Assembly: GCF_024502345.1 (NCBI RefSeq)
Contig: NZ_JALDNN010000003.1
Reading direction: 5' to 3' (one strand)
Source of the DNA: Escherichia coli
GTDB taxonomy: Bacteria; Pseudomonadota; Gammaproteobacteria; Enterobacterales; Enterobacteriaceae
DNA: 64,000 bases
Shown one piece after another: positions 1-64,000 of the stretch. Below the pieces are notes generated by a model. That model was not told where the DNA came from and did no database searches. It was given only the letters and a program-made list of their open reading frames with translations. The number at the start of each line of letters is the position of its first letter. Within the stretch, counting starts at the first letter, position 1. Both the position numbers and the translations under genes were made by a program.

Positions 1-816
1 ATTAATGAGTTGCCTGTAACGTCGCTGGTAAAGCCATTGACACAAGTGCATCTCAGCCTGTATCTGAAAACAACGCATTTATCTCAGTTCGTCCCTGACT
101 ACGTTGAGTCTCTGAAAGATTGTCCGGTTTCGTATGATATCGGCCTTGAACTTCAGCAGTGTATCAACAGTGCTGAATTGCTCTGTGAAGACATGGAGTC
201 ACTTGAGTTTATCTCTGTATGGATAGAGCTCTATACGTGTAATTCAAAGCAACAGCGGTTTGAGAAAAGTAACTTTTCTTTTCGAACTGAAGATATCGAG
301 CTGGCTAAGATGCTGTCTTGCTCGCATGAAATCTTAATAAGTCAGGCGGCTTGTTTCTGGCTTTTGTATTTTGAAGATTTCATGAAATATGTTCGTAATA
401 GGCTCTGTGCATTACTCAGACAGGTTTTAATTTTGATTGCAGGACTGCGAAATGTATACCTGCAACGGAATGAAGATCAGTTGATTAAGAGAGTTAAGCA
501 CGGGAATGAAATGCTGGAGGTGACTCTTAAAGCTGTTGCACTATGTTCAATGGAAAGGTATCTGAAATCATATGCCTCTTTACGAACAGAAGCGGCGGCT
601 TCTGGGTTTATCAAATGCATTCAGTCTTATATCAGTACTGGTTGGAGACATGGCTATATAGTCTGTCAATATTCAAAAAATGGACGGTCTCTTGGTAAGT
701 CATTACCACTTTTTATAAAAGAGACATCTGAGCATAATATACAGAAACGTGTCAATCGCCTTATATCTTCCACGATTTCGGGGCGAAATAAAGATTTAGG
801 TCTTTACGATTTCTGA
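1..816 (+). CDS. hypothetical protein, 5'-partial (open from window edge); first gene of same-strand array
   Basis: Frame 1 is open from base 1 (track ORF 10..816 begins at an internal TTG); AT-rich codon usage; followed 70 bp later by next array gene. Confidence 0.4.
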   Translation: MNELPVTSLVKPLTQVHLSLYLKTTHLSQFVPDYVESLKDCPVSYDIGLELQQCINSAELLCEDMESLEFISVWIELYTCNSKQQRFEKSNFSFRTEDIELAKMLSCSHEILISQAACFWLLYFEDFMKYVRNRLCALLRQVLILIAGLRNVYLQRNEDQLIKRVKHGNEMLEVTLKAVALCSMERYLKSYASLRTEAAASGFIKCIQSYISTGWRHGYIVCQYSKNGRSLGKSLPLFIKETSEHNIQKRVNRLISSTISGRNKDLGLYDF

Positions 817-886
817 TTAACATTACCCATCCGGGGATTACATCCCTGATGGGTGTAATCCCATTTTTTATTTAAGTGAGGATTAC

Positions 887-1822
887 ATGAAAATTATTGA
901 GAAAATCATTAATGCATTTCTGATATCGCGTAAACATTCAGTGAAGGTCAGTAATGTTATCTGCTTGAGTGGCACCGACGGTAAATTTACTGGAATATGC
1001 TGTGACGCCGATGTTTCATTTGATTTTCTTTATTCGTATGCCCCCGCATACAGTTCAACATTTTTAGATATCCCGTTTCCTGGGTTTGAAGACCAGGACA
1101 TCGCGGATTGTGTTAAATGTCAGTTAGATGTAGTTAAAAATAAACGGAATCGGTCTTTTTTAATTGACCATATTAGATTTCCAGTTTCCTCAAGGGAAGG
1201 ATTCACTCTGACACGCGGTGATAGTTACGACGTGACTGAATGTGAATATAATAAGGAACGATTGCTACATCTGACCCGACAAGGACGTTTTTGTGAAGAC
1301 TATCTCACGTTCAAGGATGGCCTGAGTTCCTTCTTTTCATTTGTGAATTTCGAATTACATGAAATAGTGAAGGAAGGTATACGTTTGGCACTTGATGTTT
1401 TAAACAAGATTACATCTGATCAACCAGACCGTCTTATAAAAGACTTTAAGTATCATGATTGCTTCGGCAGTTATAATGTACAAATATTTTCTAAGGGTCT
1501 GCCAGTTGATATCCTTGAAACGATGATTGCACCTGATAGGTTGTTGTCTAACTTGTCAGGTAGTCGTCAGATTATGAAAAATGCAAGTCGCTATCTTAAA
1601 GGCTTTGCCCTCAGTAATCGTGTTTACATGAAATACGGATGGCGTTTAGCAGATGTTGACACATCTGACTATGCGAAAGTTATGTCAGATAGAGAAATGC
1701 ATGCCAGAGATGATCTTAAGGCGTTTTGCAGTGTCTTTTTTAAAGAGTGTTTCGCATCCGGAAAATATGAATACGAAGCATACCTGAGTGAAAGACAACA
1801 CGCGATTCGTAACGGGTATTAA
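887..1822 (+). CDS. hypothetical protein, array member (311 aa)
   Basis: ATG preceded by GAGGA SD and conserved hairpin module; N-terminus MKIIEKIINAFL resembles next ORF (MKAIYKIIEAML); no recognised domain. Confidence 0.55.
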   Translation: MKIIEKIINAFLISRKHSVKVSNVICLSGTDGKFTGICCDADVSFDFLYSYAPAYSSTFLDIPFPGFEDQDIADCVKCQLDVVKNKRNRSFLIDHIRFPVSSREGFTLTRGDSYDVTECEYNKERLLHLTRQGRFCEDYLTFKDGLSSFFSFVNFELHEIVKEGIRLALDVLNKITSDQPDRLIKDFKYHDCFGSYNVQIFSKGLPVDILETMIAPDRLLSNLSGSRQIMKNASRYLKGFALSNRVYMKYGWRLADVDTSDYAKVMSDREMHARDDLKAFCSVFFKECFASGKYEYEAYLSERQHAIRNGY

Positions 1823-1899
1823 TACTTATTATCAACTTATCTAATCCCTGAGGGAATTCTTCCCTTGGAGAGGATTCCCTCTTAACCGAGGGCTACAAA

Positions 1900-2820
1900 A
1901 TGAAAGCGATTTATAAAATAATTGAAGCGATGCTGGTGAAAATGGGCTTTGAAGGTGCCGTGATCCAAAGTGTCAATCTGGAAACGGGTGTGATTCAGAG
2001 TCTAGTTGTTAAGGCTGATATTCCTGTCCGGACTTTAATGCCGCATTTAAGGCGATATCTGCGCGATTGTGAGCCTTTATGGGGACATGACGTGGATTAC
2101 CACCCTATAGCACAATATTGCTCAGGAGCTGCGTTGTTGAAGGCTGGGCCGGTCACTCTTGAAACCTTTCGGTTTGAGGTTTCAGTGTCAACTGCTCACC
2201 TGCGGCTTGTGGATATTGAGCCGGACTGTCTAAATGAGGGTGTGAACCGTGAAAAACTGGAGTATGTATATTACCGCTCCAGCAATGCAGACAAGGATCT
2301 AATACTTGGTATGGTTGAAAAAGGACATAATTTTATCAATCATCTGCATGAACTTTTACGCTCGCGCTTATCAACGGCTTTGCCGCTGATTTTCGCAGTT
2401 ACAGAAAAGATTGCGGAGAGTTCAGTTCCACAAGTAGTCACCAGCTTTTTCAGTGTTGACCATCAAATCAATGCCCAGATAGTAGTCGAACCTGTACCCG
2501 TTTCAGTCGCAGACCAGATAATTTCTGCTGACTGGAATGTGTGTAGTGTTTCAGGAGCGGATAAGTTCCTGAACCATGTTAATCGTTATCTGTCGGGTAG
2601 GGTGATGAAGCGGCGTATTTACGCTGTTATAGAAGCTTGCGACGGTGGATCTTTATCCCTCAATGCGAACTTAGGTTGCTTTACATCACCTCTTCTCGTA
2701 ACTGAGTATAAAATGGTTCAGTCACACTCTTCATCGCTTTATCGAAAGGCTATAAATAACTCGCTTAAGCAAGTTAATTCGTATGCTCCAGAGCATTCAG
2801 ATGACCTGCTTTCTATGTAA
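1900..2820 (+). CDS. hypothetical protein, array member (306 aa)
   Basis: ATG preceded by SD-like GAGGG and hairpin module; N-terminal similarity to 887..1822. Confidence 0.55.
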   Translation: MKAIYKIIEAMLVKMGFEGAVIQSVNLETGVIQSLVVKADIPVRTLMPHLRRYLRDCEPLWGHDVDYHPIAQYCSGAALLKAGPVTLETFRFEVSVSTAHLRLVDIEPDCLNEGVNREKLEYVYYRSSNADKDLILGMVEKGHNFINHLHELLRSRLSTALPLIFAVTEKIAESSVPQVVTSFFSVDHQINAQIVVEPVPVSVADQIISADWNVCSVSGADKFLNHVNRYLSGRVMKRRIYAVIEACDGGSLSLNANLGCFTSPLLVTEYKMVQSHSSSLYRKAINNSLKQVNSYAPEHSDDLLSM

Positions 2821-2892
2821 TTAATTTTACCCATTGGGGAAGCGTATTCCCCGTGGGGGTTGCTTCCTTTCTTCATTAAAGAGGAAGTGAAT

Positions 2893-3828
2893 ATGTTTAA
2901 TGAAAGTGATGATAAAAACTTTGTTAGTGCAATGCTTAAATGTCAACTTGGCCTGAATATAAGCCAAGAGGATATTACAATATATGACAAAGAAAATCAT
3001 TTTGAACAACTTTCTTTTAAAGCAAATGTGGCGCTTGATGATTTGTTATTTTATCTGGATTTATATATATCAGAATTGATTAAGCATAATGCGCCGTATT
3101 CTGAAACTGAAGTCCTTCGGACTAAAATCAAATACTTTCTTAAAGTATATGAAAAGTCTGGTTTTCAGAACATAAGAATTCGCGGTTATCATAACGCGCA
3201 CAGCACTATAGATATTGTCGATATCGCATCATTAATATTGGCGGGGTCTGTACCGGAGTCTGAACATGATTCAATAGATCCTGTTTTAAGAAAGGAAATC
3301 TATCAAAATCGCATGAGTGTTGAGGGTAAAGTTCTCATTGCCCGTTTTGCACTTAAGCAATTTTTCCATTCTGATTTTGGTGATTTCATCTTAGAGTTCG
3401 AGAAAAGTATCTCCAAGTGTTTGAATACTTCTCTCCAGATAATTAAATCTGTAAAGAACTCATTTAACCGTTTAGGTCAATATCAATATCAGCGTCGTGT
3501 AAAAGATGACCTGACTTTGCATCTTGATTTGAATACAGATGAATACCCGGCCTGTATGCCAGACCTTTACATCGGTTTCAAGGAGTCTGAAGGGACGACG
3601 GGAGTGTATCGCGATGATGAAAAAATCATTCGTCTTTATACTGGCGTTAGTTCCGGAAAGGATGTTCCTGTAATGATGACCGTTCGATTCACTGGCTGTG
3701 ACGGGAGTGTTTTGTCTGAATCATCGCACGGTACTTTCTGTTCCGTGGGACCTACCGGCCGAGTGCAGGTTTGTGACAGAGTTGCGTTGGTCCAAGAAGC
3801 GGTCGAAGAGTTACGGGATGTTGTTTAA
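2893..3828 (+). CDS. hypothetical protein, array member (311 aa)
   Basis: ATG at 2893 preceded by GAGGAAG SD (track ORF starts at upstream TTG 2860); shares blocks with 4005..4961 (KVLIARFALKQFFHSDF vs QVLIARFALEKFWDTHF; YQYQRRVKDDLTLHLDL vs YSYTRRITDELSLHISL). Confidence 0.55.
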   Translation: MFNESDDKNFVSAMLKCQLGLNISQEDITIYDKENHFEQLSFKANVALDDLLFYLDLYISELIKHNAPYSETEVLRTKIKYFLKVYEKSGFQNIRIRGYHNAHSTIDIVDIASLILAGSVPESEHDSIDPVLRKEIYQNRMSVEGKVLIARFALKQFFHSDFGDFILEFEKSISKCLNTSLQIIKSVKNSFNRLGQYQYQRRVKDDLTLHLDLNTDEYPACMPDLYIGFKESEGTTGVYRDDEKIIRLYTGVSSGKDVPVMMTVRFTGCDGSVLSESSHGTFCSVGPTGRVQVCDRVALVQEAVEELRDVV

Positions 3829-4004
3829 CCCTTGTTTTTTACCTCTTCATTCCAAAAAGTAACTTTGTTCTACCAAATGACCGCGCTACCTATTCTGATC
3901 AACTTGCAGGAAAGAATGGCGCAGTAGTACATATTTTTAATCCACCCACTGGGGAAGTCGCTCCCCTGTGGGGCACTTCCTTTAATAATCCTGAGGAAGT
4001 GAAG

Positions 4005-4961
4005 ATGACTAATTCTACTGATAACCAGAACTACGTTCGTGCAGTACTGGCAGGCATTGGTATTGATTTTGATGAAACAGAGATGTTTATCAGTGTCTCT
4101 CATTGCCAGAGCGACGAAGTTTCGTTTACATGCAGTATATCAGCCAGTGAGTTAAGAGAATCTGCGGGGCATTATGTGGATACTCTTAATGATACCCAAC
4201 TGGCTGGCCTGGATGCGGATGCACTCAAGAAGCGACTGGTTTACTTCCTTGAGGTTTTCGACCTGGTTTCCGGTCAATATCTGGATATTTCCGGTAAACA
4301 TTTCGCGACCAGCCGCTTTGAATACGACGATGTCTGTAGTGAGATCCTGAGTAACTCTGCGGACAGCGCCCAGCCAGGTGGCTATGATCGTGAAGAGTAC
4401 AAAAGACTGATGGAAGTTGATGGTCAGGTTTTAATCGCCCGATTTGCACTGGAAAAATTCTGGGATACGCATTTTATTGGGCTTATCAACTATGTATCAG
4501 ATGAAATAACATCCGGGCTTTATGAGGCTTATCGCACGTTCAGTGATATAAACATGGCCGGTTATACATTTAGTGAGTATTCATATACGCGTCGTATTAC
4601 CGACGAACTTAGTTTGCATATTTCACTTAAAGAGGACGATTTCGAAGAGCAATTAACCGATTGTTATATGGATGAAACAACGCTGCCGTCTGGCAAGGTG
4701 GTTTTACGCCGTAATAATGAATCAATTATTGGGATTTATGAAGGATATGCTTCAAAATCTTACTTTCCTATGGTTGCTAATGTTAGAGTCCTTGATACAG
4801 ATGGTGAAGTTGTTACTGAACTTTACCAAGGGGTGAATGTATCAGAATTAGCTGGTGGTCGGATTAAAATCCATGACCGTCAGGAATTAATTTCTGAGGT
4901 GTTCGCTAACTTACGTGAATTCATCCCAGCATCAGAGGATAAAATCTTTGATGCGGCATGA
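4005..4961 (+). CDS. hypothetical protein, array member (318 aa), paralog of 2893..3828
   Basis: ATG at 4005 preceded by GAGGAAG SD and hairpin module (track ORF starts at upstream GTG 3999); clear paralogy to preceding ORF. Confidence 0.55.
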   Translation: MTNSTDNQNYVRAVLAGIGIDFDETEMFISVSHCQSDEVSFTCSISASELRESAGHYVDTLNDTQLAGLDADALKKRLVYFLEVFDLVSGQYLDISGKHFATSRFEYDDVCSEILSNSADSAQPGGYDREEYKRLMEVDGQVLIARFALEKFWDTHFIGLINYVSDEITSGLYEAYRTFSDINMAGYTFSEYSYTRRITDELSLHISLKEDDFEEQLTDCYMDETTLPSGKVVLRRNNESIIGIYEGYASKSYFPMVANVRVLDTDGEVVTELYQGVNVSELAGGRIKIHDRQELISEVFANLREFIPASEDKIFDAA

Positions 4962-5007
4962 GTCCTGAAGGTTGAATTATATATTTTCAGGTTTTTATAC
5001 TTCTAAG

Positions 5008-5037
5008 AAGGCACGGTTATCCGTGCCTTTTTTTTTG
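5008..5037 (+). terminator. putative intrinsic terminator after the ORF array
   Basis: GC stem GGCACGG-TTAT-CCGTGCC followed by a run of 9 T, about 50 bp after the stop at 4961; coordinates approximate. Confidence 0.6.
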
Positions 5038-5697
5038 CTTTCGTCAAAACTTGCATTGATTTCACAATTTTACAACGTTCTTACTGCCCTATATGTTTTA
5101 CGGTACTGTACTCTTGGCACCGTTACATGTAAGCCTTCCATTACCTTCTTCAACCAAACCTAGCCTAATTTACATCCTTCCAGCTGTTTCCTTCTCTGCT
5201 TCTTTTACTCGAATGTTTTGCCCCTTGCTGACGTTTCCGGCAGCACACAGTCCGAATGCTGGAGCCTCCAAATTACTTTTTACTTCTTTTGTTTCGGTTT
5301 CGCGAAAATAGGTCTCTTATCTGAAAAATGGATCGTTAGAGATTTGTATACTGTTTAAAACAAAGGAGTCACTATGCCTGCCACTACAATCCTGAGCAAT
5401 AACCCTGTGAATTCGGTCTTCTCTAATGACAATAGCCATTTCACATACCGGCATATTGATTTCAGTATTGAGCTACTGCTTTCTTCAGGAACTGACTCAC
5501 AACTGGAATATCTGTTTCTCAAACCGGCGGCTGAAGTAAAGATCGATTTACAGCGCCGTTTAGCTAGTGGGGAACGTTACGTTACAACCGAGAGTTGTGA
5601 CAATTTTAGCGAAGTTGATGGCTGCATGGGACACGATTGCTGAGGACTTTATAACGGCAGGCGTCCGATTTAAAACAACACGAGACACTATCACCTA

Positions 5698-6288
5698 ATG
5701 ATGACTGAATCGTTCTTTGACTGGGTTGTGTATTGCATCACAGGCGTAATACTGGCATCTGCGTTCCTCGAAGGAAAAAGAACCCGTTTTCCGGCTGCAT
5801 TTTTTTACGGAAGCATTGTGCTGCTGGTCGTTTTGATAGTGGCCGGTGCCCTCAACTGGTGGTTCTACCGTTCTAAATTCGGCTCAGTTGTCGTTATTTT
5901 TGCCGCGACAACGCTGTTAATGACCCGATTCAGATTGGTTATTTATGCGTTCAGGTTTCGGACGCTGGTGGCAGATCTCCAATCACATGTAGCCAAGGGA
6001 TTCAGGATAATCCTTGTCTTACCCGAAAATGAAGACGAGAAGACCGTTTTGCTTAGCAAATTGTCGAAAGTGATACATTCTGGGACGTTGTTTTATACCC
6101 GAACTGCTCTGGGTCCATATTCTGGGGATCTCCTGCATGCTCTGGGACAAAAGCACCGAAATGGCGAGGGCTATCTGCTTCTTTGTGAGCAACAACTTCC
6201 GGCTCGAACCTGGCTAAGCACTGTAGAAAACGGTCAACCAGAGAAGTCTATTGCAGTTAATTTTCATTCGATCCCTGATATGGAGTGA
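5698..6288 (+). CDS. hypothetical membrane protein (196 aa)
   Basis: Long ORF with hydrophobic N-terminal segments (VLASAFLEG, IVLLVVLIVAGALNWWF, VVVIFAATTLLM); no recognised domain. Confidence 0.4.
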   Translation: MMTESFFDWVVYCITGVILASAFLEGKRTRFPAAFFYGSIVLLVVLIVAGALNWWFYRSKFGSVVVIFAATTLLMTRFRLVIYAFRFRTLVADLQSHVAKGFRIILVLPENEDEKTVLLSKLSKVIHSGTLFYTRTALGPYSGDLLHALGQKHRNGEGYLLLCEQQLPARTWLSTVENGQPEKSIAVNFHSIPDME

Positions 6289-6295
6289 TACCCCT

Positions 6296-6553
6296 ATGAG
6301 CAATACAGATTCACAGACCGTACCAGCTGATGCCCTGTGTGAAAACAGTTCTCAGGTGAAAATTCAGCTAAGTCGAAGCGCCTCACGAGCATTGACGACG
6401 GCGAAAGAAATTCTTGAAACCCGAGGGCTGGTATCCGTATCCACTGAAGACCTTGTTCAGGCCTGTCTCGAAGAAAATCAGCCACTCGACCTGGCAAGTA
6501 TCTATCTTGAGCACCGGCTAAAACAGAAGGGAACCAGTATCTGTGAATTTTAG
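6296..6553 (+). CDS. hypothetical protein (85 aa)
   Basis: ATG at 6296 with GGAG about 10 nt upstream; overlaps the end of the preceding ORF in a coupled arrangement. Confidence 0.35.
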   Translation: MSNTDSQTVPADALCENSSQVKIQLSRSASRALTTAKEILETRGLVSVSTEDLVQACLEENQPLDLASIYLEHRLKQKGTSICEF

Positions 6554-6626
6554 TGTTTTCCAACCTATTGGGGAAATTCCGGAATGTGTTTATATAGCTG
6601 TAAGTAAAGCACTCTACAGGTAAATA

Positions 6627-7163
6627 ATGAAAAGCAAAATTCACTCTTCAGGAACGTCCGGCACGAAACGAGTACTTAAAACGGATATTGCGTTGCCTCT
6701 GCTTTGTTGGGTGTTCACCAGTCCATTCAGTAACTGGACTGATAAGTTTTTTACCGGCACAGAAGTGCCGGAGGGCTCGCTGCCGGGTCTAGAACAGGCG
6801 CCTGAGGCTATCTTCCGATTTGTGCTCAATGACGAAGGTTTTGATGTTGGTTTTGACGCGGTGGGAATGGATCTCTGTTGTTTCTCTATCCCGCTTTCGA
6901 CGATGCCCACAAAGAATCTGGACGACGAAGAGACGTTGTCGAGGCTTACCGGCGACGTGATACACGGCGTCCTGCTTTCGCTTCCGGAGTACATTGAAAT
7001 GCCAGACAGGCTGGTCTATCAGCTAACTGATGAGGTCATGGCGTTCAATTCACACTGTGGCAACGGAATTCTACATGGATGGACGACGGCTCAAGAGTTG
7101 TGGCGAAACGAGATCCTGCCACGCACCACTATTTTGATGCAGCAGACATCAGTCATTCACTGA
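6627..7163 (+). CDS. hypothetical protein (178 aa)
   Basis: ORF track; same strand as neighbours; no recognised domain. Confidence 0.4.
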   Translation: MKSKIHSSGTSGTKRVLKTDIALPLLCWVFTSPFSNWTDKFFTGTEVPEGSLPGLEQAPEAIFRFVLNDEGFDVGFDAVGMDLCCFSIPLSTMPTKNLDDEETLSRLTGDVIHGVLLSLPEYIEMPDRLVYQLTDEVMAFNSHCGNGILHGWTTAQELWRNEILPRTTILMQQTSVIH

Positions 7164-7179
7164 GTTCCGGGGGCTCTGG

Positions 7180-7635
7180 ATGAAAAAGCGACTTTACCTT
7201 CTTGAATGGAAACTTCGTGAGACAAGAGCCTGGTTAGGATGGATGGTGTTCTGGATTATCATCAGTTTTATGTTTTTATCAGCGATGCTCATGACAGGTC
7301 ATTTGTTAAACAAAGTTGTCCTCCAGCCCGTTTGGCTGTGTATCTGGTCTTTACCCTGGCTGGGCTTCTTGTTGAAGGTACGCGTGACCGAGATGGATAA
7401 AGGGCTCGTGAATACACTTCAGCTCGGAGATCTGCCGGTTTTCCGCTGGAGTCGTTCTGTAGTTCCTGGCACCTGGTCTGTTGACAGAATTAATGGACGC
7501 TACCGGTTGAACCGGATTGGAACGGATGGTTTGACGGTACACTATCCGTGGCGCCTGAACTATCAGCCTTTGTTCCTGACACCGGATAAGCAGATTTCTG
7601 ATATTAACGGACGTGAACATGAACGAAAATTCTGA
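7180..7635 (+). CDS. hypothetical membrane protein (151 aa)
   Basis: ORF track; two hydrophobic segments near the N-terminus (WLGWMVFWIIISFMFLSAMLM, VWLCIWSLPWLGFLL). Confidence 0.4.
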   Translation: MKKRLYLLEWKLRETRAWLGWMVFWIIISFMFLSAMLMTGHLLNKVVLQPVWLCIWSLPWLGFLLKVRVTEMDKGLVNTLQLGDLPVFRWSRSVVPGTWSVDRINGRYRLNRIGTDGLTVHYPWRLNYQPLFLTPDKQISDINGREHERKF

Positions 7636-7846
7636 CGCAGTAGTGAGTGCCGCTACTTCCTGCCTGCTGTATGTGCGTGAAATCGAAAGGTCAGGCCCCG
7701 GTGAAATGCCGGTGTCATATTCAAATGAGCTTATCCAGAGATGGCTTAGTTCGGCTGAACGTCGTAATTTGCATTCCCGCCACAGCTTGCGTTCGATTCG
7801 TACAATTCTGAAGCACGCAAGGAAGAGCCGTCAGCCTGATTTTTAG
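7613..7846 (+). CDS. hypothetical small protein (77 aa)
   Basis: ORF track; start overlaps the 3' end of the preceding ORF. Confidence 0.3.
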   Translation: MNMNENSDAVVSAATSCLLYVREIERSGPGEMPVSYSNELIQRWLSSAERRNLHSRHSLRSIRTILKHARKSRQPDF

Positions 7847-8216
7847 AGCGTGATGCATTTGCTGGTGGAAGGGAAGGGTGTAATCCCGGATGTTTCAGTA
7901 TCGGATTTGGGCAATGTGCAGAACATACGTAATGAACTGATTGGTCTGGATTGGTGGGTGAAGTTTGGTGTAAAGCAGGACTGGCAGCGCATCAATCTGC
8001 AACGCCAGCCGGTCAGTTTTGGCCTTTTGAATGACCCTAATCGTTGTTTTCGGCATGACGGTCAGCAGGTTGAACCTCTGCCACTTTATACAACCGGCAA
8101 TCCCGGGGAATTGCGGAAGGTGCTGTAAAAGTACAACTACCGGCTGCATATCGACTCTTCAGAAGTCGTTGAAGACGTAACGGTGTTGCGCTGCTTTATT
8201 GAAACCGGAGTGATGA

Positions 8217-9176
8217 ATGGCCAGTGAAGATTTACTCTTTTACCGTGACCGGATTCTGGAGCGAATTGAAAAGCTCAGATCCTTTCTGAATGACCATCAG
8301 CCGGTGATGGCCGAGCTGATGACTGTGGGGACCGTCACACGACACGAAGAGCGGTTGAAAGAGGTGAACCCCATCGAGGTGAGTACTATTTCAGATGCCT
8401 CCGTGGATGAAATTATCCGTGTTATTCAGGATTTCTGTATCGATGACATTGATGTACTCAGCAGGAATTCGACGAAAGTGACAACCAAATACCCGGGGTT
8501 GATTATTGTTCCTGAGGGTGCCGAACAGCTGAGCGGAATTATTTGCGATATAAATGATGCCAAAAGTGACTTTGCCTCTGCAATGAAAAGGGTGAATTCG
8601 GAGAAACACATCCGGTTTAAGGAAGTTCACCGTAAGCTTCCCGGTCTGGTGACTGCGCATTCCACTCGCAAAATTCTGTTTGTGGAAGAACAGCTCAAAA
8701 AAGTTACTTTTGCCTGGCGGCTAAACCGAAACCAGGTAAAAACAAACGCAAGTGATCTCATCGCGATGCTGGATAAGCGTCGTTTAGTAGCGGTCAAATC
8801 GCCCGTGACAACTGACCTGACAGTGGTGGCGAACATCGATAGAGCGAAGGCATTACTGGAAAGAAAAGTACTGAGAGACGGCGAAGGGTATCGCCTTTGT
8901 CGAACCAATACCTTCCCGGTTCCGATAGCGCATTTGTTCACATACCGGCCTGAAGGCAAGGAGCGTGGAAGTAGCAAATATGCCGAGACTGATTACAAGG
9001 TGGTGAAAGCCTCATTACCCATTTTTGGCGTCGGACAAAAGCCAACAATTAAAAGACTTCAGGACTGGGTGCCAGCGCAGGATGAAGCACTGTCCAATGG
9101 TCGAAGGAGCAACCATAGCTACACGGAACTTGTACCCGGTGCAGATCTTGGCATTTTCATTATGAGAAAGGTCTGA
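8217..9176 (+). CDS. Tus-like (replication terminus site-binding protein family) homologue, divergent
   Basis: ATG with GGAG 7 nt upstream; 319 aa; blocks recalled from E. coli Tus: [23 protein letters not shown] vs [32 protein letters not shown] vs [18 protein letters not shown] vs VRLPGVLCY; comparison is from memory. Confidence 0.5.
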   Translation: [319 protein letters not shown]

Positions 9177-9186
9177 GGAGAAAAGC

Positions 9187-10095
9187 ATGCAATGGATTTC
9201 CACGACCAGCCAGAAACTTGATGAGAGACTTTATCGTGTCTGTGTCTGGGTGAAAAAATACCATGAGGATGCCATCAACCGTGTTGTGTTGACGGTTGAT
9301 CTCAGTAAGGCCCGCCATGACCCGATAGAGGACCAGGTACGGGCCGAGTTACTGTGTGGGCATTATTTTCTGATGCGGAAAGAGAACAACGCAAAATCGG
9401 CGCCAGCGGATCAGAACTTTGAATTTTTGCCTGACGGCCGCAACCTGAGCTGGCAGACGTCGACACCGGGGCTTCAGCACCTTCTCCTGAACAGCAATGT
9501 ACCTGAGTCCCTTAGGCCCCTGGCTGATTACATTCAGATGCGTCTGGCCAAGCTGACCATGGTCCCGATGTCGGGAACCATCATGAAAGCCGCACTGGAA
9601 GACAGCATCAGCTGGGTAAAAGTGGATCTGCGATACTACTGGCAGTATGAACTGGTTAATTCCCATCTGGGGCCTGTTCAGGTAACTCATAAGGCGCTTG
9701 TGCGATTCGGGAGGCTGGCAAAACACGATGAAAACGCTAGTGCAATTCGAATGCTTCGCCAGCGGTTGTCATCACCGTTTATTCAGGAATTTGAGATGCC
9801 TGGGGAGGAGCTGAAGCGCAAGCAGAAGATCATGAATACCGTTGATGTGAAAATGCTTTTCCACACACATTATCCGGGCCAGAAATTACTGCTGGCCCGA
9901 TATGCTAATGGTTGGGTGCTGGTGGATTGTTTCCTGTTCCACCATATCAAACCCAAAAAGAAGGCGAAAAACAAAACCAAAGCGGGTAAATCAGAAACTC
10001 AAAATATCAAATCGACGGGGAGTGAGGATCATGGAACTGGGCATTATGGTGTGCATCGTGTTGTTACTCTCACTGGCAGCGGTGTGGATCAGTAA
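9187..10095 (+). CDS. hypothetical protein (302 aa) with lysine-rich C-terminal tail
   Basis: ORF track; begins 11 bp after the Tus-like stop; no recognised domain. Confidence 0.4.
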   Translation: MQWISTTSQKLDERLYRVCVWVKKYHEDAINRVVLTVDLSKARHDPIEDQVRAELLCGHYFLMRKENNAKSAPADQNFEFLPDGRNLSWQTSTPGLQHLLLNSNVPESLRPLADYIQMRLAKLTMVPMSGTIMKAALEDSISWVKVDLRYYWQYELVNSHLGPVQVTHKALVRFGRLAKHDENASAIRMLRQRLSSPFIQEFEMPGEELKRKQKIMNTVDVKMLFHTHYPGQKLLLARYANGWVLVDCFLFHHIKPKKKAKNKTKAGKSETQNIKSTGSEDHGTGHYGVHRVVTLTGSGVDQ

Positions 10096-10375
10096 CAAGA
10101 CGGTCGGATTGCTGGAAATCCATTACTTTAAGCGGCCGCTGAGCATGGAGTATGCAGCCTGGCTGCGTGTGATGTGTGCCGGTTTGCTATTTATTTTTAT
10201 TCAGATGGTCCCGGCATTCACGTTTCTGTATACCCTGAAGCTGGTGGCACTGTTAAATCTGGGCGTGCAGACGATGAAGCTAAACGGGGTTTATAAATTT
10301 AAACGCACCGGGATGATGCCGCCGAAAGACGCCCCTCATGATCTTGGCCGCTTTAATCCATTTCGAAAGAAGTAA
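10031..10375 (+). CDS. hypothetical small membrane protein (114 aa)
   Basis: ATG at 10031 preceded by GAGGA; two hydrophobic helices; overlaps the 3' end of 9187..10095 in another frame, so one of the two may be mis-called. Confidence 0.3.
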   Translation: MELGIMVCIVLLLSLAAVWISNKTVGLLEIHYFKRPLSMEYAAWLRVMCAGLLFIFIQMVPAFTFLYTLKLVALLNLGVQTMKLNGVYKFKRTGMMPPKDAPHDLGRFNPFRKK

Positions 10376-10521
10376 TCCTCATTAGCGCCCCGAAGGAGTA
10401 TATAGTAAAAACAGTGTCTATTCGCGTGTGAGTGAGTGACAGGGCTTTACATATAACGTCAGCGGCTTTCATTTCAAACGTACATACTGTGTATAATGGT
10501 ATGTACGTTTTTTATTTGCGC

Positions 10522-10739
10522 CGAGTCCTTCGGCGGTACCCGCCCGTGAACTCTGCCGCAAGCATGCCATTTCCGATGCCACGTTTTACACCTGGCGTAA
10601 GAAGTATGGCGGTATGGAGGTGCCTGAAGTTAAGCGCCTGAAGTCGCTTGAGGAAGAGAACGCCAGACTCAAGAAGCTGCTTGCCGAAGCCATGCTGGAT
10701 AAAGAGGCGCTTCAGGTGGCTCTTGGGCGAAAGTACTGA
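10522..10739 (+). pseudogene. IS3-family orfA remnant (5'-truncated, no start codon)
   Basis: In-frame translation matches the IS3-family OrfA C-terminus (FYTWRKKYGGM motif, leucine-zipper-like region); an upstream stop lies immediately before the first in-frame codon. Confidence 0.5.
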
Positions 10740-10762
10740 CGACAGACCAGAAGCGGGAAGCC

Positions 10763-11596
10763 GTGATGTTGATGTGTGATGCGACCGGTCTGTCGCAACG
10801 TCGTGCCTGCAGGCTTACAGGTTTATCCCTGTCGACCTGCCGCTATGAGGCTCACCGTCCGGCTGCTGATGCGCATTTATCAGGGCGCATCACTGAGCTG
10901 GCACTGGAGCGCAGGCGTTTTGGCTACCGTCGTATTTGGCAGTTGCTGCGCCGTGAAGGGCTTCATGTTAATCATAAGCGCGTGTACCGGCTTTATCACC
11001 TCAGTGGCCTGAGCGTAAAACGCAGAAGACGTCGTAAAGGGCTGGCAACAGAACGTCTGCCGCTGCTCCGTCCGGCGGCGCCCAATCTGACCTGGTCGAT
11101 GGATTTCGTCATGGACGCACTTTCCACCGGTCGCAGGATCAAGTGTCTTACCTGCGTCGATGATTTCACAAAGGAATGCCTGACGGTCACTGTTGCCTTT
11201 GGGATTTCAGGCGTTCAGGTCACGCGTATTCTGGACAGCATTGCACTGTTTCGAGGCTATCCGGCGACGATAAGAACTGACCAGGGGCCGGAGTTCACTT
11301 GCCGTGCACTGGATCAATGGGCCTTTGAGCATGGTGTTGAGTTGCGCTTAATCCAGCCGGGCAAGCCAACGCAGAACGGATTTATTGAGAGCTTTAACGG
11401 ACGATTTCGCGATGAATGTTTGAATGAGCACTGGTTCAGCGATATCGTTCATGCCAGGAAAATTATTAATGACTGGCGGCAGGATTATAACGAATGCCGC
11501 CCGCACTCCACGCTGAATTATCAGACACCGTCTGAATTTGCAGCGGGCTGGAGAAAGGGTCATTCTGAGAATGAAGATTCCGACGTTACTAACTGA
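10763..11596 (+). CDS. IS3-family transposase OrfB (DDE integrase-like catalytic domain)
   Basis: 277-aa ORF with motifs TDQGPEFT and [16 protein letters not shown] typical of IS3-family OrfB; frame is -1 relative to the orfA remnant. Confidence 0.7.
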
Positions 11597-11786
11597 GTGT
11601 TGTATCTAATCGTGGGGGCAGGTCACTTGGTCGGTGCCATGACGCGACTATTTTCAGGTGATTGCTGATACAACTCACAACAGGCTTGAGCAATGTCGCT
11701 CTTTGCCGTTTCGTGGAAGTGAATAGCCCCCGTACTTAGTTTTTCAGGCACGATACCTTGATTAATGAGCTTGGAGTATTCAGGAA

Positions 11787-12606
11787 GGCACTGTTGCAAA
11801 GTTAGCGATGAGGCAGCCTTTTGTCTTATTCAAAGGCCTTACATTTCAAAAACTCTGCTTACCAGGCGCATTTCGCCCAGGGGATCACCATAATAAAATG
11901 CTGAGGCCTGGCCTTTGCGTAGTGCACGCATCACCTCAATACCTTTGATGGTGGCGTAAGCCGTCTTCATGGATTTAAATCCCAGCGTGGCGTCGATTAT
12001 CCGTTTCAGTTTGCCATGATCGCATTCAATCACGTTGTTCCGGTACTTAATCTGTCGGTGTTCAACGTCAGACGGGCACCGGCCTTCGCGTTTGAGCAGA
12101 ACAAGCGCGCGACCATAGGCGGGCGCTTTATCCGTGTTGATGAATCGCGGGATCTGCCACTTCTTCACGTTGTTGAGGATTTTACCCAGAAACCGGTATG
12201 CAGCTTTGCTGTTACGACGGGAGGAGAGATAAAAATCGACAGTGCGGCCCCGGCTGTCGACGGCCCGGTACAGATACGCCCAGCGGCCATTGACCTTCAC
12301 GTAGGTTTCATCCATGTGCCACGGGCAAAGATCGGAAGGGTTACGCCAGTACCAGCGCAGCCGTTTTTCCATTTCAGGCGCATAACGCTGAACCCAGCGG
12401 TAAATCGTGGAGTGATCGACATTCACTCCGCGTTCAGCCTGCATCTCCTGCAGCTCACGGTAACTGATGCCGTATTTGCAGTACCAGCGTACGGCCCACA
12501 GAATGATGTCACGCTGAAAATGCCGGCCTTTGAATGGGTTCATGTGCAGCTCCATCAGCAAAAGGGGATGATAAGTTTATCACCACCGACTATTTGCAAC
12601 AGTGCC
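11787..12606 (-). mobile_element. IS26-family insertion sequence, variant allele, inverted relative to the other two copies
   Basis: 820 bp bounded by 14-bp inverted repeats GGCACTGTTGCAAA / TTTGCAACAGTGCC; Tnp differs from the other two copies at three residues (EMQAERG vs EMLAERG; ALVLLK vs ALALLK; IIDATLG vs IIGATLG). Confidence 0.95.
11839..12543 (-). CDS. tnpA: IS26-family transposase Tnp26 (234 aa)
   Basis: MNPFKGRHFQRDIILWAVRWYCKYGISYRELQEM... matches the IS26/IS6-family transposase recalled from memory; start taken at the MNPFKG methionine. Confidence 0.95.
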   Translation of the reverse strand: MNPFKGRHFQRDIILWAVRWYCKYGISYRELQEMQAERGVNVDHSTIYRWVQRYAPEMEKRLRWYWRNPSDLCPWHMDETYVKVNGRWAYLYRAVDSRGRTVDFYLSSRRNSKAAYRFLGKILNNVKKWQIPRFINTDKAPAYGRALVLLKREGRCPSDVEHRQIKYRNNVIECDHGKLKRIIDATLGFKSMKTAYATIKGIEVMRALRKGQASAFYYGDPLGEMRLVSRVFEM

Positions 12607-12807
12607 GTTAATTCTGCTGGCGGTAGTCGTTTGGTTTACCCTGCCAGAGAGGAAAATACGGCAATTGGGCAAACAGCGTGCCACACCTCACTGATTAGGG
12701 TGTGGTTAACACTTCATTAATTAAACAGTCATTACTCTTACTTAACTGTGTGATATACCTATTTAGGGTTTGAAACATTAGAGTTTGAAATAGGTAAGGT
12801 CTGAGCA

Positions 12808-13953
12808 ATGACTGAGCAAACGTCCCCCGCACAACTTGATCTCGATAGCGCGGCTCAGCCCCCCAGAGTTTATATCCGGGGGGACTGGGTGTTGGCGCAT
12901 TACTGCGTTTTGGAGCCGCGCGTTGCGCAATTGCGCGCTAATATGCCCAGTGGGGGGGTATTTGATCTCAACCAACTGGGGGCGTTAGATACCGCCGGTG
13001 CAACGTTGTTAGCTCTGCTTCTGGGTGAGGACCGTGTAGCAAATTTACGCGAACTTGCGCCTAAATTGCCAGAAGAGCGGAGGATATTACTTGAAACGGT
13101 AAGCCATGTATTGCCTGACTTAACCCCTGAGTTGTCTGAAAAACCCACACGGTTTTGGCTTGAGATGCTGGCTAATACCGGCCGTTCGGTAGATAACTTA
13201 TGGCAAGATATTAAGTCACTATTGGGCTTTATTGGTCTGGCGCTGGAAACCTTGCTGGGAACACTTTTTCGCCCCTCCCGCTGGCGCATTACCTCATTAA
13301 TTGCCAATATTCAACAGATTGGCCTCAATGCTGTGCCGATCATTATGTTGCTCACCTTTTTGGTGGGGGCAGTTATCGCCTTTCTCGGTGCAACCGTACT
13401 CACTACTTTCGGCGCGGGCATTTTTACCGTCGATTTGGTGGTATTTTCTTTTCTACGTGAATTTGCGGTACTGCTTACCGCGATCCTGATGGCAGGGCGA
13501 ACAGCCAGTGCTTTTACCGCTGAAATTGGCTTGATGAAAGCCAATGAAGAGATTGATGCTATCCAAACACTGGGCTTGAATCCGGTCGAACTGTTGGTGC
13601 TACCGCGCGTCTTGGCACTATTGATCTCTCTGCCGATGCTAACCTTTATTGGCATGGTTTGCGGTATTTTCGGTGGCATGGTGGTGTGTGCCTTAACACT
13701 GGATATCTCTCCCACTATGTTTTTGTCGATTATGCAAAACAGTAATGGGTTGCAGCATTTTCTGGTGGGAATAAGTAAAGCCCCTATTTTTGCTTTCCTG
13801 ATTGCTATTATTGGCTGTCTGGAGGGGTTCAAAGTAACCGGTAGTGCTGAATCAGTCGGGGTTCATACCACCACCAGTGTGGTGCATTCGATCTTTGTGG
13901 TGATTTTGCTTGATGCCGTGGCAGCGCTATTTTTCATGGAAATGGGGTGGTGA
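12808..13953 (+). CDS. ABC transporter permease, MlaE family, with N-terminal STAS-like domain
   Basis: 381 aa; soluble N-terminal ~110 aa followed by multi-helix permease region (AVPIIMLLTFLVGAVIAFLGATVLTTFGAG...) typical of MlaE/YrbE permeases. Confidence 0.8.
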   Translation: MTEQTSPAQLDLDSAAQPPRVYIRGDWVLAHYCVLEPRVAQLRANMPSGGVFDLNQLGALDTAGATLLALLLGEDRVANLRELAPKLPEERRILLETVSHVLPDLTPELSEKPTRFWLEMLANTGRSVDNLWQDIKSLLGFIGLALETLLGTLFRPSRWRITSLIANIQQIGLNAVPIIMLLTFLVGAVIAFLGATVLTTFGAGIFTVDLVVFSFLREFAVLLTAILMAGRTASAFTAEIGLMKANEEIDAIQTLGLNPVELLVLPRVLALLISLPMLTFIGMVCGIFGGMVVCALTLDISPTMFLSIMQNSNGLQHFLVGISKAPIFAFLIAIIGCLEGFKVTGSAESVGVHTTTSVVHSIFVVILLDAVAALFFMEMGW

Positions 13954-13958
13954 GCCAA

Positions 13959-14750
13959 ATGACGCAAGATGCAATCATTCAAATTCGCGATCTGGTTAAC
14001 TGCTTTGGCGTACAGTGCGTGCATCAAGGGTTGAATCTTGATGTTAAGCGCGGCGAAGTTCTTGGCGTGGTTGGTGGCTCGGGTACCGGTAAATCTGTTC
14101 TGTTACGCAGTATTGTTGGGTTACGTCGTCCGACTGACGGGAAAATTCATGTTTTTGGCAAGGATTTAATGGCACTGTCAGGTCAATCCCGCGCCATGGT
14201 CGAGCGCCGATTCGGCGTATTATTTCAACGAGGCGCACTGTTCAGTTCTCTAACCGTGACCGAGAACGTGGCATTACCATTAATAGAAAACGCCGGATTA
14301 CCCCGGTCTGAGGCTGAGCGATTGGCTCAGGTTAAACTGGCACTGGCTGGGCTACCGCCGGGCACTGGCAGTAAGTATCCAGCATCTCTGTCGGGTGGTA
14401 TGGTCAAGCGTGTTGCGCTAGCCCGTGCCTTAGCACTGGACCCGGATATTCTGTTTCTTGATGAACCGACTGCGGGTCTTGATCCCATTGGTGCGGCGGC
14501 GTTTGACAGTTTGATCCGCACCCTGCGGGATGCCCTCAATCTAACGGTATTCTTGGTGACCCACGATCTGGATACGCTGTATACACTGTGTGATCGTGTG
14601 GCGGTGCTTTCGCAGAAAAAAGTGCTGGTGGTTGATACTCTGGATAAAGTTGCAGCGACTGATGATGGCTGGATTCAGGCGTATTTTCATGGCCCACGTG
14701 GCCGGGCTGCTTATCAGGCAGCGGCAATTAACAGTGGAGAGAGGTTGTAA
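13959..14750 (+). CDS. ABC transporter ATP-binding protein (MlaF-like)
   Basis: Walker A GGSGTGKS, ABC signature LSGGMVKRVALARAL, Walker B ILFLDEPTAGLD; ATG at 13959 follows the permease stop. Confidence 0.85.
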   Translation: MTQDAIIQIRDLVNCFGVQCVHQGLNLDVKRGEVLGVVGGSGTGKSVLLRSIVGLRRPTDGKIHVFGKDLMALSGQSRAMVERRFGVLFQRGALFSSLTVTENVALPLIENAGLPRSEAERLAQVKLALAGLPPGTGSKYPASLSGGMVKRVALARALALDPDILFLDEPTAGLDPIGAAAFDSLIRTLRDALNLTVFLVTHDLDTLYTLCDRVAVLSQKKVLVVDTLDKVAATDDGWIQAYFHGPRGRAAYQAAAINSGERL

Positions 14751-14751
14751 T

Positions 14752-15690
14752 ATGGAAACCCGTGCTCATCATGTCGTTATTGGTTTGTTCACTCTTATTG
14801 TGGTGAGTGCCGCGCTGCTGTTTTGCCTATGGCTGACAAATTCCGGTTCTGATCGCCAGTTCAGATTGTACGATATCGTTTTCAATGAGCCTGTGAGTGG
14901 CCTGTCACAGGGTAGCACCGTTCAGTACAGCGGGATTCGAGTCGGTGAGGTGACGCAATTACGCCTGGACCGAGACAATCCGAATAAGGTTTGGGCACGT
15001 ATTCGCGTTTCTGCATCTACTCCGATACGCGAAGATACCCAAGCTCGTCTCACCGTCGCGGGTATTACCGGCACCTCAAATATTCAATTCAGCAGTGGCA
15101 GCCAGACCAGCCCGTTGCTGGAGGGCAAAGATGACGAGGTTCCTATCATTATTGCTACCCCTTCGCCGATGAGCCAGTTACTGGCTAACGGTGAGAATTT
15201 CATGACCAATGCGAATGAAGTGTTGGTGCGTTTGAACCAGTTGCTGGCACCGGATAACCAGCAGCGCCTAGTAACGACACTGGATAATCTCGCGCTGGTC
15301 ACCCAAACTGTGGCTGATCAACGTGGTGATCTCCGTACCCTGTTGCAGCAGTTGGCGCAGGCCAGTAAACAGGCTAATGAGACACTGACTCAAACCAATC
15401 GCCTGCTGCGTAATGCTAACGGCTTAATGGATGGGCAGGGGAAACAACTGGTCAGTGATGCCGCCAAAACCATGGCATCGTTGCAAAATACCAGTACCAT
15501 CCTCAATAAATTGGTGAGTGAAAATAAAACCTCACTCAATAACGGGATGCAAGGGATGAATGAGCTGGGGCCGGCAGTAGATGAGCTGCGCAGAACATTA
15601 GCGACATTACGTGCCGCCGTTTCTCGTTTGGAAGAAAACCCAGCGGCCTTGTTGCGCGGCCGTGAAAGAACACAGGAGTTTACGCCTTAA
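14752..15690 (+). CDS. MCE-domain (MlaD/PqiB-like) periplasmic substrate-binding protein
   Basis: ATG at 14752 with GGAGAGAGG upstream; N-terminal single TM helix (HHVVIGLFTLIVVSAALLFCLWL) followed by an MCE-like domain and a Q/L-rich coiled-coil tail. Confidence 0.75.
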   Translation: METRAHHVVIGLFTLIVVSAALLFCLWLTNSGSDRQFRLYDIVFNEPVSGLSQGSTVQYSGIRVGEVTQLRLDRDNPNKVWARIRVSASTPIREDTQARLTVAGITGTSNIQFSSGSQTSPLLEGKDDEVPIIIATPSPMSQLLANGENFMTNANEVLVRLNQLLAPDNQQRLVTTLDNLALVTQTVADQRGDLRTLLQQLAQASKQANETLTQTNRLLRNANGLMDGQGKQLVSDAAKTMASLQNTSTILNKLVSENKTSLNNGMQGMNELGPAVDELRRTLATLRAAVSRLEENPAALLRGRERTQEFTP

Positions 15691-16331
15691 TGCTCTCTTT
15701 TAATGTGATGCGCTATGCAGGCCGCCGCGTGTGGCTATTGATGATATCCGGGGGGGCGATACTGCTCTCTGCCTGCACCATTTTACCTTCGGCCCCTGTA
15801 TCACAAGTTTATCTTCTGCCGGTGCCACCTGCAGTCAGTGTGCCACACGCGCAGACAGTAAACTGGTCATTACGGGTTTCACAACCGGCGACGAACCAGT
15901 TTCTTAATAGCTCACGCATAGCGGTGCAGCCTCAGGGCCAGGAGATTGCGGTTTATAAAAACTCCCGTTGGAGTGATTCGGCGCCGATTTTGGTGCGCAA
16001 TCGTCTTATTCAGGCGTTCCGTAGCGATGGGCGAATCCGTGCAGTCAGTAGCGACGATGATAGCTTGCAGGCTGATGTGGAGTTGAGTGGTGATCTGTCC
16101 GCGTTCCAAGGGGTATACCATGTTGGTAGCAGCGAAGTGCTGATCCGTTTTGATGCTCGGCTGGTAAGAATTTCAGATCGTAGGATTATTGCGACTCGCC
16201 AGTTTGACATTCGCCAACCGATAAAAGGTAACGAGATGAACGAGGTGGTTCAGGCCTTTGGCCTGGCCAGTGACCAGTTAGCCACTCAAGTGCTCAACTG
16301 GACGATGCAGCAATCCCCTGCGCAGGGTTGA
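15690..16331 (+). CDS. ABC-transport auxiliary lipoprotein (lipobox LLSAC)
   Basis: Start overlaps the preceding stop (TAATG coupling); signal peptide with lipobox LLSAC; position and size fit the lipoprotein partner of MCE systems. Confidence 0.6.
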   Translation: MLSFNVMRYAGRRVWLLMISGGAILLSACTILPSAPVSQVYLLPVPPAVSVPHAQTVNWSLRVSQPATNQFLNSSRIAVQPQGQEIAVYKNSRWSDSAPILVRNRLIQAFRSDGRIRAVSSDDDSLQADVELSGDLSAFQGVYHVGSSEVLIRFDARLVRISDRRIIATRQFDIRQPIKGNEMNEVVQAFGLASDQLATQVLNWTMQQSPAQG

Positions 16332-16349
16332 TATCTAAACCAGCACCGG

Positions 16350-16395
16350 TTGGTTTTATCTGAGGCGAGTTGGCAGTAGCTAACTCGCCTTTTTT
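16350..16395 (+). terminator. putative intrinsic terminator of the Mla/MCE-like operon
   Basis: Hairpin GGCGAGTT...AACTCGCC followed by TTTTTT shortly after the stop at 16331; coordinates approximate. Confidence 0.5.
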
Positions 16396-16678
16396 ATCGT
16401 CTAGTTTAATGATTCAAGGCGAATAATTGCGTCTAAGGGGAAAATATTCTCTTTATTGTTTTGTGATTAGTATCTCATTGAGTAAGGGATTAATGGTGTT
16501 TGAGTTATCTATTTCATTGTTTTTAATATGTTTTTATTTAAATTGTTCTGTGGTTATCTTTTTTGTTAAAGAGAACAATATTCTCCAAGCATTAAAAACA
16601 ACAAGAAAATAGGAAAAGTATTTCTCCCCGTAAAACCCTAAGATAAAAATAATCCAAATCACTGATTAATTACTTCAA

Positions 16679-17956
16679 ATGCAAAAAATAACACATCAAC
16701 AATTACTCGATTGGTTGAAAAAGGAAGTGAAACTTTCATTAGGTTGTACTGAGCCTATTGCTATTGCGTATGCTGCCGCAGTGGCTGCTAAATATCTCAA
16801 CGCACCGATATTAAAAATAACGGGGAATATATCGGAGAATCTGTATAAAAATGCGATGGGAGTCACTATTCCGGGAACAAGCTATTGCGGAGTCACTCTT
16901 GCGGCGGCAATAGGGGCTATTGGTGGTAACGCGGATGCCGATTTAGAAGTATTAAAAGATATTACTGCGACACAAATTACCGAAGCCTATATATTTAATG
17001 AATCAGGTAACGTGTGTCTAAACGCAGTAGATGCTACGGATTTTATTTTTATCGATATTACGCTATATAGTCTTAGTGATCAGTGCCGGGTAGTGATTCA
17101 AGGTAGCCATACTAATGTCACTGAAGTTTATATTAATAATATAAAGCAAATATTAGTCCGAGACCTAATTGCCGCCAATGATAGTGGGGTACTACCCGAA
17201 TTTTCCCTTAACGACGCATTTAAATTTGTAACCGATGTCGCCGCTAAAGACATCATGTTTATGCTGAAAAGTGCTGAGATTAATACCGCGCTTTCTGACG
17301 AGGGGCAAAGGAAGAACTATGGTTTGAACGTGAGTGGCGCGTTGTCGCAAGCCAGAAAAAATGGCTTTATCAGCACTGACTTACTGAGTCAAATGTTGAT
17401 CAACACCACTGCGGCATCAGATGCCCGTATGGGCGGCGCACCCTTACCCGCGATGTCAAATTATGGCTCTGGTAATCAGGGGATTACCGTGACAATGCCG
17501 GTAGTGACACTTGCCCGACATCTTAATACAGATGATGAAACACTGGCCCGGGCATTAGCGTTGGCCCATCTAGCCGCAATCTCAATTCATATGCGTTATA
17601 CCCGATTGTCTGCATTGTGTGCGGCGTCAACGGCAGCAATGGGGGCGGCGGCAGGTATGAGTTGGTTATTGACCCAAGATTTTCAAACTATCTCCTACGC
17701 GGTCAGTAATATGATCAGTGATATTAGTGGCATTATTTGCGATGGTGCATCAAATAGTTGTGCCATGAAAGTGTCTACCGCTACCGCCTGTGCATTTAAG
17801 TCGGTGTTGATGGCGCAACAAAATAGTGTTGCAGGGGAGCGTGATGGCATTGTTTCCTGCGATGTTGAAGGTTCTATCAATAATTTATGTAAATTAGTGT
17901 TATCGCCAATGAGGCAAACAGATAAAGAAATTATCAGTATAATGACACGTAAATAA
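16679..17956 (+). CDS. L-cysteine desulfidase CyuA/YhaM-family (serine dehydratase-like) protein
   Basis: 425 aa; N-terminal blocks LSLGCTEPIAIAYAAAVAA and GVTIPGTSYCG match the YhaM/CyuA family recalled from memory; AT-rich gene after a long AT-rich leader. Confidence 0.7.
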   Translation: MQKITHQQLLDWLKKEVKLSLGCTEPIAIAYAAAVAAKYLNAPILKITGNISENLYKNAMGVTIPGTSYCGVTLAAAIGAIGGNADADLEVLKDITATQITEAYIFNESGNVCLNAVDATDFIFIDITLYSLSDQCRVVIQGSHTNVTEVYINNIKQILVRDLIAANDSGVLPEFSLNDAFKFVTDVAAKDIMFMLKSAEINTALSDEGQRKNYGLNVSGALSQARKNGFISTDLLSQMLINTTAASDARMGGAPLPAMSNYGSGNQGITVTMPVVTLARHLNTDDETLARALALAHLAAISIHMRYTRLSALCAASTAAMGAAAGMSWLLTQDFQTISYAVSNMISDISGIICDGASNSCAMKVSTATACAFKSVLMAQQNSVAGERDGIVSCDVEGSINNLCKLVLSPMRQTDKEIISIMTRK

Positions 17957-18037
17957 ATATTACGGTTTAACCGCGTGGCCTAACGTCATTATTAATAATG
18001 ATCGGCGGGCTATCGTTAAAATTTAAAGGGACAAATA

Positions 18038-18557
18038 ATGAGCAAATCAAAATCGATCGCGACTCTGGTTATCCATGCCGGAGATCAAGTTGACCGGGGC
18101 AATAATGCTATTTTTCCACCGATTACTACCGCCAGTTCCTTCATTCAGCCAAATTTAGGCGAAGAAGGGGAGTTTTGTTATTCCCGTTGCAGTAACCCGA
18201 CAAGATATGCATATGAAACCGCCTTGGCTGAGTTGGAAGGAGGTATCTATGCTACGGCAACCGCTTCCGGTATGGCAGCAACTGCACTTATATTGGAATT
18301 GCTACCTAAGGATTCCCATGTATTAGTAATGAAAGGGGTCTATGGCGGTACTTATCGGTTGTTTGAACGTCTGCGTAAACAAACTTCAGGTACGACATTC
18401 AGTTATGTCGATCTTAATGATCTGGCGTCAGTAGAGCGCCATATTCAAGAGAATACAGGTCTAATCTGGATCGAAACGCCCACTAACCCACTGTTGGAAT
18501 TAGTTGATATTGAAGCAGTATGCCAGGTTGCCAAAAGCAGGGGCATAATGAGCTGCG
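18038..18557 (+). pseudogene. PLP-dependent cystathionine beta-lyase/gamma-synthase family gene, 3'-truncated by IS1
   Basis: N-terminal ~173 aa of a MetB/MetC-family enzyme (LVIHAGDQ..., SRCSNPTRYAYETALAELEGG, GLIWIETPTNPLL); the reading frame runs directly into the IS1 left end. Confidence 0.7.
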
Positions 18558-18612
18558 GGTGATGCTGCCAACTTACTGATTTAGTGTATGATGGTGTTTT
18601 TGAGGTGCTCCA

Positions 18613-18888
18613 GTGGCTTCTGTTTCTATCAGCTGTCCCTCCTGTTCAGCTACTGACGGGGTGGTGCGTAACGGCAAAAGCACCGCCGGACATCAGCGCT
18701 ATCTCTGCTCTCACTGCCGTAAAACATGGCAACTGCAGTTCACTTACACCGCTTCTCAACCCGGTACGCACCAGAAAATCATTGATATGGCCATGAATGG
18801 CGTTGGATGCCGGGCAACCGCCCGCATTATGGGCGTTGGCCTCAACACGATTTTCCGCCATTTAAAAAACTCAGGCCGCAGTCGGTAA
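18613..18888 (+). CDS. insA: IS1 InsA
   Basis: [43 protein letters not shown]... matches IS1 InsA. Confidence 0.9.
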
Positions 18889-19310
18889 CCTCGCGCATAC
18901 AGCCGGGCAGTGACGTCATCGTCTGCGCGGAAATGGACGAACAGTGGGGATACGTCGGGGCTAAATCGCGCCAGCGCTGGCTGTTTTACGCGTATGACAG
19001 GCTCCGGAAGACGGTTGTGGCGCACGTATTCGGTGAACGCACTCTGGCCACACTGGAGCGTCTTCTGAGCCTGCTGTCGGCCTTTGAGGTCGTGGTATGG
19101 ATGACGGATGGCTGGCCGCTGTATGAATCCCGCCTGAAGGGAAAGCTGCACGTTATCAGCAAGCGTTACACTCAGCGCATTGAGCGACATAACCTGAATC
19201 TGAGACAACATCTGGCAAGGCTGGGACGGAAGTCACTGTCGTTCTCAAAATCGGTGGAGCTGCATGACAAGGTCATCGGGCATTATCTGAACATAAAACA
19301 CTATCATTAA
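18807..19310 (+). CDS. insB: IS1 InsB reading frame (expressed as InsAB' by -1 frameshift)
   Basis: Frame encodes ...[28 protein letters not shown]... characteristic of IS1 InsB. Confidence 0.85.
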
Positions 19311-19412
19311 GTTGGAGTCATTACCAGAGTTTATTGTCAAATAAAAAGGCAGATTTCTCTGCCTTAATACACAATATACATAGTTCAAGGTACTATATAT
19401 AACGCAGGGGCG

Positions 19413-20603
19413 CTACTCATCCAGCGCCTCACGCATGAACTTCGTCATCGCTTTCTTACCTGCGTCAATGTTACGGATATAGCGGGAAACCATTTCTGCA
19501 TTGCTCCAGTTACCCATCTCCATGATCTGCAAGTGCGTGTACCCGGCATCAGCAAGTTCGATGGCGCCGCCAACCCTAACGCTGTGACCAGTCCAGCATC
19601 GGGTGCCCGCTTCCTGCGGATGAAGTTCATCCCAAAACGCTTCAAAGGCCCGGAGCAATGTGTTTTTACTGAGCATACCCTCATCATCGACAATAATGGG
19701 CTTTCCATTTTTCCCGATCGGGGGGCGGGTAGGTCGGTAAGGCATATTATGATTTTTCAGCAGCGTATTGATCTCATTCCCTTTGCTCCGGAGACCCCAT
19801 CCAGGGGGCATATATCCGCTGTCCTGAAAGTTAACTGCCTGGAAGAGATAATCCTTCGGATGGCTTTGCTGGTCCCTTTTGACCATACCCATCAGCCTGA
19901 TTAGGGTGGCAGTGAGATGAGGGGTCAGATGATAGGTAAGCAGGGTACTGACAGTGGATTTTGTCCGGTACACCGTCAGGGTAAAACTGCCTGTCTGTTC
20001 ATTCAGCACAAGGTCCTGCATCCGAATGCGCCGAAGTTCTGCTGAGCGCAACAGTGTTTCAAAACCTGTCCAGATAATGCAAAGGTCTCGGAGTTTGCGC
20101 ACCGACTGTGTCGTACCGTGGGCTTTAATCAAAGCTTTCAGGTCGGAGACTAGGAATGGCGTTGCCTGACGAGTCACTTTTTGCTCTCGGGCTTCAGCTT
20201 GTTCGAGGCTTGCAAGAATACTCTTGACCTTGGATGTGATGATCCCAGGGCGATCGAGTGCTTTCCTATGGATACTGTTCAGCGCGTGCAGACAACCTTT
20301 AATGCTGCTGTGTGACAGCGAGCCCTGAAGATAGTCCAGATAGGACAACAACGGGGGTTGAGTCACCGGGAGAGAACTGGCAGGCCAGGCTTCGTTTCCC
20401 TCCTTTCCTGCATTAGCTTGGTACCACTCGTTCCAGGAACGCAGCCATTGAAGGTAAGTTTTAGCCGTGTGGTATTTCATATGAGAAAAGTAAAAAATGA
20501 GCTCCTTAAGGTCATTATTGGGCACCTCAAACGTGACCAGTTCCTGATGGAGGTCTGAGTCTTCAAACTGTCTGGTTACTGGCTTGCTGTTCATGGTGGT
20601 CAC
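19413..20603 (-). CDS. tyrosine site-specific recombinase (phage-type integrase)
   Basis: 396 aa; C-terminal catalytic region HSVRVGGAIELADAGYTHLQIMEMGNWSNAEMVSRYIRN fits the R..HxxR..Y tyrosine-recombinase pattern. Confidence 0.85.
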   Translation of the reverse strand: MTTMNSKPVTRQFEDSDLHQELVTFEVPNNDLKELIFYFSHMKYHTAKTYLQWLRSWNEWYQANAGKEGNEAWPASSLPVTQPPLLSYLDYLQGSLSHSSIKGCLHALNSIHRKALDRPGIITSKVKSILASLEQAEAREQKVTRQATPFLVSDLKALIKAHGTTQSVRKLRDLCIIWTGFETLLRSAELRRIRMQDLVLNEQTGSFTLTVYRTKSTVSTLLTYHLTPHLTATLIRLMGMVKRDQQSHPKDYLFQAVNFQDSGYMPPGWGLRSKGNEINTLLKNHNMPYRPTRPPIGKNGKPIIVDDEGMLSKNTLLRAFEAFWDELHPQEAGTRCWTGHSVRVGGAIELADAGYTHLQIMEMGNWSNAEMVSRYIRNIDAGKKAMTKFMREALDE

Positions 20604-20808
20604 CTGAATACACTGTTTTTATTTACAGCTATTTTAGCACTGAGGTATCCACTTATGAACAGGTTCATAGCAACTAAAAAAGAGAGAGCGAGTACAACAA
20701 CGATCCGGAGATAAACATCAAATATTTGTGAAAAAAATTAGATTCTAGGGACAAAACGACATAAGATTGGGAAACCGTACTTTCGCGGGAAATAAATTAA
20801 GGTTGACC

Positions 20809-21021
20809 ATGTCCGAAACTAAGCAGGCGTATTTAATGAAATTTCGTAAGTGCTCTTCTTTCGACACACTGGAAAAAGTATTCGAACGACTCTGTGAAAA
20901 AAATGCAGGTATAGCATCACTGGAAATTTCCGGGGCATATGACCATCGAAAAGCTGAACTGACAATGAAGAAACTCTACGATAAAGTACCCGCAAGCGTA
21001 TGGACACTGGTCCGTCAGTAA
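20809..21021 (+). CDS. hypothetical small protein (70 aa)
   Basis: ATG at 20809 preceded by AAGG; sits in the integrase-adjacent accessory cluster. Confidence 0.3.
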   Translation: MSETKQAYLMKFRKCSSFDTLEKVFERLCEKNAGIASLEISGAYDHRKAELTMKKLYDKVPASVWTLVRQ

Positions 21022-21197
21022 TATGAAGATATTGGTAACCAATTTATCGCCGACTTTTCAGGAAAGGAGATTTATGAAAACGTCAGCAGTAAAATTAAAA
21101 TTTTTTAATATTCTATTAATACCTCTTCAAATAAGCTTAATTAGTAAAGTCATCACGTCATTTAAAATCCTGTTTCCGCTCCATGGTGGTAACTCGT

Positions 21198-21839
21198 ATG
21201 AGAATTAAACATCTAATATTTTTACCTGTTCCCTTCATTTCCTTTTATTTAAACGCGGCGAGCCTGGACGAAATCAATCAAAAGCTGGATGAAGGTTACC
21301 GTTACGCCTGTAACGCAACTCAGACGGGTAATGCAGAAGCCGCCTCCCTCGCGCTGGAGAACTACAGAACAAAATTCATCAACTCAGCATCACGATCTGG
21401 TTTCAGCGAGATAATGAATGTAGAAATAAACAAAGTTGTCGCGGAATTTTTCAGAAAGGGCATGATCCAGGGGAACACCAGCACTGGGGCCTGTGAGACT
21501 CCAGCGGAGCTGCTGCTCCAGACCTCTCAGGCGGTTTATTCCCGCCAGTCAAAGTCAGCACTGGCGTCAGCCCTCGATGGTGTCCGATTCACTGAATATG
21601 CGGCACAGGCCTACCCGATTTTTTATTCAATCCAAAGTACAGGTATCAGTGAGGATGAAGTAATTGAACAGATTAATAAAATAGGAAACAATGCAATAAT
21701 TAATAACCAAAATGCAATTGATGTCAGTAATGCGACAAATGCAATGAAAGAAGTAGCGAAAGTCCTTTTTTCAGCCCGAAGTGACCCGGAGCTCATGAAA
21801 TTTATGATGGATTATATTAATAACCACAAACTGCATTGA
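21198..21839 (+). CDS. hypothetical secreted protein (signal peptide)
   Basis: N-terminus MRIKHLIFLPVPFISFYLNAAS is signal-peptide-like; 213 aa; no recognised domain. Confidence 0.45.
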   Translation: MRIKHLIFLPVPFISFYLNAASLDEINQKLDEGYRYACNATQTGNAEAASLALENYRTKFINSASRSGFSEIMNVEINKVVAEFFRKGMIQGNTSTGACETPAELLLQTSQAVYSRQSKSALASALDGVRFTEYAAQAYPIFYSIQSTGISEDEVIEQINKIGNNAIINNQNAIDVSNATNAMKEVAKVLFSARSDPELMKFMMDYINNHKLH

Positions 21840-22118
21840 AGGTAATTGCGGTGTATAAAACAAAGCCATTTTCGGCCAAAAAATGAGTCAGCTGAAGAAA
21901 CGCTCGTTAATTCCGAATCCGTCCAGATTAATATGGCACACTGCTGGTGGAGGTTTTGGCAATCGGAAAAGTAACTTTTCACCCGTGTCTAATCATCATC
22001 GTTTTATCAATCCGCTCAGTTACGGTATTAAAATCTCACGAAAAATAGTCTTCTTATCGAAGTGTCATGCTGTCTTCGCCCGATATAGTGAAGGTATGTA
22101 TTCAGCGGGGCCACTGAC

Positions 22119-23192
22119 ATGCGAAAAAGCTATACCTATGGGATTCCTTTCGGACTCCATCGCGATACCGGACGGTTTCTGGACATCACGGAAGTCAGCA
22201 GAGGAAGCGCATGCAACTGCATCTGTCCTGGGTGTCGTACGGATTTGATAGCCAGACAGGGAGAGGTCAAACTCTGGCACTATAGCCACAGTACCGATCT
22301 CCTCGGTGATTGTGATGGCCTGATGGAGGCGATTCGGGGAAAAATTATTGAAGTTATTCAGGAAAAACAACTTCTAGGATTCCCGCATCTTCTGGCCGGT
22401 TACGATGGAGGCACGGTCCCACTTGATGAAGTCAGCGGCAGCGGAAGCATGTTCGGCGCAACGGCAGATCTGTTTGTGAAGGTGAACGATCTCTGCATAG
22501 CTGTGTTTCTGGACATTGACCGCAGTGTGGCCGGAAAACTGACGTTCGACCATCTCCATGCCTCGGAGATGGTAGCTGCATTGCGTATTGATCTGCCGGA
22601 TATAGAATACGAAATCAGTCAGGTTCAGCTTGGTAGACGAGATGGTACCTACAGTGAATGTATCGAGAAAATCATCATTGATGCGACGGAGTCACGCGAA
22701 TGGTTGTATCACCCCATGATGCAGGAACTGGGGACCGAGCCCCTGAAGGTATATGAGGGCCGCGAGCCAGCGGAAGCAGGACCACTTCTACAACGCCTTT
22801 CCGACAGCACCCTGAAGCTGCCGGACAACTTACCCCAGAGCATGAATGTGCTGATAAGAATGCAGCAGGCCACCATTGTGTGTTTGTGTCGGCTCACCGT
22901 CAGAGCTTCAGATATCGCCCAGACCGACGAATTCCCGCTGTTTATGCGTTACTTCCGGCTGCATTGCCTCGACACCAGTGAGCATGTGAATTACGAGAAA
23001 TTGCTTAACTGGCAGGACATGATTACAAAATCAAAGGAAGGGCAGTTACTAACGGTGGAGGAAAGGGATTATCTCCAGGAAATCGTCCGTATTGGTCTCT
23101 ATAACCACCGGCTTAAAAGTGTCTGCCTGACGGCCTGCGAAGACAATAGGGTGGGAGAATCTGAAGGACCAAAAAATTACTCATTGCTCTGA
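22119..23192 (+). CDS. CoiA-like (competence protein CoiA family) zinc-ribbon protein, putative nuclease-related
   Basis: N-terminal pattern CPGCRTDLIARQGEVKLWHYSHSTDLLGDCDG resembles the CoiA signature (CxxC ... RQG ... H.H ... DC) recalled from memory; 357 aa. Confidence 0.4.
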   Translation: MRKSYTYGIPFGLHRDTGRFLDITEVSRGSACNCICPGCRTDLIARQGEVKLWHYSHSTDLLGDCDGLMEAIRGKIIEVIQEKQLLGFPHLLAGYDGGTVPLDEVSGSGSMFGATADLFVKVNDLCIAVFLDIDRSVAGKLTFDHLHASEMVAALRIDLPDIEYEISQVQLGRRDGTYSECIEKIIIDATESREWLYHPMMQELGTEPLKVYEGREPAEAGPLLQRLSDSTLKLPDNLPQSMNVLIRMQQATIVCLCRLTVRASDIAQTDEFPLFMRYFRLHCLDTSEHVNYEKLLNWQDMITKSKEGQLLTVEERDYLQEIVRIGLYNHRLKSVCLTACEDNRVGESEGPKNYSLL

Positions 23193-23400
23193 AGAGGGAT
23201 GGGAAATTATGGGGGGGCATGGAAGCGTGAAGAGAATAAACCTGTTCGCCTTAAACAGAAACAGGCTGTTCATTTCTTACATGTGAACAGAGTACCTATC
23301 ATGATCAGACCGGTAATATAAATTGGCACAGCCATCAAAACCAATCCCAGTGGTTCTTCTTTGGTAAAAACATCCTGAATAAGTCCGTCTTCGCTTAATG

Positions 23401-23420
23401 CTAATGGACGCATACATTAG
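23401..23420. repeat. 20-bp palindrome-like site CTAATGGACGCATACATTAG, about 30 bp beyond the stop of ORF 23449..23955
   Basis: Matches the site at 23943..23962 at 17 of 20 positions in either orientation. Confidence 0.5.
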
Positions 23421-23448
23421 AATTAAGGCGTAAGGTCTAATAACTAGA

Positions 23449-23955
23449 TCAGGAGTTTCGGATTTTTGCGCGGTAGGTGTGTTTGACCCTTTCAATTGTC
23501 GCAAGAGTTGAATTCCAGTAGCGTTCAGCGTCAGAACGATAAAGATCAGCGATAGCCTCTATGGTTTTGGGGGAACAGGTTGCACTGCGATGCACACGGC
23601 CTGCCTGACCAAAGACATAGACAAGAATGGACTGGCTACCAGACCGGCCGAACAGGGAGTTGCAAAGCCGCTTCGCTGCGAGCGGTGTCAGATCGGGGAC
23701 GTCTTCCTGAGCGTTCTCGGGAACAACGAATTCCAGAATGAAGCGAAGCATCTCCGATGTCTTGAAACGCTTTACCGCCGCAGACAAACGGGCGGCACGC
23801 AGGGCAGTGTCCCAGTGGTCGCTGCTGAAATTGCGGAGCTCCGCGAGGTAATCCTCTTCCAGGCTTTCATCAGAATAATAAATGCTTTCGTAAAAGCGCT
23901 CTGCGGGTGATTGCGTCTTTTCCATTGGAGAAACCATTTTGCCTAATGTATGCAT
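23449..23955 (-). CDS. hypothetical protein (168 aa) bracketed by two related 20-bp palindromes
   Basis: ORF track; the start ATG lies within the central ATGCAT of the palindrome at 23943..23962. Confidence 0.4.
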   Translation of the reverse strand: MHTLGKMVSPMEKTQSPAERFYESIYYSDESLEEDYLAELRNFSSDHWDTALRAARLSAAVKRFKTSEMLRFILEFVVPENAQEDVPDLTPLAAKRLCNSLFGRSGSQSILVYVFGQAGRVHRSATCSPKTIEAIADLYRSDAERYWNSTLATIERVKHTYRAKIRNS

Positions 23956-23962
23956 ACGTTAG
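23943..23962. repeat. 20-bp near-perfect palindrome CTAATGTATGCATACGTTAG overlapping the start codon of ORF 23449..23955
   Basis: Self-complementary apart from 2 positions; related to the site at 23401..23420. Confidence 0.5.
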
Positions 23963-24004
23963 CATGTAGTGAAATTAAAACAAGGTAAAGACAAAGAACC
24001 GCAT

Positions 24005-24262
24005 TCAGGCGTTTCCCGGAGTAAGCAGATGGGCTGACAATTCGGCTGCGGTAATATCAAACTCAAGGTGTTTGATGAGCTCTGTTAATTGAGCGTTAAA
24101 TGCCTCCCGCTCCAGTCCGGATTGGATGAGAAAGATCAGGGCCTTTTTCAGAACGGGCGGAGTACTCGCAATGTCGAGGAGAATGTTGCCCTCAATAACA
24201 TGATCGCAATTTTCAAAAAGGTGGGCGTAACTCATTACGTGTATTCCATTTATCATTTTCAA
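24005..24262 (-). CDS. hypothetical small protein (85 aa)
   Basis: ORF track only; low coding confidence. Confidence 0.25.
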   Translation of the reverse strand: MKMINGIHVMSYAHLFENCDHVIEGNILLDIASTPPVLKKALIFLIQSGLEREAFNAQLTELIKHLEFDITAAELSAHLLTPGNA

Positions 24263-24619
24263 ATCGTGATAAAAATTAGATTACCAGAACGTCGGAAGCA
24301 AAAAAAAGCATTAAGCAGAAATGTATGGTATCCATCCTTCCTCCAGCTACCCTTGCGCCCTGATAATTTTATCCTGGGGGAGGGGGCATTGATCATTACA
24401 TACCCGATCAGAAAAGCCGGGAACCAGAATGTCACCCGGATATCGAAGATGCAACGATTCAATATTAGTGTATTTAGCGTCTCCTGGCGGCAAAGTCGGT
24501 CGGCCGGAACTGGTAAACTGTATTCCACCTCGCCCGGGCTGGCAGGCGACTGACGTCTTGTCGGTTCATAGCCGGTGGTCGCGTCTGACAATACAGGCCC
24601 CTACAGTGTAAGGATTGTG

Positions 24620-25012
24620 ATGGACGATAAAGAGCAGTTTACGAGTCTCGTGGCAAAGCATGCCTCCAGACTCACCGAAGAGCAGCTGGCCGGGTATGAT
24701 GACTGTTCCCAGTATGGTGAATGCGTCTCGCCTTCATACGAAGTATTCCGGGGGTATCGTACCCGCCACACCCTGGATGAATTTCTGGAGCTGGCCATAT
24801 CGCTGAATGCCATCCACCCGGATGAATATTTAACGGATATGCTGCTGAAGCCTCATGAGGTGATCGGTGCTCTGGCCGATGAAGGCGACCAGTTGAACAA
24901 CGCCACCCCGGTTTATATCTTCCCGGATACCGGCGTCTATGCAGCGGCCGTCAGTGAAACCCGTGTGCTCGATGCCTGGCTTTGTTGGCCATGCTACCCG
25001 GCGAACTGGTAA
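24620..25012 (+). CDS. hypothetical protein (130 aa)
   Basis: ATG at 24620 preceded by AAGGA 6 nt upstream (track ORF begins at upstream GTG). Confidence 0.35.
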   Translation: MDDKEQFTSLVAKHASRLTEEQLAGYDDCSQYGECVSPSYEVFRGYRTRHTLDEFLELAISLNAIHPDEYLTDMLLKPHEVIGALADEGDQLNNATPVYIFPDTGVYAAAVSETRVLDAWLCWPCYPANW

Positions 25013-26033
25013 TGCGTCCGTTGGAATTGCACCGGCAGGATACGAATTTAACCGACCCCGTGGCGGGAGGGTTATCACAATTGCATGTCCTCATCCCTAA
25101 AGTCCCCTGCCAGACCCATACGTGCTGTCAGGCTTCGCCTGATTTGAGATCAGTGCAAATACTTCAGCCGATAACTTTTTGTTTTCTTTTTATTTTCTCC
25201 CTGTTTCCTCAAAATTCGCGTGCGGCCTGGTCAGGGCACGATTGTCACATAGGGTGTATTGAAGCGGGCAGGATGGTCGGGTGGGCACGGCCTGGGTTTG
25301 AGTCGGACACTATGTGGGATGAGGACATGCAAAATATTCGCTTTATCTGTGAAAACTGTTGTCTACGGGCAGTCACCAGTTCAAGTTACACCATCCACGT
25401 TAGCTTTTAATAAGAGTGGTTACGATGTTCAGTACTGAGAAAAAATCAGAGCATTTAGGTCAGATCATAGTGATTGATCCCGCGCTTCTTGGGCAGGGTA
25501 TAGAGGTTGGCCCGGTCGTAGTGTTTGATTTGGGGCACGCCAGCAAAGGGGTTGCGGACTTGATGCGCGATGCTGAAAAGCTTGATGGTTTATCCCCAAC
25601 GACAATAGCAAACAGACTTTCACGATGACCGAACAAGGTCGATTCGGGCAAGGCGGCGGAGGGGCACATCTCCCAATGATAATGAGGTTATGCAACCTGT
25701 TAGTCACCGGCTTGCCTGATGTTATGATTGACATCTCTTTTGACCGGTCTGTAGTTGAGCATTAATTCGTGAGGAATACGGTATCAGCGGATAAAAGTAG
25801 CATGTTTGCTATCGCCTCCAGCTGTGAAAACCCTCGGTGGGTGCAAGAAGTTGAGAGCCGTGGGGGGATGACCCGTAAGGAATGGGCTGACTTTGTGGAT
25901 CGAAATTTTAACCCTCCTAAATAGAGTAAATTCCGATTGGCATTGTTGCAGGAATTATGGTGCCGCAGCTTATTGGGTGTTTGTCAATTGCCGGGAAGTA
26001 TTCGCTGGCATATCACTTAAACGGGAGTAGTAA

Positions 26034-26423
26034 GTGAGAGAACCTCGTCCACGCCATACATTACAGGTAGTCTGTGTCCCGTCTCTGAATATACAGGATC
26101 TGGGGCTAACCAGTTTTCATAGCTGGCTCTTATCAAAAGGCTATGACACGACCAATGCCAGGAACAACCGTACTTGCTGGGCAAGGGAAGGTGGCTGGCA
26201 CCTGAAGCGATGCAGACATCTGGCAACGGGCGAAGATCATTTCTGGTTTATCGCATTCAACGGTACCGGCGGCGACATTTTTCCTGTGAAAACCCAGCAG
26301 GACTACCGTGCTGCCTACCGCAAGCTTGAAGCGTATGGATATGCACCGGCCGTTATTGAACAATTGAACACAGGCGTTGCCTATAATCTTGCTTATTCAC
26401 GGACACCTGTGGGATGCAAATAA
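26034..26423 (+). CDS. hypothetical protein whose last codons overlap the Tn7-like right end
   Basis: ORF track; final 5 codons and stop lie inside the transposon terminal sequence beginning TGTGGG at 26408, so the native 3' end may have been replaced. Confidence 0.3.
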   Translation: MREPRPRHTLQVVCVPSLNIQDLGLTSFHSWLLSKGYDTTNARNNRTCWAREGGWHLKRCRHLATGEDHFWFIAFNGTGGDIFPVKTQQDYRAAYRKLEAYGYAPAVIEQLNTGVAYNLAYSRTPVGCK

Positions 26424-26475
26424 AGGTTCATCCGTATAAATAAAGTATCATCCGTATAAATAAAGTTTCATTCTG
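26408..26475 (+). repeat. Tn7-like right-end terminus: 5'-TGTGGGATG followed by three contiguous ~20-bp direct repeats (putative TnsB-binding sites)
   Basis: TGTGGGATG resembles the Tn7 terminus TGTGGGCGG; repeats GCAAATAAAGGTTCATCCGT / ATAAATAAAGTATCATCCGT / ATAAATAAAGTTTCATTCTG sit immediately upstream of tnsA, as in the Tn7 R end. Confidence 0.7.
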
Positions 26476-26527
26476 AGCCTGCATCCGCTATGTTGAGGTC
26501 ATCGACACAGCGGGGGCAGGCTTTCTC

Positions 26528-27355
26528 ATGTCTGGAACATTCAAGGGGCTGACCCAGGCCCAGATCGATAGAAGGCTCAAGGACGGGCGTGGTCAAGGCC
26601 AGGGATCAGACTACAAGCCGTTCATCTACACAAGGGACGTGTCCTCGCTGGGTCGCTCCCACCGCCTGCCTGGCAGCAAGACCCGGCGTTTACACCATCT
26701 TCTATCCGATCTTGAACTGGCCATCTTCCTGACCTTGGATCGGTCTCCCCATGTCACCGATATCCGTGAACAGTTTCCGATGCGGGTCGAAGATACGGTG
26801 CGCATCGCCGAGGAGCTTGGCCTGCCCCACGGTTGTTACAAGGGTACCCCGCAGGTACTGACCAGCGACTTTCTGGTGGATTTCGAAGATCCTCAGCGCC
26901 CGAGCATCGCGATTCAGGCCAAGTACAGTACCGACCTGCAGAAGCCTGAAGTTATCGAGAGGCTTGAGCTTGAAAGGCGCTACTGGCAGGAAAAAGGTAT
27001 TCCCTGGGTCATCGTTACGGAGCGCGAGGTATCCAAGGTGGCATTTGCCAATATCCAATGGCTCTATCCTGCCCATGCTGAAGGCGACATCGCTCAGGAC
27101 GATCTCGCCCATTACCAGCAGCTGTTTCTGCTCGAGTTTCAGCGTCACCCAGACCGGAAGCTGACCGCTATTGCCCAAGGACTGGATACCTCCGGCCAGC
27201 TGGAGGCCGGTCAGGCGCTCTATTGGCTACGCCAGTTGCTGGCCCGGCACTGTTTCCTTTTCGATCTTGACACTCCTTACCGGGAGCTGAAGCCGAAAGA
27301 CCTGGTTGCCAACTCTCATCAAATGCATCAGGAGCTGAGCAGTGTTGCCCGTTAA
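26528..27355 (+). CDS. tnsA: Tn7-like transposase endonuclease subunit TnsA
   Basis: Blocks RRLKDGRGQGQG, HHLLSDLELA, IREQFP, LELERRYWQEKGIPW match Tn7 TnsA recalled from memory. Confidence 0.9.
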   Translation: MSGTFKGLTQAQIDRRLKDGRGQGQGSDYKPFIYTRDVSSLGRSHRLPGSKTRRLHHLLSDLELAIFLTLDRSPHVTDIREQFPMRVEDTVRIAEELGLPHGCYKGTPQVLTSDFLVDFEDPQRPSIAIQAKYSTDLQKPEVIERLELERRYWQEKGIPWVIVTEREVSKVAFANIQWLYPAHAEGDIAQDDLAHYQQLFLLEFQRHPDRKLTAIAQGLDTSGQLEAGQALYWLRQLLARHCFLFDLDTPYRELKPKDLVANSHQMHQELSSVAR

Positions 27356-29429
27356 TCAGGTGTTCCGGATGGGGGAACTGCGAAAGCGCCTGCTTTGGTC
27401 CGGTACCGAGCAGGCAATCTGGATCGATATCGATTCGGACACGGCGTTGCCCGAACCGATATCGATTGTAGAGCTGGAGCGTCTGATCATGGAGCGGGAG
27501 CTGGAGAGCATTGCCGATCCCTTCGAGGAAACAGTCCTACGGGAGGTTGAGGAAGGTTCCCTTGATCAGCAGAAGCGTGATGAAGCTTGGGGAATGCTGG
27601 CGGATTTTGTGCACAACCCCCAGCTTTTCGTGCGGCGCCCCAGAGGGCTCATTGTCAGAGGCATCATGGAGCGCCATGGTGTCACCAATCAGACGGTGTA
27701 TAGGTTACTGAGGCGCTACTGGCAGCGAGGCATGTGCAGGAATGCCCTCTTGCCGGACTATGTCAACTCGGGCGCCCGTGGCAAGCGCAGAAAGCCGAAC
27801 CAGGCCAAGCTGGGCAGGCCCAGAGTGGTGATGGAGGGGAAAGGGAGCAATGTCACGCCGGACATCGAGCGCATTTTTCGCCGGGTCATCGAGGAACGTT
27901 TGCTCAAGGAAAAACATCCGTCCATTCCTGATGCCTACGCCGCCGGGCTGAATCTGCTCCGTGCTGTTCTGACGGAGCTGCCGACCTCCGAACTGCCTAC
28001 ATTGGGGCAGTTCCGTTACTTCTATGGGCGCGAATATCACTTCACCGACACCTTGCCATGCAGGGTGTCCGCAGTGGATTTTGCCAAGGACTTCCGACCG
28101 CTCAGCAGTACATCGACGACCGAGGCACTGGGGCCAGGATACCGCTACCAGATCGATGCCACCATCGCCGATATCTATCTGGTTTCAGAACATGATCGCA
28201 GCCTTATCGTCGGCAGGCCTGTCGTTTACATGGTGATCGACGTGTTCAGCCGCATGGTCGTTGGTATGTACGTCGGATTCGAGGGACCTTCCTGGGTCAG
28301 TGCCATGGTGGCATTGGCCAACACGGTCGCCGACAAGGTTGAGTATTGCCGCCAGTATAGCGTGGAGATCGATGCCAGCGACTGGCCGGTCAAAGGCTTG
28401 CCGGATGTGGTGCTGGCCGATAAGGGCGAACTGAATGGCACCAAGGTGGAAGCATTTTCCCAAGCCTTCGGCGTTCGCATCGAGAATGCACCGGCCAGGC
28501 GAGGAGATGCCAAGGGGATCGTCGAGCGTTATTTCCGGACGGTGCAGGAGCGTTTCAAGCCCTATGCCAGCGGTGTGGTCGAGGACACCACCAGCCGGAA
28601 GCGGGGTGGCCACGACTACAGACTTGATGCCAGTCTGACCTTGCCCGAGTTCACCCAGATCATCATTGCCGGCATCCTCTACCACAACAACTTTCATACC
28701 TTGAGCAAATACGACAGAACCTCTGGTATGCCGGGCGATCTGCCAGCCATCCCGGTCATGCTGTGGAACTGGGGCTTGGCCAACTTGACCGGCCGGTTAC
28801 GTACTGCGCCCGAGGAGCTGGTGCGGATAAATCTCTTGCCCCATGAGTCGGCCACGGTTTCGGAGCTGGGAATCAGACTGTTCGGCTGCTTCTACACCTG
28901 CCAGGAAGCAATCAGGGAGGGTTGGTTTCACCGAGGCCAGGGGCGCCGGCCGACAGGGGTAACGGTCGCATACGATCCGCGTAGCGCCGACCACATCTAC
29001 CTGCGGCCGTCCAATAGTCTCAAGGACTACTGGGTTTGCGATCTTGCCGACCGCAGTCGACGCTTCAGGGGGATGACCTTCTGGGATGTCTGGCTGCTGT
29101 CCAGAGAGGAACGGCGTAGCGATACCAACGCGGCGGCGGAAGCTTTGGTAGAGAGAGGCAATCTTCTGAAGCAGATCGAGTCCATCGTTGCCCAGGCAGA
29201 GGATGCCAGTCCGCTCAAAACGGGTATGACCACGAAGGATCTGGGAACCCAGATCCGCGAGAACAAGCAGCAGGAAAAGCGCCAGGAACGCCAGAAAACA
29301 GCATTCAAACCGGATAAAGCACAGCAGGAAAAGCCAGCCGAGGTGATCCCACTGCGGGGCGAGAAGCAGGAAGATTATGCCTTCCCAGATCTCAGTGACC
29401 TGATATTCAAGGAGGAAGAGGATGACTGA
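27342..29429 (+). CDS. tnsB: Tn7-like transposase TnsB (DDE, Mu-like)
   Basis: 695 aa; blocks TVYRLLRRYWQRG, ALLPDYVNSGARG, YQIDATIADIYLV, VVYMVIDVFSRMVVGMYVGFEGPSW match Tn7 TnsB. Confidence 0.9.
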   Translation: MLPVNQVFRMGELRKRLLWSGTEQAIWIDIDSDTALPEPISIVELERLIMERELESIADPFEETVLREVEEGSLDQQKRDEAWGMLADFVHNPQLFVRRPRGLIVRGIMERHGVTNQTVYRLLRRYWQRGMCRNALLPDYVNSGARGKRRKPNQAKLGRPRVVMEGKGSNVTPDIERIFRRVIEERLLKEKHPSIPDAYAAGLNLLRAVLTELPTSELPTLGQFRYFYGREYHFTDTLPCRVSAVDFAKDFRPLSSTSTTEALGPGYRYQIDATIADIYLVSEHDRSLIVGRPVVYMVIDVFSRMVVGMYVGFEGPSWVSAMVALANTVADKVEYCRQYSVEIDASDWPVKGLPDVVLADKGELNGTKVEAFSQAFGVRIENAPARRGDAKGIVERYFRTVQERFKPYASGVVEDTTSRKRGGHDYRLDASLTLPEFTQIIIAGILYHNNFHTLSKYDRTSGMPGDLPAIPVMLWNWGLANLTGRLRTAPEELVRINLLPHESATVSELGIRLFGCFYTCQEAIREGWFHRGQGRRPTGVTVAYDPRSADHIYLRPSNSLKDYWVCDLADRSRRFRGMTFWDVWLLSREERRSDTNAAAEALVERGNLLKQIESIVAQAEDASPLKTGMTTKDLGTQIRENKQQEKRQERQKTAFKPDKAQQEKPAEVIPLRGEKQEDYAFPDLSDLIFKEEEDD

Positions 29430-31032
29430 AGAATTCCAGCGCGGAGTCATTCCCCTGGCGCGTTACCAGGAGCAGCAGCTTCCCGAGTATCAGGACAATC
29501 CGCTCATCAGCGCATTGCCTCCGATTCCTGATCTGCAGGAGGTGGTCGATCTATTGCAGCAGCTTCCCGGTTTCGAGCCGCAGGAGGCGCTTCTGGATGG
29601 TCGGCTCAGGGCACATGCGATTGCCCGCCTGTTGCACGGCTTCTTCCAGCCGCTGAGCCATCACTTGGAGCTGGAGAGCAAGATCAGCCTGATGATCCGT
29701 CAAGGGTACATCGGTCGGAATCCGGCCAGCGGTGCCTGGTATGCGCACCTGCAGAATGGCTATCGCCGTGTCGAGGAGGAGGATCTGGATGCGGCGGTGT
29801 ACCAGAGTGTCTCCTCTACGGCCAACAGCCTGTCGCTGTTCGGCTGCTCCGGTTGCGGCAAGACGCGCACGCTGGAGCGGATTCTGGGCATGTACCCCCA
29901 AGCTCTCCATCACCCTGATTACGACATCACCCAACTGGTCTACCTGAAGATCGACTGCCCAATTGACGGTGACTTGGATGAGCTGTGCCTGAGCTTCTTC
30001 AACGAAGTAGACAAGATCCTGGGTACCCACTACAGCCGTAGCCACGGACGCAAGAAGCTGGGTACCAAACGTCTGCTGGCATCCATGTGCCAGCTGGCCA
30101 ATCTGCACACGCTCGGAGTGCTGATCATCGACGAGGTTCAGAACCTCAACGAGGCACGCTCCGGTGGTGCCGAAAAAATGCACAATTTCTTCGTGTCGCT
30201 GGTGAACACCATCGGTGTTCCGATCATTCAGGTCGGCACCCACCGGGCCAGCAAGTTCTTCCAGCGCACGTTCCGGGCTGCTCGGCGGGTCTCCGGGTTG
30301 GGCAGCATCCGCTGGGATAGGTTGCCTCGGGACGAGCATTGGAAGCGTCTGTTGAAGCGGCTTTGGAAGTATCAGTGGCTGCGAAATGCGGCGCCGCTGG
30401 ATGATGAACTGGAGGCTACGATGTACGACCTCACCCAAGGGGTCATGGACATCGTCATCAAGCTGTTCGCGCTGGCGCAGATCCGGGCGATAGTGACAGG
30501 TGTCGAGTGCATTAAGCCGCTGTTGCTGCGCAGGGTTTTCGAGGACGAGTTCAAACCGGTCCATCCGATGCTGGCGGCCTTGCGGAGCGGTAGGCCCGAG
30601 CTGATCGCCAAATATGACGACCTGCTGATGCCAGAGATCGAGGGACGGTTGCTGACCCTGACTCGCTCTCTGGATAGCGTCCCCCAACCTAAACCACCGG
30701 CCCCTCCGGCTGATGACAAGGCAAAGCGGTTGGCCGCCCTGCTCGAAGGTATGGAAATCCCGAGGGACATCGCCATTCCCATGGCCGATGAATTGTTGGC
30801 GGAGAATCCGGACATCCCGCTGGCGGCCCTGATTCACAAGGCCACGGCCTACCTCGCGCAGGACGCTCCCAAGAGGCCCGGCATTTCCAGAGTTAAGCGG
30901 ACGGAGTGGGGGTGCCTATCCGAGGAGGATCTGCGCCGACGTTATGCCGATGGGCCTGAAAGCGAGGCCTATGACAGATTCAAGCAGGCTGGCTTGATCC
31001 TCGATCTACGGCCTCTGCTGAGAGCGAGCTGA
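29422..31032 (+). CDS. tnsC: Tn7-like AAA+ regulator TnsC
   Basis: 536 aa; Walker A-like GCSGCGKTRTLERILG; operon position after tnsB with overlapping start. Confidence 0.85.
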   Translation: MTEEFQRGVIPLARYQEQQLPEYQDNPLISALPPIPDLQEVVDLLQQLPGFEPQEALLDGRLRAHAIARLLHGFFQPLSHHLELESKISLMIRQGYIGRNPASGAWYAHLQNGYRRVEEEDLDAAVYQSVSSTANSLSLFGCSGCGKTRTLERILGMYPQALHHPDYDITQLVYLKIDCPIDGDLDELCLSFFNEVDKILGTHYSRSHGRKKLGTKRLLASMCQLANLHTLGVLIIDEVQNLNEARSGGAEKMHNFFVSLVNTIGVPIIQVGTHRASKFFQRTFRAARRVSGLGSIRWDRLPRDEHWKRLLKRLWKYQWLRNAAPLDDELEATMYDLTQGVMDIVIKLFALAQIRAIVTGVECIKPLLLRRVFEDEFKPVHPMLAALRSGRPELIAKYDDLLMPEIEGRLLTLTRSLDSVPQPKPPAPPADDKAKRLAALLEGMEIPRDIAIPMADELLAENPDIPLAALIHKATAYLAQDAPKRPGISRVKRTEWGCLSEEDLRRRYADGPESEAYDRFKQAGLILDLRPLLRAS

Positions 31033-31033
31033 C

Positions 31034-32528
31034 ATGTACTTCCCCAGGCTCTACCCGGACGAACTGCTTTACAGCGGTATTGCCCGGTGCCGGGTACATC
31101 TGGGGATAGGCAGCCACAAGACCTTGCTGCACATGCTTTTCGGTGACAGCAAGGTTGCCGCGATCACCGATCTGCCCACACACCTGACTGCGTTGGCGAA
31201 CAACACGGGCTTGGATGCGGAAGGCATGATCCTGAATCACACGCTGTTCCCGCTCTATGCCCCTTTCATTCCGCCGGAGCGCCGTACCGATCTTTTTCAG
31301 GCCATGCTTGCTCCCGACCGGCCGACGATTGGTCTGTCTGGGGCCTCGACGGCCTTGGTCAAGTGGCCCGATTGGCTGCGTTACTGCCCGATCTGCTTTG
31401 AAGATATGGCTGCGCGCTACGGTGAACCCTACTGGCGGCGCAGCTGGCAGATTCAAGGGATAGATGCCTGTCCCGAGCATGGCTGTCAGCTCCTGAACTC
31501 ACCTATCCCGTTCCGTCGAGCGCAGCGGCACGAGTTTCATACAGCCTCTCCACTGTTTCTGCCCCGTGATCTTCGCGTGAGTCCCGTGGGCGAAGAGGCT
31601 ATCAGGCTCGCCAAGGCTGCTATGCAGCTGCTGGCGCTCGAAGAGGTGCAATCGCCTGGCTACGGACGCTGGACCAACCTGTACCGGTACCTGGCTACAG
31701 AGTGCGGCGCCAGGCGAGGCCGGCAGGTCAGGGCTGAAGTCATCTGGGAGAAGATCCTGGCATCCCATCAAAGGGATTGGCTTGCTGCGAACGGTCTGCT
31801 GACATCCGGAGAGCCTCCACCTTGGCTGTTGGCGATGTTCAGGAAGCATCGCAAGGGATTCAGTGCGCTGCAGCATCTGATCGTCTGGACCAGCCTGCGC
31901 CCTGGCCAGCATGCTGGCGAGCTGATCAGCGAGGCGAAGACTCGCCAGGTCGACCTTGCCTCCGAGCGGTCAGTGCAGCTGCTCCCTGCTGAGTTTGAGC
32001 AAAAGCAGCAGTACCGAGCCATTTGGCTGCAAGCACTGGCTAATCACGGTGGAGCCAAGGCAGCCAGGCAAGACGGAGCAGGGGCATGTTACGCCTGGCT
32101 CTATCGTCATGACCGACACTGGCTGATGGTTGCGAACCAGGTCAGGCAGCGCCGACAGGGCAACAACAGCCACATCGACTGGCGAGCGCGTGACATAAGG
32201 TTGGTGCGCCTGCTGATCCGGATTGGTAGAGGTAGCGAAGAAGACCTGGGCCTTCCGCGCAGGAGTCGCAACTGGTTCCTGCAGCAGCTACCCCATCGGG
32301 CATCAGTCGAGCACCGTCTCGATCAATTGCCTCTTTGCTGCACCTTCCTGGATCGCTATGCCGAGTCCGTCGGCGAGTATCAGATCCGTCGCCTGACTGC
32401 AGCGATGCTGAAGGATGTACAGACAGGCATAACGTCTAGGCGCTGGGAGCTGGAAAAGCGTTGTGGATTGGAAAAAAGCAGGGTGGCACCACTGACCACT
32501 GCGTTCATTCGATTGATAGGAAGATGGA

Positions 32529-32536
<8 letters not shown>
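31034..32536 (+). CDS. tnsD: Tn7-like target-selection protein TnsD (TniQ family)
   Basis: 500 aa; blocks HTLFPLYAPF, FRKHRKGFSALQH, YAWLYRHDRHWL, YAESVGEYQIRRL parallel Tn7 TnsD (HTLFPLYAPF, FRKHRKAFSYLQH, YAWLYRHDRDWL, YSESVEDYQIRRI). Confidence 0.85.
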
Positions 32537-34380
<1,844 letters not shown>

Positions 34381-34634
34381 GGGCATCCCGGCTGGCTTGA
34401 CCCCGCCAAGCTAAGAGATGGTGGCAGTTCGTGGATGCCGTTTCCCGGGTGCACGCGATCCGAGACCACGCGATCAAGCAGGAAAACAAGCACCTGGGCT
34501 TGCCTGACTGACCGCAGGCCGGCGACGACAAGGTGGAAAAGTTCGGCGTGTGGCTCTGGCGGCAACGATCCCGCGAAGGGCGGACGGTGCTTGAGCTGTT
34601 GAACGTAAGCGTGCGGGCAGACCGTCTTGCGCGA

Positions 34635-34800
34635 CTATGCCGGATGCCACCTATGCGGCAGCAGCTCTGCAATCTCACTCGCCCGCTGCGTCGGCAACCG
34701 TGTCAGCACATCCTTGAGATAGGCATACGGATCGTGCCCATTATTACGGGCCGACTGGATCAAACTCATGATCGCAGCAGCGCACTTGAGCATGCGATCC
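34635..34800 (-). pseudogene. IS66-family TnpC C-terminal remnant
   Basis: C-terminal ...IMSLIQSARNNGHDPYAYLKDVLTRLPTQRASEIAELLPHRWHPA matches the IS66-family transposase C-terminus; followed on that strand by a GTAAGCG-type terminal repeat near 34605. Confidence 0.5.
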
Positions 34801-35007
34801 CGCGCCGAGCATTTGAGAAGGCAACGGGATGAACGCTGGCTGGATAGCCGTGGTTTTCTGGGTATGCAGCCGAATCCATTTGTGGACGAGGTTGGCATTG
34901 AGGCTGTAGCCCAAGGCGATGTTTGCGATGGAGGCACCGGGTTCAGAACACTCCTGAATGACCTGGGCCTTGAAAGATTTGCTGTAGGTACGGCGCTGAG
35001 GGGGCAT
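34744..35007 (-). pseudogene. IS66-family TnpA-like accessory ORF remnant (element internally deleted; tnpB and most of tnpC missing)
   Basis: MPPQRRTYSKSFKAQVIQECSEPGASIANIALGYSLNANLVHKWIRLH... matches the IS66-family TnpA N-terminal HTH region. Confidence 0.5.
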
Positions 35008-35512
35008 GGAAAATCCGCTTGATGGGCCATGGCCTTCGGCGGCGGTGTCGGGAAGGTGTGTTGGCAGGACGGATACTGTTGAACTACGTTGTCTGGGGCA
35101 ACGGAGGTTTTTCGGCCCGACTCTGGAACGCGATCCGCAGCGACGACTGGGCAATTCCGCACATTGGCCTGAGCAGCCTCGGGGAAATCGTCGGCTGGGC
35201 GCGCCCAGACGAGTTTCCGCCAAGGAACATGCGCACGAGCAAGGGGCTGCGGGCGCTCGGTTACAACGTGAGGATCGGTGTTTGATCTGCGGCCGTGGGC
35301 GGCGCCCGCAAGGTCCCGATCAACCCACCGTCCCCTGCGCCGGACCGGCCCGCCCTGGCATACCGTCCTTGAAGATTTGAGTCACATCAATCGGCCAGCA
35401 GATCGCTGGATGTTGACTCTTGACTTTTGGCATATTAGGCGCAATATCTTGCAAAGTCTTGCAAGAACTTCCTCAGGCGAGGCCGCGTGACGACGGAACT
35501 TGTGGGGGTGGT

Positions 35513-35794
35513 ATGACAGCGCGCCAGCAGGCGATCTTCACACTCGACGAGTTGGCTACCTACTTAAAGGTCGGCAAGCGGACGCTCTACCGGCTCGCCG
35601 CGCACGGGGAGATTCCGGCCTTCAAGGTCGGCGGGACGTGGCGGTTTCGTCAAAGTGAAATCGATCGATGGATCAATGATCAGATCCAAGCAGGCAGAAA
35701 GAAGGAGGTGATACGTACAGATGAGCAGCCGAAGTCAGCGAAACATCCCGTGTTGCCTGGGCGCGCTATCCATAGCCGCAGGCAAACGGAGTGA
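35513..35794 (+). CDS. HTH DNA-binding protein (excisionase/MerR-like), first gene of the LHR/tLPQC-like island
   Basis: MTARQQAIFTLDELATYLKVGKRTLYRLAAHGEIPAFKVGGTWRF: excisionase-family HTH; ATG at 35513. Confidence 0.65.
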   Translation: MTARQQAIFTLDELATYLKVGKRTLYRLAAHGEIPAFKVGGTWRFRQSEIDRWINDQIQAGRKKEVIRTDEQPKSAKHPVLPGRAIHSRRQTE

Positions 35795-35829
35795 GCGAGA
35801 GTCTTCAATTTTTGTTCTGGAGGTGTGAC

Positions 35830-36399
35830 ATGGACATTGATTTCAAGAAGTTGGCTCCCTGGAACTGGTTCAAGAAGGAGCAGGAAGAACAACAGAGCAC
35901 TGCCTCGCTGCCGGTGCAGCGCAATGACCTGCCGGTAGCGGGTGGGCCCGTCAGTCCCATCCTGCAATTGCACCGCGAGATCGACCGCCTCTTCGACGAC
36001 ACGTTTCGAGGCTTCGGCTTTCCGGCGCTGGCCATGCCACGCTGGCCGTCGGACTGGCCGGGCCTGCTGAAGCCGGCGCTGGACATCCAGGAGACCGACA
36101 AGCAGTACAAGATTTCTTTGGAGGTTCCCGGCGTCGAGGAAAAAGACATCCATATCACGCTCGACAACGACGTGCTGCTGGTTCGCGGTGAAAAGCGTCA
36201 GGAGCAGGAAAGCAAAGACGGCGGTTTCCACCGGGTGGAGCGCTCCTACGGCAGCTTTCAGCGCGCTCTGAACCTGCCGACCGATGCCAACCAGGACACG
36301 ATCAAGGCCGCTTTCAAGAACGGCGTACTCACGATCACAATGGAAAAGCGCGAGGCCAGTGCGCCCAAGCAGGGCCGCTCGATCCCGATCAACGGCTGA
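35830..36399 (+). CDS. small heat-shock protein (Hsp20/alpha-crystallin family)
   Basis: ATG at 35830 with GGAGG upstream; alpha-crystallin-domain blocks (ALDIQETDKQYKISLEVPGVEEKDIHITLDNDVLLVRGEK ... GVLTITMEK). Confidence 0.8.
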   Translation: MDIDFKKLAPWNWFKKEQEEQQSTASLPVQRNDLPVAGGPVSPILQLHREIDRLFDDTFRGFGFPALAMPRWPSDWPGLLKPALDIQETDKQYKISLEVPGVEEKDIHITLDNDVLLVRGEKRQEQESKDGGFHRVERSYGSFQRALNLPTDANQDTIKAAFKNGVLTITMEKREASAPKQGRSIPING

Positions 36400-36496
36400 C
36401 GCCGATCGGCTTGTTCTCTACAGAAAAACCAAGTGAATGGCGAGGCGCCGTGACCTTCGGCGCCTCGTCAAATCAGTCCTCTCAAGGAGCATGAGC

Positions 36497-39346
36497 ATGG
36501 CCAGAAAACAATGCCAGGTCTGCGGCCAGCCCGCCACGGTGCGGGTGGAAGCCAATCTCAATGGTCGCCACAGCACCATGCTGTTGTGTGACGATCACTA
36601 TCGCCAACTGGCGCGCCAGCAAAAGCGCACCGTCTCGCCGCTGGAAGCCTTGTTTGGCTCGCGCAGCGGCTTGTTCGAAGACTTCCTCGGCAGCGACTTC
36701 TTCCGCATCGGTGACGATTCGCCGTCCATGGCGGCCGATACCGACGAGGTGGTCGATGCCTCGTTCGGCGAACCCGCCCCGGCCGGTACGGGCACTGCGC
36801 GCCGTCGCGGCAGTGGGCTCGCCAGCCGTATCAGCGAACAGTCCGAGGCCCTATTGCAGGAGGCCGCCCGACACGCTGCAGAGTTCGGGCGCGCCGAAGT
36901 CGATACCGAACACCTGCTGCTGGCGCTATCCGACAGCGACGTGGTGAAGACCATCCTGGGACAGTTCAAGATCAAGGTCGATGACCTCAAGCGACAGATC
37001 GAATCCGAAGCCAAGCGCGGCGAGAAGCCGTTCGAGGGCGAAGTCGGCGTGTCGCCCCGGGTCAAGGACGCGCTCAGCCGCGCTTTCGTGGCCTCCAACG
37101 AACTCGGCCACTCTTATGTCGGGCCGGAGCATTTCCTGATCGGGCTCGCTGAGGAAGGCGAAGGTTTGGCGGCCAACCTGCTGCGCCGTTACGGCCTCAC
37201 GCCGCAAGCGCTGCGCCAGCAGGTAAGCAAGGTGGTCGGCAAAGGGGCCGAGGATGGCCGCGCCGAGACGCCGACCAACACGCCCGAGCTGGATAAATAC
37301 TCGCGCGACCTCACCAAGATGGCGCGCGAGGGCAAACTCGATCCAGTCATCGGCCGTGCGCAGGAGATCGAGACCACCATCGAGGTGCTGGCCCGGCGCA
37401 AGAAAAACAACCCGGTGTTGATCGGTGAGCCCGGCGTCGGCAAGACCGCCATTGTCGAAGGGCTGGCGCAGCGCATGGTCGCCGGTGAAGTGCCCGAGAC
37501 GCTGCGCGACAAGCGTCTGGTCGAGCTCAACATCAACGCCATGGTGGCAGGCGCCAAGTATCGCGGCGAGTTCGAGGAGCGCGTGCAGAAGGTGCTCAAG
37601 GAAGTGACCGAGCACCAGGGCGAGATGATTCTCTTCATCGATGAAGTGCACACCATCGTCGGTGCAGGCCAGGGTGGCGGCGAAGGCGGGCTGGACGTGG
37701 CCAACGTGTTCAAGCCGATGATGGCGCGCGGCGAACTGAACCTGATCGGCGCCACCACGCTCAACGAGTATCAGAAGTACATCGAGAAGGACGCCGCGCT
37801 GGAGCGTCGTTTCCAGCCGGTGATGGTGCCCGAGCCGACGGTAGCGCAGACCATGATGATCCTGCGCGGCCTGCGCGACACCTTCGAGGCGCACCACAAG
37901 GTCAGCATCACCGAGGATGCGATCATCGCCGCCGCCGAGTTGTCGGACCGCTACATCACCGCGCGCTTTTTGCCTGACAAGGCCATCGACCTGCTTGACC
38001 AGGCGGCCGCACGCGTGAAGCTGTCGGCCACGGCTCGCCCGGTGGCGGTGCAGGAGCTGGAGTCCGAACTGCACCAGTTGCGGCGTGAGCAGGACTACAT
38101 GGCCTCGCGCAAGCAGTACGACAAGGCCGCCGAGCTGGGCAAGCGCATCGAGGCCAAGGAGACTGAACTCAAGCAGCTCGTCGAGGAATGGGAACGCGAG
38201 CGCGCCTCGGGCAGCGCCGAAGTCAAGGCCGAGCATGTCGCGCAGATCGTCTCGCGCCTGACCGGCATTCCGGTCAACGAGCTGACGGTGGAAGAACGCG
38301 AGAAGCTGCTGCATCTGGAGCAGCGGCTGCATGAGCGCCTGGTGGGCCAGGACGAAGCGGTGCGCGCGGTGGCCGATGCCGTGCGGTTGTCGCGCGCGGG
38401 CCTGCGCGAAGGCGACAAGCCGGTGGCGACTTTCCTGTTCCTTGGGCCGACCGGCGTGGGCAAGACCGAGCTCGCCAAGGCGCTGGCCGAGTCCATCTAT
38501 GGCGATGAAGGTGCGCTGCTGCGCATCGACATGTCCGAGTACGGGGAACGCCATGCCGTGGCACGCCTGGTGGGCGCGCCTCCGGGTTATGTGGGCTATG
38601 ACGAGGGCGGCCAGCTCACCGAGAAGGTGCGTCGCAAGCCCTACAGCGTGTTGCTGCTCGATGAGATCGAAAAAGCGCACCCCGACGTCTACAACATCCT
38701 GCTGCAGGTGTTCGACGACGGGCGGCTCACCGACGGCAAGGGCCGGGTGGTGGATTTCACCAATACCATCATCATCGCCACCTCGAACCTGGGCTCGGAC
38801 ATCATCCAGCGTCGGCTGAAGGCCGGTGGCGCCGCCGGCGAGGAATACGAGAAGACCAAGTCCGAGGTGATGGACGTGCTGCGCGGACACTTCCGCCCCG
38901 AGTTCATCAACCGCATCGACGAGATCATCGTCTTCCATGCGCTGGGCAAGGAGGAAATCCGCCATATCGTCGGCCTGCAGCTTGATCGTGTGGCCCGCAA
39001 CGCCGCCAGCCAGGGCGTGACGCTGACCTTCGATCAGACCTTGATCGACCACTTCGCGGAGGAAGGCTACAAGCCCGAGTTCGGCGCGCGTGAGCTCAAG
39101 CGGCTGATCCGCAGCGAGCTGGAAACCGCGCTGGCGCGCGAGATGCTGGGTGGCGGTATCGGCAAGGGTGATCACGCCAACGCCCGCTGGGACGACAAGG
39201 CCGAACGGGTGGTCTTCGAGCGCCAGGAGCCACCCGCGAAGTCGGCTGAGCCTGAAAAGCCCGATGCCGCGGACGTGGCCGAGGCACCGCCTGGCGACGC
39301 GAGCAAGCCTGCGCGCAAGAAGAAGTCAGCGGATGGCGAATCTTGA
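36497..39346 (+). CDS. clpK: ClpK/ClpG-type Clp ATPase (stand-alone disaggregase) with N-terminal zinc-ribbon-like motif
   Basis: ~950 aa; N-terminal CQVCGQPA...CDDHY; two AAA+ modules ([15 protein letters not shown] and [15 protein letters not shown]); matches the LHR ClpK / tLPQC ClpG architecture. Confidence 0.85.
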
Positions 39347-40793
39347 GCGATGGGAGGCTGTCGTGTCCGACCCCAATGGGCTGACATGGGCAGCCACCCT
39401 CGTGTCGCTGGCGGTCGCTATCCCCACAGCGGGGCATGCGGTCATCTACAAGCGTGACCCTCGATCGGCCACGCTGTGGGTACTGCTGATCGCCTTGCTG
39501 CCGCTGGGCGGTTCGCTGCTGTATGGGCTGTTCGGCATCAACCGTTACCAGCGGCGGGCGCGGCGGCTCTTCCCGGGGGCAGATCCTGCTGTTCGGCAGG
39601 ATCTCTCGCCCACGATACCCGAGGCTGTATCGCCGCCACTTGCCGGTCTGGCCCACCTGGTGGGACGCGCCACCGGCCAGTCGCTGACCGGCGGCAACCG
39701 CATCGAGCCGCTTGTCGATGGCGAGCAGGCCTACCCGGCCATGCTCGCCGCCATCGAATCGGCGCGGTACAGCGTCGCCTTGACCTCGTACATCTTCGAC
39801 AGCCAAGGTATCGGGGCGCAGTTCGTCGATGCGCTGCGCCGGGCTCATGAGCGCGGCGTGCAAGTGCGGGTGCTGATCGACGACGTGTATGCCCGCTGGA
39901 CGCCCCGCAGCGCCTACCGCGCCTTGCAGCGCGCCGGCGTTCCGGCGGCGACGTTCAACCCTACATTGATTCCCGCGCGCCTGCATGCCGCGCATCTGCG
40001 CAATCACCGCAAGCTGCTGGTGATCGATGGCGAGACGGGTTTCACCGGCGGATTGAACATCTTCAGCCCGTACTGGCGGCCCGATGCGCCGGACCAGGCC
40101 TGTCACGATTTGCACTTTCGTCTGCGCGGGCCGGTGATTGCGCATCTGATGCGGTGCTTCACCGATGATTGGTGCGATACCACGGGCGAGCGGCTCAGCA
40201 AGGGTTACTGGGGCGAACCGCCCGTAACGGCTGATGAGCAAGGAACCTCTTGGGCGCGCGGCATCGAGGCCGGTCCCGATGAGGCCCTGGACCGGATGCG
40301 CTGGACCTTCATGGGCGCTTTGAGCGCCGCGAAGCATTCGGTGCGCATCTGGACACCTTACTTCGTCCCCGATCAGCCGATGATCGCGGCGCTAAGCACG
40401 GCCGCGTTGCGCGGCGTGCGTATCGACGTGCTGACGCCCGCAAACGGCGACCATCCCACGGTGCAATGGGCCGCGCGCGCCCACTACTGGCAGGTGCTGG
40501 AGCACGGTGTGCGCATCTTCGAACGGCCTGGCCCGTTCGACCACAGCAAGCTGATGCTGGTAGACGGAGCGTGGTGCTGCCTGGGTTCGGCCAATTGGGA
40601 TGCACGCAGTTTGCGCCTCAACTTCGAGTTCAATGTGGAGGTGTACGACACCGCGTTGTCTACGCGGCTGTCATCCCTTTTTGATGCCGCTCGTGATGCG
40701 TCGGGCGAGATATCGGCGAAGGCGTTGCGCGCCCGCCCGCTGGCCATCCGCTTGCGCGACGGGGTGGCCCGTCTGTTCACCCCCATTCTCTAG
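39333..40793 (+). CDS. phospholipase D / cardiolipin synthase-family protein (two HKD motifs)
   Basis: HKD motifs HRKLLVIDGETGFTGGLN and HSKLMLVDGAWCCLGSANWDARS; N-terminal TM segments; start (ATG 39333 or GTG 39363) overlaps the clpK 3' end. Confidence 0.8.
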   Translation: MANLERWEAVVSDPNGLTWAATLVSLAVAIPTAGHAVIYKRDPRSATLWVLLIALLPLGGSLLYGLFGINRYQRRARRLFPGADPAVRQDLSPTIPEAVSPPLAGLAHLVGRATGQSLTGGNRIEPLVDGEQAYPAMLAAIESARYSVALTSYIFDSQGIGAQFVDALRRAHERGVQVRVLIDDVYARWTPRSAYRALQRAGVPAATFNPTLIPARLHAAHLRNHRKLLVIDGETGFTGGLNIFSPYWRPDAPDQACHDLHFRLRGPVIAHLMRCFTDDWCDTTGERLSKGYWGEPPVTADEQGTSWARGIEAGPDEALDRMRWTFMGALSAAKHSVRIWTPYFVPDQPMIAALSTAALRGVRIDVLTPANGDHPTVQWAARAHYWQVLEHGVRIFERPGPFDHSKLMLVDGAWCCLGSANWDARSLRLNFEFNVEVYDTALSTRLSSLFDAARDASGEISAKALRARPLAIRLRDGVARLFTPIL

Positions 40794-40820
40794 CGACACG
40801 ACTTGCGAGGAACATTGCCC

Positions 40821-42650
40821 ATGGAAAAGAAAGATCAATGGAACATAGGCTACTGGATCGTCGCCGGCCTGTTGCTGCTGACGCTGCAGAACTACTGGCA
40901 GGCGGCCAAGACCGTCGAGCCCGTGCCCTACAGCGAATTCGAGAAGGCGCTGGCCGAGGGGCGCGTCGCCGAAGTGCTGGTGTCGGACCGCACGGTCACC
41001 GGGCACCTGAAATCGCCGGACAGCCGGGGCAAGACCACCATCGTGGCCACCCGTGTCGAACCCGACCTGGCCGAGCGGCTGTCCAAGTACGACGTGCCCT
41101 ATGCGCGGGTGGTGGAAAGCACCTGGCTGCGTGATGTGCTCTCCTGGATTCTGCCGGCGGTGGCCTTCTTCGGCGTCTGGTTCTTCCTGTTCCGCCGCTT
41201 CGCCGAGAAGCAGGGCATGGGTGGCTTCCTGAGCATCGGCAAGAGCCGTGCCAAGGTATTCATGGAGAAGAACACTGGCGTGACCTTTGCCGATGTCGCT
41301 GGCGTCGATGAAGCCAAGGCGGAGTTGGTTGAGATCGTCGATTTCCTCAAGAATCCGCAGGAGTATGGACGGCTCGGGGCGCGCATTCCCAAGGGCGTGT
41401 TGCTGGTCGGCCCACCGGGCACCGGCAAGACATTGCTGGCCAAGGCTGTTGCCGGCGAGGCGGCGGTGCCCTTCTTCTCCATCTCCGGATCAGAGTTTGT
41501 CGAGATGTTCGTCGGCGTGGGTGCAGCGCGCGTGCGCGACCTGTTCGAGCAGGCCCGCGGGCAGGCGCCGGCCATCATCTTCATCGACGAGCTCGATGCG
41601 CTGGGCCGCGCGCGCGGCGTCGGCGGCCCCATCGGCGGCCACGACGAGCGCGAGCAGACCCTCAACCAGCTGCTCACGGAGATGGACGGCTTCGACAGCT
41701 CGGTCGGGCTGATCATCCTCGCCGCCACCAACCGCCCCGAAATCCTCGACCAGGCGCTGCTGCGCGCCGGTCGCTTCGACCGTCAGGTGCTGGTGGACCG
41801 GCCCGACAAGAAGGGACGGCTGGACATCCTGAAAGTCCACGTCAAGAAGGTGACGCTGGCTCAGGATATCGATCTCGAACAGGTGGCTGCGCTGACCACG
41901 GGCTTTTCGGGTGCAGACCTCGCGAACCTGGTCAACGAGGCCGCGCTGGCCGCGACCCGGCGCAAAGCGTCCGCCGTGGAGTTGCAGGATTTCACCGCCG
42001 CCATCGAGCGCATCGTGGCGGGCCTGGAGAAGAAGAACCGCGTGCTCAATCCCAAGGAGCGGGAAACCGTGGCCTATCACGAGATGGGCCATGCGCTGGT
42101 GGCGCTGGCGCTGCCCGGCACCGACCCCGTGCACAAGATCTCGATCATCCCGCGCGGCATCGGCGCGCTGGGCTACACGCTGCAACGCCCCACCGAAGAC
42201 CGCTTCCTGATGACGCGCGCCGATCTGGAACACAAGATCGCCGTGCTGCTGGGCGGTCGTGCGGCCGAGAAGCTCGTGTTCGGCGAGCTGTCCACCGGGG
42301 CTGCCGATGACCTCGCACGGGCCACCGACATTGCCCGCGACATGATCACCCGCTTTGGCATGGACGAAGGACTGGGCTACATCGCCTTCGAGGCGCAGCG
42401 GCCACGCTTTCTCGATACACCGGAACTGGCCCACGGCGGCTGCCGGGTGGCCGAATCGACCCAGGCGCGCATCGATCAGGCCATCCGCGACATCGTGATG
42501 GGCGTGTTCGAGCGCGCCTACCGGATCCTCGACACCAACCGCGCGGTGCTGGAGCGTTGTGCGCGCGAACTGCTGGCGCGGGAAACGCTCGACGAGAACG
42601 ACATCCTTCAATTGACCCAAGGACTTGTTCTAGATAGAAACGAAAAGTAG
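40821..42650 (+). CDS. ftsH: FtsH-family ATP-dependent zinc metalloprotease
   Basis: AAA module [23 protein letters not shown], Walker [10 protein letters not shown], zinc-binding HEMGHALVA; two N-terminal TM helices. Confidence 0.85.
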
Positions 42651-42728
42651 TAGGCGCTATTCAGAGTGAGCCGGCGGCTCTGTTCGGTGCGTCATCCAAT
42701 TCGCCGGCATTGTTCAAGGAGAACCGAT

Positions 42729-43187
42729 ATGTCTGCATTGACTCCGTGGGACCCCTTCCGGGAACTGGATGAATTGCAAAACCGCCTGGCGACGATGTTG
42801 GGACGGACACCCCAGCGACAGGGCGCCCGTACCGGCAACGAAGCCCTGACCACGGCGGACTGGGCACCAATGGTGGACATCAGCGAGGATGAGAACGCAT
42901 TCCTCCTCAAGCTGGATCTGCCGGAGGTCCCCAAGGATGCCGTGCGCGTCAGCGCGGAAAACGGCGTGCTCACCATCAGCGGCGAGCGCAAACTGGAAAA
43001 AGAGGAGCAGGGCAAGAAATTCCACCGCATCGAACGTGCGTATGGCCGCTTTGTGCGCAGCTTTGTCTTACCTGACAACGTTGATCCGACCAAGGTGACG
43101 GCTTCGATGAAAGACGGCGTGCTGGAAGTGCGGCTTGTCAAGGCCGAGCAAGCCAAGCCGAAGCAGATTGAAATTTCAGTCAATTAA
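42729..43187 (+). CDS. small heat-shock protein (Hsp20 family), second copy
   Basis: ATG at 42729 with AAGGAG upstream; alpha-crystallin blocks (AFLLKLDLPEVPKDAVRVSAENGVLTISGER ... GVLEVRLVK). Confidence 0.8.
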   Translation: MSALTPWDPFRELDELQNRLATMLGRTPQRQGARTGNEALTTADWAPMVDISEDENAFLLKLDLPEVPKDAVRVSAENGVLTISGERKLEKEEQGKKFHRIERAYGRFVRSFVLPDNVDPTKVTASMKDGVLEVRLVKAEQAKPKQIEISVN

Positions 43188-43208
43188 CTTCAATTGGAGT
43201 CCAACATC

Positions 43209-44117
43209 ATGAATATCAAACAGCCCCAATACATCCGTTCCGCACTTGCCCTGGCGGTCTGCATCGGACTGAGTGGACCGGTTTTGGCCCAATCGGCGGC
43301 AAGTCCAAGCGCTGCAGCGCCCTCTGTCGCACCCAAGGCGGCGCAGCCACAAGTAGACGACAAGGCCGCCCAGGAAGCCGAAAAAAAGCGTTCCGAGCTC
43401 ACTCAGGACGCCATCACGGCGCTCACCAAGACCCAGGAGGCTTTGACCCTCCTTGATGCAAATAAGACCAAGGAGGCGCTCGCTGCGCTGGAACTGGCCA
43501 CCGGAAAGCTGGAACTGGTATTGGCACGCGACGCCAAACTTGCTTTGGCGCCGGTCGATGTACGCGTCATCACCCATGATATCCACGCCAACGTGGAATC
43601 GGTAAAGAAAGCGGTCAAGTTGTCTCGGGAGTTGTTGGGTGATGGCGAGGTGCAAAAGGCCCGGCCCATCGTTGCCAATCTGGCCAGCGAAATCGTGATC
43701 GAAACCGACAACCTGCCCATGGCAACGTACCCGGCAGCGATCAAGTCGGCTGCACGGCTCGTCGACAGCGGCAAGATCGACGAAGCCAAAGCAGAGCTCG
43801 CCCGAGCACTGAACACGCTGGTGGTCACCCAAGTTGTACTCCCTCTGCCCGTGCTACGGGCCGAAGCCGCGATAGCAAAAGCTGAAAAGCTGGCCGAGAC
43901 TGACAAGCGCGATGCCAAGCAGAACGAGGAGCTCAGCACCTTGCTGTCGTCCGTGCGCACGGAGATCGAGCTGGCGCAAATCCTGGGTTATGGCAAGAAG
44001 GAGGACTTCAAACCCATCTTCGATCAGGTGAAGTCCATTGAGCAAAAGTCGGCTGGTGGCAAAAGCGGCAATGGATGGTTCGACGAGTTGAAGACGCGCA
44101 TCCAAAAGCTGTTTTGA
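43209..44117 (+). CDS. yfdX: YfdX-family periplasmic protein (copy 1)
   Basis: Signal peptide; paralogous to the next ORF (shared blocks LALAPVDVR..I.HD, LASEIVI, IDEAKA/IEEAKA, VLPLPVLRA, ILGYGKKEDF/LLGYGKRKDF); arrangement matches the yfdX1-yfdX2 pair of LHR-type loci. Confidence 0.7.
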   Translation: MNIKQPQYIRSALALAVCIGLSGPVLAQSAASPSAAAPSVAPKAAQPQVDDKAAQEAEKKRSELTQDAITALTKTQEALTLLDANKTKEALAALELATGKLELVLARDAKLALAPVDVRVITHDIHANVESVKKAVKLSRELLGDGEVQKARPIVANLASEIVIETDNLPMATYPAAIKSAARLVDSGKIDEAKAELARALNTLVVTQVVLPLPVLRAEAAIAKAEKLAETDKRDAKQNEELSTLLSSVRTEIELAQILGYGKKEDFKPIFDQVKSIEQKSAGGKSGNGWFDELKTRIQKLF

Positions 44118-44219
44118 GGTGATGAAGGGGCCGACTGCTCCATCGGTCAGTCTCGCGATATTCGCAGTCGGCCCCAATAGATTCCCCTATTTTCACTATC
44201 TCATACGAGGCATATCACC

Positions 44220-45107
44220 ATGAATGAGCAAACATCGAATCCCAACGCGATCAACGAAGGCACGAACGAACAGGCCGCGGTAAGCAGCCTTCCTGCCAGA
44301 CCAGAGCCCAAGCCTGAAGTCGTCACGGAGGTACAGCCTGAGGTTCAGAAGGAAACGGACTCGCAGGCGGCAGACAAACGTAAACAAGTCCTCGATGAGG
44401 CCGTCTCGGCCTTGGCGCTGACCAAATCAGCGCTGGCGGCCCTGGACGAAAAAGAATCCGCGCGAGCACTGGCAACGCTGGCCGAAGTGACGGGAAAGCT
44501 GGAGCTGATCGTTGCACGCGAACCCACGCTCGCCCTGGCCCCCGTTGATGTGCGCACCATCGTGCACGACTTGTTCGCCAACACGGAAACCATTGAGGCG
44601 ATGACCGACGAGGCGCTGGATGCCCTCAAACATGGCGAGGTGCAACAGGCTCGCCACGTGCTGGCTTTGCTGGCCAGTGAAATCGTGATCACGGTCACCA
44701 ACATCCCTCTGGCGTCCTATCCCGCAGCCGTGAAGGCAGTCGTGCCGCTGATCGATCAGGGCAAGATCGAAGAAGCCAAAGCCGCGCTGCAGTCAGCGCT
44801 CAGCACGCTGGTCGAGGAGCGCAGCGTGCTTCCGCTGCCCGTCCTGCGTGCGAAGCTGCTCCTGAAGCGCGCCGAGCCTCTGGTAGAAGATGGTCAGCGC
44901 AGCGAAGCATCCAATGAGCGCCTGGAGACATTGTTGAACGAAGCCCGGCAGCAGTTGGAAATGGCAGAACTGCTGGGCTATGGAAAAAGGAAGGACTTTG
45001 AGCCCCTGTACGCTGAACTCAAGAAAATCAAGGAAAAGACGGGAGGGGGAGGCTTCGGAAAAGGCTGGCTCGATGAAGTCAAGGCAAAACTGTCCAGGTT
45101 GTTCTGA
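44220..45107 (+). CDS. yfdX: YfdX-family protein (copy 2)
   Basis: Paralogue of 43209..44117 with the same conserved blocks. Confidence 0.7.
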   Translation: MNEQTSNPNAINEGTNEQAAVSSLPARPEPKPEVVTEVQPEVQKETDSQAADKRKQVLDEAVSALALTKSALAALDEKESARALATLAEVTGKLELIVAREPTLALAPVDVRTIVHDLFANTETIEAMTDEALDALKHGEVQQARHVLALLASEIVITVTNIPLASYPAAVKAVVPLIDQGKIEEAKAALQSALSTLVEERSVLPLPVLRAKLLLKRAEPLVEDGQRSEASNERLETLLNEARQQLEMAELLGYGKRKDFEPLYAELKKIKEKTGGGGFGKGWLDEVKAKLSRLF

Positions 45108-45196
45108 AACCGCTGGAGAGGGGGCGCATAGTGCCCCCTCTCTTGTCCCATGAGTGTTTGATTTTTTATTTTGTATAGATCTTTAGGAGATATTGC

Positions 45197-45808
45197 ATGA
45201 ACACAGACACCATCACCGATTCCAGTGCGGATGACCCCACCAAAGCACTGTGTTCGCTTAGCCAAAATTGGTGGCTTTTTGTGCTGCGCGGTGTCTTGGC
45301 ATTGATTTTTGCAGCCCTCGCGTTCTGGATGCCACAATCGGCTCTGTTGGCCATGACCATCATGTTCGGCGCATTTTCCTTGGTCAATGGCGCGTTCAAC
45401 TTGTTTGCAGCGGTGCGCCATATCCAGAAAAAAGAGCGCTGGGGCTGGTTGTTGTTCAGCGGCATTGTCGGCATACTTACGGGCGTCGTCGTCCTGGTTG
45501 CTCCTTGGGTCGCCACGATAGTCCTGGCTTCTTTTTTATGGGCTAGCGTGGGCTTCTGGGCGATTTTCACCGGTGTGCTGGAGATATCTGCCGCCGTTCG
45601 GCTGCGTCGGGAAATCAAGGGTGAAATCTGGCTTGCCCTCAGTGGACTGCTCTCGATTATCCTTGGTGCTATCGTCTTGTGGATATTTTTTACCCGCCCG
45701 GTCGAGTCATTCGTGGCCGCAGGCTGGCTGTTGGGTTTCCATGCGGCAGTCTATGGCGTCACGCTTTTGTTCTTGAGTTGGAGTCTTCGCAAAACGCGCC
45801 AGGGGTAA
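45197..45808 (+). CDS. hdeD: HdeD-family acid-resistance membrane protein
   Basis: 203 aa, multi-TM (WWLFVLRGVLALIFAALAFWMP..., GWLLFSGIVGILTGVVVLVAPW...); position after yfdX as in LHR-type loci. Confidence 0.7.
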   Translation: MNTDTITDSSADDPTKALCSLSQNWWLFVLRGVLALIFAALAFWMPQSALLAMTIMFGAFSLVNGAFNLFAAVRHIQKKERWGWLLFSGIVGILTGVVVLVAPWVATIVLASFLWASVGFWAIFTGVLEISAAVRLRREIKGEIWLALSGLLSIILGAIVLWIFFTRPVESFVAAGWLLGFHAAVYGVTLLFLSWSLRKTRQG

Positions 45809-45887
45809 GAGCGTGCCAAACCAAAATCTATGGATATGAGCATCCTCGATTCATGCCTCCATAGAAATGACATCGAAGGAGTCATAC

Positions 45888-46562
45888 ATGCAGATACAAT
45901 ATAGCTATCGAGCTATCGACAAAGAGTTTCATGAACCTTGGCAGAGAGCTTTGGGAAATGTGATCGAGCACGCCCTCAAGCCATTGCTCGACAAACACAC
46001 TAAAGATTCAGCGCGACTTCAAATCGTCCTTGATCGCGACAAGATCAAGCGGCAATTTCTGGCCAGTGGCTATATGCACCTGCCCGGCAAAAAGATTGTC
46101 AGTGTTACTGCATCACATGACGAGCTGACGCCCCTCGCGCAGATGCTCGCAAAGTCGTTGTTCCGTCAGGCCAAGAAGCATTTTGACCGACTGCATGCTC
46201 AGGATCAAATCAAGCGCAAAGCACGACGCGAGCGCTTGCGCGAGCTCAAGGTGCGGATTGCCGCAAAACCCGCATCAGCCGCCCATGAGGCCGAGGTGAT
46301 CCGAATGCCTCTACTGTCGAAACTTGAGGCTGTCGCAAGGCGTGAGCTGGCTTATCTGCGGGCCGTCGGCGATTTACCGCGCGATTATCCGACGCTGCGC
46401 GACGTGGTGGATGAAGCGATTGTCCAAGCTGAGGTGGAATGGCAATCCGTGCCGGAAGAAAAAGCGGTTCGGTATAAGACATGGGGGCAGCACCGTACCG
46501 GAAAGGTCAGGTGTTGCACTCAGTTTTTGCCGCCGCCAAGCATCAACCAGATAATCCGATGA
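45888..46562 (+). CDS. hypothetical protein (224 aa)
   Basis: ATG at 45888 with AAGGAG 6 nt upstream (track ORF begins 21 nt earlier); no recognised domain. Confidence 0.5.
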   Translation: MQIQYSYRAIDKEFHEPWQRALGNVIEHALKPLLDKHTKDSARLQIVLDRDKIKRQFLASGYMHLPGKKIVSVTASHDELTPLAQMLAKSLFRQAKKHFDRLHAQDQIKRKARRERLRELKVRIAAKPASAAHEAEVIRMPLLSKLEAVARRELAYLRAVGDLPRDYPTLRDVVDEAIVQAEVEWQSVPEEKAVRYKTWGQHRTGKVRCCTQFLPPPSINQIIR

Positions 46563-46645
46563 GATGCCGGTCTGTCTCACTCTCATGCAAAGGTAAGATC
46601 AACCATTTAATCCGCTTACCCCAGAATAATAGGGAGTGCATATAA

Positions 46646-47557
46646 ATGCATTTTTTGAATTTGCAGGTCACACAGGCAGAGCTCCTATCCGGCCTTATTT
46701 CCGTTTCCCAAACAGTTGCACAGATTGTGCTCGTCATGACCGTGGCGTGGCTCGTGTCCGCAGTGCTTTCGCGGGCCATCACACGCATCAGCAAAAGAAC
46801 CCGCACTTCCAAGAGATCTGCAGATGAGGTCAAACGCATTGAAACATCTCTTCGTCTGATCCGTTTCGTCAGTCGGCTGGTCGTGTGGGCCTTGGCCGTG
46901 ACCATTTCCCTCTCAATCCTTGGCATTTCTGTGGCACCGATCCTGACGACTGCGGGGGTAAGCGGCATCGCAGTGGGGTTTGCTGCGCAGAGCCTGATAA
47001 AAGACTATTTTTCGGGTTTGGTCTTGTTGCTGGAAGGGCAACTCCGCATCGGGGATATCGTGGATATTGGCGGTGTGGCAGGCCAAGTCGAAGAGATGAC
47101 GTTGCGCTATGTGCGCCTGCGTCAACTCAATGGTGACGTGGTCTATGTGCCCAACGGAGCCATCACCAATCTGACAAATAAGACAACGGACTATTCGATG
47201 GCCGTAATCGATGTCGGTGTCGCCTATCGCGAAAACCTTCAGGAGGCATTGAACGTTATGGAGAGTGTCGCCCGTGAGCTAGCTTCGGAAACAACCTGGT
47301 CAACGAGAATATTAGCCGAGCCAGAGGTCTTTGGGGTCGAAACGTTGGGTGACTCTTCGGTTATCCTGCGTCTTCGCCTCAAGGTCTTGCCAGGTGAGCA
47401 ATGGTCAATCCGGCGCGAATATCTGCACAGGATAAAACAGCGCTTCGACGAACTTGGCATCGAAATCCCTTATCCGCATCTGACGCTTTATGCCGGCCAG
47501 GACAAGGATGGAAAAGCCCCTGCCTTTCGGATCGAAGCTCCGGCTGGTGCCCAATGA
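46646..47557 (+). CDS. MscS-family small-conductance mechanosensitive channel
   Basis: 303 aa; TM helices followed by the MscS-type block GDIVDIGGVAGQVEEMTLRYVRLRQLNGDVVYVPNGAI; stop lies 11 bp before IS26. Confidence 0.7.
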   Translation: MHFLNLQVTQAELLSGLISVSQTVAQIVLVMTVAWLVSAVLSRAITRISKRTRTSKRSADEVKRIETSLRLIRFVSRLVVWALAVTISLSILGISVAPILTTAGVSGIAVGFAAQSLIKDYFSGLVLLLEGQLRIGDIVDIGGVAGQVEEMTLRYVRLRQLNGDVVYVPNGAITNLTNKTTDYSMAVIDVGVAYRENLQEALNVMESVARELASETTWSTRILAEPEVFGVETLGDSSVILRLRLKVLPGEQWSIRREYLHRIKQRFDELGIEIPYPHLTLYAGQDKDGKAPAFRIEAPAGAQ

Positions 47558-47568
47558 CACGGCCAAAA

Positions 47569-48388
47569 GGCACTGTTGCAAATAGTCGGTGGTGATAAAC
47601 TTATCATCCCCTTTTGCTGATGGAGCTGCACATGAACCCATTCAAAGGCCGGCATTTTCAGCGTGACATCATTCTGTGGGCCGTACGCTGGTACTGCAAA
47701 TACGGCATCAGTTACCGTGAGCTGCAGGAGATGCTGGCTGAACGCGGAGTGAATGTCGATCACTCCACGATTTACCGCTGGGTTCAGCGTTATGCGCCTG
47801 AAATGGAAAAACGGCTGCGCTGGTACTGGCGTAACCCTTCCGATCTTTGCCCGTGGCACATGGATGAAACCTACGTGAAGGTCAATGGCCGCTGGGCGTA
47901 TCTGTACCGGGCCGTCGACAGCCGGGGCCGCACTGTCGATTTTTATCTCTCCTCCCGTCGTAACAGCAAAGCTGCATACCGGTTTCTGGGTAAAATCCTC
48001 AACAACGTGAAGAAGTGGCAGATCCCGCGATTCATCAACACGGATAAAGCGCCCGCCTATGGTCGCGCGCTTGCTCTGCTCAAACGCGAAGGCCGGTGCC
48101 CGTCTGACGTTGAACACCGACAGATTAAGTACCGGAACAACGTGATTGAATGCGATCATGGCAAACTGAAACGGATAATCGGCGCCACGCTGGGATTTAA
48201 ATCCATGAAGACGGCTTACGCCACCATCAAAGGTATTGAGGTGATGCGTGCACTACGCAAAGGCCAGGCCTCAGCATTTTATTATGGTGATCCCCTGGGC
48301 GAAATGCGCCTGGTAAGCAGAGTTTTTGAAATGTAAGGCCTTTGAATAAGACAAAAGGCTGCCTCATCGCTAACTTTGCAACAGTGCC
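47569..48388 (+). mobile_element. IS26 copy 2
   Basis: 820 bp with 14-bp IRs GGCACTGTTGCAAA / TTTGCAACAGTGCC; Tnp identical to copy 3 in translation. Confidence 0.95.
47632..48336 (+). CDS. tnpA: IS26 transposase Tnp26
   Basis: 234-aa IS6-family transposase beginning MNPFKGRHFQRDIILWAV. Confidence 0.95.
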   Translation: MNPFKGRHFQRDIILWAVRWYCKYGISYRELQEMLAERGVNVDHSTIYRWVQRYAPEMEKRLRWYWRNPSDLCPWHMDETYVKVNGRWAYLYRAVDSRGRTVDFYLSSRRNSKAAYRFLGKILNNVKKWQIPRFINTDKAPAYGRALALLKREGRCPSDVEHRQIKYRNNVIECDHGKLKRIIGATLGFKSMKTAYATIKGIEVMRALRKGQASAFYYGDPLGEMRLVSRVFEM

Positions 48389-48709
48389 GAAGAAACAACC
48401 GCGTACTGGATGATTACCCCACCAAAAGGGAAAATATTAGGCGTTGTCAAAGGGAAACCTGCGTGGGTTGATATTCCTCCGCCAACACAGGAAGAGCTGA
48501 TCCAGGTCGCTGAGCGTGAGAAAAAGCGACTAATTAATGTGGCTAACGACTTCATTAATAGTAAACAATGGCCTGGTAAAGCGGCAATCAAACGACTGAA
48601 AGACAATGAACTGGTGCAATACAATCTGTGGCTTGATTATCTTGATTACCTTGAATCAACAGACGCATCAACAGCACCTGATATTGACTGGCCTGAGATG
48701 CCAATATAG
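48389..48709 (+). pseudogene. phage tail-fibre assembly protein (Tfa) C-terminal fragment, 5' end removed by IS26
   Basis: C-terminal ...LWLDYLDYLESTDASTAPDIDWPEMPI matches the conserved Tfa C-terminus (..VDTSTAPDIEWP..) recalled from memory; reading frame abuts the IS26 end. Confidence 0.6.
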
Positions 48710-48819
48710 GAACCTTTTGTGGATTGAGATTTTTAATGTCAGCGAAGCTCTTCGTCAAAAGTGAAACTCTGATAACCTGGTTCTACTGACGAACAGAAGG
48801 ATAAGCAGGAGATCGCTTT

Positions 48820-49380
48820 ATGATTATTGGGTATGCACGAGTATCAAGTAACCATCAGGACACCGAGCTTCAGATGCAGGCGCTCAGAGCTGCTGGCTGT
48901 AAGTTAATTTTTGAGGAAAAGGCTTCTGGCCGTAAGACGAACCGACCAATTTTGAAGAAAGTGGTTGAGATGCTTGAACCCGGTGACGAGCTGGTCATCT
49001 GGAAGCTGGATCGTATCGGTCGCAATGTGCTGCACGCATTATTGACGTTTCAGAGCCTCGCAGAACGCAATGTTAACATCCGTTCTATTACTGATGGCGT
49101 TGACCTGAGTACCGCCAGTGGGCGCTATAACTTCCGTAATATTCTCTCTGCGGCACAATATGAGTCTGATCTGAATAGTGAACGCACTTTGGCGGGGTTA
49201 GCGGTTGCCCGCGCTAAGGGGAGGATTGGCGGACGTAAGCCTAAGTTCACTAATGAGCACTGGGATGCGTTTGAACGGGAAATTAAGTCCGGCTGCTCAC
49301 ATCGTGATATAGCTCTCAAATATGGAGTCGGCCTGTCGACTCTCTACAAACGTTATCCGGCTCAGCAAGAGCATCAGTAA
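48820..49380 (+). CDS. serine recombinase, DNA invertase family (Gin/Hin/Pin-like)
   Basis: 186 aa; MIIGYARVSSNHQDTELQ ... GRIGGRKPKF ... LSTLYKRYPA parallels Mu Gin (MLIGYVRVSTNDQNTDLQ ... GRIGGRPPKL ... LSTLYKKHPA). Confidence 0.85.
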   Translation: MIIGYARVSSNHQDTELQMQALRAAGCKLIFEEKASGRKTNRPILKKVVEMLEPGDELVIWKLDRIGRNVLHALLTFQSLAERNVNIRSITDGVDLSTASGRYNFRNILSAAQYESDLNSERTLAGLAVARAKGRIGGRKPKFTNEHWDAFEREIKSGCSHRDIALKYGVGLSTLYKRYPAQQEHQ

Positions 49381-49389
49381 ACACTCTTT

Positions 49390-49500
49390 GCGTTCATTTT
49401 TGCACTGTGCAGAATGTGTCTTTTTGGCACCTTCCGACAGTGCAAAATTTATCGCGTTTTTGTGCAAAAAAAATCGCCGCGCTACAAAACGTGTGCTATA
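49390..49500. repeat. cluster of TTTTGCAC-containing repeats in both orientations (possible Mu-like transposable-phage end sites)
   Basis: TCATTTTTGCACTGTGCAG, CGACAGTGCAAAATTT and GTTTTTGTGCAAAAAAAATCGC lie just downstream of the invertase gene; related motif recurs near 52410-52475; coordinates approximate. Confidence 0.35.
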
Positions 49501-49622
49501 CTTGTGCTCATGCGGTTGGATTTCCTATCCCCCCGACCCGCGCTGCGGCGGGCCGAAAAATCCCAGGGATGGGTTTTTTCGGTGTTTTCCTCGTTGGCAC
49601 ATTCAAGAGTAAGGAGCGTTCC

Positions 49623-50231
49623 ATGAAGCTGTATTACACCCCCGGCGCCTGTTCCATGGCCCCGCACATCGCCCTGCGCGAAGCCGGCCTGAAATTCGAC
49701 CTGGAAAAGGTCGACCTGATGACCAAGAAAACCGAATCGGGCGCCGACTTCACCGCCATCAATCCCAAAGGCTACGTGCCGGCGCTGCAGCTCGACAACG
49801 GCCAGGTGCTGACCGAGGTCGGCGTGGTGCTGCAATACATCGCCGACCAGAAGCCGGGCAGCGGACTGGCCCCGGCCGCCGGCACGCTCGAGCGCTACCG
49901 CCTGATGGAGATGCTGAATTTCATCTCCACCGAGCTGCACAAGAACTTCGGTCCGCTGTTCAACCCGGCGGCCGGCGACGACGCCAAGAAAGCAGCCATC
50001 GAGATGATCGGCAAGCGCCTTGGCTACCTCGACCAGCAGCTGGCCGGCAAGCAGTATCTGCTCGGTGACACCTTCACGGTGGCCGACTGCTACCTCGCCA
50101 CCATGCTCGGCTGGTGCCAGTACGCCAAGCTCGACCTGTCGGCCTGGCCGAACATCGGCGCTTACGCCGGCCGCGTGATGAGCCGCCCGGCGGTGATCGA
50201 GACGATGAAGGCCGAAGGCCTGATGGGCTGA
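49623..50231 (+). CDS. glutathione S-transferase
   Basis: ATG at 49623 with AAGGAG upstream; 202 aa; GST N- and C-terminal domain blocks (MKLYYTPGACSMAPHIALREAGL..., DTFTVADCYLATML); high GC. Confidence 0.8.
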   Translation: MKLYYTPGACSMAPHIALREAGLKFDLEKVDLMTKKTESGADFTAINPKGYVPALQLDNGQVLTEVGVVLQYIADQKPGSGLAPAAGTLERYRLMEMLNFISTELHKNFGPLFNPAAGDDAKKAAIEMIGKRLGYLDQQLAGKQYLLGDTFTVADCYLATMLGWCQYAKLDLSAWPNIGAYAGRVMSRPAVIETMKAEGLMG

Positions 50232-50314
50232 GGGCCACCTGCCGATGCGGCGCGGGTCACGCCCGCGCCGCACGGCGTCAATCCATACCCCCCATCGATT
50301 CCCCAGGAGCCCCC

Positions 50315-51106
50315 ATGCTCGTCGAACGCATCTGGACCGGTAATTCGTACCGCAACTTCAACTACCTGATCGCCTGCCCCGAGACCGGCGAAGCGCTGGC
50401 GATCGATCCGCTGGACCATGAAAAAACCCTGAACACGGCCAGGGTCAAGGGCTGGCAGATCACGCAGATCCTCAACACGCACGAGCACCACGACCACACC
50501 GGCGGCAACGCGGCCGTGGTGGCGGCCACCGGCGCCAAGGTGATCGCGCACCACAAGGCCGCGGGCAAGATCGAAGGCATGGACCGCGGCGTGAAGGCCG
50601 GGGACGTGATCAAGGTCGGCCGGCACATCGAACTGGAATGCCTGGACACGCCCGGCCACACGATGTGCCACATCTGCCTGCGCTCGCACACCGACGAGCC
50701 GGCGCTGTTCTCCGGCGACACGCTGTTCAACGCGGGCGCGGGCAACGTGCACTACGGCGGCAGCGTGGACGAGCTCTACACCACCTTCGTGCAGCAGCTC
50801 GCGAAGCTGCCGGAGAACACCCGCGTCTACCCGGGGCACGACTACATCGAGAACAACCTGCGCTTCACGCTCGCGCGCGAGCCCGGCAACGCGGCCGCGC
50901 AGGCATTGCTGCCGCGGGTGACCGGGCATGACCCGGCCACTTCGGTGGTCACCACGCTGGCCGAGGAGAAGCGCTTCAACACCTTCTTCCGCCTGGCCAG
51001 CCCCGAGGTGATCGCCAAGCTGCGCGAGAGCTTTCCCGAGCTGCCGGAACAGCCCGACGCGAAGACCGTGTTCACCAAGCTGCGCGAGCTGCGCAACCAG
51101 TGGTGA
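50315..51106 (+). CDS. MBL-fold metallo-hydrolase (hydroxyacylglutathione hydrolase / glyoxalase II-like)
   Basis: ATG at 50315 with CAGGAG upstream; metal-binding motif THEHHDHTGG; ~263 aa; high GC. Confidence 0.75.
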   Translation: MLVERIWTGNSYRNFNYLIACPETGEALAIDPLDHEKTLNTARVKGWQITQILNTHEHHDHTGGNAAVVAATGAKVIAHHKAAGKIEGMDRGVKAGDVIKVGRHIELECLDTPGHTMCHICLRSHTDEPALFSGDTLFNAGAGNVHYGGSVDELYTTFVQQLAKLPENTRVYPGHDYIENNLRFTLAREPGNAAAQALLPRVTGHDPATSVVTTLAEEKRFNTFFRLASPEVIAKLRESFPELPEQPDAKTVFTKLRELRNQW

Positions 51107-51151
51107 GCAGCGGCCGGCGCCGGCCCCTTACTTCAGCGTGAACCGCACGGT

Positions 51152-52165
51152 GTGCACTTCCATGTCTGCGCAGTCGATGGCGTGTTTGAGGAAGTGGCGG
51201 GCGAGGAGGGCGATGCTGCTGATGCAGCTTCTCAAAGCTCACCATCGCGCATCATCTTCCACCCCGCCACCGGCGTGACTGCGGATGCCGTGGGTCAGGT
51301 GCAGGCCAGCTTACGCAAACGCATCCTGCGCGCCTTTGTCGGACGGGGCCTGCTGGAGAGTTTCGAGGCCCAAGAGATGCTGGGCTACAAGCACAGCGGG
51401 TTTTCGGTGGACACCAGCGTGTGCATAGCGGCGCACGACCGCGCCGGGCTGGAGCGGCTGCTGCGCTACTGCGCCCGCCCGCCGTTTGCCATGGAGCGGC
51501 TGCGCAAAGCGGGCAGCGAGCTGGTCTACCGCTGCGCCAAGCAGCACAGCGAGCCCGGCAGCCTGCCTCACAACAAGCGCGGCGTAAAGGCCGATGAGAT
51601 CACCCTCACCCCGCTGGAGCTGATTGAACGTATCGCCAAGCTGGTGCCCCCGCCGCGCACGCACCGCCACCGCTACTTTGGCGTGCTGGCACCGAACTCA
51701 CCCTTGAGGCCTGCCGTCACGGCGCTGGCGCGTGATGCAGCGGTGAAACCGGCGCAGGTGCAAGCCGAGCCAGCCAGCACGGCTGCAGGCGAGGGCGCAC
51801 TTGGGGTAAGAAGCCCACTGCCAACCCAGACCGAGCCCGCCCAGCCGGTGCCACCCAAGCGCCCGGCGCACTATTTGTGGGCGGTGCTGATGGCCCGTAT
51901 CTACGAGGTGTTCCCGCTGCTGTGCCCCATCTGCGGCGGGCAAATGCACATCATCGCCTTCATCACACACAGTGCCGATATCCGCCAAATACTGGAGCAC
52001 ATCGGGGTGGAGACGGAGCCGCCGCACATCACCCCGGCACGCGGGCCGCCACTGTGGGACGAGTGCGACGCGCAAGCCGCAGAGGGCGTGGAGCCAGCCC
52101 CAGACTGGGATGAAGCGACCCAACCGGCCCCGGACTTCGAGGTCGATCAGCGCGTCAGTTGGTAG
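51152..52165 (+). pseudogene. IS91-family (rolling-circle, HUH) transposase, C-terminal fragment
   Basis: No credible N-terminus; retains blocks HFHVCAVDGVF, RYFGVLAPNSPLR and zinc-ribbon-like LCPICGGQMHIIAFIT followed by ILEHIGV..PP, as recalled for IS91-family transposase C-termini. Confidence 0.55.
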
Positions 52166-52399
52166 GGTGGCAACAGCGGTTAACAGTGGTTTTGCCAACG
52201 TTGCGAGGCAGCGCTGCGCCTGTCACCGCCAAAAACGGGTCATACCGAAAAATCTCGGGCAACTGGCTTTGAGAAATCAACCCAGCAGTCCCCTGTGTGC
52301 ATGCCTGAGACGCCCCAAACTGTGGGGAGGTGATCGTTTTTGCATGGGGGAGAGGTCTTGATAAAATGCCGGGAGGGCTTGCGGTAAGCGAGATTGAGA

Positions 52400-52480
52400 G
52401 AAAAACTGAGTTTTGCACTACTAAAAAAGAAATGAGAAAAAATAGCTATTTTTGCGTTTAATTTTGCACTTTTATGAAAG
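52400..52480. repeat. TTTTGCAC-containing direct repeats upstream of the Mu-like c/ner module (possible transposable-phage left-end sites)
   Basis: GAGTTTTGCACTACTAAAAAAGAAA and TAATTTTGCACTTTTATGAAAG about 45 bp apart; same core motif as the 49.4-kb cluster; coordinates approximate. Confidence 0.3.
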
Positions 52481-52582
52481 TCTTTAGATCCGTTTTAAAG
52501 ACCGTTTAAGCATTTATCAATGCCAGGCACTATACCGTATAGTAGGTTGGTATGTAAGAAGTTGGCTCTGACACCATCTAGC

Positions 52583-53215
52583 TTAAACGGCCTTCTTGTC
52601 TTCACTTGTTAGGCCAGATTCGGCTGCCTTCTGATCAAGTTCAGATGACCCTTTTTTCATCTGCTCATGTATTCGAAGTAAGCGCTCTTGTTCTGCTTGT
52701 GGTAGTTCTACCAGTACGCTGAGCGTATCGTTATATTTCGAGAGAAGATCTAGTACACCTCTAACCCCCATCCTTGCATAGATATCGATGAGTTTCTTTT
52801 TCTCATCGTGGTCTAATGCTTCAAAAAACATTGCCCATGTTAGAGATAAAAATTTGTCATCCTTAAGTGGCACTGCTGTAAATGCGAAAGGACTTGAGCC
52901 ATCGGTTAAACCATTCTCTATGATTGGTTGAGCCTGTCCATTGCTGCTATGAGCTTCATCCAACATGTAGACGCCATCCTTACCGGTCGCTAGCCACGCA
53001 AGGCTCACGTTTTCTATCTCTGAAATTTTCACCAGGATTTCCACACTCGGAGTGGCTGAACGTGCGAAGTAGTTGTTCAGCGTCGAGTATGGCAGGTCCC
53101 AATCTAGAGAAACTTTCCTGAGACTTCTCCCTTTGAAAAGAGACTTCATCCTATCGCGAATACTTTCTTTTCCTGATTGAGCAAAAGAAACATTCTCTTT
53201 CTTTACTGTATTCAT
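52583..53215 (-). CDS. Mu-like phage repressor c homologue (HTH)
   Basis: 210 aa; divergent from and adjacent to the ner-like gene as in phage Mu; C-terminus ...DKKAV as in Mu Repc (...KKAV); HTH-like N-terminal region. Confidence 0.55.
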   Translation of the reverse strand: MNTVKKENVSFAQSGKESIRDRMKSLFKGRSLRKVSLDWDLPYSTLNNYFARSATPSVEILVKISEIENVSLAWLATGKDGVYMLDEAHSSNGQAQPIIENGLTDGSSPFAFTAVPLKDDKFLSLTWAMFFEALDHDEKKKLIDIYARMGVRGVLDLLSKYNDTLSVLVELPQAEQERLLRIHEQMKKGSSELDQKAAESGLTSEDKKAV

Positions 53216-53397
53216 TTTCTTTTCCTTTTAACTGGTTGAAATAATTAATTAAAATTGATTTTCTCACCTGAGTTTTCTCACATGAGAAAAGAAAGAGCTT
53301 TATTTGCTTTACTCTTTCTCAAATTGGATCAATACTTATCCCAACGGATAACCCCTGCGGATTATCCGCCCGGTTAACTTTTTAGGGTAATCGAAGT

Positions 53398-53625
53398 ATG
53401 GAAATAAATGAAGTACAGCGTGACTGGCATCGCATTGATATTGTCGCCGAGCTGCACAAGCGTGGCGTCACTATGCGCGGCCTTTCCGCCAGCGCGGGAC
53501 TAAAACCCGACACGCTGAAAAATGCGCTGGCACGCTCTTATCCAAAAGGAGAGCGCATTATTGCAAATGCTCTCAATTTAGAACCCGCCAGTATCTGGCC
53601 AAGCCGTTACAACAAGGACCTGTGA
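53398..53625 (+). CDS. Ner-like DNA-binding protein (Mu Ner / Nlp family)
   Basis: 75 aa; RDWHRIDIVAELHKRGVTMRGLSASAGLKPDTLKNALARSYPKGERIIANALNLEPASIWPSRY parallels Mu Ner (RDWHRADVIAGLKKRKLSLSALSRQFGYAPTTLANALERHWPKGEQIIANALETKPEVIWPSRY). Confidence 0.75.
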   Translation: MEINEVQRDWHRIDIVAELHKRGVTMRGLSASAGLKPDTLKNALARSYPKGERIIANALNLEPASIWPSRYNKDL

Positions 53626-53742
53626 CATGTTCGTGACTGTTAACGAATTAGTTGGCGTCCCTGGACTGCCAACAACACAACAAGGACTGCGATACAGCCT
53701 TAAAAAAAGTGCAGGCAACTCCCCTGAACTGGTTCGCAAACG

Positions 53743-54562
53743 GGCACTGTTGCAAATAGTCGGTGGTGATAAACTTATCATCCCCTTTTGCTGATGGAGC
53801 TGCACATGAACCCATTCAAAGGCCGGCATTTTCAGCGTGACATCATTCTGTGGGCCGTACGCTGGTACTGCAAATACGGCATCAGTTACCGTGAGCTGCA
53901 GGAGATGCTGGCTGAACGCGGAGTGAATGTCGATCACTCCACGATTTACCGCTGGGTTCAGCGTTATGCGCCTGAAATGGAAAAACGGCTGCGCTGGTAC
54001 TGGCGTAACCCTTCCGATCTTTGCCCGTGGCACATGGATGAAACCTACGTGAAGGTCAATGGCCGCTGGGCGTATCTGTACCGGGCCGTCGACAGCCGGG
54101 GCCGCACTGTCGATTTTTATCTCTCCTCCCGTCGTAACAGCAAAGCTGCATACCGGTTTCTGGGTAAAATCCTCAACAACGTGAAGAAGTGGCAGATCCC
54201 GCGATTCATCAACACGGATAAAGCGCCCGCCTATGGTCGCGCGCTTGCTCTGCTCAAACGCGAAGGCCGGTGCCCGTCTGACGTTGAACACCGACAGATT
54301 AAGTACCGGAACAACGTGATTGAATGCGATCATGGCAAACTGAAACGGATAATCGGCGCCACGCTGGGATTTAAATCCATGAAGACGGCTTACGCCACCA
54401 TCAAAGGTATTGAGGTGATGCGTGCACTACGCAAAGGCCAGGCCTCAGCATTTTATTATGGTGATCCCCTGGGCGAAATGCGCCTGGTAAGCAGAGTTTT
54501 TGAAATGTAAGGCCTTTGAATAAGACAAAACGCTGCCTCATCGCTAACTTTGCAACAGTGCC
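53743..54562 (+). mobile_element. IS26 copy 3
   Basis: 820 bp with the same 14-bp IRs; interrupts a molybdoenzyme gene on its right side. Confidence 0.95.
53806..54510 (+). CDS. tnpA: IS26 transposase Tnp26
   Basis: Identical in translation to copy 2. Confidence 0.95.
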   Translation: MNPFKGRHFQRDIILWAVRWYCKYGISYRELQEMLAERGVNVDHSTIYRWVQRYAPEMEKRLRWYWRNPSDLCPWHMDETYVKVNGRWAYLYRAVDSRGRTVDFYLSSRRNSKAAYRFLGKILNNVKKWQIPRFINTDKAPAYGRALALLKREGRCPSDVEHRQIKYRNNVIECDHGKLKRIIGATLGFKSMKTAYATIKGIEVMRALRKGQASAFYYGDPLGEMRLVSRVFEM

Positions 54563-55246
54563 GTTTTACTTTCCCGCACAATCAACAAGCTGGAGCCGGG
54601 TTCTTGCACATTCCCGCAGGAGTTCAATCATAAGCGTTGGCTGGACCAGGAATTCAATGACGGAATGGCCAAAATGTTTGGCATCTCCTCATGGGATGAC
54701 TTACTGGATGGCCCGAAAAAAGCCATTTTGCCGAGTTCTGCGGCCTGGTATGACCGCAAATTTAAAACCCCCTCAGGAAAGTTTGAGTTCAGATCTGAGC
54801 TGTGTGAGAAAAATGGCCATACGGCGCTGCCGGAATACAAACCGGAGGCGAAAAGCACGCTGCCATTCCACTTGTTTACACCGCATGTGCAGTTCGGTAT
54901 CCATTCCCAATTTATCAACCTTGACTGGATGCAGGTCTTCTATCCGGAGCCGTTTGTCTATATGCATCCGATTTCCGCAGAAAAAAGAGGCATTGCCGAA
55001 AACGACCTGGTGAAAGTGTTTAACACCGTAGGTGAAGTAGAACTGCGTGCGAAGGTGACCGCTAACGTTCCGGAAGATTTCCTGGTGATGTACGAGGCGT
55101 GGTTCCCGAAAAGGAAATACAACGTTCAAAACGTGGTGGCAGATACCCCAGCCGATATGGGGTTGATGAAAACCGGTGCGCCAGGTGCGGCTATCCACAG
55201 TCAGTTTGCGGACATCATTTTGATCAGTAAAGGAGCAGCGGCATGA
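54563..55246 (+). pseudogene. DMSO-reductase-family molybdopterin oxidoreductase catalytic subunit, 3' fragment (5' part removed by IS26)
   Basis: Frame encodes the C-terminal molybdopterin-dinucleotide-binding region (...VKVFNTVGEVELRAKVTANVPEDFLVMYEAWFP...); followed by Fe-S and anchor subunit genes. Confidence 0.65.
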
Positions 55247-55800
55247 GACGCGCGTTTTTAGTTAATAGCGATAAATGCATCGGCTGCCGTGGCTGTGCAA
55301 TGGCGTGTAAGAGTTTTAACCAGTTGGAACCTGAACGTTTCTGGCGCTATGTCTACCCGCTGGATAAAGAAATTTATCCGCATGAAGAGCGGGCGTTCTA
55401 TTCGCTGGCCTGTAACCACTGCGAAAACCCGGCCTGTCTGGCGGCGTGTCCGGTAGAGGCGTACACCAAGCGTGAAGATGGTGTCGTGGTGCATAACCCA
55501 GAGCGCTGTATTGGATGCAAAAACTGTATCCGCAACTGCCCATACGGTGCGCCGCGTTTTAATGAGGAGACGAAGAAAGCGGAAAAATGCAGCATGTGCT
55601 ACGAGCGCCTTGATGTTGGTATGCAACCGGCTTGCGTGAATGCCTGTCCGGTAGGTGCGCTGACGCTTATCGATCTGGATGCCGATCCTATACCTGACAA
55701 TGCCGTACAGTATCCGCCGGGATTCCCGCGTATGCCGCAGCTTAATCCTGGCACGCGTTTTATCCTTGCGCGTCAGCCGAAGCAGCCGGAGGGTAATTAA
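55243..55800 (+). CDS. 4Fe-4S ferredoxin-type electron-transfer subunit (DmsB-like)
   Basis: Four Cys clusters (CIGCRGCAMAC, CNHCENPACLAACP, CIGCKNCIRNCP, CSMCYERL...CVNACP); start overlaps the upstream stop. Confidence 0.8.
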   Translation: MRRAFLVNSDKCIGCRGCAMACKSFNQLEPERFWRYVYPLDKEIYPHEERAFYSLACNHCENPACLAACPVEAYTKREDGVVVHNPERCIGCKNCIRNCPYGAPRFNEETKKAEKCSMCYERLDVGMQPACVNACPVGALTLIDLDADPIPDNAVQYPPGFPRMPQLNPGTRFILARQPKQPEGN

Positions 55801-56567
55801 TGGAAAAGTATGAACTTCCGCTGGTCATTTTTACCGTATTGAGCCAGATGTCGGTTGGGATCACGCTCATTCTGACGCTACGCACGCTGCAAGGAAAACT
55901 GGAAAGCAAACGCCTGTACTGGCTGGTAAGTGGGCTGGTTCTGGCGGTGGCGTCCGTTGCAGCGATCCTGCACCTTGCGCATCCGGATCGCGCCTACGAT
56001 GCCCTGATTAACCTGCAGCACGCCTGGCTGAGCCGTGAAATTCTTGGCGCCACCTTATACGGTGCGGCGGTCGGGGTGACGTTTTTGGCAAAAGGGCACA
56101 AAGCGCCAGCTGTTCTGGCCTCTGTTCTCGGTATCGCGCTGGTGGCGGTGCAGGGGATGACCTATGCTGCCCCGGCAATGGTGGCGATCGCCAACGGTCT
56201 GACAATGCTGTTGTTCTTTATCACGGTGTGGGTGATGGGGTGTGCGGCGATTCCACTGCTTAACCTTGCACCTGCCGTTGCCGCATTACGCCAGGGGATT
56301 GTTGTGTGTATGGCGGTCATGATCGCCGCGCCCATTATCTGGCTAAGCGGCGGCACCATCATGCAGATGACGGCGCATGCCTGGCTGACGTCGCCGCTTT
56401 ATCTGGCGAGTCTGGTGTGTCTGGCGGTGGCCTTTGTGCTAAGCCGTCAGGGAGAGCGTCGCGCAAAAGCGCTTTTTGTCCTGCTGTTTGTTGGCATATT
56501 CCTGAGTCGTCTGACGTTCTTTGGCGATACGATCAGCACCATCGTGAATATCGGTCATTTGTATTGA
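55800..56567 (+). CDS. DmsC-like membrane anchor subunit
   Basis: 255 aa, about eight hydrophobic helices; translationally coupled to the Fe-S subunit gene. Confidence 0.7.
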   Translation: MEKYELPLVIFTVLSQMSVGITLILTLRTLQGKLESKRLYWLVSGLVLAVASVAAILHLAHPDRAYDALINLQHAWLSREILGATLYGAAVGVTFLAKGHKAPAVLASVLGIALVAVQGMTYAAPAMVAIANGLTMLLFFITVWVMGCAAIPLLNLAPAVAALRQGIVVCMAVMIAAPIIWLSGGTIMQMTAHAWLTSPLYLASLVCLAVAFVLSRQGERRAKALFVLLFVGIFLSRLTFFGDTISTIVNIGHLY

Positions 56568-56636
56568 TCGTGAGGTAATAAAAACCCCTGTCAGGCGTTA
56601 ACCTGACAGGGGTTTTCTTTAGCGAATCAGTGGCTG

Positions 56637-57065
56637 TTAACGAACAACCAGCACTGGCAAAGTCGCGTGGCGGACAACGCTGGAAGCGTTTGAGCCGAGC
56701 AGATGGGTGCTGATTGATGGGTTACGCGACCCAATGACAACGACATCTGCATTCAACTCTTCACCCAACTCGTTGACCACATCACGGACACTGCCAAAGC
56801 GGACGTGTTGCTTAATACGGGAAGGATCGATGCTGAAGTGACCGACCATCGTTTGCAGACGGGTTTCCGCTTCGTGTTGCAGATGCTCTTCAAAACGACG
56901 GACATCGGCCGCAAAGCGGTGCAGGCTTAAGCTCGCTGAGCCTGGCAGCACATGCAGCAGATGGATAACCCCTTTATCCTGGGCCAGAAATTCTGCATGG
57001 CGAATAGCCTTGTCGCTCAGTTCCATTTCGAATACATCAACAGGCATTATGATTGTGTTGTACAT
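56637..57065 (-). CDS. uspG: universal stress protein UspG
   Basis: [30 protein letters not shown]...[18 protein letters not shown] closely matches E. coli UspG (YbdQ); AAGGAG 7 nt upstream of this ATG; synteny with rnk. Confidence 0.85.
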
Positions 57066-57248
57066 AAACATTCTCCTTGTCATTACATGAACACATAACA
57101 GCATAGTATTAAAAATGATTCTGTCAGTCACGACACAGATTTATGTTTTGCGAACAGGAAAGAAAGCGAGGAGCAGGGAGATCTAACCGGAAAGAGGATG
57201 CAGATGCATCCTCTGTAAGATAAAGCGAGTGGCTTTGATAAGACAGAG

Positions 57249-57659
57249 TTAGCGCAGGTAGTCGCCTGCAGCTTCAGGCTGGTACTCAAGCTCAATAACT
57301 TCGAGGTGCGTTGAGGTCCCGCCTGGCAGTTCCCAGTGAATGGTATCACCAACGCGCAGCCCCAAAAGTGCAGCGCCGACAGGTGCCATTACCGAAAGCT
57401 GTGTGCTGCTGTCAGTCATAGTGGCCGGATACACCAGGGTACGCACACGGACTTCGCCATCACTCAGATTGCGGAATTTCACGCGGCTGTTCATGGTCAC
57501 GACATCGTGCGGCATGGTTTCTGGAGAACACATTTGGGCACGATCCAGCTCGGCGTTAAGGGCGTCGGCAATCGGTAAACCAGCAAACGCAGGTTGCTCC
57601 AACAGGCGGTCAATGCGTTCCGCATCGAGGTCGTTAATGATGATAGTTGGTCTGGACAT
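57249..57659 (-). CDS. rnk: regulator of nucleoside diphosphate kinase Rnk (GreA/GreB family)
   Basis: 136 aa; [44 protein letters not shown] closely matches E. coli Rnk. Confidence 0.9.
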
Positions 57660-58238
57660 TTATTACTCCATGTCGTCGATACTGCGGGTGCGCAGGTAAA
57701 TAATCCCAAAAGAAAACCCTCACCGTCAGGCGGCAAGGGTTTAGCTTTTATGATGATACTGAGACTTACCCCATGTTTGAAGTGATTTAGTTCACATTCA
57801 GGCAAATCATCAATATTGTCGCGTATGGTGTAATGTCAGTCAGTTAACGAACCTAAGGTAATAAATCTGTTGCCTCCGTCGCATTGCTACGTTCACCTTA
57901 TGTTATTCACTTCTCTGAAACCATCCTACCTGTGAACGTGTTAAGGGTACTATCGCCGTACCCTTAACAATCCCGGCGGGAGCCTGGGTTGCAAGGGAGG
58001 CGGCGGTGAGCCTCCCTTGCTCGTTCACGGGTATCAGTGCTTCAGAGAAGTGATACCGCTGAGGTGAACGGAACCCTGAGCCGGGATCACATGTTCCCTA
58101 TAATGCTTAACTGACAAGCATTACGCGTATGGTGTGATTTTAGCCGAAAAACGTGATCGTTCTCCAATTTGCATTATGCTTTTTAAGCGCTCGCTGCGGG
58201 CGCGTCAAACAACTCAGTGTTCCGCGACAGGAGATCTC

Positions 58239-59069
58239 ATGAGCCAGTACGACAAACTTACCTTGAAAGACGGCAGCTATTTGCATTTTAAAGATTGGGG
58301 AAGTGGACAGCCCATTGTCTTCAGTCATGGTTGGCCGCTGACGGCAGATGCGTTTGAGGATCAGATGTTATTCCTCGGGTCGAAAGGATTTCGTGTGATC
58401 GCCCATGACAGGCGTGGGCATGGGCGTTCGGCCCAACCCTGGGATGGTCACAATATGGAGCAGTATGCTGACGATCTGGCTGAACTTACCGCGCATCTCA
58501 ATCTTAAAGATGCCGTCCATGTCGGACACTCTACCGGCGGCGGGGAAGTGGCGCGGTATATTGGCCGCCATGGAACGCAGCGGGTCGCAAAAGCGGTGTT
58601 AATTGGCGCGGTGACGCCCATTATGATCAAGACTGACTTTAATCCAAATGGCGTGCCGAAAGAGGTATTCGATGGCATCCGTGAGGGGGTTGTGAACGAT
58701 CGCGCCGCCTTTTTCTATGAATTGACCGCTGCATTCTATGGCTACAACCGTCCTGGCGCAAAAGAGTCGAAAGCCGTCAGGGAAAGTTTTGTTGAACAGG
58801 GTTTACAAGGTTCCATCAAAGCGTTGTACGACTGTATCCACGCGTTTTCGGAAACAGATCTGCGTGAGGATCTCAAAAAGATGACCATCCCGACGCTGGT
58901 GATCCACGGTGATGACGATCAGATTGTCCCGTTTGAAACCTGCGGAAAGGTCGCGGCGGAAATACTGCCTGATTCGCAGTTGAAGGTATATGTCGGCGGC
59001 TCGCATGGCATTTGCACCACCCATAAACAACAGATCAACGGTGACCTGCTCAACTTTATTCAGTCGTAA
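58239..59069 (+). CDS. alpha/beta-fold hydrolase (non-haem haloperoxidase/esterase-like)
   Basis: ATG with AGGAG upstream; nucleophile elbow GHSTGGG; ~276 aa. Confidence 0.7.
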
Positions 59070-59165
59070 TCGTTGGCAGATTGTTCTACGCTGATCTTCT
59101 TTTTCCAGGGGGATGAGCGAAGCATAATTTGTGCTGCGCTGACGTTAACTTCAACAGGGAACGCT

Positions 59166-59789
59166 ATGTATTTCTATCAACCGTCACAGGGACACGGCTT
59201 ACCGCATGACCCGCTAAATGCCATCATTGGACCGCGCCCGATTGGTTGGATTGCGTCGCGTGACGGCAATGGTCGGCACAATCTGGCACCATACAGTTTC
59301 TTTAACTGTTTTAACTATCATCCGCCGATTATCGGTTTCGCCAGCAGCGGCTGGAAAGACAGCGTGCAGAATATTATTGAAACCGGTGAATTTGTCTGGA
59401 ACCTGACGACTCTTGAGCTGGCCACTGCGATGAACGAAACGTCAGCCAGCTTGCCGCACGGTGAGGACGAGTTTTTTGCCGCCGGGCTTAGCAAGGCAGA
59501 TAGCCGGATAGTCAACGTGCCGCGCGTGGCGCAAAGCCCGGTCAATTTTGAGTGTCGCTTATCGCAAAGCCTGCAACTAACTACCGCTGATGGCTCACCG
59601 GTTGATACCTGGCTGGTATTGGGGGAAGTGGTGGGCATCCACATCGATGAAACGCTCCTGGAGGACGGCATCTATCAGACGGCGAAAGCGAAGCCGGTAC
59701 TGCGCGCAGGTGGGCCAACGGCATATTATTCGATCAGTGAAACACACCGTTTTGATTTAGTTCGCCCGGACGCCCGAGCAAAACGCTAA
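59166..59789 (+). CDS. flavin reductase-like domain protein
   Basis: 207 aa; N-terminal region IGPRPIGWIASRDGNGRHNLAPYSFFN typical of flavin-reductase-like FMN-binding proteins. Confidence 0.6.
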   Translation: MYFYQPSQGHGLPHDPLNAIIGPRPIGWIASRDGNGRHNLAPYSFFNCFNYHPPIIGFASSGWKDSVQNIIETGEFVWNLTTLELATAMNETSASLPHGEDEFFAAGLSKADSRIVNVPRVAQSPVNFECRLSQSLQLTTADGSPVDTWLVLGEVVGIHIDETLLEDGIYQTAKAKPVLRAGGPTAYYSISETHRFDLVRPDARAKR

Positions 59790-59830
59790 GCTTACGGACC
59801 GACGCCAGCTTGCAGCGTCGGTCGCAAGTT

Positions 59831-60637
59831 TCAATATCCCACTTTGTCGATAATAAACTGTTTACCGCAGATACCTGGATGCGGTTGCGGTAAGAATGAC
59901 TGTGCAGATAACGTCTGGTTGATGTTGTCGGCTTTCAGGGATAACTGGATCTCAGTGAGATACGCCGGATTGCCGTGGCAGCTTAGCTTCACAGCTTTGA
60001 CGTTCTCTTTGCCCCAGCTTTTGGCAACTGCGGCGTCAAATGCGTTACGGCTGACAGTTTTGCCGTAGTTTTCCGCCAGGAATTTGCCCACCTCGCTGTT
60101 CTTAACCTCATTATTCAGCCGTACCATCGTGCCAAAGTACGCGTCGGGATCAAAACCGAAACACGCGCCATGTTTGGCATACTCGTAACGTTCCAGACAG
60201 GATCTCCCTCCAGCGCCGGGCATTACGGCGCTGAGTTTTGCTGCGCTTTCCAGCGACAGCCCGGTTTCGGGGGCCGCGCATTTACGGCTGGCACGTGCTT
60301 CAGGCAGGTTGGGAATAGGGCGAGTCGCGCAGCCAAAACGCATCCAGCGGCGGTTGTCGACTCCACGGGCGGCAATGGATTTAGGCAGGCTGGGCCATAA
60401 ACCGTGAACGGTCAGGAAATCCGCTTTGTCTGCGCTCTCTTTTTGTAAACGACATTCGTCAGGCTCCTGACGATTACGCTCGTGTTGGCTCTGACAAAAT
60501 CCGGTTTGCCAGGAGAGGGCCAGCACGTAGCTGTCAAAATCAGTGTATTGTTTTGCCTGAAGTTCATCGGCCTGAGCTGCAGAAACTGGCAGCAGAAGCG
60601 CTGCCAGTAATGAAGAATAACGCCATGTTGATGTCAT
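59831..60637 (-). CDS. rna: ribonuclease I (RNase T2 family)
   Basis: 268 aa with signal peptide; RNase T2 catalytic block FLTVHGLWP; synteny rnk ... rna-citT as in E. coli. Confidence 0.85.
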   Translation of the reverse strand: MTSTWRYSSLLAALLLPVSAAQADELQAKQYTDFDSYVLALSWQTGFCQSQHERNRQEPDECRLQKESADKADFLTVHGLWPSLPKSIAARGVDNRRWMRFGCATRPIPNLPEARASRKCAAPETGLSLESAAKLSAVMPGAGGRSCLERYEYAKHGACFGFDPDAYFGTMVRLNNEVKNSEVGKFLAENYGKTVSRNAFDAAVAKSWGKENVKAVKLSCHGNPAYLTEIQLSLKADNINQTLSAQSFLPQPHPGICGKQFIIDKVGY

Positions 60638-60747
60638 GATGATTTCGGATACTTATATAAATTCTGAATATCATCTATTTAATCATAAAAAATGCCAGTC
60701 AGGTTTAGCTGACTGGCATCATTTTCATCAGGTGTGAACCGAAATGA

Positions 60748-62211
60748 TTAGCTCCACATCGCCAGAATCGGCCAGCCGACCAGCAGAAGCATAGAGATGT
60801 AGATAACGCCGAAGATAGCACCCAGACGCCAGTAGTCTTTGGACTTCACATAACCACAGCCGTAGATGATAACGCCAGGGCCTGTTGCATATGGAGTCAG
60901 ACAGCCCATGATACCGATGGACAGTACCAGCAGGATACACAGGTGTTCCATCGGCACGCCCGGGATACCTTTACCGACAGCCAGAATAACCGGCAGCATG
61001 GTGGCAGTGTGTGCAGAAAGGCTGGCAAACAGGTAGTGAGCAAAGTAGAACACCAGCACCAGCACGATTACGGTCGCGTTAGGCGAGAAGCCTTCCAGGT
61101 GCGTGCTCATGGTGTTGGCGAACCAGTCGATGAAGCCTGAACGGGTTAAACCATTCGCCATAACGACCAGCGTGGCGAGGTTAACCAGGGTGTTCCATGC
61201 GCTGTTATAGCGGGTAATGTCTTTCCACGGTACCACATGCAGCGCCAGCATCAGGGAGACAGCAAGCAAACCCACTGCGGTTGCATCAATCAGTTTACCA
61301 CCGAAGACCCACAGGCCCAGGCTGAGCAGAACCAGACCGATCAGCGTTATCTCTTTACGGGTCAATTTACCCATGCCTTTCAGTTCATCACCGGCCCATG
61401 CGGCAACTTCAGCACTGTGAGTGACCTCTGGTTTGTACAGAACGTATGACAACCACGGAGCAACGATCAGCAAAATAATACCAACCGGCAGGAAGCTGAG
61501 GAACCATTGCAGCCAGCTGATTTGAATACCGGCAATTTTGTTGACGAATTCCAGACCCAGTACGTTTGGCGCAGCGCCGGTCACGAACATAGAGGAGCTC
61601 AGGCTGGTACTGATTACCATCATCCACATCAGGTATCCGCCGATACGGCGCGCGGAAGGATCGTTCGGGAATGATTTAAACAGCGGCGGCAGGTTTTTGA
61701 TAACCGGGAATACGGTACCACCGGTACGCGCGGTGTTAGACGGTGTAAACGGCGCCAGCAGAATGTCGATGATAACAATCGCATAGCCCAGCGTCAGGGT
61801 GCGTTTACCCATGAATTTCACCAGGAACAGCGCGATACGACGACCCAGACCGGTGACTTCATAACCCAGTGCGAAGATAAACGCACCAAACACCAACCAC
61901 ACGGTGGTGCTGGAGAAGCCCGCCAGACCCCATTTCAGCGCTTGCTTACCCGCTTTAAATGCCGGGTCGGCCAGTTCTGAAGCATCAAACAGCAGATAGT
62001 TGCTGCCGATAACGCAGATCGTTACGGCGATAAAGCTGATCGCTGTTGCCGGAATTGGCTCCAGGATCATACCGACGATCATCGCCACAAACACGGCAAA
62101 GTAGTGCCAGGCCTGTGGAGGCATTCCATCAGGGACGGGGATAAGAAACATGACGCCCATTACGACCAATGGGGCCAGTAACTTCCATATTTTATCTTTT
62201 GCTAAAGACAT
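60748..62211 (-). CDS. citT: citrate:succinate antiporter CitT
   Basis: 487-aa polytopic transporter; N-terminus and overall pattern match CitT; adjacent to citG/citX/citF. Confidence 0.9.
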   Translation of the reverse strand: MSLAKDKIWKLLAPLVVMGVMFLIPVPDGMPPQAWHYFAVFVAMIVGMILEPIPATAISFIAVTICVIGSNYLLFDASELADPAFKAGKQALKWGLAGFSSTTVWLVFGAFIFALGYEVTGLGRRIALFLVKFMGKRTLTLGYAIVIIDILLAPFTPSNTARTGGTVFPVIKNLPPLFKSFPNDPSARRIGGYLMWMMVISTSLSSSMFVTGAAPNVLGLEFVNKIAGIQISWLQWFLSFLPVGIILLIVAPWLSYVLYKPEVTHSAEVAAWAGDELKGMGKLTRKEITLIGLVLLSLGLWVFGGKLIDATAVGLLAVSLMLALHVVPWKDITRYNSAWNTLVNLATLVVMANGLTRSGFIDWFANTMSTHLEGFSPNATVIVLVLVFYFAHYLFASLSAHTATMLPVILAVGKGIPGVPMEHLCILLVLSIGIMGCLTPYATGPGVIIYGCGYVKSKDYWRLGAIFGVIYISMLLLVGWPILAMWS

Positions 62212-62236
62212 GTGTGTGATTCTCCGGAAAGGATCT

Positions 62237-63142
62237 TTAATTGTGATAATGATGAACTTGTGAAATCTGAGCTAAGAACCAGGTGACGATCAGCAGATCG
62301 GCGCAGCCTCCGGGACTGAGGTTGCGTTCAATGCACTGTTGGTCGAACTGGTGTAGGTATTCGAGATCGGCAGGGGTACGAATCCCCCCTTGCTGCATCA
62401 GGGCAGTGGCCTGCTGCTGTAGCCAACGCAGACCTTCTGCGCCGCCACGTGAAGCCACGTTGGTGTCGCCGTTGATAGACATCAGCAGCAATAAAGTGTC
62501 GAGTAACGCCAGTTCAGGGTCGCGGCCCTGAGTCAGCAGTGCGCGGTAGTGCGGCAGGGCATGCTGGATGACTAGCGGGTATCCCGCTTCGGCTTCGCCC
62601 CGTGCGCCGGTTAATCCCAGTTGCTTATAAAGACGTTGGCCTGCCGTGAGTTGTTGATTGTTCTGGCGCAGTTCGCGCTCGGTCAGACCACGGCAAAATG
62701 TCGCTGCCGTAGAGCAAATGGTTTCAGCGGTAACAGTTAGTTGGAGCTGGTGCAGGCGGCCAATGGCGGCGCACAGCAGGCCCAGAGAAAAGATGCTTCC
62801 TTTATGAGTGTTCACCCCGGCGGTGGCGCGGAACATATCAGCTTCGCAGGCCATGCCCAGCGGGCGCAGTCCTTTCAATACATCCTCAGGCGACAGCTGT
62901 GCGCTAAACGCCCCATATTCAATAAAACGTGGCAGCCAGGCCTGAATAGCCTCGGCGCTGCGATGAAAATCTTCCAGCGCCATATCTTTATGCGCGCCGT
63001 TGTTAATACGATCTACCAGACCGGGTTTGGGTGACAGGTTGACTTCAGTCAGCATGGCGCGCCACGCGAGCGTTGCGTAAGCATCAGGCAGATCCAGAGG
63101 AAGGACTGCATTATTGGTTGATGTTGCGGGAATCGGCATCAT
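62237..63142 (-). CDS. citG: triphosphoribosyl-dephospho-CoA synthase CitG
   Basis: Start taken at [11 protein letters not shown] (track ORF extends 24 codons further upstream); blocks [48 protein letters not shown] match E. coli CitG. Confidence 0.85.
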
Positions 63143-63665
63143 GCAGCAGTGCCTCCATCTGAGTGAGTAAGTCGGAAAGTGCGTGGGTTTTACCCCGCGC
63201 ACAGTCGGCAGCACTTTGCTCGCACAGCAGACAGCGGCGGGCAGGGAGTGCGAAATGACGCCGGGACAGAATTTCCCCTTCAGGGGTCAGGACATCGATG
63301 TCCCATAGCCGTCCCAGCGGGTGTGAATGCTCAAGTTCAATCGTGGCGAGCTTGAGGTCGTGGGCCGGAGCCTCAATAGACAAAAGACCTTCTGGACCGC
63401 TGGCAGAAACCAGCGCTGTTTGCTCCCTGACAATCCAGGCTGATTGTTCCGCCAGCGCGAGCAAGGCGGTTACGCCGTGATTAAAGATGCGACGGGTTAA
63501 TGCGCTGTCTTTAATCGGACCCGGTGCGACTACGGTGAACGAGACCAGTGGCGCAGAGTGGCGTGTCAGCCAGTCCTGTTGCCTTGCTTGTCTCTTATCG
63601 CGGCTGGCGAGCAGCTCGGGAATCGAAACCGCGTGTTGGGTGGCGAGTTCAGGGAGCAGGTGCAT
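63111..63665 (-). CDS. citX: apo-citrate lyase phosphoribosyl-dephospho-CoA transferase CitX
   Basis: 184 aa between citF and citG, overlapping the citG start; position and size fit CitX. Confidence 0.85.
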
Positions 63666-63668
63666 GGC

Positions 63669-64000
63669 TTATTCCTTCACCTGATGCACAACGTCAATCA
63701 CTGAACCGTCGCGATAACGCACAACGGCAATCACGCGGTCAGTGAATTCGATAGCGCGTGGCTGACCGGTGAGTTGCTGTGTACGTTCGCGCAGCCATTC
63801 AATGGACACCACTTTCATACCGGCTTCTTTCAGTCGTTCTGCCAGTTCCGGACGTGCAGGGTTGACGGCGATACCATGGTCAGTGACCAGAATGTCAACG
63901 CTGGAGCCAGGGGTTACGCAGGTCAGCACGTTATCAACCAGCGTCGGGATGCGTCCGCGAACCAGCGGTGCGACGATGATGGAAAGCGCTGCGGCCACAG
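63669..64000 (-). CDS. citF: citrate lyase alpha subunit CitF, C-terminal part (5' end beyond window)
   Basis: Open to the window edge on the minus strand; stop at 63669 just upstream of citX; C-terminal sequence consistent with CitF. Confidence 0.8.
   Translation of the reverse strand, partial: VAAALSIIVAPLVRGRIPTLVDNVLTCVTPGSSVDILVTDHGIAVNPARPELAERLKEAGMKVVSIEWLRERTQQLTGQPRAIEFTDRVIAVVRYRDGSVIDVVHQVKE

Follow-up and report, generated by a model that had tools for sequence, protein, structure and literature searches.

Near the right end of the 64,000-nucleotide stretch of DNA analysed here (the window), the 3' part of an operon for a Mo-bisPGD enzyme begins where a copy of IS26 ends, which raises the question of whether the operon was truncated in place on a chromosome or was brought to this site, already truncated, as part of a larger captured segment. 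The first reading was adopted in an earlier note on this DNA, in which a chromosomal operon had been decapitated by IS26 at the point where an accessory block meets conserved backbone. The decapitation is confirmed, and the chromosomal setting is probably wrong. We assign a probability of about 0.8 to the reading that the truncated gene is the left edge of a 16.5-kb Citrobacter freundii segment captured between two direct copies of IS26 on an IncHI-type conjugative megaplasmid.

The IS26 copies of the window and the genes that follow the junction are as follows.

11787-12606, minus strand: a further IS26 copy
47569-48388, plus strand: IS26 copy 2, at the end of the heat-resistance-locus region and forming the left boundary of an interposed 5.35-kb unit
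53743-54562, plus strand: IS26 copy 3, 820 bp, complete, with tnp26 reading toward the remnant
54563-55246, plus strand: 3' remnant of the gene for a Tat-exported Mo-bisPGD catalytic subunit, codons 530-756 plus stop
55243-55800, plus strand: intact Fe-S subunit gene, 185 aa (Fer4_11, E 1e-27; four Cys clusters)
55800-56567, plus strand: intact DmsC-family membrane anchor gene, 255 aa (DmsC PF04976, E 7e-18)

The IS26 copy adjoining the remnant has the 14-bp terminal inverted repeats GGCACTGTTGCAAA at both ends and an intact 234-aa Tnp26 open reading frame, as expected of IS26 in the IS6 family, and the identical sequence is annotated in RefSeq as IS6-like element IS26 family transposase WP_001067855.1. 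Its pairwise identity to the other two window copies is 99.5-99.9%, with 99.9% for the copy at 47569-48388. Comparison of its 8-bp flanks, CGCAAACG on the left and GTTTTACT on the right, which are unequal, showed that a target-site duplication is absent, and neither duplications nor reverse-complement 8-mers linking the three window copies were found. With a Mu-like transposase gene on its left and the reductase gene on its right, this IS26 copy joins two unrelated DNAs instead of being inserted into a single one. The lost target-site duplications are compatible with several successive IS26 events, without documenting each of them.

On the right side the junction is exact, as codon 530 of the catalytic subunit gene begins directly after the last IS26 base. 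Translation of 54563-55246 is free of stops for 227 residues and then ends at a stop codon. These residues match positions 530-756 of the C. freundii catalytic subunit, a protein of 756 residues, with 100% identity, and the C. freundii chromosomal sequence reads GGAAATCGCC before and GTTTTACTTTCC after the breakpoint. The loss of all but the last ~220 codons, as described in the earlier note, was thus close to the 227 found, and the comparison with intact genes that it proposed has placed the breakpoint at codon 530. The single domain in the remnant is the C-terminal Molydop_binding domain (PF01568, E 5e-20), and of the four features by which Mo/W-bisPGD catalytic subunits were recognised, the window copy keeps only this one; its score against the DmsA/YnfE model TIGR02166 is 52.5 bits, under the cut-off. 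An in-frame TAA lies inside IS26 at 54545 and the earliest in-frame ATG of the remnant is at 54665. Read from these positions, the product of the remnant could be a domain-IV fragment of at most 193 aa.

What has been lost can be seen from C. freundii, where the gene order is dsbG, ahpC, ahpF, a TorD/DmsD-like chaperone gene (184 aa), the catalytic subunit gene A (756 aa), the Fe-S subunit gene B and the anchor gene C, with uspG and rnk adjoining the 3' end of the operon on the opposite strand. By this comparison, the operon in the window lacks its promoter and chaperone gene, and its catalytic subunit gene is short of 529 codons. The earlier statement that the promoter and the first cistron had been lost is correct as to the loss, but the first cistron is the chaperone gene and the catalytic gene is the second.

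With one genome scanned per species, the operon was also found in Citrobacter youngae, C. werkmanii, C. portucalensis, and C. braakii, and in Superficieibacter, Kluyvera, Pseudenterobacter, Enterobacter, Raoultella, and others. Where the frame is uninterrupted at these loci, it encodes a twin-arginine signal, NRRSFLK, and the N-terminal Cys motif CPRNCYDTCS...C. All four catalytic-subunit features are present in the intact Citrobacter homologues, with the Tat signal RRSFLK, the same Cys motif and the domains PF04879, PF00384, and PF01568. These systems resemble the E. coli DmsABC and YnfEFGH enzymes, which are DMSO and selenate reductases, in combining a Tat-exported Mo-bisPGD subunit that bears an N-terminal Cys cluster with a four-cluster Fe-S subunit, a DmsC-type anchor and a TorD/DmsD-like chaperone. 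However, the Citrobacter catalytic subunit has 756 aa compared to about 810 in DmsA/YnfE, with the last 227 residues kept in the window, and the C. youngae orthologue scores 288.9 bits against TIGR02166, for which the cut-off is 777.7. Judged by these model scores, the Citrobacter enzyme is not a DmsA/YnfE orthologue and belongs to an uncharacterised clade; the best solved relatives of the intact protein are Rhodobacter DMSO reductase, TorA, and Thermus polysulfide reductase.

To the right of the operon, the window continues with the following genes.

56637-57065, minus strand: uspG (NCBIfam equivalog, E 1e-91; RefSeq annotation of the identical plasmid sequence)
57249-57659, minus strand: rnk, with its leader (Rfam) at 57705-57813, minus strand
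58239-59069, plus strand: alpha/beta hydrolase gene
59166-59789, plus strand: flavin reductase gene
59831-60637, minus strand: rna (ribonuclease I)
60748-62211, minus strand: citT
62237-63139, minus strand: citG
63111-63665, minus strand: citX
up to 64000, minus strand: 3' part of citF, running off the window

Profile matches and the annotation of the plasmid described below bear out the uspG, rnk, rna and cit genes that the earlier note had named downstream of the operon. This DNA is of C. freundii origin: over the 9,441 bases of 54560-64000, 5 positions differ from chromosome L023 and 3 from chromosome L025 of this species (99.95-99.97% identity). Such an identity favours an alternative in which the window comes from a Citrobacter chromosome with an IncHI plasmid integrated through IS26, the catalytic gene having been truncated in situ and the DNA on the right being backbone of the host. 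This alternative also has a mechanistic basis, since the capture is expected to pass through an IS26 cointegrate with the chromosome, which would look identical over 64 kb.

The evidence that separates capture from this alternative comes mainly from NZ_LR890350.1, a circular conjugative plasmid of 300,631 bp with an IncHI1A replicon and a MOBH relaxase, carried by E. coli MSB1_9D from a rectal swab in Australia. The entire window is colinear with this plasmid at 99.9-100% identity, except between IS26 copies, as set out below.

1-12606: equals 32018-44622 of NZ_LR890350.1
12607-31669: equals 54238-73300 of NZ_LR890350.1
31569-48388: equals 73200-90019 of NZ_LR890350.1
48389-53742, no strand assigned: IS26-bounded interposed unit with genes for a glutathione S-transferase (GST) and a hydroxyacylglutathione hydrolase (gloB), an ISCR/IS91-type transposase fragment and the left end of a Mu-like prophage
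53742-64000: equals 95127-105385 of NZ_LR890350.1, with 1 mismatch in 10,259 bases

The lone mismatch in the last block is a SNP in rna at position 60174, and the junction of IS26 with the remnant is identical in the window and the plasmid. With 1 mismatch in 10.3 kb, the plasmid is barely closer to the window than the chromosomes are with 3-5 in 9.4 kb, so identity alone is non-discriminating and, from such figures, cannot be expected to separate a plasmid from a Citrobacter chromosome with an integrated plasmid. More informative are positions 58799, 59579, and 63782, where the window has the allele of the plasmid and not that of the closest chromosomes, which argues against the integrated plasmid.

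The structure of the segment in NZ_LR890350.1 argues in the same direction. There it measures 16,483 bp and runs from the remnant through uspG, rnk, rna, citT, citGXFEDC, dpiB, and dpiA to a truncated dcuC (dcuC'), of which ~745 bp are followed by a third, directly oriented IS26; the two copies that bracket it (L021, 21929-22748 and from 39232) are in direct orientation. In contrast to a stretch of host backbone, the segment is thus closed on its far side by IS26 inside dcuC. C. freundii chromosomes (L037-L039) have an intact dcuC, after which come pagP, cspE, crcB, and tatE. The window itself ends in citF, ~7 kb short of the predicted second IS26, and its right boundary is read from NZ_LR890350.1. 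As in the window, the segment in the plasmid is 99.95-99.97% identical to C. freundii chromosomes. By comparison, the rnk region of E. coli itself is only about 81.5% identical to it, indicating that the segment is foreign cargo in its E. coli host. Among 5,426 complete E. coli genomes, a single one carries the segment, on NZ_LR890350.1. The "conserved backbone" of the earlier note is accordingly most likely this C. freundii segment, and the presence of the uspG-rnk-rna-cit block is no evidence for a chromosomal window or a Citrobacter host.

The left part of the window is plasmid DNA. Positions 1-48388 match several large plasmids at 99.9-100% and contain an IncHI-type backbone (a Tus-like protein, Hha/YmoA, and an integrase) together with a Tn7-like element bearing a heat-resistance locus with clpK, ftsH, sHSP20-GI, and yfdX. 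No chromosomal DNA was found in the 54.5 kb to the left of the junction, which also speaks against a plasmid integrated in a Citrobacter chromosome. Between this region and the remnant, the counterpart of the IS26 at 47569-48388 is present in NZ_LR890350.1, but the unit that follows it differs. The window has the GST/gloB/ISCR/Mu-like unit, in which the left end of the prophage retains the repressor, ner, and the first 38 codons of the transposase before being cut by IS26, whereas the plasmid has another unit of 5.1 kb with a ferritin-like gene, IS5, and RelE/HTH. Moreover, at the site of the lone IS26 at 11787-12606 of the window, NZ_LR890350.1 contains additional inserts bounded by IS26. The GST/gloB/ISCR/Mu-like unit also occurs in other resistance regions (L029, L031, and OW968028.1), where it does not lie beside the remnant, and its placement beside the remnant is absent from PLSDB and from the complete E. 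coli genomes searched. That the exact arrangement of the window is missing from PLSDB as a plasmid is a point in favour of the integrated plasmid, and the swapped neighbouring 5-kb unit fits with IS26-mediated exchange.

Both ends of the segment recur in public sequence data. A 190-aa open reading frame called within the remnant was found on a metagenome contig of 16,750 bp (L042), and there are 19 similar places for this reading frame besides that contig. The first 151 bp of L042 come from the IS26 end, and the contig agrees with window positions 54412-64000 at 100.000% identity. The reading frame of the truncated dcuC takes its GTG start from the IS26 terminus, which makes it diagnostic of the far junction. 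In the collection it was indexed in 76 blocks, always at a contig end, and the sizes of its contigs peak at 10-20 kb (e.g., 16,560 and 16,764 bp), with none above 50 kb. The far dcuC'-IS26 end is therefore observed in many contigs as well as in the plasmid. Dozens of public samples contain short-read contigs of ~16.6-16.8 kb with the junction-specific reading frames, which is the assembly product expected of a 16.5-kb unit with a repeat at both ends, and the breaking of contigs of 16.56-16.76 kb in IS26 at both ends implies the second bracketing copy. The contigs that carry the junction reading frames are thus bounded on either side, and no long chromosomal contig is among them. Taken with the complete plasmid, this makes the Citrobacter chromosome with an integrated plasmid unlikely.

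The same contigs bear on an artefactual origin of the junction, in which plasmid and chromosomal contigs would have been misjoined by the assembly through the 820-bp IS26. Misjoins are classically caused by IS26, of which the window has three copies. However, an independent complete assembly has exactly this junction, although its E. coli host is without such a chromosomal locus, and many independent short-read contigs cross the IS26 end into the remnant, so that a chimera is barely credible. A limited literature search returned no description of the 16.5-kb unit or of NZ_LR890350.1.

The earlier note also asked where the 5' half of the gene had gone. The ahpCF genes, the chaperone gene, and codons 1-529 have left no trace within the 64-kb window, and searches of 72,556 PLSDB plasmids and 5,426 complete E. 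coli genomes, including that of the host of NZ_LR890350.1, did not find the 5' part of the operon either. As the 5' part was found nowhere in these searches, the gene was not split by an insertion with its other side remaining nearby, and the 5' part was not taken along.

Capture of the segment could be explained by two steps that rest on established IS26 biology (Harmer and Hall). An IS26 of the plasmid would first have formed a cointegrate with a C. freundii chromosome at the catalytic subunit gene, and a second IS26 event, or recombination between two IS26 copies, at dcuC would then have released the plasmid together with the chromosomal DNA lying between the two sites. The donor would have retained the promoter, the chaperone gene, and codons 1-529. 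A later exchange between IS26 copies may have swapped the neighbouring 5-kb unit, as a result of which the difference between the window and the E. coli plasmid would be limited to that unit. The captured segment adjoins the heat-resistance locus of the plasmid, and its structure is most likely that of a pseudo-compound transposon rather than an in situ lesion of a chromosome.

Pseudo-compound transposons and translocatable units formed by IS26 are known, for example those that carry blaSHV with flanking Klebsiella pneumoniae chromosomal DNA on plasmids. The present unit resembles them in its direct IS26 copies, the truncated chromosomal genes abutting the ends of the IS, the lack of a target-site duplication around the unit, the exchange of neighbouring units between relatives, and its location in an IS26-rich region of a conjugative plasmid. 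Unlike units of the blaSHV type, its passenger is a housekeeping and metabolic block of 16.5 kb from C. freundii, including the citrate lyase cluster, without a resistance gene. In addition, whereas the left IS26 alone is visible in the window, both copies are seen in NZ_LR890350.1.

The two genes that escaped truncation could still be thought to have a function. As the earlier note held, both are intact. The start of the Fe-S gene overlaps the stop of the catalytic subunit gene in an ATGA, and its 185-aa product has four Cys groups of the DmsB type, CIGCRGCAMAC, CNHCENPACLAACP, CIGCKNCIRNCP, and CSMC...CVNACP, although it scores 143 bits with the equivalog model TIGR02951, below the cut-off of 214 bits. 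The anchor protein scores 65.4 bits with PF04976 against a gathering cut-off of 22.3. By exact-protein look-up, both products are identical to C. freundii proteins, the label of the exact Fe-S protein being multispecies Enterobacteriaceae. The ribosome-binding sites upstream of the B and C starts, AAAGGAG and GGAGGG, are both good, tnp26 is co-directional with the two genes, and the interval that separates it from them shows no convincing terminator. From this arrangement, read-through from tnp26 into the remnant and the B and C genes is possible. A promoter is another matter: in 54300-56700, no sigma-70-like sites were found compared to 2.1 expected in shuffles, and a hybrid outward promoter of IS26 was rejected because the TTGCAA of its terminal repeat (-35-like) is without an acceptable -10 at a distance of 16-18 bp. 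The outward-facing IS26 promoter that had been suggested as a source of expression is thus unsupported by the sequence.

These properties bear on the idea that the Fe-S and anchor genes have been kept because they are functional, for instance together with a catalytic subunit of the new host and under an IS26-derived promoter. Their intactness, the good ribosome-binding sites, and the co-directional tnp26 without an intervening terminator are in line with it. However, the products are identical to those of the donor, so the intactness reflects recent capture and not selection, and no sigma-70-like promoter spans the junction. In the E. coli DmsAB paradigm, the Fe-S subunit is exported by hitch-hiking on the Tat signal of the catalytic subunit. 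No signal peptide was found in the 185-aa sequence, which leaves the Fe-S subunit without an export signal of its own. The catalytic gene is, moreover, sporadically inactivated in Citrobacter chromosomes, which suggests a dispensable system. Retention for function is on these grounds very improbable. By analogy with E. coli, the intact B and C genes would be unable to form a working reductase even if transcribed, because the Mo site and the Tat signal would come from the missing catalytic subunit. Within the captured segment, the remnant and both intact genes are passengers.

The mechanism of such a capture is well established and is unchallenged by the present case, which is ordinary IS26 biology with an unusual passenger. 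It adds to the transfers by IS26 of sizeable non-resistance chromosomal blocks between genera via a conjugative megaplasmid, the cargo moved here being citrate fermentation genes and a two-component regulator. Since the sequence itself is already public and annotated, the main value of the case lies in annotation, in which the remnant should be treated as a pseudogene located at one end of a passenger segment bounded by IS26. It is doubtful that the 16.5-kb unit is a selected metabolic or regulatory cargo rather than a neutral hitch-hiker. If it were, the complete citrate-fermentation cluster citCDEFXG-citT and the two-component system dpiBA might aid new hosts of the IncHI plasmid, for example in anaerobic citrate use, and an extra dose of DpiBA, which has been linked to beta-lactam-triggered SOS induction, would be another possible route of advantage; selection for either would explain the recurrence of the unit in dozens of samples.

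A minor observation concerns the naming of the intact enzyme. Only short fragments were returned by the protein search, probably because the search is word-indexed, and some of these short matches are named "anaerobic selenocysteine-containing dehydrogenase", presumably a generic label for such matches. A selenocysteine reading was considered in view of this name and of an in-frame stop in the catalytic gene at one locus (L001), and was rejected: that stop is a TAG nonsense codon, and 15 of the 16 species-representative loci reaching the gene start have an uninterrupted frame of ~756 codons.

The catalytic subunit gene of the reductase operon, which in the window is cut by IS26, has been independently inactivated in some Citrobacter chromosomes. 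In L001 (positions 1-1968 of that locus) it carries a TAG nonsense codon and a 1-bp deletion at codon 598, and stop codons are found at codon 558 in L040 (8303-10573) and at codon 531 in L043 (5310-7580). Most species representatives, as well as L022-L025, have an intact gene. In some members of the C. freundii complex the reductase operon may be dispensable and undergoing decay.

Over 10,259 bases, the window and the colinear conjugative E. coli plasmid NZ_LR890350.1 differ at a single position, 60174, which lies inside rna; the window has T there, the plasmid C. Because all C. freundii chromosomes and the metagenome contig L042 share the window allele, the substitution is private to the plasmid.

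The region near rnk contains a MITE-like element with 18-nt terminal inverted repeats (GTAATGTCAGTCAGTTAA and TTAACTGACAAGCATTAC), flanked on both sides by the direct repeat CGCGTATGGTGT.

57830-58124: MITE-like element, about 295 bp long, located between the leader of rnk and the hydrolase gene

Some Citrobacter chromosomes (L001 and L040) lack the element, and it is present in reversed orientation in C. youngae L002 and in L043.

On the other side of the IS26 copy that cuts the catalytic subunit gene lies an IS26-bounded unit of three parts, a unit also carried by other resistance regions.

48389-53742: three-part IS26-bounded unit
52583-53215, minus strand: Mu-like prophage repressor
53398-53625, plus strand: Mu-like prophage ner

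The first part is a block of 66% GC, encoding a glutathione S-transferase, a hydroxyacylglutathione hydrolase and a fragment of an ISCR/IS91-type Y2 transposase, with 99.6-99.9% identity to plasmids of Burkholderia, Comamonas and Azonexus. The second part, with the repressor and ner, is a Mu-like prophage's left end, and the third consists of the first 38 codons of the Mu-type transposase gene, which IS26 truncates at 53742/53743.

The window also carries a heat-resistance locus, which is accompanied on the plasmid by a Tn7-like tnsABCDE module and is matched at 99.5-100% by several plasmids of E. coli, Klebsiella and Salmonella Senftenberg.

about 26600-47560: heat-resistance locus with clpK, cls, ftsH, sHSP20-GI, yfdX1/2, hdeD-GI and a mechanosensitive channel gene

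In another genome (KE702178.1, locus L032, 10001-20633), a complete Mu-like prophage encoding the same repressor protein as that of the window directly adjoins a heat-resistance locus; therefore, the association of the Mu-like left end with the heat-resistance locus may be older than the IS26 rearrangements of the window.

The first IS26 copy has an IS3-family element a short distance upstream, marked by a ribosomal frameshift element.

10706-10823, plus strand: IS1222-type ribosomal frameshift element (Rfam RF00383, 157 bits)
11787-12606, minus strand: first IS26 copy

At this IS26 copy NZ_LR890350.1 differs from the window in having about 9.6 kb of additional IS26-bounded inserts, which encode a thermonuclease, a cupin, a chlorite dismutase-family protein and a plasmid rpoH.

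Follow-up and report, generated by a model that had tools for sequence, protein, structure and literature searches.

The region between rnk and a divergent hydrolase gene contains a dense nest of inverted repeats, and the question raised by this locus is whether such a structure serves the neighbouring genes as a regulatory RNA or has arrived there as a mobile element. A previous, sequence-only reading of the window (the whole stretch of 64,000 nucleotides analysed here) placed the palindromes at 57885-58090 and offered both explanations, i.e. a MITE or an enterobacterial repetitive palindrome on the one hand, and a structured leader or riboswitch-like RNA for the hydrolase and flavin-reductase genes on the other. 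The analysis described below indicates that the feature is very probably an internally deleted foldback MITE of the IS4 subgroup, so that the striking palindrome would be a transposon insertion and not a regulator. As a kind of element it is ordinary; its interest lies in what it implies for the origin of the TRIP1 repeats of Escherichia coli (Rudd 1999; Li et al. 2024), which are the same as the RRS, or replication risk sequences (Pham et al. 2023, 2024).

All four inverted repeats described in the previous reading are present at the computed coordinates. GTTCACC (57891-57897) is complementary to GGTGAAC (58062-58068), and the 12-mer CACTTCTCTGAA (57908-57919) to TTCAGAGAAGTG (58041-58052), the two being the only matches in the window, where 0.33 would be expected. 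The remaining two repeats form hairpins, one of 12 perfect pairs (57939-57950 with 57958-57969; hairpin 2 of arm A) and one of 11 perfect pairs (57991-58001 with 58010-58020; hairpin 2 of arm B). The symmetry is indeed well above background, both as RNA and as DNA. Folded as RNA, the palindrome region reaches -115 kcal/mol whichever strand is taken, the z-scores being -7.9 and -9.0 and none of the 200 shuffled sequences being equally stable, and the DNA fold of 57820-58135 reaches -74.6 kcal/mol against -38.1 +/- 3.6 kcal/mol for shuffled sequence (z = -10.1). An object thus exists at the place described, but the earlier coordinates cut it short: self-complementarity spans 57830 to 58124, and the true unit is an element of 292 bp (57832-58123) bounded by a perfect 12-bp direct repeat, CGCGTATGGTGT, which counts as 11 bp if its final T is assigned to the element. 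The sole ORF within the element (41 aa) is a chance ORF, and the element has no coding capacity. A sensitive blastn search found no further copy in the 64-kb window. The features are collected in Table 1.

Table 1. Positions of the features of the element and of its surroundings within the window
Feature	Coordinates	Strand	Basis or remark
Target-site duplication, left copy CGCGTATGGTGT	57820..57831	.	Perfect repeat of 58124-58135; single in empty alleles
Target-site duplication, right copy CGCGTATGGTGT	58124..58135	.	Perfect repeat of 57820-57831
Short-form foldback MITE, 292 bp	57832..58123	.	DNA missing from empty alleles
Left terminal inverted repeat TAATGTCAGTCAGTTAA	57831..57847	+	IS4 inverted repeat match; IS4-subgroup signature
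Right terminal inverted repeat TAATGCTTGTCAGTTAA, read inward	58107..58123	-	IS4 match; pairs with left repeat
Arm A: leader, CGTTCAC-N34-GTGAACG box 57890-57938, hairpin 2 57939-57969	57848..57977	+	Ends at deletion junction
Arm B, inverted: leader, CGTTCAC-N34-GTGAACG box 58070-58022 (minus), hairpin 2 58020-57991	57978..58106	-	
Hairpin 2, arm A: TGTTAAGGGTAC / GTACCCTTAACA	57939..57969	.	Inverted repeat; family-wide Watson-Crick covariation
Hairpin 2, arm B: GCAAGGGAGGC / GCCTCCCTTGC	57991..58020	.	Inverted repeat; homologous in position to RRS G-quadruplex motif
Junction palindrome TCCCGGCGGGA, arm-arm fusion point	57971..57981	.	Comparison with long forms L014, L003
Hybrid promoter-like site toward rnk (predicted)	57812..57839	-	Consensus scan, filled alleles only
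rnk leader RNA, Rfam RF01771	57705..57813	-	122.5 bits, E = 1.6e-23; context only

Ten large chromosomes that encode an identical Rnk and share the same gene order were compared with the window, giving a sample of 11 sequences. The rnk-hydrolase spacer measures 275 bp in seven of the ten chromosomes, 975 bp in the other three and 579 bp in the window, and these lengths correspond to three alleles at the same nucleotide position: an empty site (seven sequences), the 292-bp short form (the window) and a long form of 688 bp (three sequences). The 304 bp by which the window exceeds the empty spacer (579 - 275) are the 292-bp insert plus one 12-bp copy of the duplication. Differences between the spacers are confined to the DNA between the two copies of CGCGTATGGTGT, the flanks being identical, and the repeat is present once in each of the seven empty alleles (L010-L013, L015, L016 and L018). 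The 688-bp form is found at the same rnk site in the type strain of C. youngae. Since all three allelic states share the same duplication, the feature is taken to be an insertion and not a leader RNA, and the polymorphism in turn argues for mobility of the element. The window segment itself is IS26-rich and plasmid-like; over its right end (53742-64000) it shares 99.99% identity with a stretch of an E. coli plasmid that bears Citrobacter-type chromosomal genes adjoining IS26.

The ends of the element, TAATGTCAGTCAGTTAACGAAC and TAATGCTTGTCAGTTAAGCATT when read inward, were compared with those of the K-12 IS4, which has the termini TAATGCCAGTCAGTTAAGCAAC and TAATGCCGATCAGTTAAGGATC and is flanked by a 12-bp duplication. 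When extended, the left end agrees with the IS4 inverted repeat TAATGCCAGTCAGTTAAGCAAC at 19 of 22 bases, and the right end agrees at 18 of 22; the left and right terminal repeats of the element are identical to each other at only 14 of 17 positions. The IS4 subgroup is defined by ends of the form -AATR--------WTW- and by direct repeats of 10-13 bp (PMC2266710, Table 1), and both ends of the element as well as the length of its duplication fit this definition. The same ends have been kept by an IS4-family element of plasmid CP137457, the transposase of which is only 53% identical and the palindromic duplication of which is 13 bp long. In a tblastn search with InsG, an IS4-subgroup transposase was absent from the window and from all compared loci except the K-12 IS4 itself. 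Such transposases are common on Enterobacteriaceae plasmids (694 records), although the one copy on a Citrobacter plasmid is partial. It is the ends and the duplication, and these only, that point to a mobilising transposase of the IS4 subgroup.

The distribution of the element was surveyed with the arm pattern CGTTCACYTYA-N30-31-GTGAACG in one genome per species. At least 120 loci were found; about a dozen of them lack hairpin 2 and match by chance, without belonging to the family. At least 14 loci lie in C. youngae ATCC 29220, at least eight in C. werkmanii and at least 22 in Enterobacter asburiae, and many loci stand at the ends of contigs; among the matches listed are further copies in Kluyvera, Cedecea, Mangrovibacter, Pseudescherichia, Leclercia, Lelliottia, Phytobacter, E. 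albertii and E. coli. The element, single in the window, is thus present in many copies in Citrobacter and other Enterobacteriaceae, at unrelated loci such as torD-yeiP, torD-uspF and yegH-asmA, and the architecture of arm A recurs in about 140 arms. In many arms the tip (T/C)AATGnnnnTCAGTTAA is found on the outer side of the CGTTCAC box, 12-95 nt away from it, and many arms in Enterobacter have no recognisable IS4-like tip. Copies with two intact tips are flanked by direct repeats of 11-13 bp that differ from copy to copy and often lie in palindromic, terminator-like targets; examples are ACTTATCAGTG (perfect, within GGCCACTTATCAGTGGCC), CACAGCCTGGCTG (12/13) and GGCTCATGGCC (10/11). Different duplications at different loci indicate transposition rather than site-specific integration at a fixed core. 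Terminal inverted repeats, a target-site duplication, empty alleles at the site and many copies at unrelated loci together bear out the earlier suggestion of a MITE, and the copies apparently constitute a widespread enterobacterial repeat family that has so far carried no name. The empty alleles at rnk were also considered as secondary deletions of an ancestral sequence, a reading argued against by the different flanking repeats at other loci.

The other earlier suggestion, a structured cis-regulatory RNA (a leader or riboswitch-like element) acting on the hydrolase and flavin-reductase genes, or else on rnk, would be in keeping with the very stable RNA fold of either strand and with a position between divergent genes, adjoining a genuine leader RNA. 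However, an Rfam search at permissive thresholds (E <= 1), covering 55000-61000 and three related loci, returned only the rnk leader and unrelated hits, with no match in the region of the element; the interior of the element is inverted in the long allele; and the copies at unrelated loci named above lie beside other genes. Moreover, seven of the 11 Rnk-identical sequences have the same genes without the element, and because most close relatives thus carry the genes without it, a leader or riboswitch for the hydrolase is not supported. The stems themselves provide another line of evidence. Hairpin 2 of 77 unique arms occurs as 43 different stems, in which Watson-Crick pairing accounts for 867 of the 878 pairs, alongside one G-T and one A-C, so that G-U pairing is essentially absent (1/878). 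RNA helices tolerate G-U pairs, and the near-absence of G-T and A-C mismatches therefore argues against RNA, in a mismatch-count test that names no strand, while exact complementarity on both strands points to a DNA palindrome. The hairpins could owe their upkeep to selection acting on the DNA in hairpin or cruciform shape, or to correction in which one half of the hairpin is the template for the other. A regulatory function at the RNA level is thus considered very improbable.

The true cis-regulatory RNA at this site is the neighbouring rnk leader (RF01771), a separate object, and the MITE is inserted upstream of it, at a distance of 6 bp from the 5' end of the leader model. A consensus scan predicts a hybrid promoter-like site in the filled alleles (the window and L014) and not in the empty allele, with the -35 hexamer CTGACA supplied by the tip of the MITE and a native -10 hexamer, AATATT. 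In the empty allele the nearest promoter-like site toward rnk, TGGAGA-18-TAAAAT, ends just upstream of the target, and in the filled alleles it is displaced by 304 or 700 bp. Toward the hydrolase gene, the element contains TATAAT (58099-58104) without a good -35 hexamer. Judged from these motifs, the effects on the neighbouring genes are probably incidental and would consist in the displacement of upstream DNA and the supply of a -35-like hexamer.

The internal organisation of the short form can be understood from the 688-bp form, which consists of two inverted arms of about 300 bp each flanking an AT-rich centre. The order within an arm is the tip, the leader, the CGTTCAC-N34-GTGAACG box, the perfect hairpin 2, the motif CAAyCCnGGCTCCCGGCGGGAAAAT and a second branched region. 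In the window copy the arms are fused at TCCCGGCGGGA and everything distal is gone, and the long forms L014 and L003 contain TCCCGGCGGGAAAAT ... ATTTTCCCGCCGGGA at the places matching this junction. On this comparison TCCCGGCGGGA is the scar of an internal deletion, which would have removed about 400 bp comprising the distal arms and the AT-rich centre. The concentric repeats thus represent arm-to-arm pairing, and each of the two inner hairpins is the hairpin 2 of one arm. Arm A of the window copy has its nearest relatives in the A arms of two long alleles, L014 and L094 (86-87%), and arm B in the B arm of L014 (90%). A junction of this kind is also present at another locus, in L096. The spacing of paired arms in the family is about 80, 133, 250 or 520-600 bp; L096 has a spacing of about 133 nt, and in L029 and L045 the deletion goes deeper still, with a spacing of about 80 nt and hairpin 2 at the centre. 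These variants fit recurrent internal deletion of a foldback, as expected at the base of such a structure.

In the mechanism proposed here, a DDE transposase of the IS4 subgroup, provided in trans, would bind both ends and excise the element, and reinsertion would proceed via cuts staggered by 11-13 bp, often in palindromic, terminator-like targets. At full length (about 690 bp) the element is a foldback, with an AT-rich centre between two inverted arms of about 300 bp each. The window copy would have lost the centre and the distal arms through a deletion at the foot of the foldback, where a short palindrome lies, and two opposed half-arms would have been left. The hairpins would be kept as exact DNA palindromes and not as RNA helices.

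A further property of the locus concerns the orientation of the interior. The short form of the window and the long form have the outermost 16-17 nt in common at both ends and their interiors in opposite orientations, a combination of shared ends and flipped interior for which simple cut-and-paste is no explanation. Candidate explanations are that a single hot spot received independent insertions, that the interior was inverted across the 9-bp repeat GTCAGTTAA, or that paralogous copies converted the element. The presumably orthologous long elements of the C. freundii-type (L014) and C. youngae sequences diverge by 6.5%. A composite structure was also weighed, in which a shell of IS4 ends (the palindrome TAATG..GTCAGTTAACTGAC..CATTA) had been invaded at its central TTAA by a TTAA-targeting element, or in which the interior inverts between the 9-bp repeats GTCAGTTAA / TTAACTGAC. 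Its attraction is that the outer 16-17 nt of the window copy and L014 are identical at both ends while everything inside both TTAA is flipped, that the combinations of tip and arm differ among loci, and that a decayed copy, L003, stops exactly at TTAA. Nevertheless, neither an empty shell nor a tip-less interior with a TTAA duplication occurs among the about 120 loci listed, the 11-13-bp duplications always flank the tips and never the interior, and no recombinase gene was found near the element. The arms of the window and the long allele differ by 10-13%, against only 0-0.6% in the 500-nt flanks, and, if the combinations of tip and arm are mixed in the family, two independent insertions would match in tip orientation half the time. 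A composite origin is therefore held to be quite unlikely, and the reading as a foldback MITE with IS4-type ends and an internal deletion is retained.

The E. coli TRIP1 repeats (PMC10888264), renamed RRS (PMC10287960, PMC11194060), are GC-rich repeats of 222 bp whose G-quadruplex stalls polymerases and triggers post-replication gaps (PMC10287960, PMC11194060). They have been reported as conserved and conditionally essential genome-structure elements outside the known repeat classes. TRIP1a and TRIP1c are described as occurring in either orientation at one locus (PMC10888264), and the RRS of Kluyvera are reported to be near-identical to those of E. coli. In the passages of the TRIP1/RRS publications that were checked, TRIP1/RRS are not treated as mobile and transposons, MITEs and IS4 are not mentioned; in a literature search of incomplete coverage, no paper was found that ties TRIP1/RRS, or any named MITE, to IS4 ends.

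Arm B of the window copy is related to a TRIP1-like element between yegH and asmA of E. coli (74-75% over 102 nt, E = 6e-8), and most E. coli carry this relative. Two to eight places per E. coli genome match the distal part of the long form, the best known of them between aqpZ and lysO. The long-form arms are 70-76% identical to TRIP1a over 174-199 nt (E = 7e-26 and 3e-33) and 71-74% identical to the yegH-asmA element over about 260 nt. With TRIP1e the identity is 77% over 304 nt, the alignment beginning 28 nt inside the tip and extending to the AT-rich centre, and TRIP1d aligns along its whole length. Of the 222-273-bp TRIP1/RRS unit the window copy keeps only the proximal part in each arm, about 90 nt between the CGTTCAC box and the junction, and it directly matches the yegH-asmA element only. 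The RRS G-quadruplex motif GGGGGTGCAGGGGGCGGCGG has the homologous tract GGGTTGCAAGGGAGGCGGCGG in the window, with a best G4Hunter score that is borderline at 1.20 against 1.84 for RRS-lysO (absolute values), so that the window copy does not possess the strong motif of the RRS. With the distal arm lost and a weak counterpart of the G-quadruplex, the window copy falls outside the definition of an RRS.

The homology of the long-form arms to TRIP1/RRS suggests that these repeats belong to a mobile family. The interpretation towards which the evidence leans, though with considerable reserve, is that the E. coli TRIP1/RRS are tip-less half-copies of a family of IS4-ended foldback MITEs which is still polymorphic in Citrobacter, Enterobacter and their relatives, that the window element is a deletion derivative of this family, and that the replication-stalling hairpins began as a trait of the transposon, which the host co-opted afterwards. 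The origin may also have been the reverse, with a host element captured between IS4 ends. The occurrence of TRIP1a and TRIP1c in either orientation at one locus and of near-identical RRS in genera as distant as Kluyvera would be natural for relics of foldback transposons, and a foldback-transposon origin would offer an explanation for both. No clean empty site was found for TRIP1d or TRIP1e: K-12 has different DNA at these loci (a GGGTGAGGG-type repeat, or ybaQ and REP arrays), i.e. a replacement with no readable duplication. The 5' TAATGC of TRIP1e aligns with the internal TAATG of the arm leader and not with the tip, and the 'tip' TAAGGCTGATTAGATAAC of TRIP1d is only suggestive.

The same homology could be turned around to view the window element as a replication or topology element kept by the host in the manner of the RRS, in which hairpins or a G-rich tract stall lagging-strand synthesis and produce programmed gaps, the transposon features being vestigial. 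RRS trigger post-replication gaps wherever they are placed (PMC11194060), strictly Watson-Crick hairpins are a sign of constraint at the DNA level, and the region homologous to the RRS G-quadruplex motif has been kept in the window copy. But the distal two-thirds of each arm are missing from this copy, its G4Hunter score is well short of that of the RRS, and it now resides on an IS26-rich, plasmid-like segment that is not Ter-flanking. The element is also absent from most close relatives and is therefore dispensable at the rnk site. Retention by the host for replication is accordingly judged unlikely, and the deleted foldback MITE is preferred.

Assignment to one of the classical enterobacterial repeats, REP/BIME or ERIC/IRU, is considered very improbable. 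The element is intergenic, palindromic and repeated, as these are, and a REP adjoins its relative between yegH and asmA in E. coli. The adjacent REPs are, however, separate sequences flanking the yegH-asmA element. REP units measure about 35-40 bp and have no duplication, and ERIC about 127 bp; judged by such features, the element differs in its ends, its 12-bp duplication and its size of 292-688 bp. Its nearest relatives are the TRIP1/RRS of E. coli and not REP/BIME, and its ends and duplication are those of the IS4 subgroup.

As a foldback MITE the element thus ties an enterobacterial repeat family to IS4-type transposition as its likely machinery. The homology of the arms leads to a hypothesis on the origin of TRIP1/RRS, so far studied only in E. 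coli, and provides a natural experiment for them, as dozens of natural variants (long, short or single-arm, in both orientations and at many loci) are at hand. In practical terms, draft assemblies have copies at the ends of contigs, and an insertion may re-wire a nearby promoter, in this case the one of rnk.

Among known systems, the element resembles IS4 in its terminus TAATGnnnnTCAGTTAA, which agrees with the IS4 inverted repeats at 18-19 of 22 bases, and in the family's target duplications of 11-13 bp and preference for palindromic targets, but differs from it in having no transposase gene, in measuring 292 bp (688 bp at full length) against 1.4 kb, and in an interior that has no relation to IS4 and forms a foldback of its own from two structured arms. 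The rnk leader shares with it the intergenic region and the richness in hairpins, yet is a separate, adjacent object present in all alleles. With the TRIP1/RRS, the long-form arms share the order of the hairpins, a GC-rich and highly structured sequence and the occurrence in either orientation at a locus; the E. coli copies, however, are single arms at fixed loci without recognisable IS4 ends or duplications, whereas the window copy is an opposed pair of truncated arms, polymorphic, with ends and a duplication, and without the distal 'second Y'. Like other bacterial MITEs (ERIC/IRU, Correia, RUP), the element is small, non-coding, intergenic and multi-copy, has terminal inverted repeats and a target duplication, and is able to bring promoter-like hexamers; it is set apart from them by the transposase family to which its ends point, by a much longer duplication (11-13 bp) and, in its family, by unusually long arms (about 300 bp) with hairpins that covary strictly by Watson-Crick pairing.

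The window carries three copies of IS26, and the sequence from 53742 onward is 99.99% identical to part of plasmid 2 of E. coli MSB1_9D, in which a molybdopterin oxidoreductase gene is truncated by IS26. The rnk region is accordingly a piece of the Citrobacter chromosome that has been taken up by a plasmid-like replicon rich in IS26. The target of the MITE (the foldback element between rnk and the hydrolase gene) lies 6 bp upstream of the rnk leader RNA. The dmsC-like gene and uspG converge on a spacer that holds a strong hairpin resembling a terminator; T-runs flank it on each side, and it gave weak Rfam matches to terminator-containing sRNA families.

The 688-bp long forms of the element at the rnk site in a C. 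freundii-type strain (L014) and C. youngae (L094) differ by 6.5%, compared with 0.2-2.6% in their flanks; the element evolves, or undergoes conversion, faster than the surrounding DNA. Some MITE tips (the IS4-like terminal repeats at the outer ends of the arms), represented by TAATGCCAGTCAGTTAAATCGACTGGCATTTTTTTT in Pseudescherichia vulneris (L046-L048), resemble the IS4 end downstream of the transposase gene down to its hairpin and T-run; this likeness suggests that end as the source of the MITE tips.

Features in the window and in comparison loci from other genomes
Feature	Locus	Position	Strand	Remark
IS26 copy 1	window	11787-12606	-	
IS26 copy 2	window	47569-48389	+	
IS26 copy 3	window	53742-about 54561	+	
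Terminator-like hairpin	window	56577-56648		
rnk leader RNA	window	57705-57813	-	Rfam RF01771, 122.5 bits
Terminator hairpin of rnk leader RNA	window	57714-57742		
IS4 end compared with TAATGCCAGTCAGTTAAATCGACTGGCATTTTTTTT tips	L142	1700-1745		
Tandem arrays with GTTCCGTTCAC	L032	about 6440-6530		
	L033	about 10320-10415		
	L059	about 1150-1250		
	L060			
Enterobacter arms with preceding repeat	L035, L036, L103, L128-L134			
alx-sstT spacer, K-12	L144	about 3600-3700		CCCTCTCCCTTCCAGGGAGAGGGTCGGGGTGAGGG
yegH-asmA element, K-12	L005	3500-3660		truncated form
yegH-asmA element, strain 17MR471	L006	2400-2690		longer, orientation opposite to K-12

In Mangrovibacter and in Enterobacter sp. Bisph1, some arms (the inverted halves of the element) are directly bordered on their outer side by tandem arrays whose repeat unit measures about 24 nt and contains GTTCCGTTCAC; these have the look of binding-site arrays. 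Enterobacter arms are preceded by the repeat CCCTCTCCCTTGAGGGAGAGGGyTGGGGTGAGGGG in place of the IS4-like tip. The K-12 alx-sstT spacer contains a similar sequence, CCCTCTCCCTTCCAGGGAGAGGGTCGGGGTGAGGG, at the position occupied in other E. coli strains by TRIP1d, one of the E. coli repeats homologous to the long-form arms. The yegH-asmA spacer of E. coli also holds a TRIP1-like element, flanked in strain 17MR471 by inverted REP sequences on either side and absent from the TRIP1a-e list of Li et al. 2024.

Follow-up and report, generated by a model that had tools for sequence, protein, structure and literature searches.

The gene order rnk-abh-flr-rna, in which an alpha/beta hydrolase gene (abh) and a flavin-reductase-like gene (flr) lie between rnk and rna, is very probably the native chromosomal order of Citrobacter freundii, brought into the window (the whole 64,000-nucleotide stretch of DNA analysed) by IS26 capture of a 16,482-bp piece of chromosome on an IncHI1 plasmid. 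Both genes are known, as is their arrangement; this is ordinary biology and not a new islet. Both are members of well-studied enzyme families, receive routine annotation and stand in a standard Citrobacter/Enterobacter gene order; by themselves they are of little importance. The only mildly notable point is the capture of chromosomal DNA by IS26. The features of the captured fragment within the window, and its left boundary, are given below; the sibling record is the plasmid NZ_LR890350.1.

53743..54562, + strand: IS26, left boundary of the captured fragment (820 bp, perfect 14-bp terminal inverted repeats)
54563..55246, + strand: 3' remnant of a dmsA-like molybdopterin oxidoreductase gene, cut by IS26 (Pfam Molydop_binding)
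55243..55800, + strand: dmsB-like 4Fe-4S subunit gene (TIGR02951, 143 bits, below the cut-off; Pfam Fer4_11)
55800..56567, + strand: dmsC-like membrane anchor gene (Pfam DmsC, 65 bits)
56637..57065, - strand: uspG (NF012000, 305 bits against a cut-off of 189; annotated in the sibling record)
57249..57659, - strand: rnk, nucleoside diphosphate kinase regulator (NF004396, 200 bits against a cut-off of 109)
57705..57813, - strand: leader RNA element of rnk, RF01771 of Rfam (matched in full length, 1-109; 122.5 bits, gathering score 50)
57830..58124, unstranded: palindromic MITE-like repeat of 295 bp in the rnk-abh spacer (terminal inverted repeats and flanking direct repeat CGCGTATGGTGT)
58239..59069, + strand: abh, alpha/beta hydrolase, 276 aa, intact (Pfam Abhydrolase_1, 105 bits against a cut-off of 25.8, residues 25-259)
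59166..59789, + strand: flr, flavin-reductase-like split-barrel protein, 207 aa, intact (Pfam PF01613 Flavin_Reduct, 70.5 bits against 27)
59797..59823, unstranded: 9-bp inverted repeat GACCGACGC...GCGTCGGTC in the spacer of the convergent genes flr and rna (read from the sequence)
59831..60637, - strand: rna, RNase I (NF007502, 547 bits against a cut-off of 436)
60748..64000, - strand: citT, citG, citX and the start of citF, citrate fermentation cluster (TIGR00785; sibling record annotation)

The encoded proteins

Homology shows the abh product to be a predicted serine hydrolase (Ser-His-Asp) of the cofactor-free haloperoxidase/perhydrolase/arylesterase type. It matches chloroperoxidase F (PDB 1a8s) with E = 4e-111 and 60% identity over 270 columns, and the next ten PDB hits are all chloro-/bromoperoxidases or aryl esterases (E = 1e-98 to 1e-90). 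The triad Ser98-Asp227-His256 is intact, the nucleophile elbow (GxSxG) reads GHSTG, and an HGWPL motif is present. CPO-F of Pseudomonas fluorescens (1A8S) resembles abh in length (~275 aa), in its alpha/beta hydrolase fold and in its aligned Ser-Asp-His triad; the two do not differ in the GxSxG elbow or in the HGWPL motif, and we take Ser94/Asp224/His253 of CPO-F to be the counterparts of S98/D227/H256. Related cofactor-free haloperoxidases, perhydrolases and the aryl esterase PFE include 1VA4, 3HEA, 1A88, 1A8Q, 1ZOI and 4DGQ. In contrast to the CPO-F group, abh is found in a conserved enterobacterial housekeeping neighbourhood (ahpCF-uspG-rnk...rna) and not in an antibiotic biosynthesis context. 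Enzymes of the perhydrolase group hydrolyse esters via an acyl-enzyme intermediate and form peracids when H2O2 is the acceptor (PMC3962183). The specific pathway enzymes PcaD, RutD and BioH were rejected as assignments for abh, their NCBIfam scores all being far below the cut-offs. An identical abh protein is encoded on 219 contigs that bear the name C. freundii.

As for flr, its homologues indicate a small split-barrel FMN-dependent NAD(P)H oxidoreductase, with the domain spanning residues 24-173. PDB matches are 3bpk (E = 6.5e-27, nearly full length), 1eje and 4z85 (NbaA, E = 4e-16). The PF01613 proteins that flr resembles are thus 3BPK of B. cereus ('NTA monooxygenase component B'), the FMN-binding protein 1EJE of M. 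thermautotrophicus and the 2-nitrobenzoate nitroreductase NbaA (4Z85). The NCBIfam search gave no family or equivalog for flr; the exact protein is named flavin reductase family protein [C. freundii] in the sequence collection. No partner flavin-dependent monooxygenase is located beside flr in the window or in the C. freundii and Enterobacter chromosomes, where its neighbours are abh and rna. Hence, flr is not demonstrably the reductase of a two-component monooxygenase.

Distribution and polarity of the rnk-rna interval

The preliminary description of this DNA had reported a hydrolase and a flavin-reductase-like gene as an insertion between rnk and rna relative to E. coli K-12. The two genes are there, intact and above the Pfam cut-offs, and the K-12 order was given correctly, with rnk and rna adjacent and ybdR between uspG and rnk: MG1655 reads ahpF-uspG-ybdR-yldA-rnk-rna-citT, with a gap of 229 bp between rnk and rna. 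The Dms-like operon described before uspG was confirmed as well, its dmsA-like gene being cut by IS26 at 54562/54563. The flanking genes of the K-12 locus are orthologous to those of the window and have the same order and orientation (protein identity of 92% for uspG, 93% for rnk, 81% for rna and 95% for citT), and the rnk leader RNA is conserved between the two. The K-12 locus differs in having ybdR and in lacking abh, flr and the dms-like operon. The gene ybdR is also missing in some E. coli strains.

In 5,422 of the 5,426 complete E. coli genomes searched, the match is limited to the flanking genes, and the single record covering abh-flr is a plasmid. Both genes are absent from Salmonella. 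No remnants of abh or flr were detected in the rnk-rna spacers of E. coli K-12 and Salmonella by tblastn (E up to 10) or blastn (word size 7), all matches being confined to the rnk leader and the ends of the genes.

The neighbourhood of abh was compared in 80 loci from related genomes of about 20 genera. In 54 of these loci, rnk is located divergently upstream of abh, and flr follows abh directly in 20 of the 54, the other 34 being without flr. Besides Citrobacter, the genera with abh in the rnk-rna interval include outgroups as distant as Buttiauxella. The order ahpCF-dms-like-uspG-rnk-abh-flr-rna-citT is shared without exception by the C. freundii contigs read, and rnk-abh-flr-rna is also found on an Enterobacter chromosome. 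Moreover, the identity of abh correlates with that of its neighbours (rho of 0.86 with rnk, 0.89 with uspG and 0.94 with rna).

Since abh occupies the interval in Citrobacter and the outgroups, with a divergence tracking that of its neighbours, the absence of abh and flr in Escherichia and Salmonella is best read, and most simply explained, as loss; this rests on parsimony and the accepted genus phylogeny and not on a computed tree. The polarity implied by the word insertion is therefore probably reversed. In this scenario, abh would be an ancient gene of the enterobacterial (Enterobacteriaceae) rnk-rna interval with vertical inheritance, and flr would be its more patchily distributed neighbour, found in Citrobacter and Enterobacter without an obligate link to abh.

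A possible functional link between abh and flr

It has to be considered whether abh and flr form a functional two-gene module. In a first variant, the flavin reductase would supply reduced flavin, autoxidation of the latter would yield H2O2, and the perhydrolase would use it to make peracids; in a second, a single xenobiotic ester or nitroaromatic compound would be processed by the two enzymes in turn. The two genes lie on the same strand and are separated by a spacer of 96 bp without a predicted terminator, so that co-transcription and some functional link are possible. The adjacency is conserved in Citrobacter, Enterobacter, Lelliottia, Huaxiibacter and Silvania, flr identity tracks rnk identity (rho of 0.85), and the locus is near ahpCF. 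Nevertheless, abh occurs without flr in the majority of the Enterobacteriaceae loci mentioned above, and flr has been cleanly lost, with abh retained, in two Citrobacter lineages. Outside the synteny group, none of 26 loci has an flr homologue within 6 kb of abh (E <= 1e-2), and in Klebsiella a 75%-identical flr homologue stands alone between rlmF and ybiJ. Taken together, the two variants of the module are unlikely.

A more elaborate proposal is improbable. It holds that abh and flr are a co-transcribed oxidant-handling module that Escherichia and Salmonella lost and that E. coli now regains via IS26 and IncHI1, with a second citrate-fermentation system as selectable cargo. In this proposal, flr could supply H2O2 by autoxidation of reduced flavin or consume an oxidised product, and the perhydrolase could turn short-chain acids into peracids. 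Most likely, abh and flr are hitch-hikers on the plasmid rather than selected cargo.

The preliminary description had also suggested a small strain-specific islet, i.e., horizontal insertion of the pair between rnk and rna in the host lineage. The absence of the pair from E. coli and Salmonella and the patchy occurrence of flr would fit this suggestion. Furthermore, the rnk-rna interval holds other variable genes in other genera, such as a GntP permease, a toxin-antitoxin pair and an AraC regulator. However, abh is found at the same site in about 20 genera and diverges along with the flanking genes, and the GC content of abh and flr is normal (0.49-0.565 compared to 0.46-0.58 in the flanks). 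The borders also lack the marks of an islet. No integrase or transposase ORF is present between rnk and rna in the window, and no tRNA or att-like repeats were found at the abh-flr borders, where the sole repeat is the MITE-like element, which does not bracket the two genes. Above all, the arrangement is identical in each C. freundii contig read; such universality in the host species is what the description itself had named as speaking against its proposal. An islet is thus very improbable and already largely refuted. In the reading of rnk-abh-flr-rna as a native gene order, Enterobacteriaceae have a small plasticity zone between rnk and rna, the conserved core of which is abh.

Plasmid context and capture by IS26

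The window is plasmid and not chromosome. Positions 1-48388 are IncHI1 plasmid DNA with at least 99.9% identity. Segments 1-12606 and 12607-48388 are 99.9-99.98% identical to the IncHI1A plasmid NZ_LR890350.1, a closed circular, conjugative plasmid of 300 kb sequenced from E. coli, and segment 53742-64000 differs from it by one mismatch over 10,259 bp. Salmonella IncHI1 plasmids also match positions 1-25000 (99.4%). Other sibling IncHI1 plasmids, e.g., CP081783, do not contain the Citrobacter fragment. Direct comparison ruled out that the window and NZ_LR890350.1 are identical, as a 9.6-kb indel and a replaced segment of 5.3 kb separate them.

Identity to the C. freundii chromosome begins at 54560-54563. 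An alignment of 12,510 bp to a multi-Mb C. freundii contig (99.97%) is free of gaps and has 4 mismatches, and 7 mismatches were counted against the 5.18-Mb chromosome CP154587.1. The preliminary description had attributed the backbone to a related but different enterobacterial lineage. The lineage was rightly recognized; the backbone was not, the Citrobacter DNA being a passenger of 16.5 kb that is enclosed by IS26 copies on a conjugative plasmid of the IncHI1 type.

The left boundary is an IS26 with the terminal inverted repeat GGCACTGTTGCAAA at 53743-53756 (+) and 54549-54562 (-) and a transposase ORF at 53788-54510; it is annotated as IS26 in the sibling record. Past the end of the window, the fragment continues in the sibling record with citEDC-dpiBA and ends in a truncated dcuC, which is followed by a second IS26. 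In the coordinates of that record (L001), the two copies are located at 16044-16863 and from 33346, with tnpA on the + strand in both, and the right-hand copy is itself interrupted by an IS66-family element. The captured fragment extends between two direct IS26 copies from the interior of the dmsA-like gene to the interior of dcuC. It carries the dmsA-like 3' end, dmsBC-like, uspG, rnk, abh, flr, rna, citTGXFEDC, dpiBA and the dcuC 3' half. Both ends of the passenger coincide with IS termini: the high identity to C. freundii starts at the IS26 end, and the dmsA-like gene and dcuC are cut there. In C. freundii chromosomes, the dmsA-like gene is found full-length (756 aa) at the same place; the dcuC remnant at the right junction comprises residues 216-460. 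The plasmid region around the fragment is crowded with further IS26 copies.

These features are those of IS26 pseudo-compound transposons and translocatable units, in which two direct IS26 copies with intact 14-bp inverted repeats bracket foreign chromosomal DNA, terminal genes are cut exactly at the IS ends and the plasmid surroundings are rich in IS26. Three differences exist here: the cargo has no resistance gene and consists of housekeeping, citrate-fermentation and stress genes instead, the right IS26 is broken by the IS66-family element, and a flanking 8-bp duplication is missing. Such a target-site duplication around the IS26-bounded unit was checked for and not found (CGCAAACG on the left, GTCGCTGA on the right), as expected if the capture took place via cointegrate or conservative IS26 reactions or was followed by rearrangement. 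We thus infer the capture route rather than demonstrate it. While the plasmid resided in a C. freundii host, IS26 would likely have fused plasmid and chromosome into a cointegrate or produced a translocatable unit, and chromosomal DNA would have stayed behind on the plasmid after resolution. IS26 units have reportedly been described by Harmer, Moran and Hall as carrying chromosomal DNA onto plasmids, e.g., an IS26-flanked blaSHV from the Klebsiella chromosome. A literature search for an IS26/Citrobacter/citrate fragment on IncHI1 plasmids returned only a generic mention, namely that the IncHI1 pan-genome includes citrate utilisation genes.

The window could alternatively be the chromosome of a Citrobacter-like organism into which IS26 was merely inserted. 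Indeed, the DNA from 54563 on is C. freundii chromosomal sequence. Against this stand the IncHI1 plasmid DNA that makes up everything left of 48388, the second IS26 that terminates the fragment after 16.5 kb in the circular sibling plasmid, and the truncation of the dmsA-like gene and dcuC exactly at the IS26 ends. This alternative is extremely improbable and is refuted, barring integration of the whole plasmid in a chromosome. There is next to no probability that the plasmid-Citrobacter junction is an assembly chimera in which contaminating Citrobacter reads were joined via IS26 repeats: such repeats are classic misassembly sites and only 1 record among 72,556 plasmids carries the Citrobacter fragment, but the same junction is present in two sequences that differ elsewhere by the indel and the replaced segment, one of them a closed circular plasmid.

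With capture on the plasmid as the preferred reading, the break in K-12 synteny is the edge of a chromosomal fragment moved by IS26 from C. freundii to a broad-host-range IncHI1 plasmid. What IS26 mobilises is not limited to resistance genes, as it has here carried 16.5 kb with housekeeping, stress and citrate-fermentation functions from one genus to another, and the captured fragment is a precise record of a past host of the plasmid.

Non-coding elements of the interval

Neither the abh-flr spacer nor the sequence following flr yielded a convincing terminator in a scan for promoters and terminators. The 9-bp inverted repeat between flr and rna was not flagged by the scan; judged from its sequence, it may act as a bidirectional terminator. 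The promoters predicted in the same scan are weak consensus matches. In the Rfam scan, the rnk leader was the only hit, with no match in the abh-flr region or the MITE-like element. The leader is also the sole part of the rnk-abh spacer conserved in E. coli. The MITE-like repeat folds as DNA with -73.7 kcal/mol (z = -10.4). It is specific to the C. freundii lineage and missing in C. portucalensis, C. werkmanii and C. braakii, where the spacer measures 275 bp. One of its arms is also found in the torD-yeiP spacer of C. freundii.

Location of the abh-flr pair

The window carries an alpha/beta-hydrolase gene (abh) and a flavin-reductase-like gene (flr) between rnk and rna. Both open reading frames are intact and lie on the same strand, at exactly the positions given in the preliminary description, and family scans supported the identities of all four genes.

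Features of the rnk-rna interval in the window
57249-57659, minus strand: rnk (NF004396, 200 bits)
57705-57813, minus strand: rnk leader, full length (Rfam RF01771, 122.5 bits), with a terminator-like hairpin at 57742-57714
57830-58124: 295-bp palindromic MITE-like element in the rnk-abh spacer
58239-59069, plus strand: abh, 276 aa (Abhydrolase_1, 105 bits), AGGAG Shine-Dalgarno 6 nt upstream of the ATG
59166-59789, plus strand: flr, 207 aa (Flavin_Reduct, 70.5 bits)
59831-60637, minus strand: rna, encoding RNase I (NF007502, 547 bits)

The K-12 order given there was also correct: MG1655 reads ahpC-ahpF-uspG-ybdR-yldA-rnk-rna-citT, with rnk and rna as neighbors. Matches in 5,422 of the 5,426 complete E. 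coli genomes were to uspG, rnk and rna only, and the sole record in this set spanning the full query was a plasmid. The gene ybdR, located between uspG and yldA/rnk in K-12 and Salmonella, is polymorphic within E. coli; many strains have uspG-yldA-rnk without it, as in Enterobacter (2013C-4282 compared with K-12).

The window as an IncHI1 plasmid

The arrangement had been attributed either to the backbone of a different lineage or to a strain-specific islet. The first option fails, as the window is not chromosomal. Megablast of 57700-59830 against 72,556 plasmids gave one full-length match at 100% identity, NZ_LR890350.1, a conjugative IncHI1A plasmid of 300,631 bp from E. coli MSB1_9D. In direct comparison, the two sequences share three collinear blocks.

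Blocks shared with NZ_LR890350.1
1-12606: block 1, 99.90% identity
12607-48388: block 2, 99.98% identity
53742-64000: block 3, 1 mismatch in 10,259 bp

At the junction 12606/12607, NZ_LR890350.1 has an extra IS26-bounded 9.6 kb with genes for a cupin, a chlorite-dismutase-family protein and rpoH, and it has other DNA in place of window 48389-53741. Hence the source of the window is a sibling plasmid and not NZ_LR890350.1 itself. Classical Salmonella IncHI1 plasmids match window 1-25000 at 99.4%.

In the window, this non-shared segment holds a GC-rich IS91-family (Y2_Tnp) transposase fragment (51152-52165), GloB/GST genes, a gene for a CI-like repressor (52583-53215) and one of the Ner-like HTH_35 type (53398-53625). 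The GloB/GST genes are 99.9% identical both to 88.8-kb Enterobacter and Klebsiella plasmids and to betaproteobacterial plasmids. Further upstream (~26500-47560, coordinates transferred from the annotation of NZ_LR890350.1), a Tn7-like tnsABCDE module precedes a heat-resistance locus (clpK, cls, ftsH, sHSP20-GI, yfdX1/2, hdeD-GI), which stops at an IS26 (47569-48388).

Donor of the segment and proposed route of capture

The exact abh protein is encoded on 219 contigs named C. freundii, the largest a 5.18-Mb chromosome; the exact flr protein was also found in the collection. Gene order is identical in five multi-Mb contigs encoding this abh protein: ahpC-ahpF-(DmsD-like)-(dmsA-like)-dmsB-dmsC-uspG-rnk-[579-bp spacer]-abh-flr-rna-citT-citG-citX-citF-citE-citD-citC. 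The plasmid segment aligns to them without gaps over 12,510 bp at 99.52-99.97% nucleotide identity (4 mismatches in the best case), whereas identity is 89-96% for the species representatives of other complex members. These values identify C. freundii in the strict sense as the donor and show that the transfer was recent. This gene order is the usual one in the donor. RefSeq annotations for the pair are 'alpha/beta hydrolase' for abh and 'flavin reductase family protein' for flr.

The segment follows an 820-bp IS26 with perfect 14-bp inverted repeats (53743-54562). In NZ_LR890350.1, a second IS26 in the same orientation starts 16,482 bp further on (33346-36667 of that record). Its inverted repeats are 3.3 kb apart because an IS66-family element (tnpA/tnpB/transposase) interrupts this copy near its right end. 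Three IS26 copies are present in the window and further ones nearby in NZ_LR890350.1. The left end of the segment falls inside the dmsA-like gene (last ~193 codons left, 756 aa when intact) and the right end inside dcuC (residues 216-460 retained).

IS26 makes cointegrates and translocatable units. An IS26-rich plasmid once resident in C. freundii could have recombined with chromosomal IS26 insertions and taken along the DNA between them. Such IS26-mediated capture agrees with the gene truncations, with the exact IS ends and with the near-identity to the chromosome. No 8-bp duplication flanks the IS26-bounded unit, so the sequence does not reveal which pathway was used. Capture of chromosomal DNA by IS26 is a known process; what is unusual is limited to the cargo, which has no resistance gene but housekeeping and citrate-fermentation genes, and to its rarity (1 of 72,556 plasmid records).

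The plasmid carries the complete citrate-fermentation set of C. freundii, i.e., citT, citGXFEDC and the dpiBA two-component system (60748-64000 and beyond; 23049-32487 in NZ_LR890350.1). For an E. coli host, this is a second copy, 80-95% similar. Citrate utilization genes in general have been reported within the IncHI1 pan-genome.

Native gene pair or islet

A scan of one genome per species returned 341 abh relatives. Among the best 80, rnk lies divergently upstream in 54, rna downstream in 39 and flr directly downstream in 20. Genera represented include Citrobacter (C. portucalensis, C. youngae, C. werkmanii, C. braakii, C. amalonaticus), Enterobacter, Lelliottia, Huaxiibacter, Silvania, Trabulsiella, Raoultella, Kluyvera, Pluralibacter, Superficieibacter, Yokenella, Atlantibacter, Cedecea and Buttiauxella. 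The identity of abh to the query follows that of its neighbors (Spearman rho 0.86 for rnk, 0.89 for uspG, 0.94 for rna), a pattern that co-inherited genes should show. The GC content of the pair (0.49-0.565) is indistinguishable from that of the flanks, and neither mobility genes nor bracketing repeats are present at abh-flr. This wide distribution, neighbor-tracking divergence, normal GC and lack of mobility features rule against a strain-specific islet.

One Enterobacter chromosome reads uspG-yldA-rnk-abh-flr-rna-dcuC. Salmonella has ahpF-dms-like-uspG-ybdR-rnk-rna without abh or flr, and the rnk-rna spacers of E. coli and Salmonella contain no remnants of either gene. Only the rnk leader portion of the rnk-abh spacer is kept in both. 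The accepted phylogeny places Citrobacter together with Salmonella and Escherichia and leaves the remaining genera as outgroups. On this phylogeny, abh is most simply explained as an ancestral gene of the rnk-rna interval that Escherichia and Salmonella lost.

Variability of the rnk-rna interval

The history of flr is patchier than that of abh. Citrobacter sp. On2M, R56 and Awk 4 keep abh and lack flr, cleanly so in On2M and R56. In R56, some 70 bp of the abh-flr spacer can still be recognized by homology, which suggests that flr was deleted rather than primarily absent. In Klebsiella, the flr homologue closest among those found (75% nucleotide identity) is a solitary gene with rlmF and ybiJ as neighbors. 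The rnk-abh gap of Buttiauxella, Cedecea, Atlantibacter and some Enterobacter measures 1.8-2.0 kb and contains a gene for a GntP-family permease; 3' of abh, these loci have either a toxin-antitoxin pair of the Gp49/HI1420 type or a regulator of the AraC family. Together with the missing flr, these neighbors make the interval a small variable zone, i.e., a site of recurrent gene gain and loss with abh as its constant member.

The terminal inverted repeats of the MITE-like element are GTAATGTCAGTCAGTTAA / TTAACTGACAAGCATTAC, and the direct repeat CGCGTATGGTGT flanks it; its DNA fold is -73.7 kcal/mol (z = -10.4). It matched neither Rfam nor a named repeat family. C. freundii chromosomes carry the element, and C. 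youngae CCUG 30791 has a rearranged version; C. portucalensis, C. werkmanii and C. braakii are without it and have a 275-bp rnk-abh spacer. In C. freundii strain 62, one arm occurs again, at 88.8% identity, between torD and yeiP.

Predicted functions of abh and flr

The best solved-structure match of abh is chloroperoxidase F (CPO-F, 1a8s; E = 4e-111, 60% identity over 270 columns). Esterase 1zoi, non-haem chloroperoxidase 4dgq, P. fluorescens aryl esterase and its variants, chloroperoxidase L and bromoperoxidase A1 also match. In the alignment, the CPO-F triad falls on the GHS98TG nucleophile elbow, Asp227 and His256 of abh, and the HGWPL motif is identical. In this enzyme group, the Ser-His-Asp triad makes an acyl-enzyme, which is resolved by water (esterase) or by H2O2 (perhydrolase); the latter yields peracids that oxidize halides non-enzymatically (PMC3962183). 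We infer the same acyl-enzyme mechanism for abh.

The flr product has a split-barrel Flavin_Reduct domain resembling 3bpk (E = 6.5e-27), 1eje and the nitroreductase NbaA (4z85). No partner monooxygenase occurs near flr in the window, the C. freundii contigs or the Enterobacter chromosome. The flr product probably acts by itself, as a flavin or nitro reductase that depends on NAD(P)H. The two genes may be functionally linked, since they lie on one strand and the 96-bp spacer between them has no predicted terminator; their distribution speaks against an obligate link.
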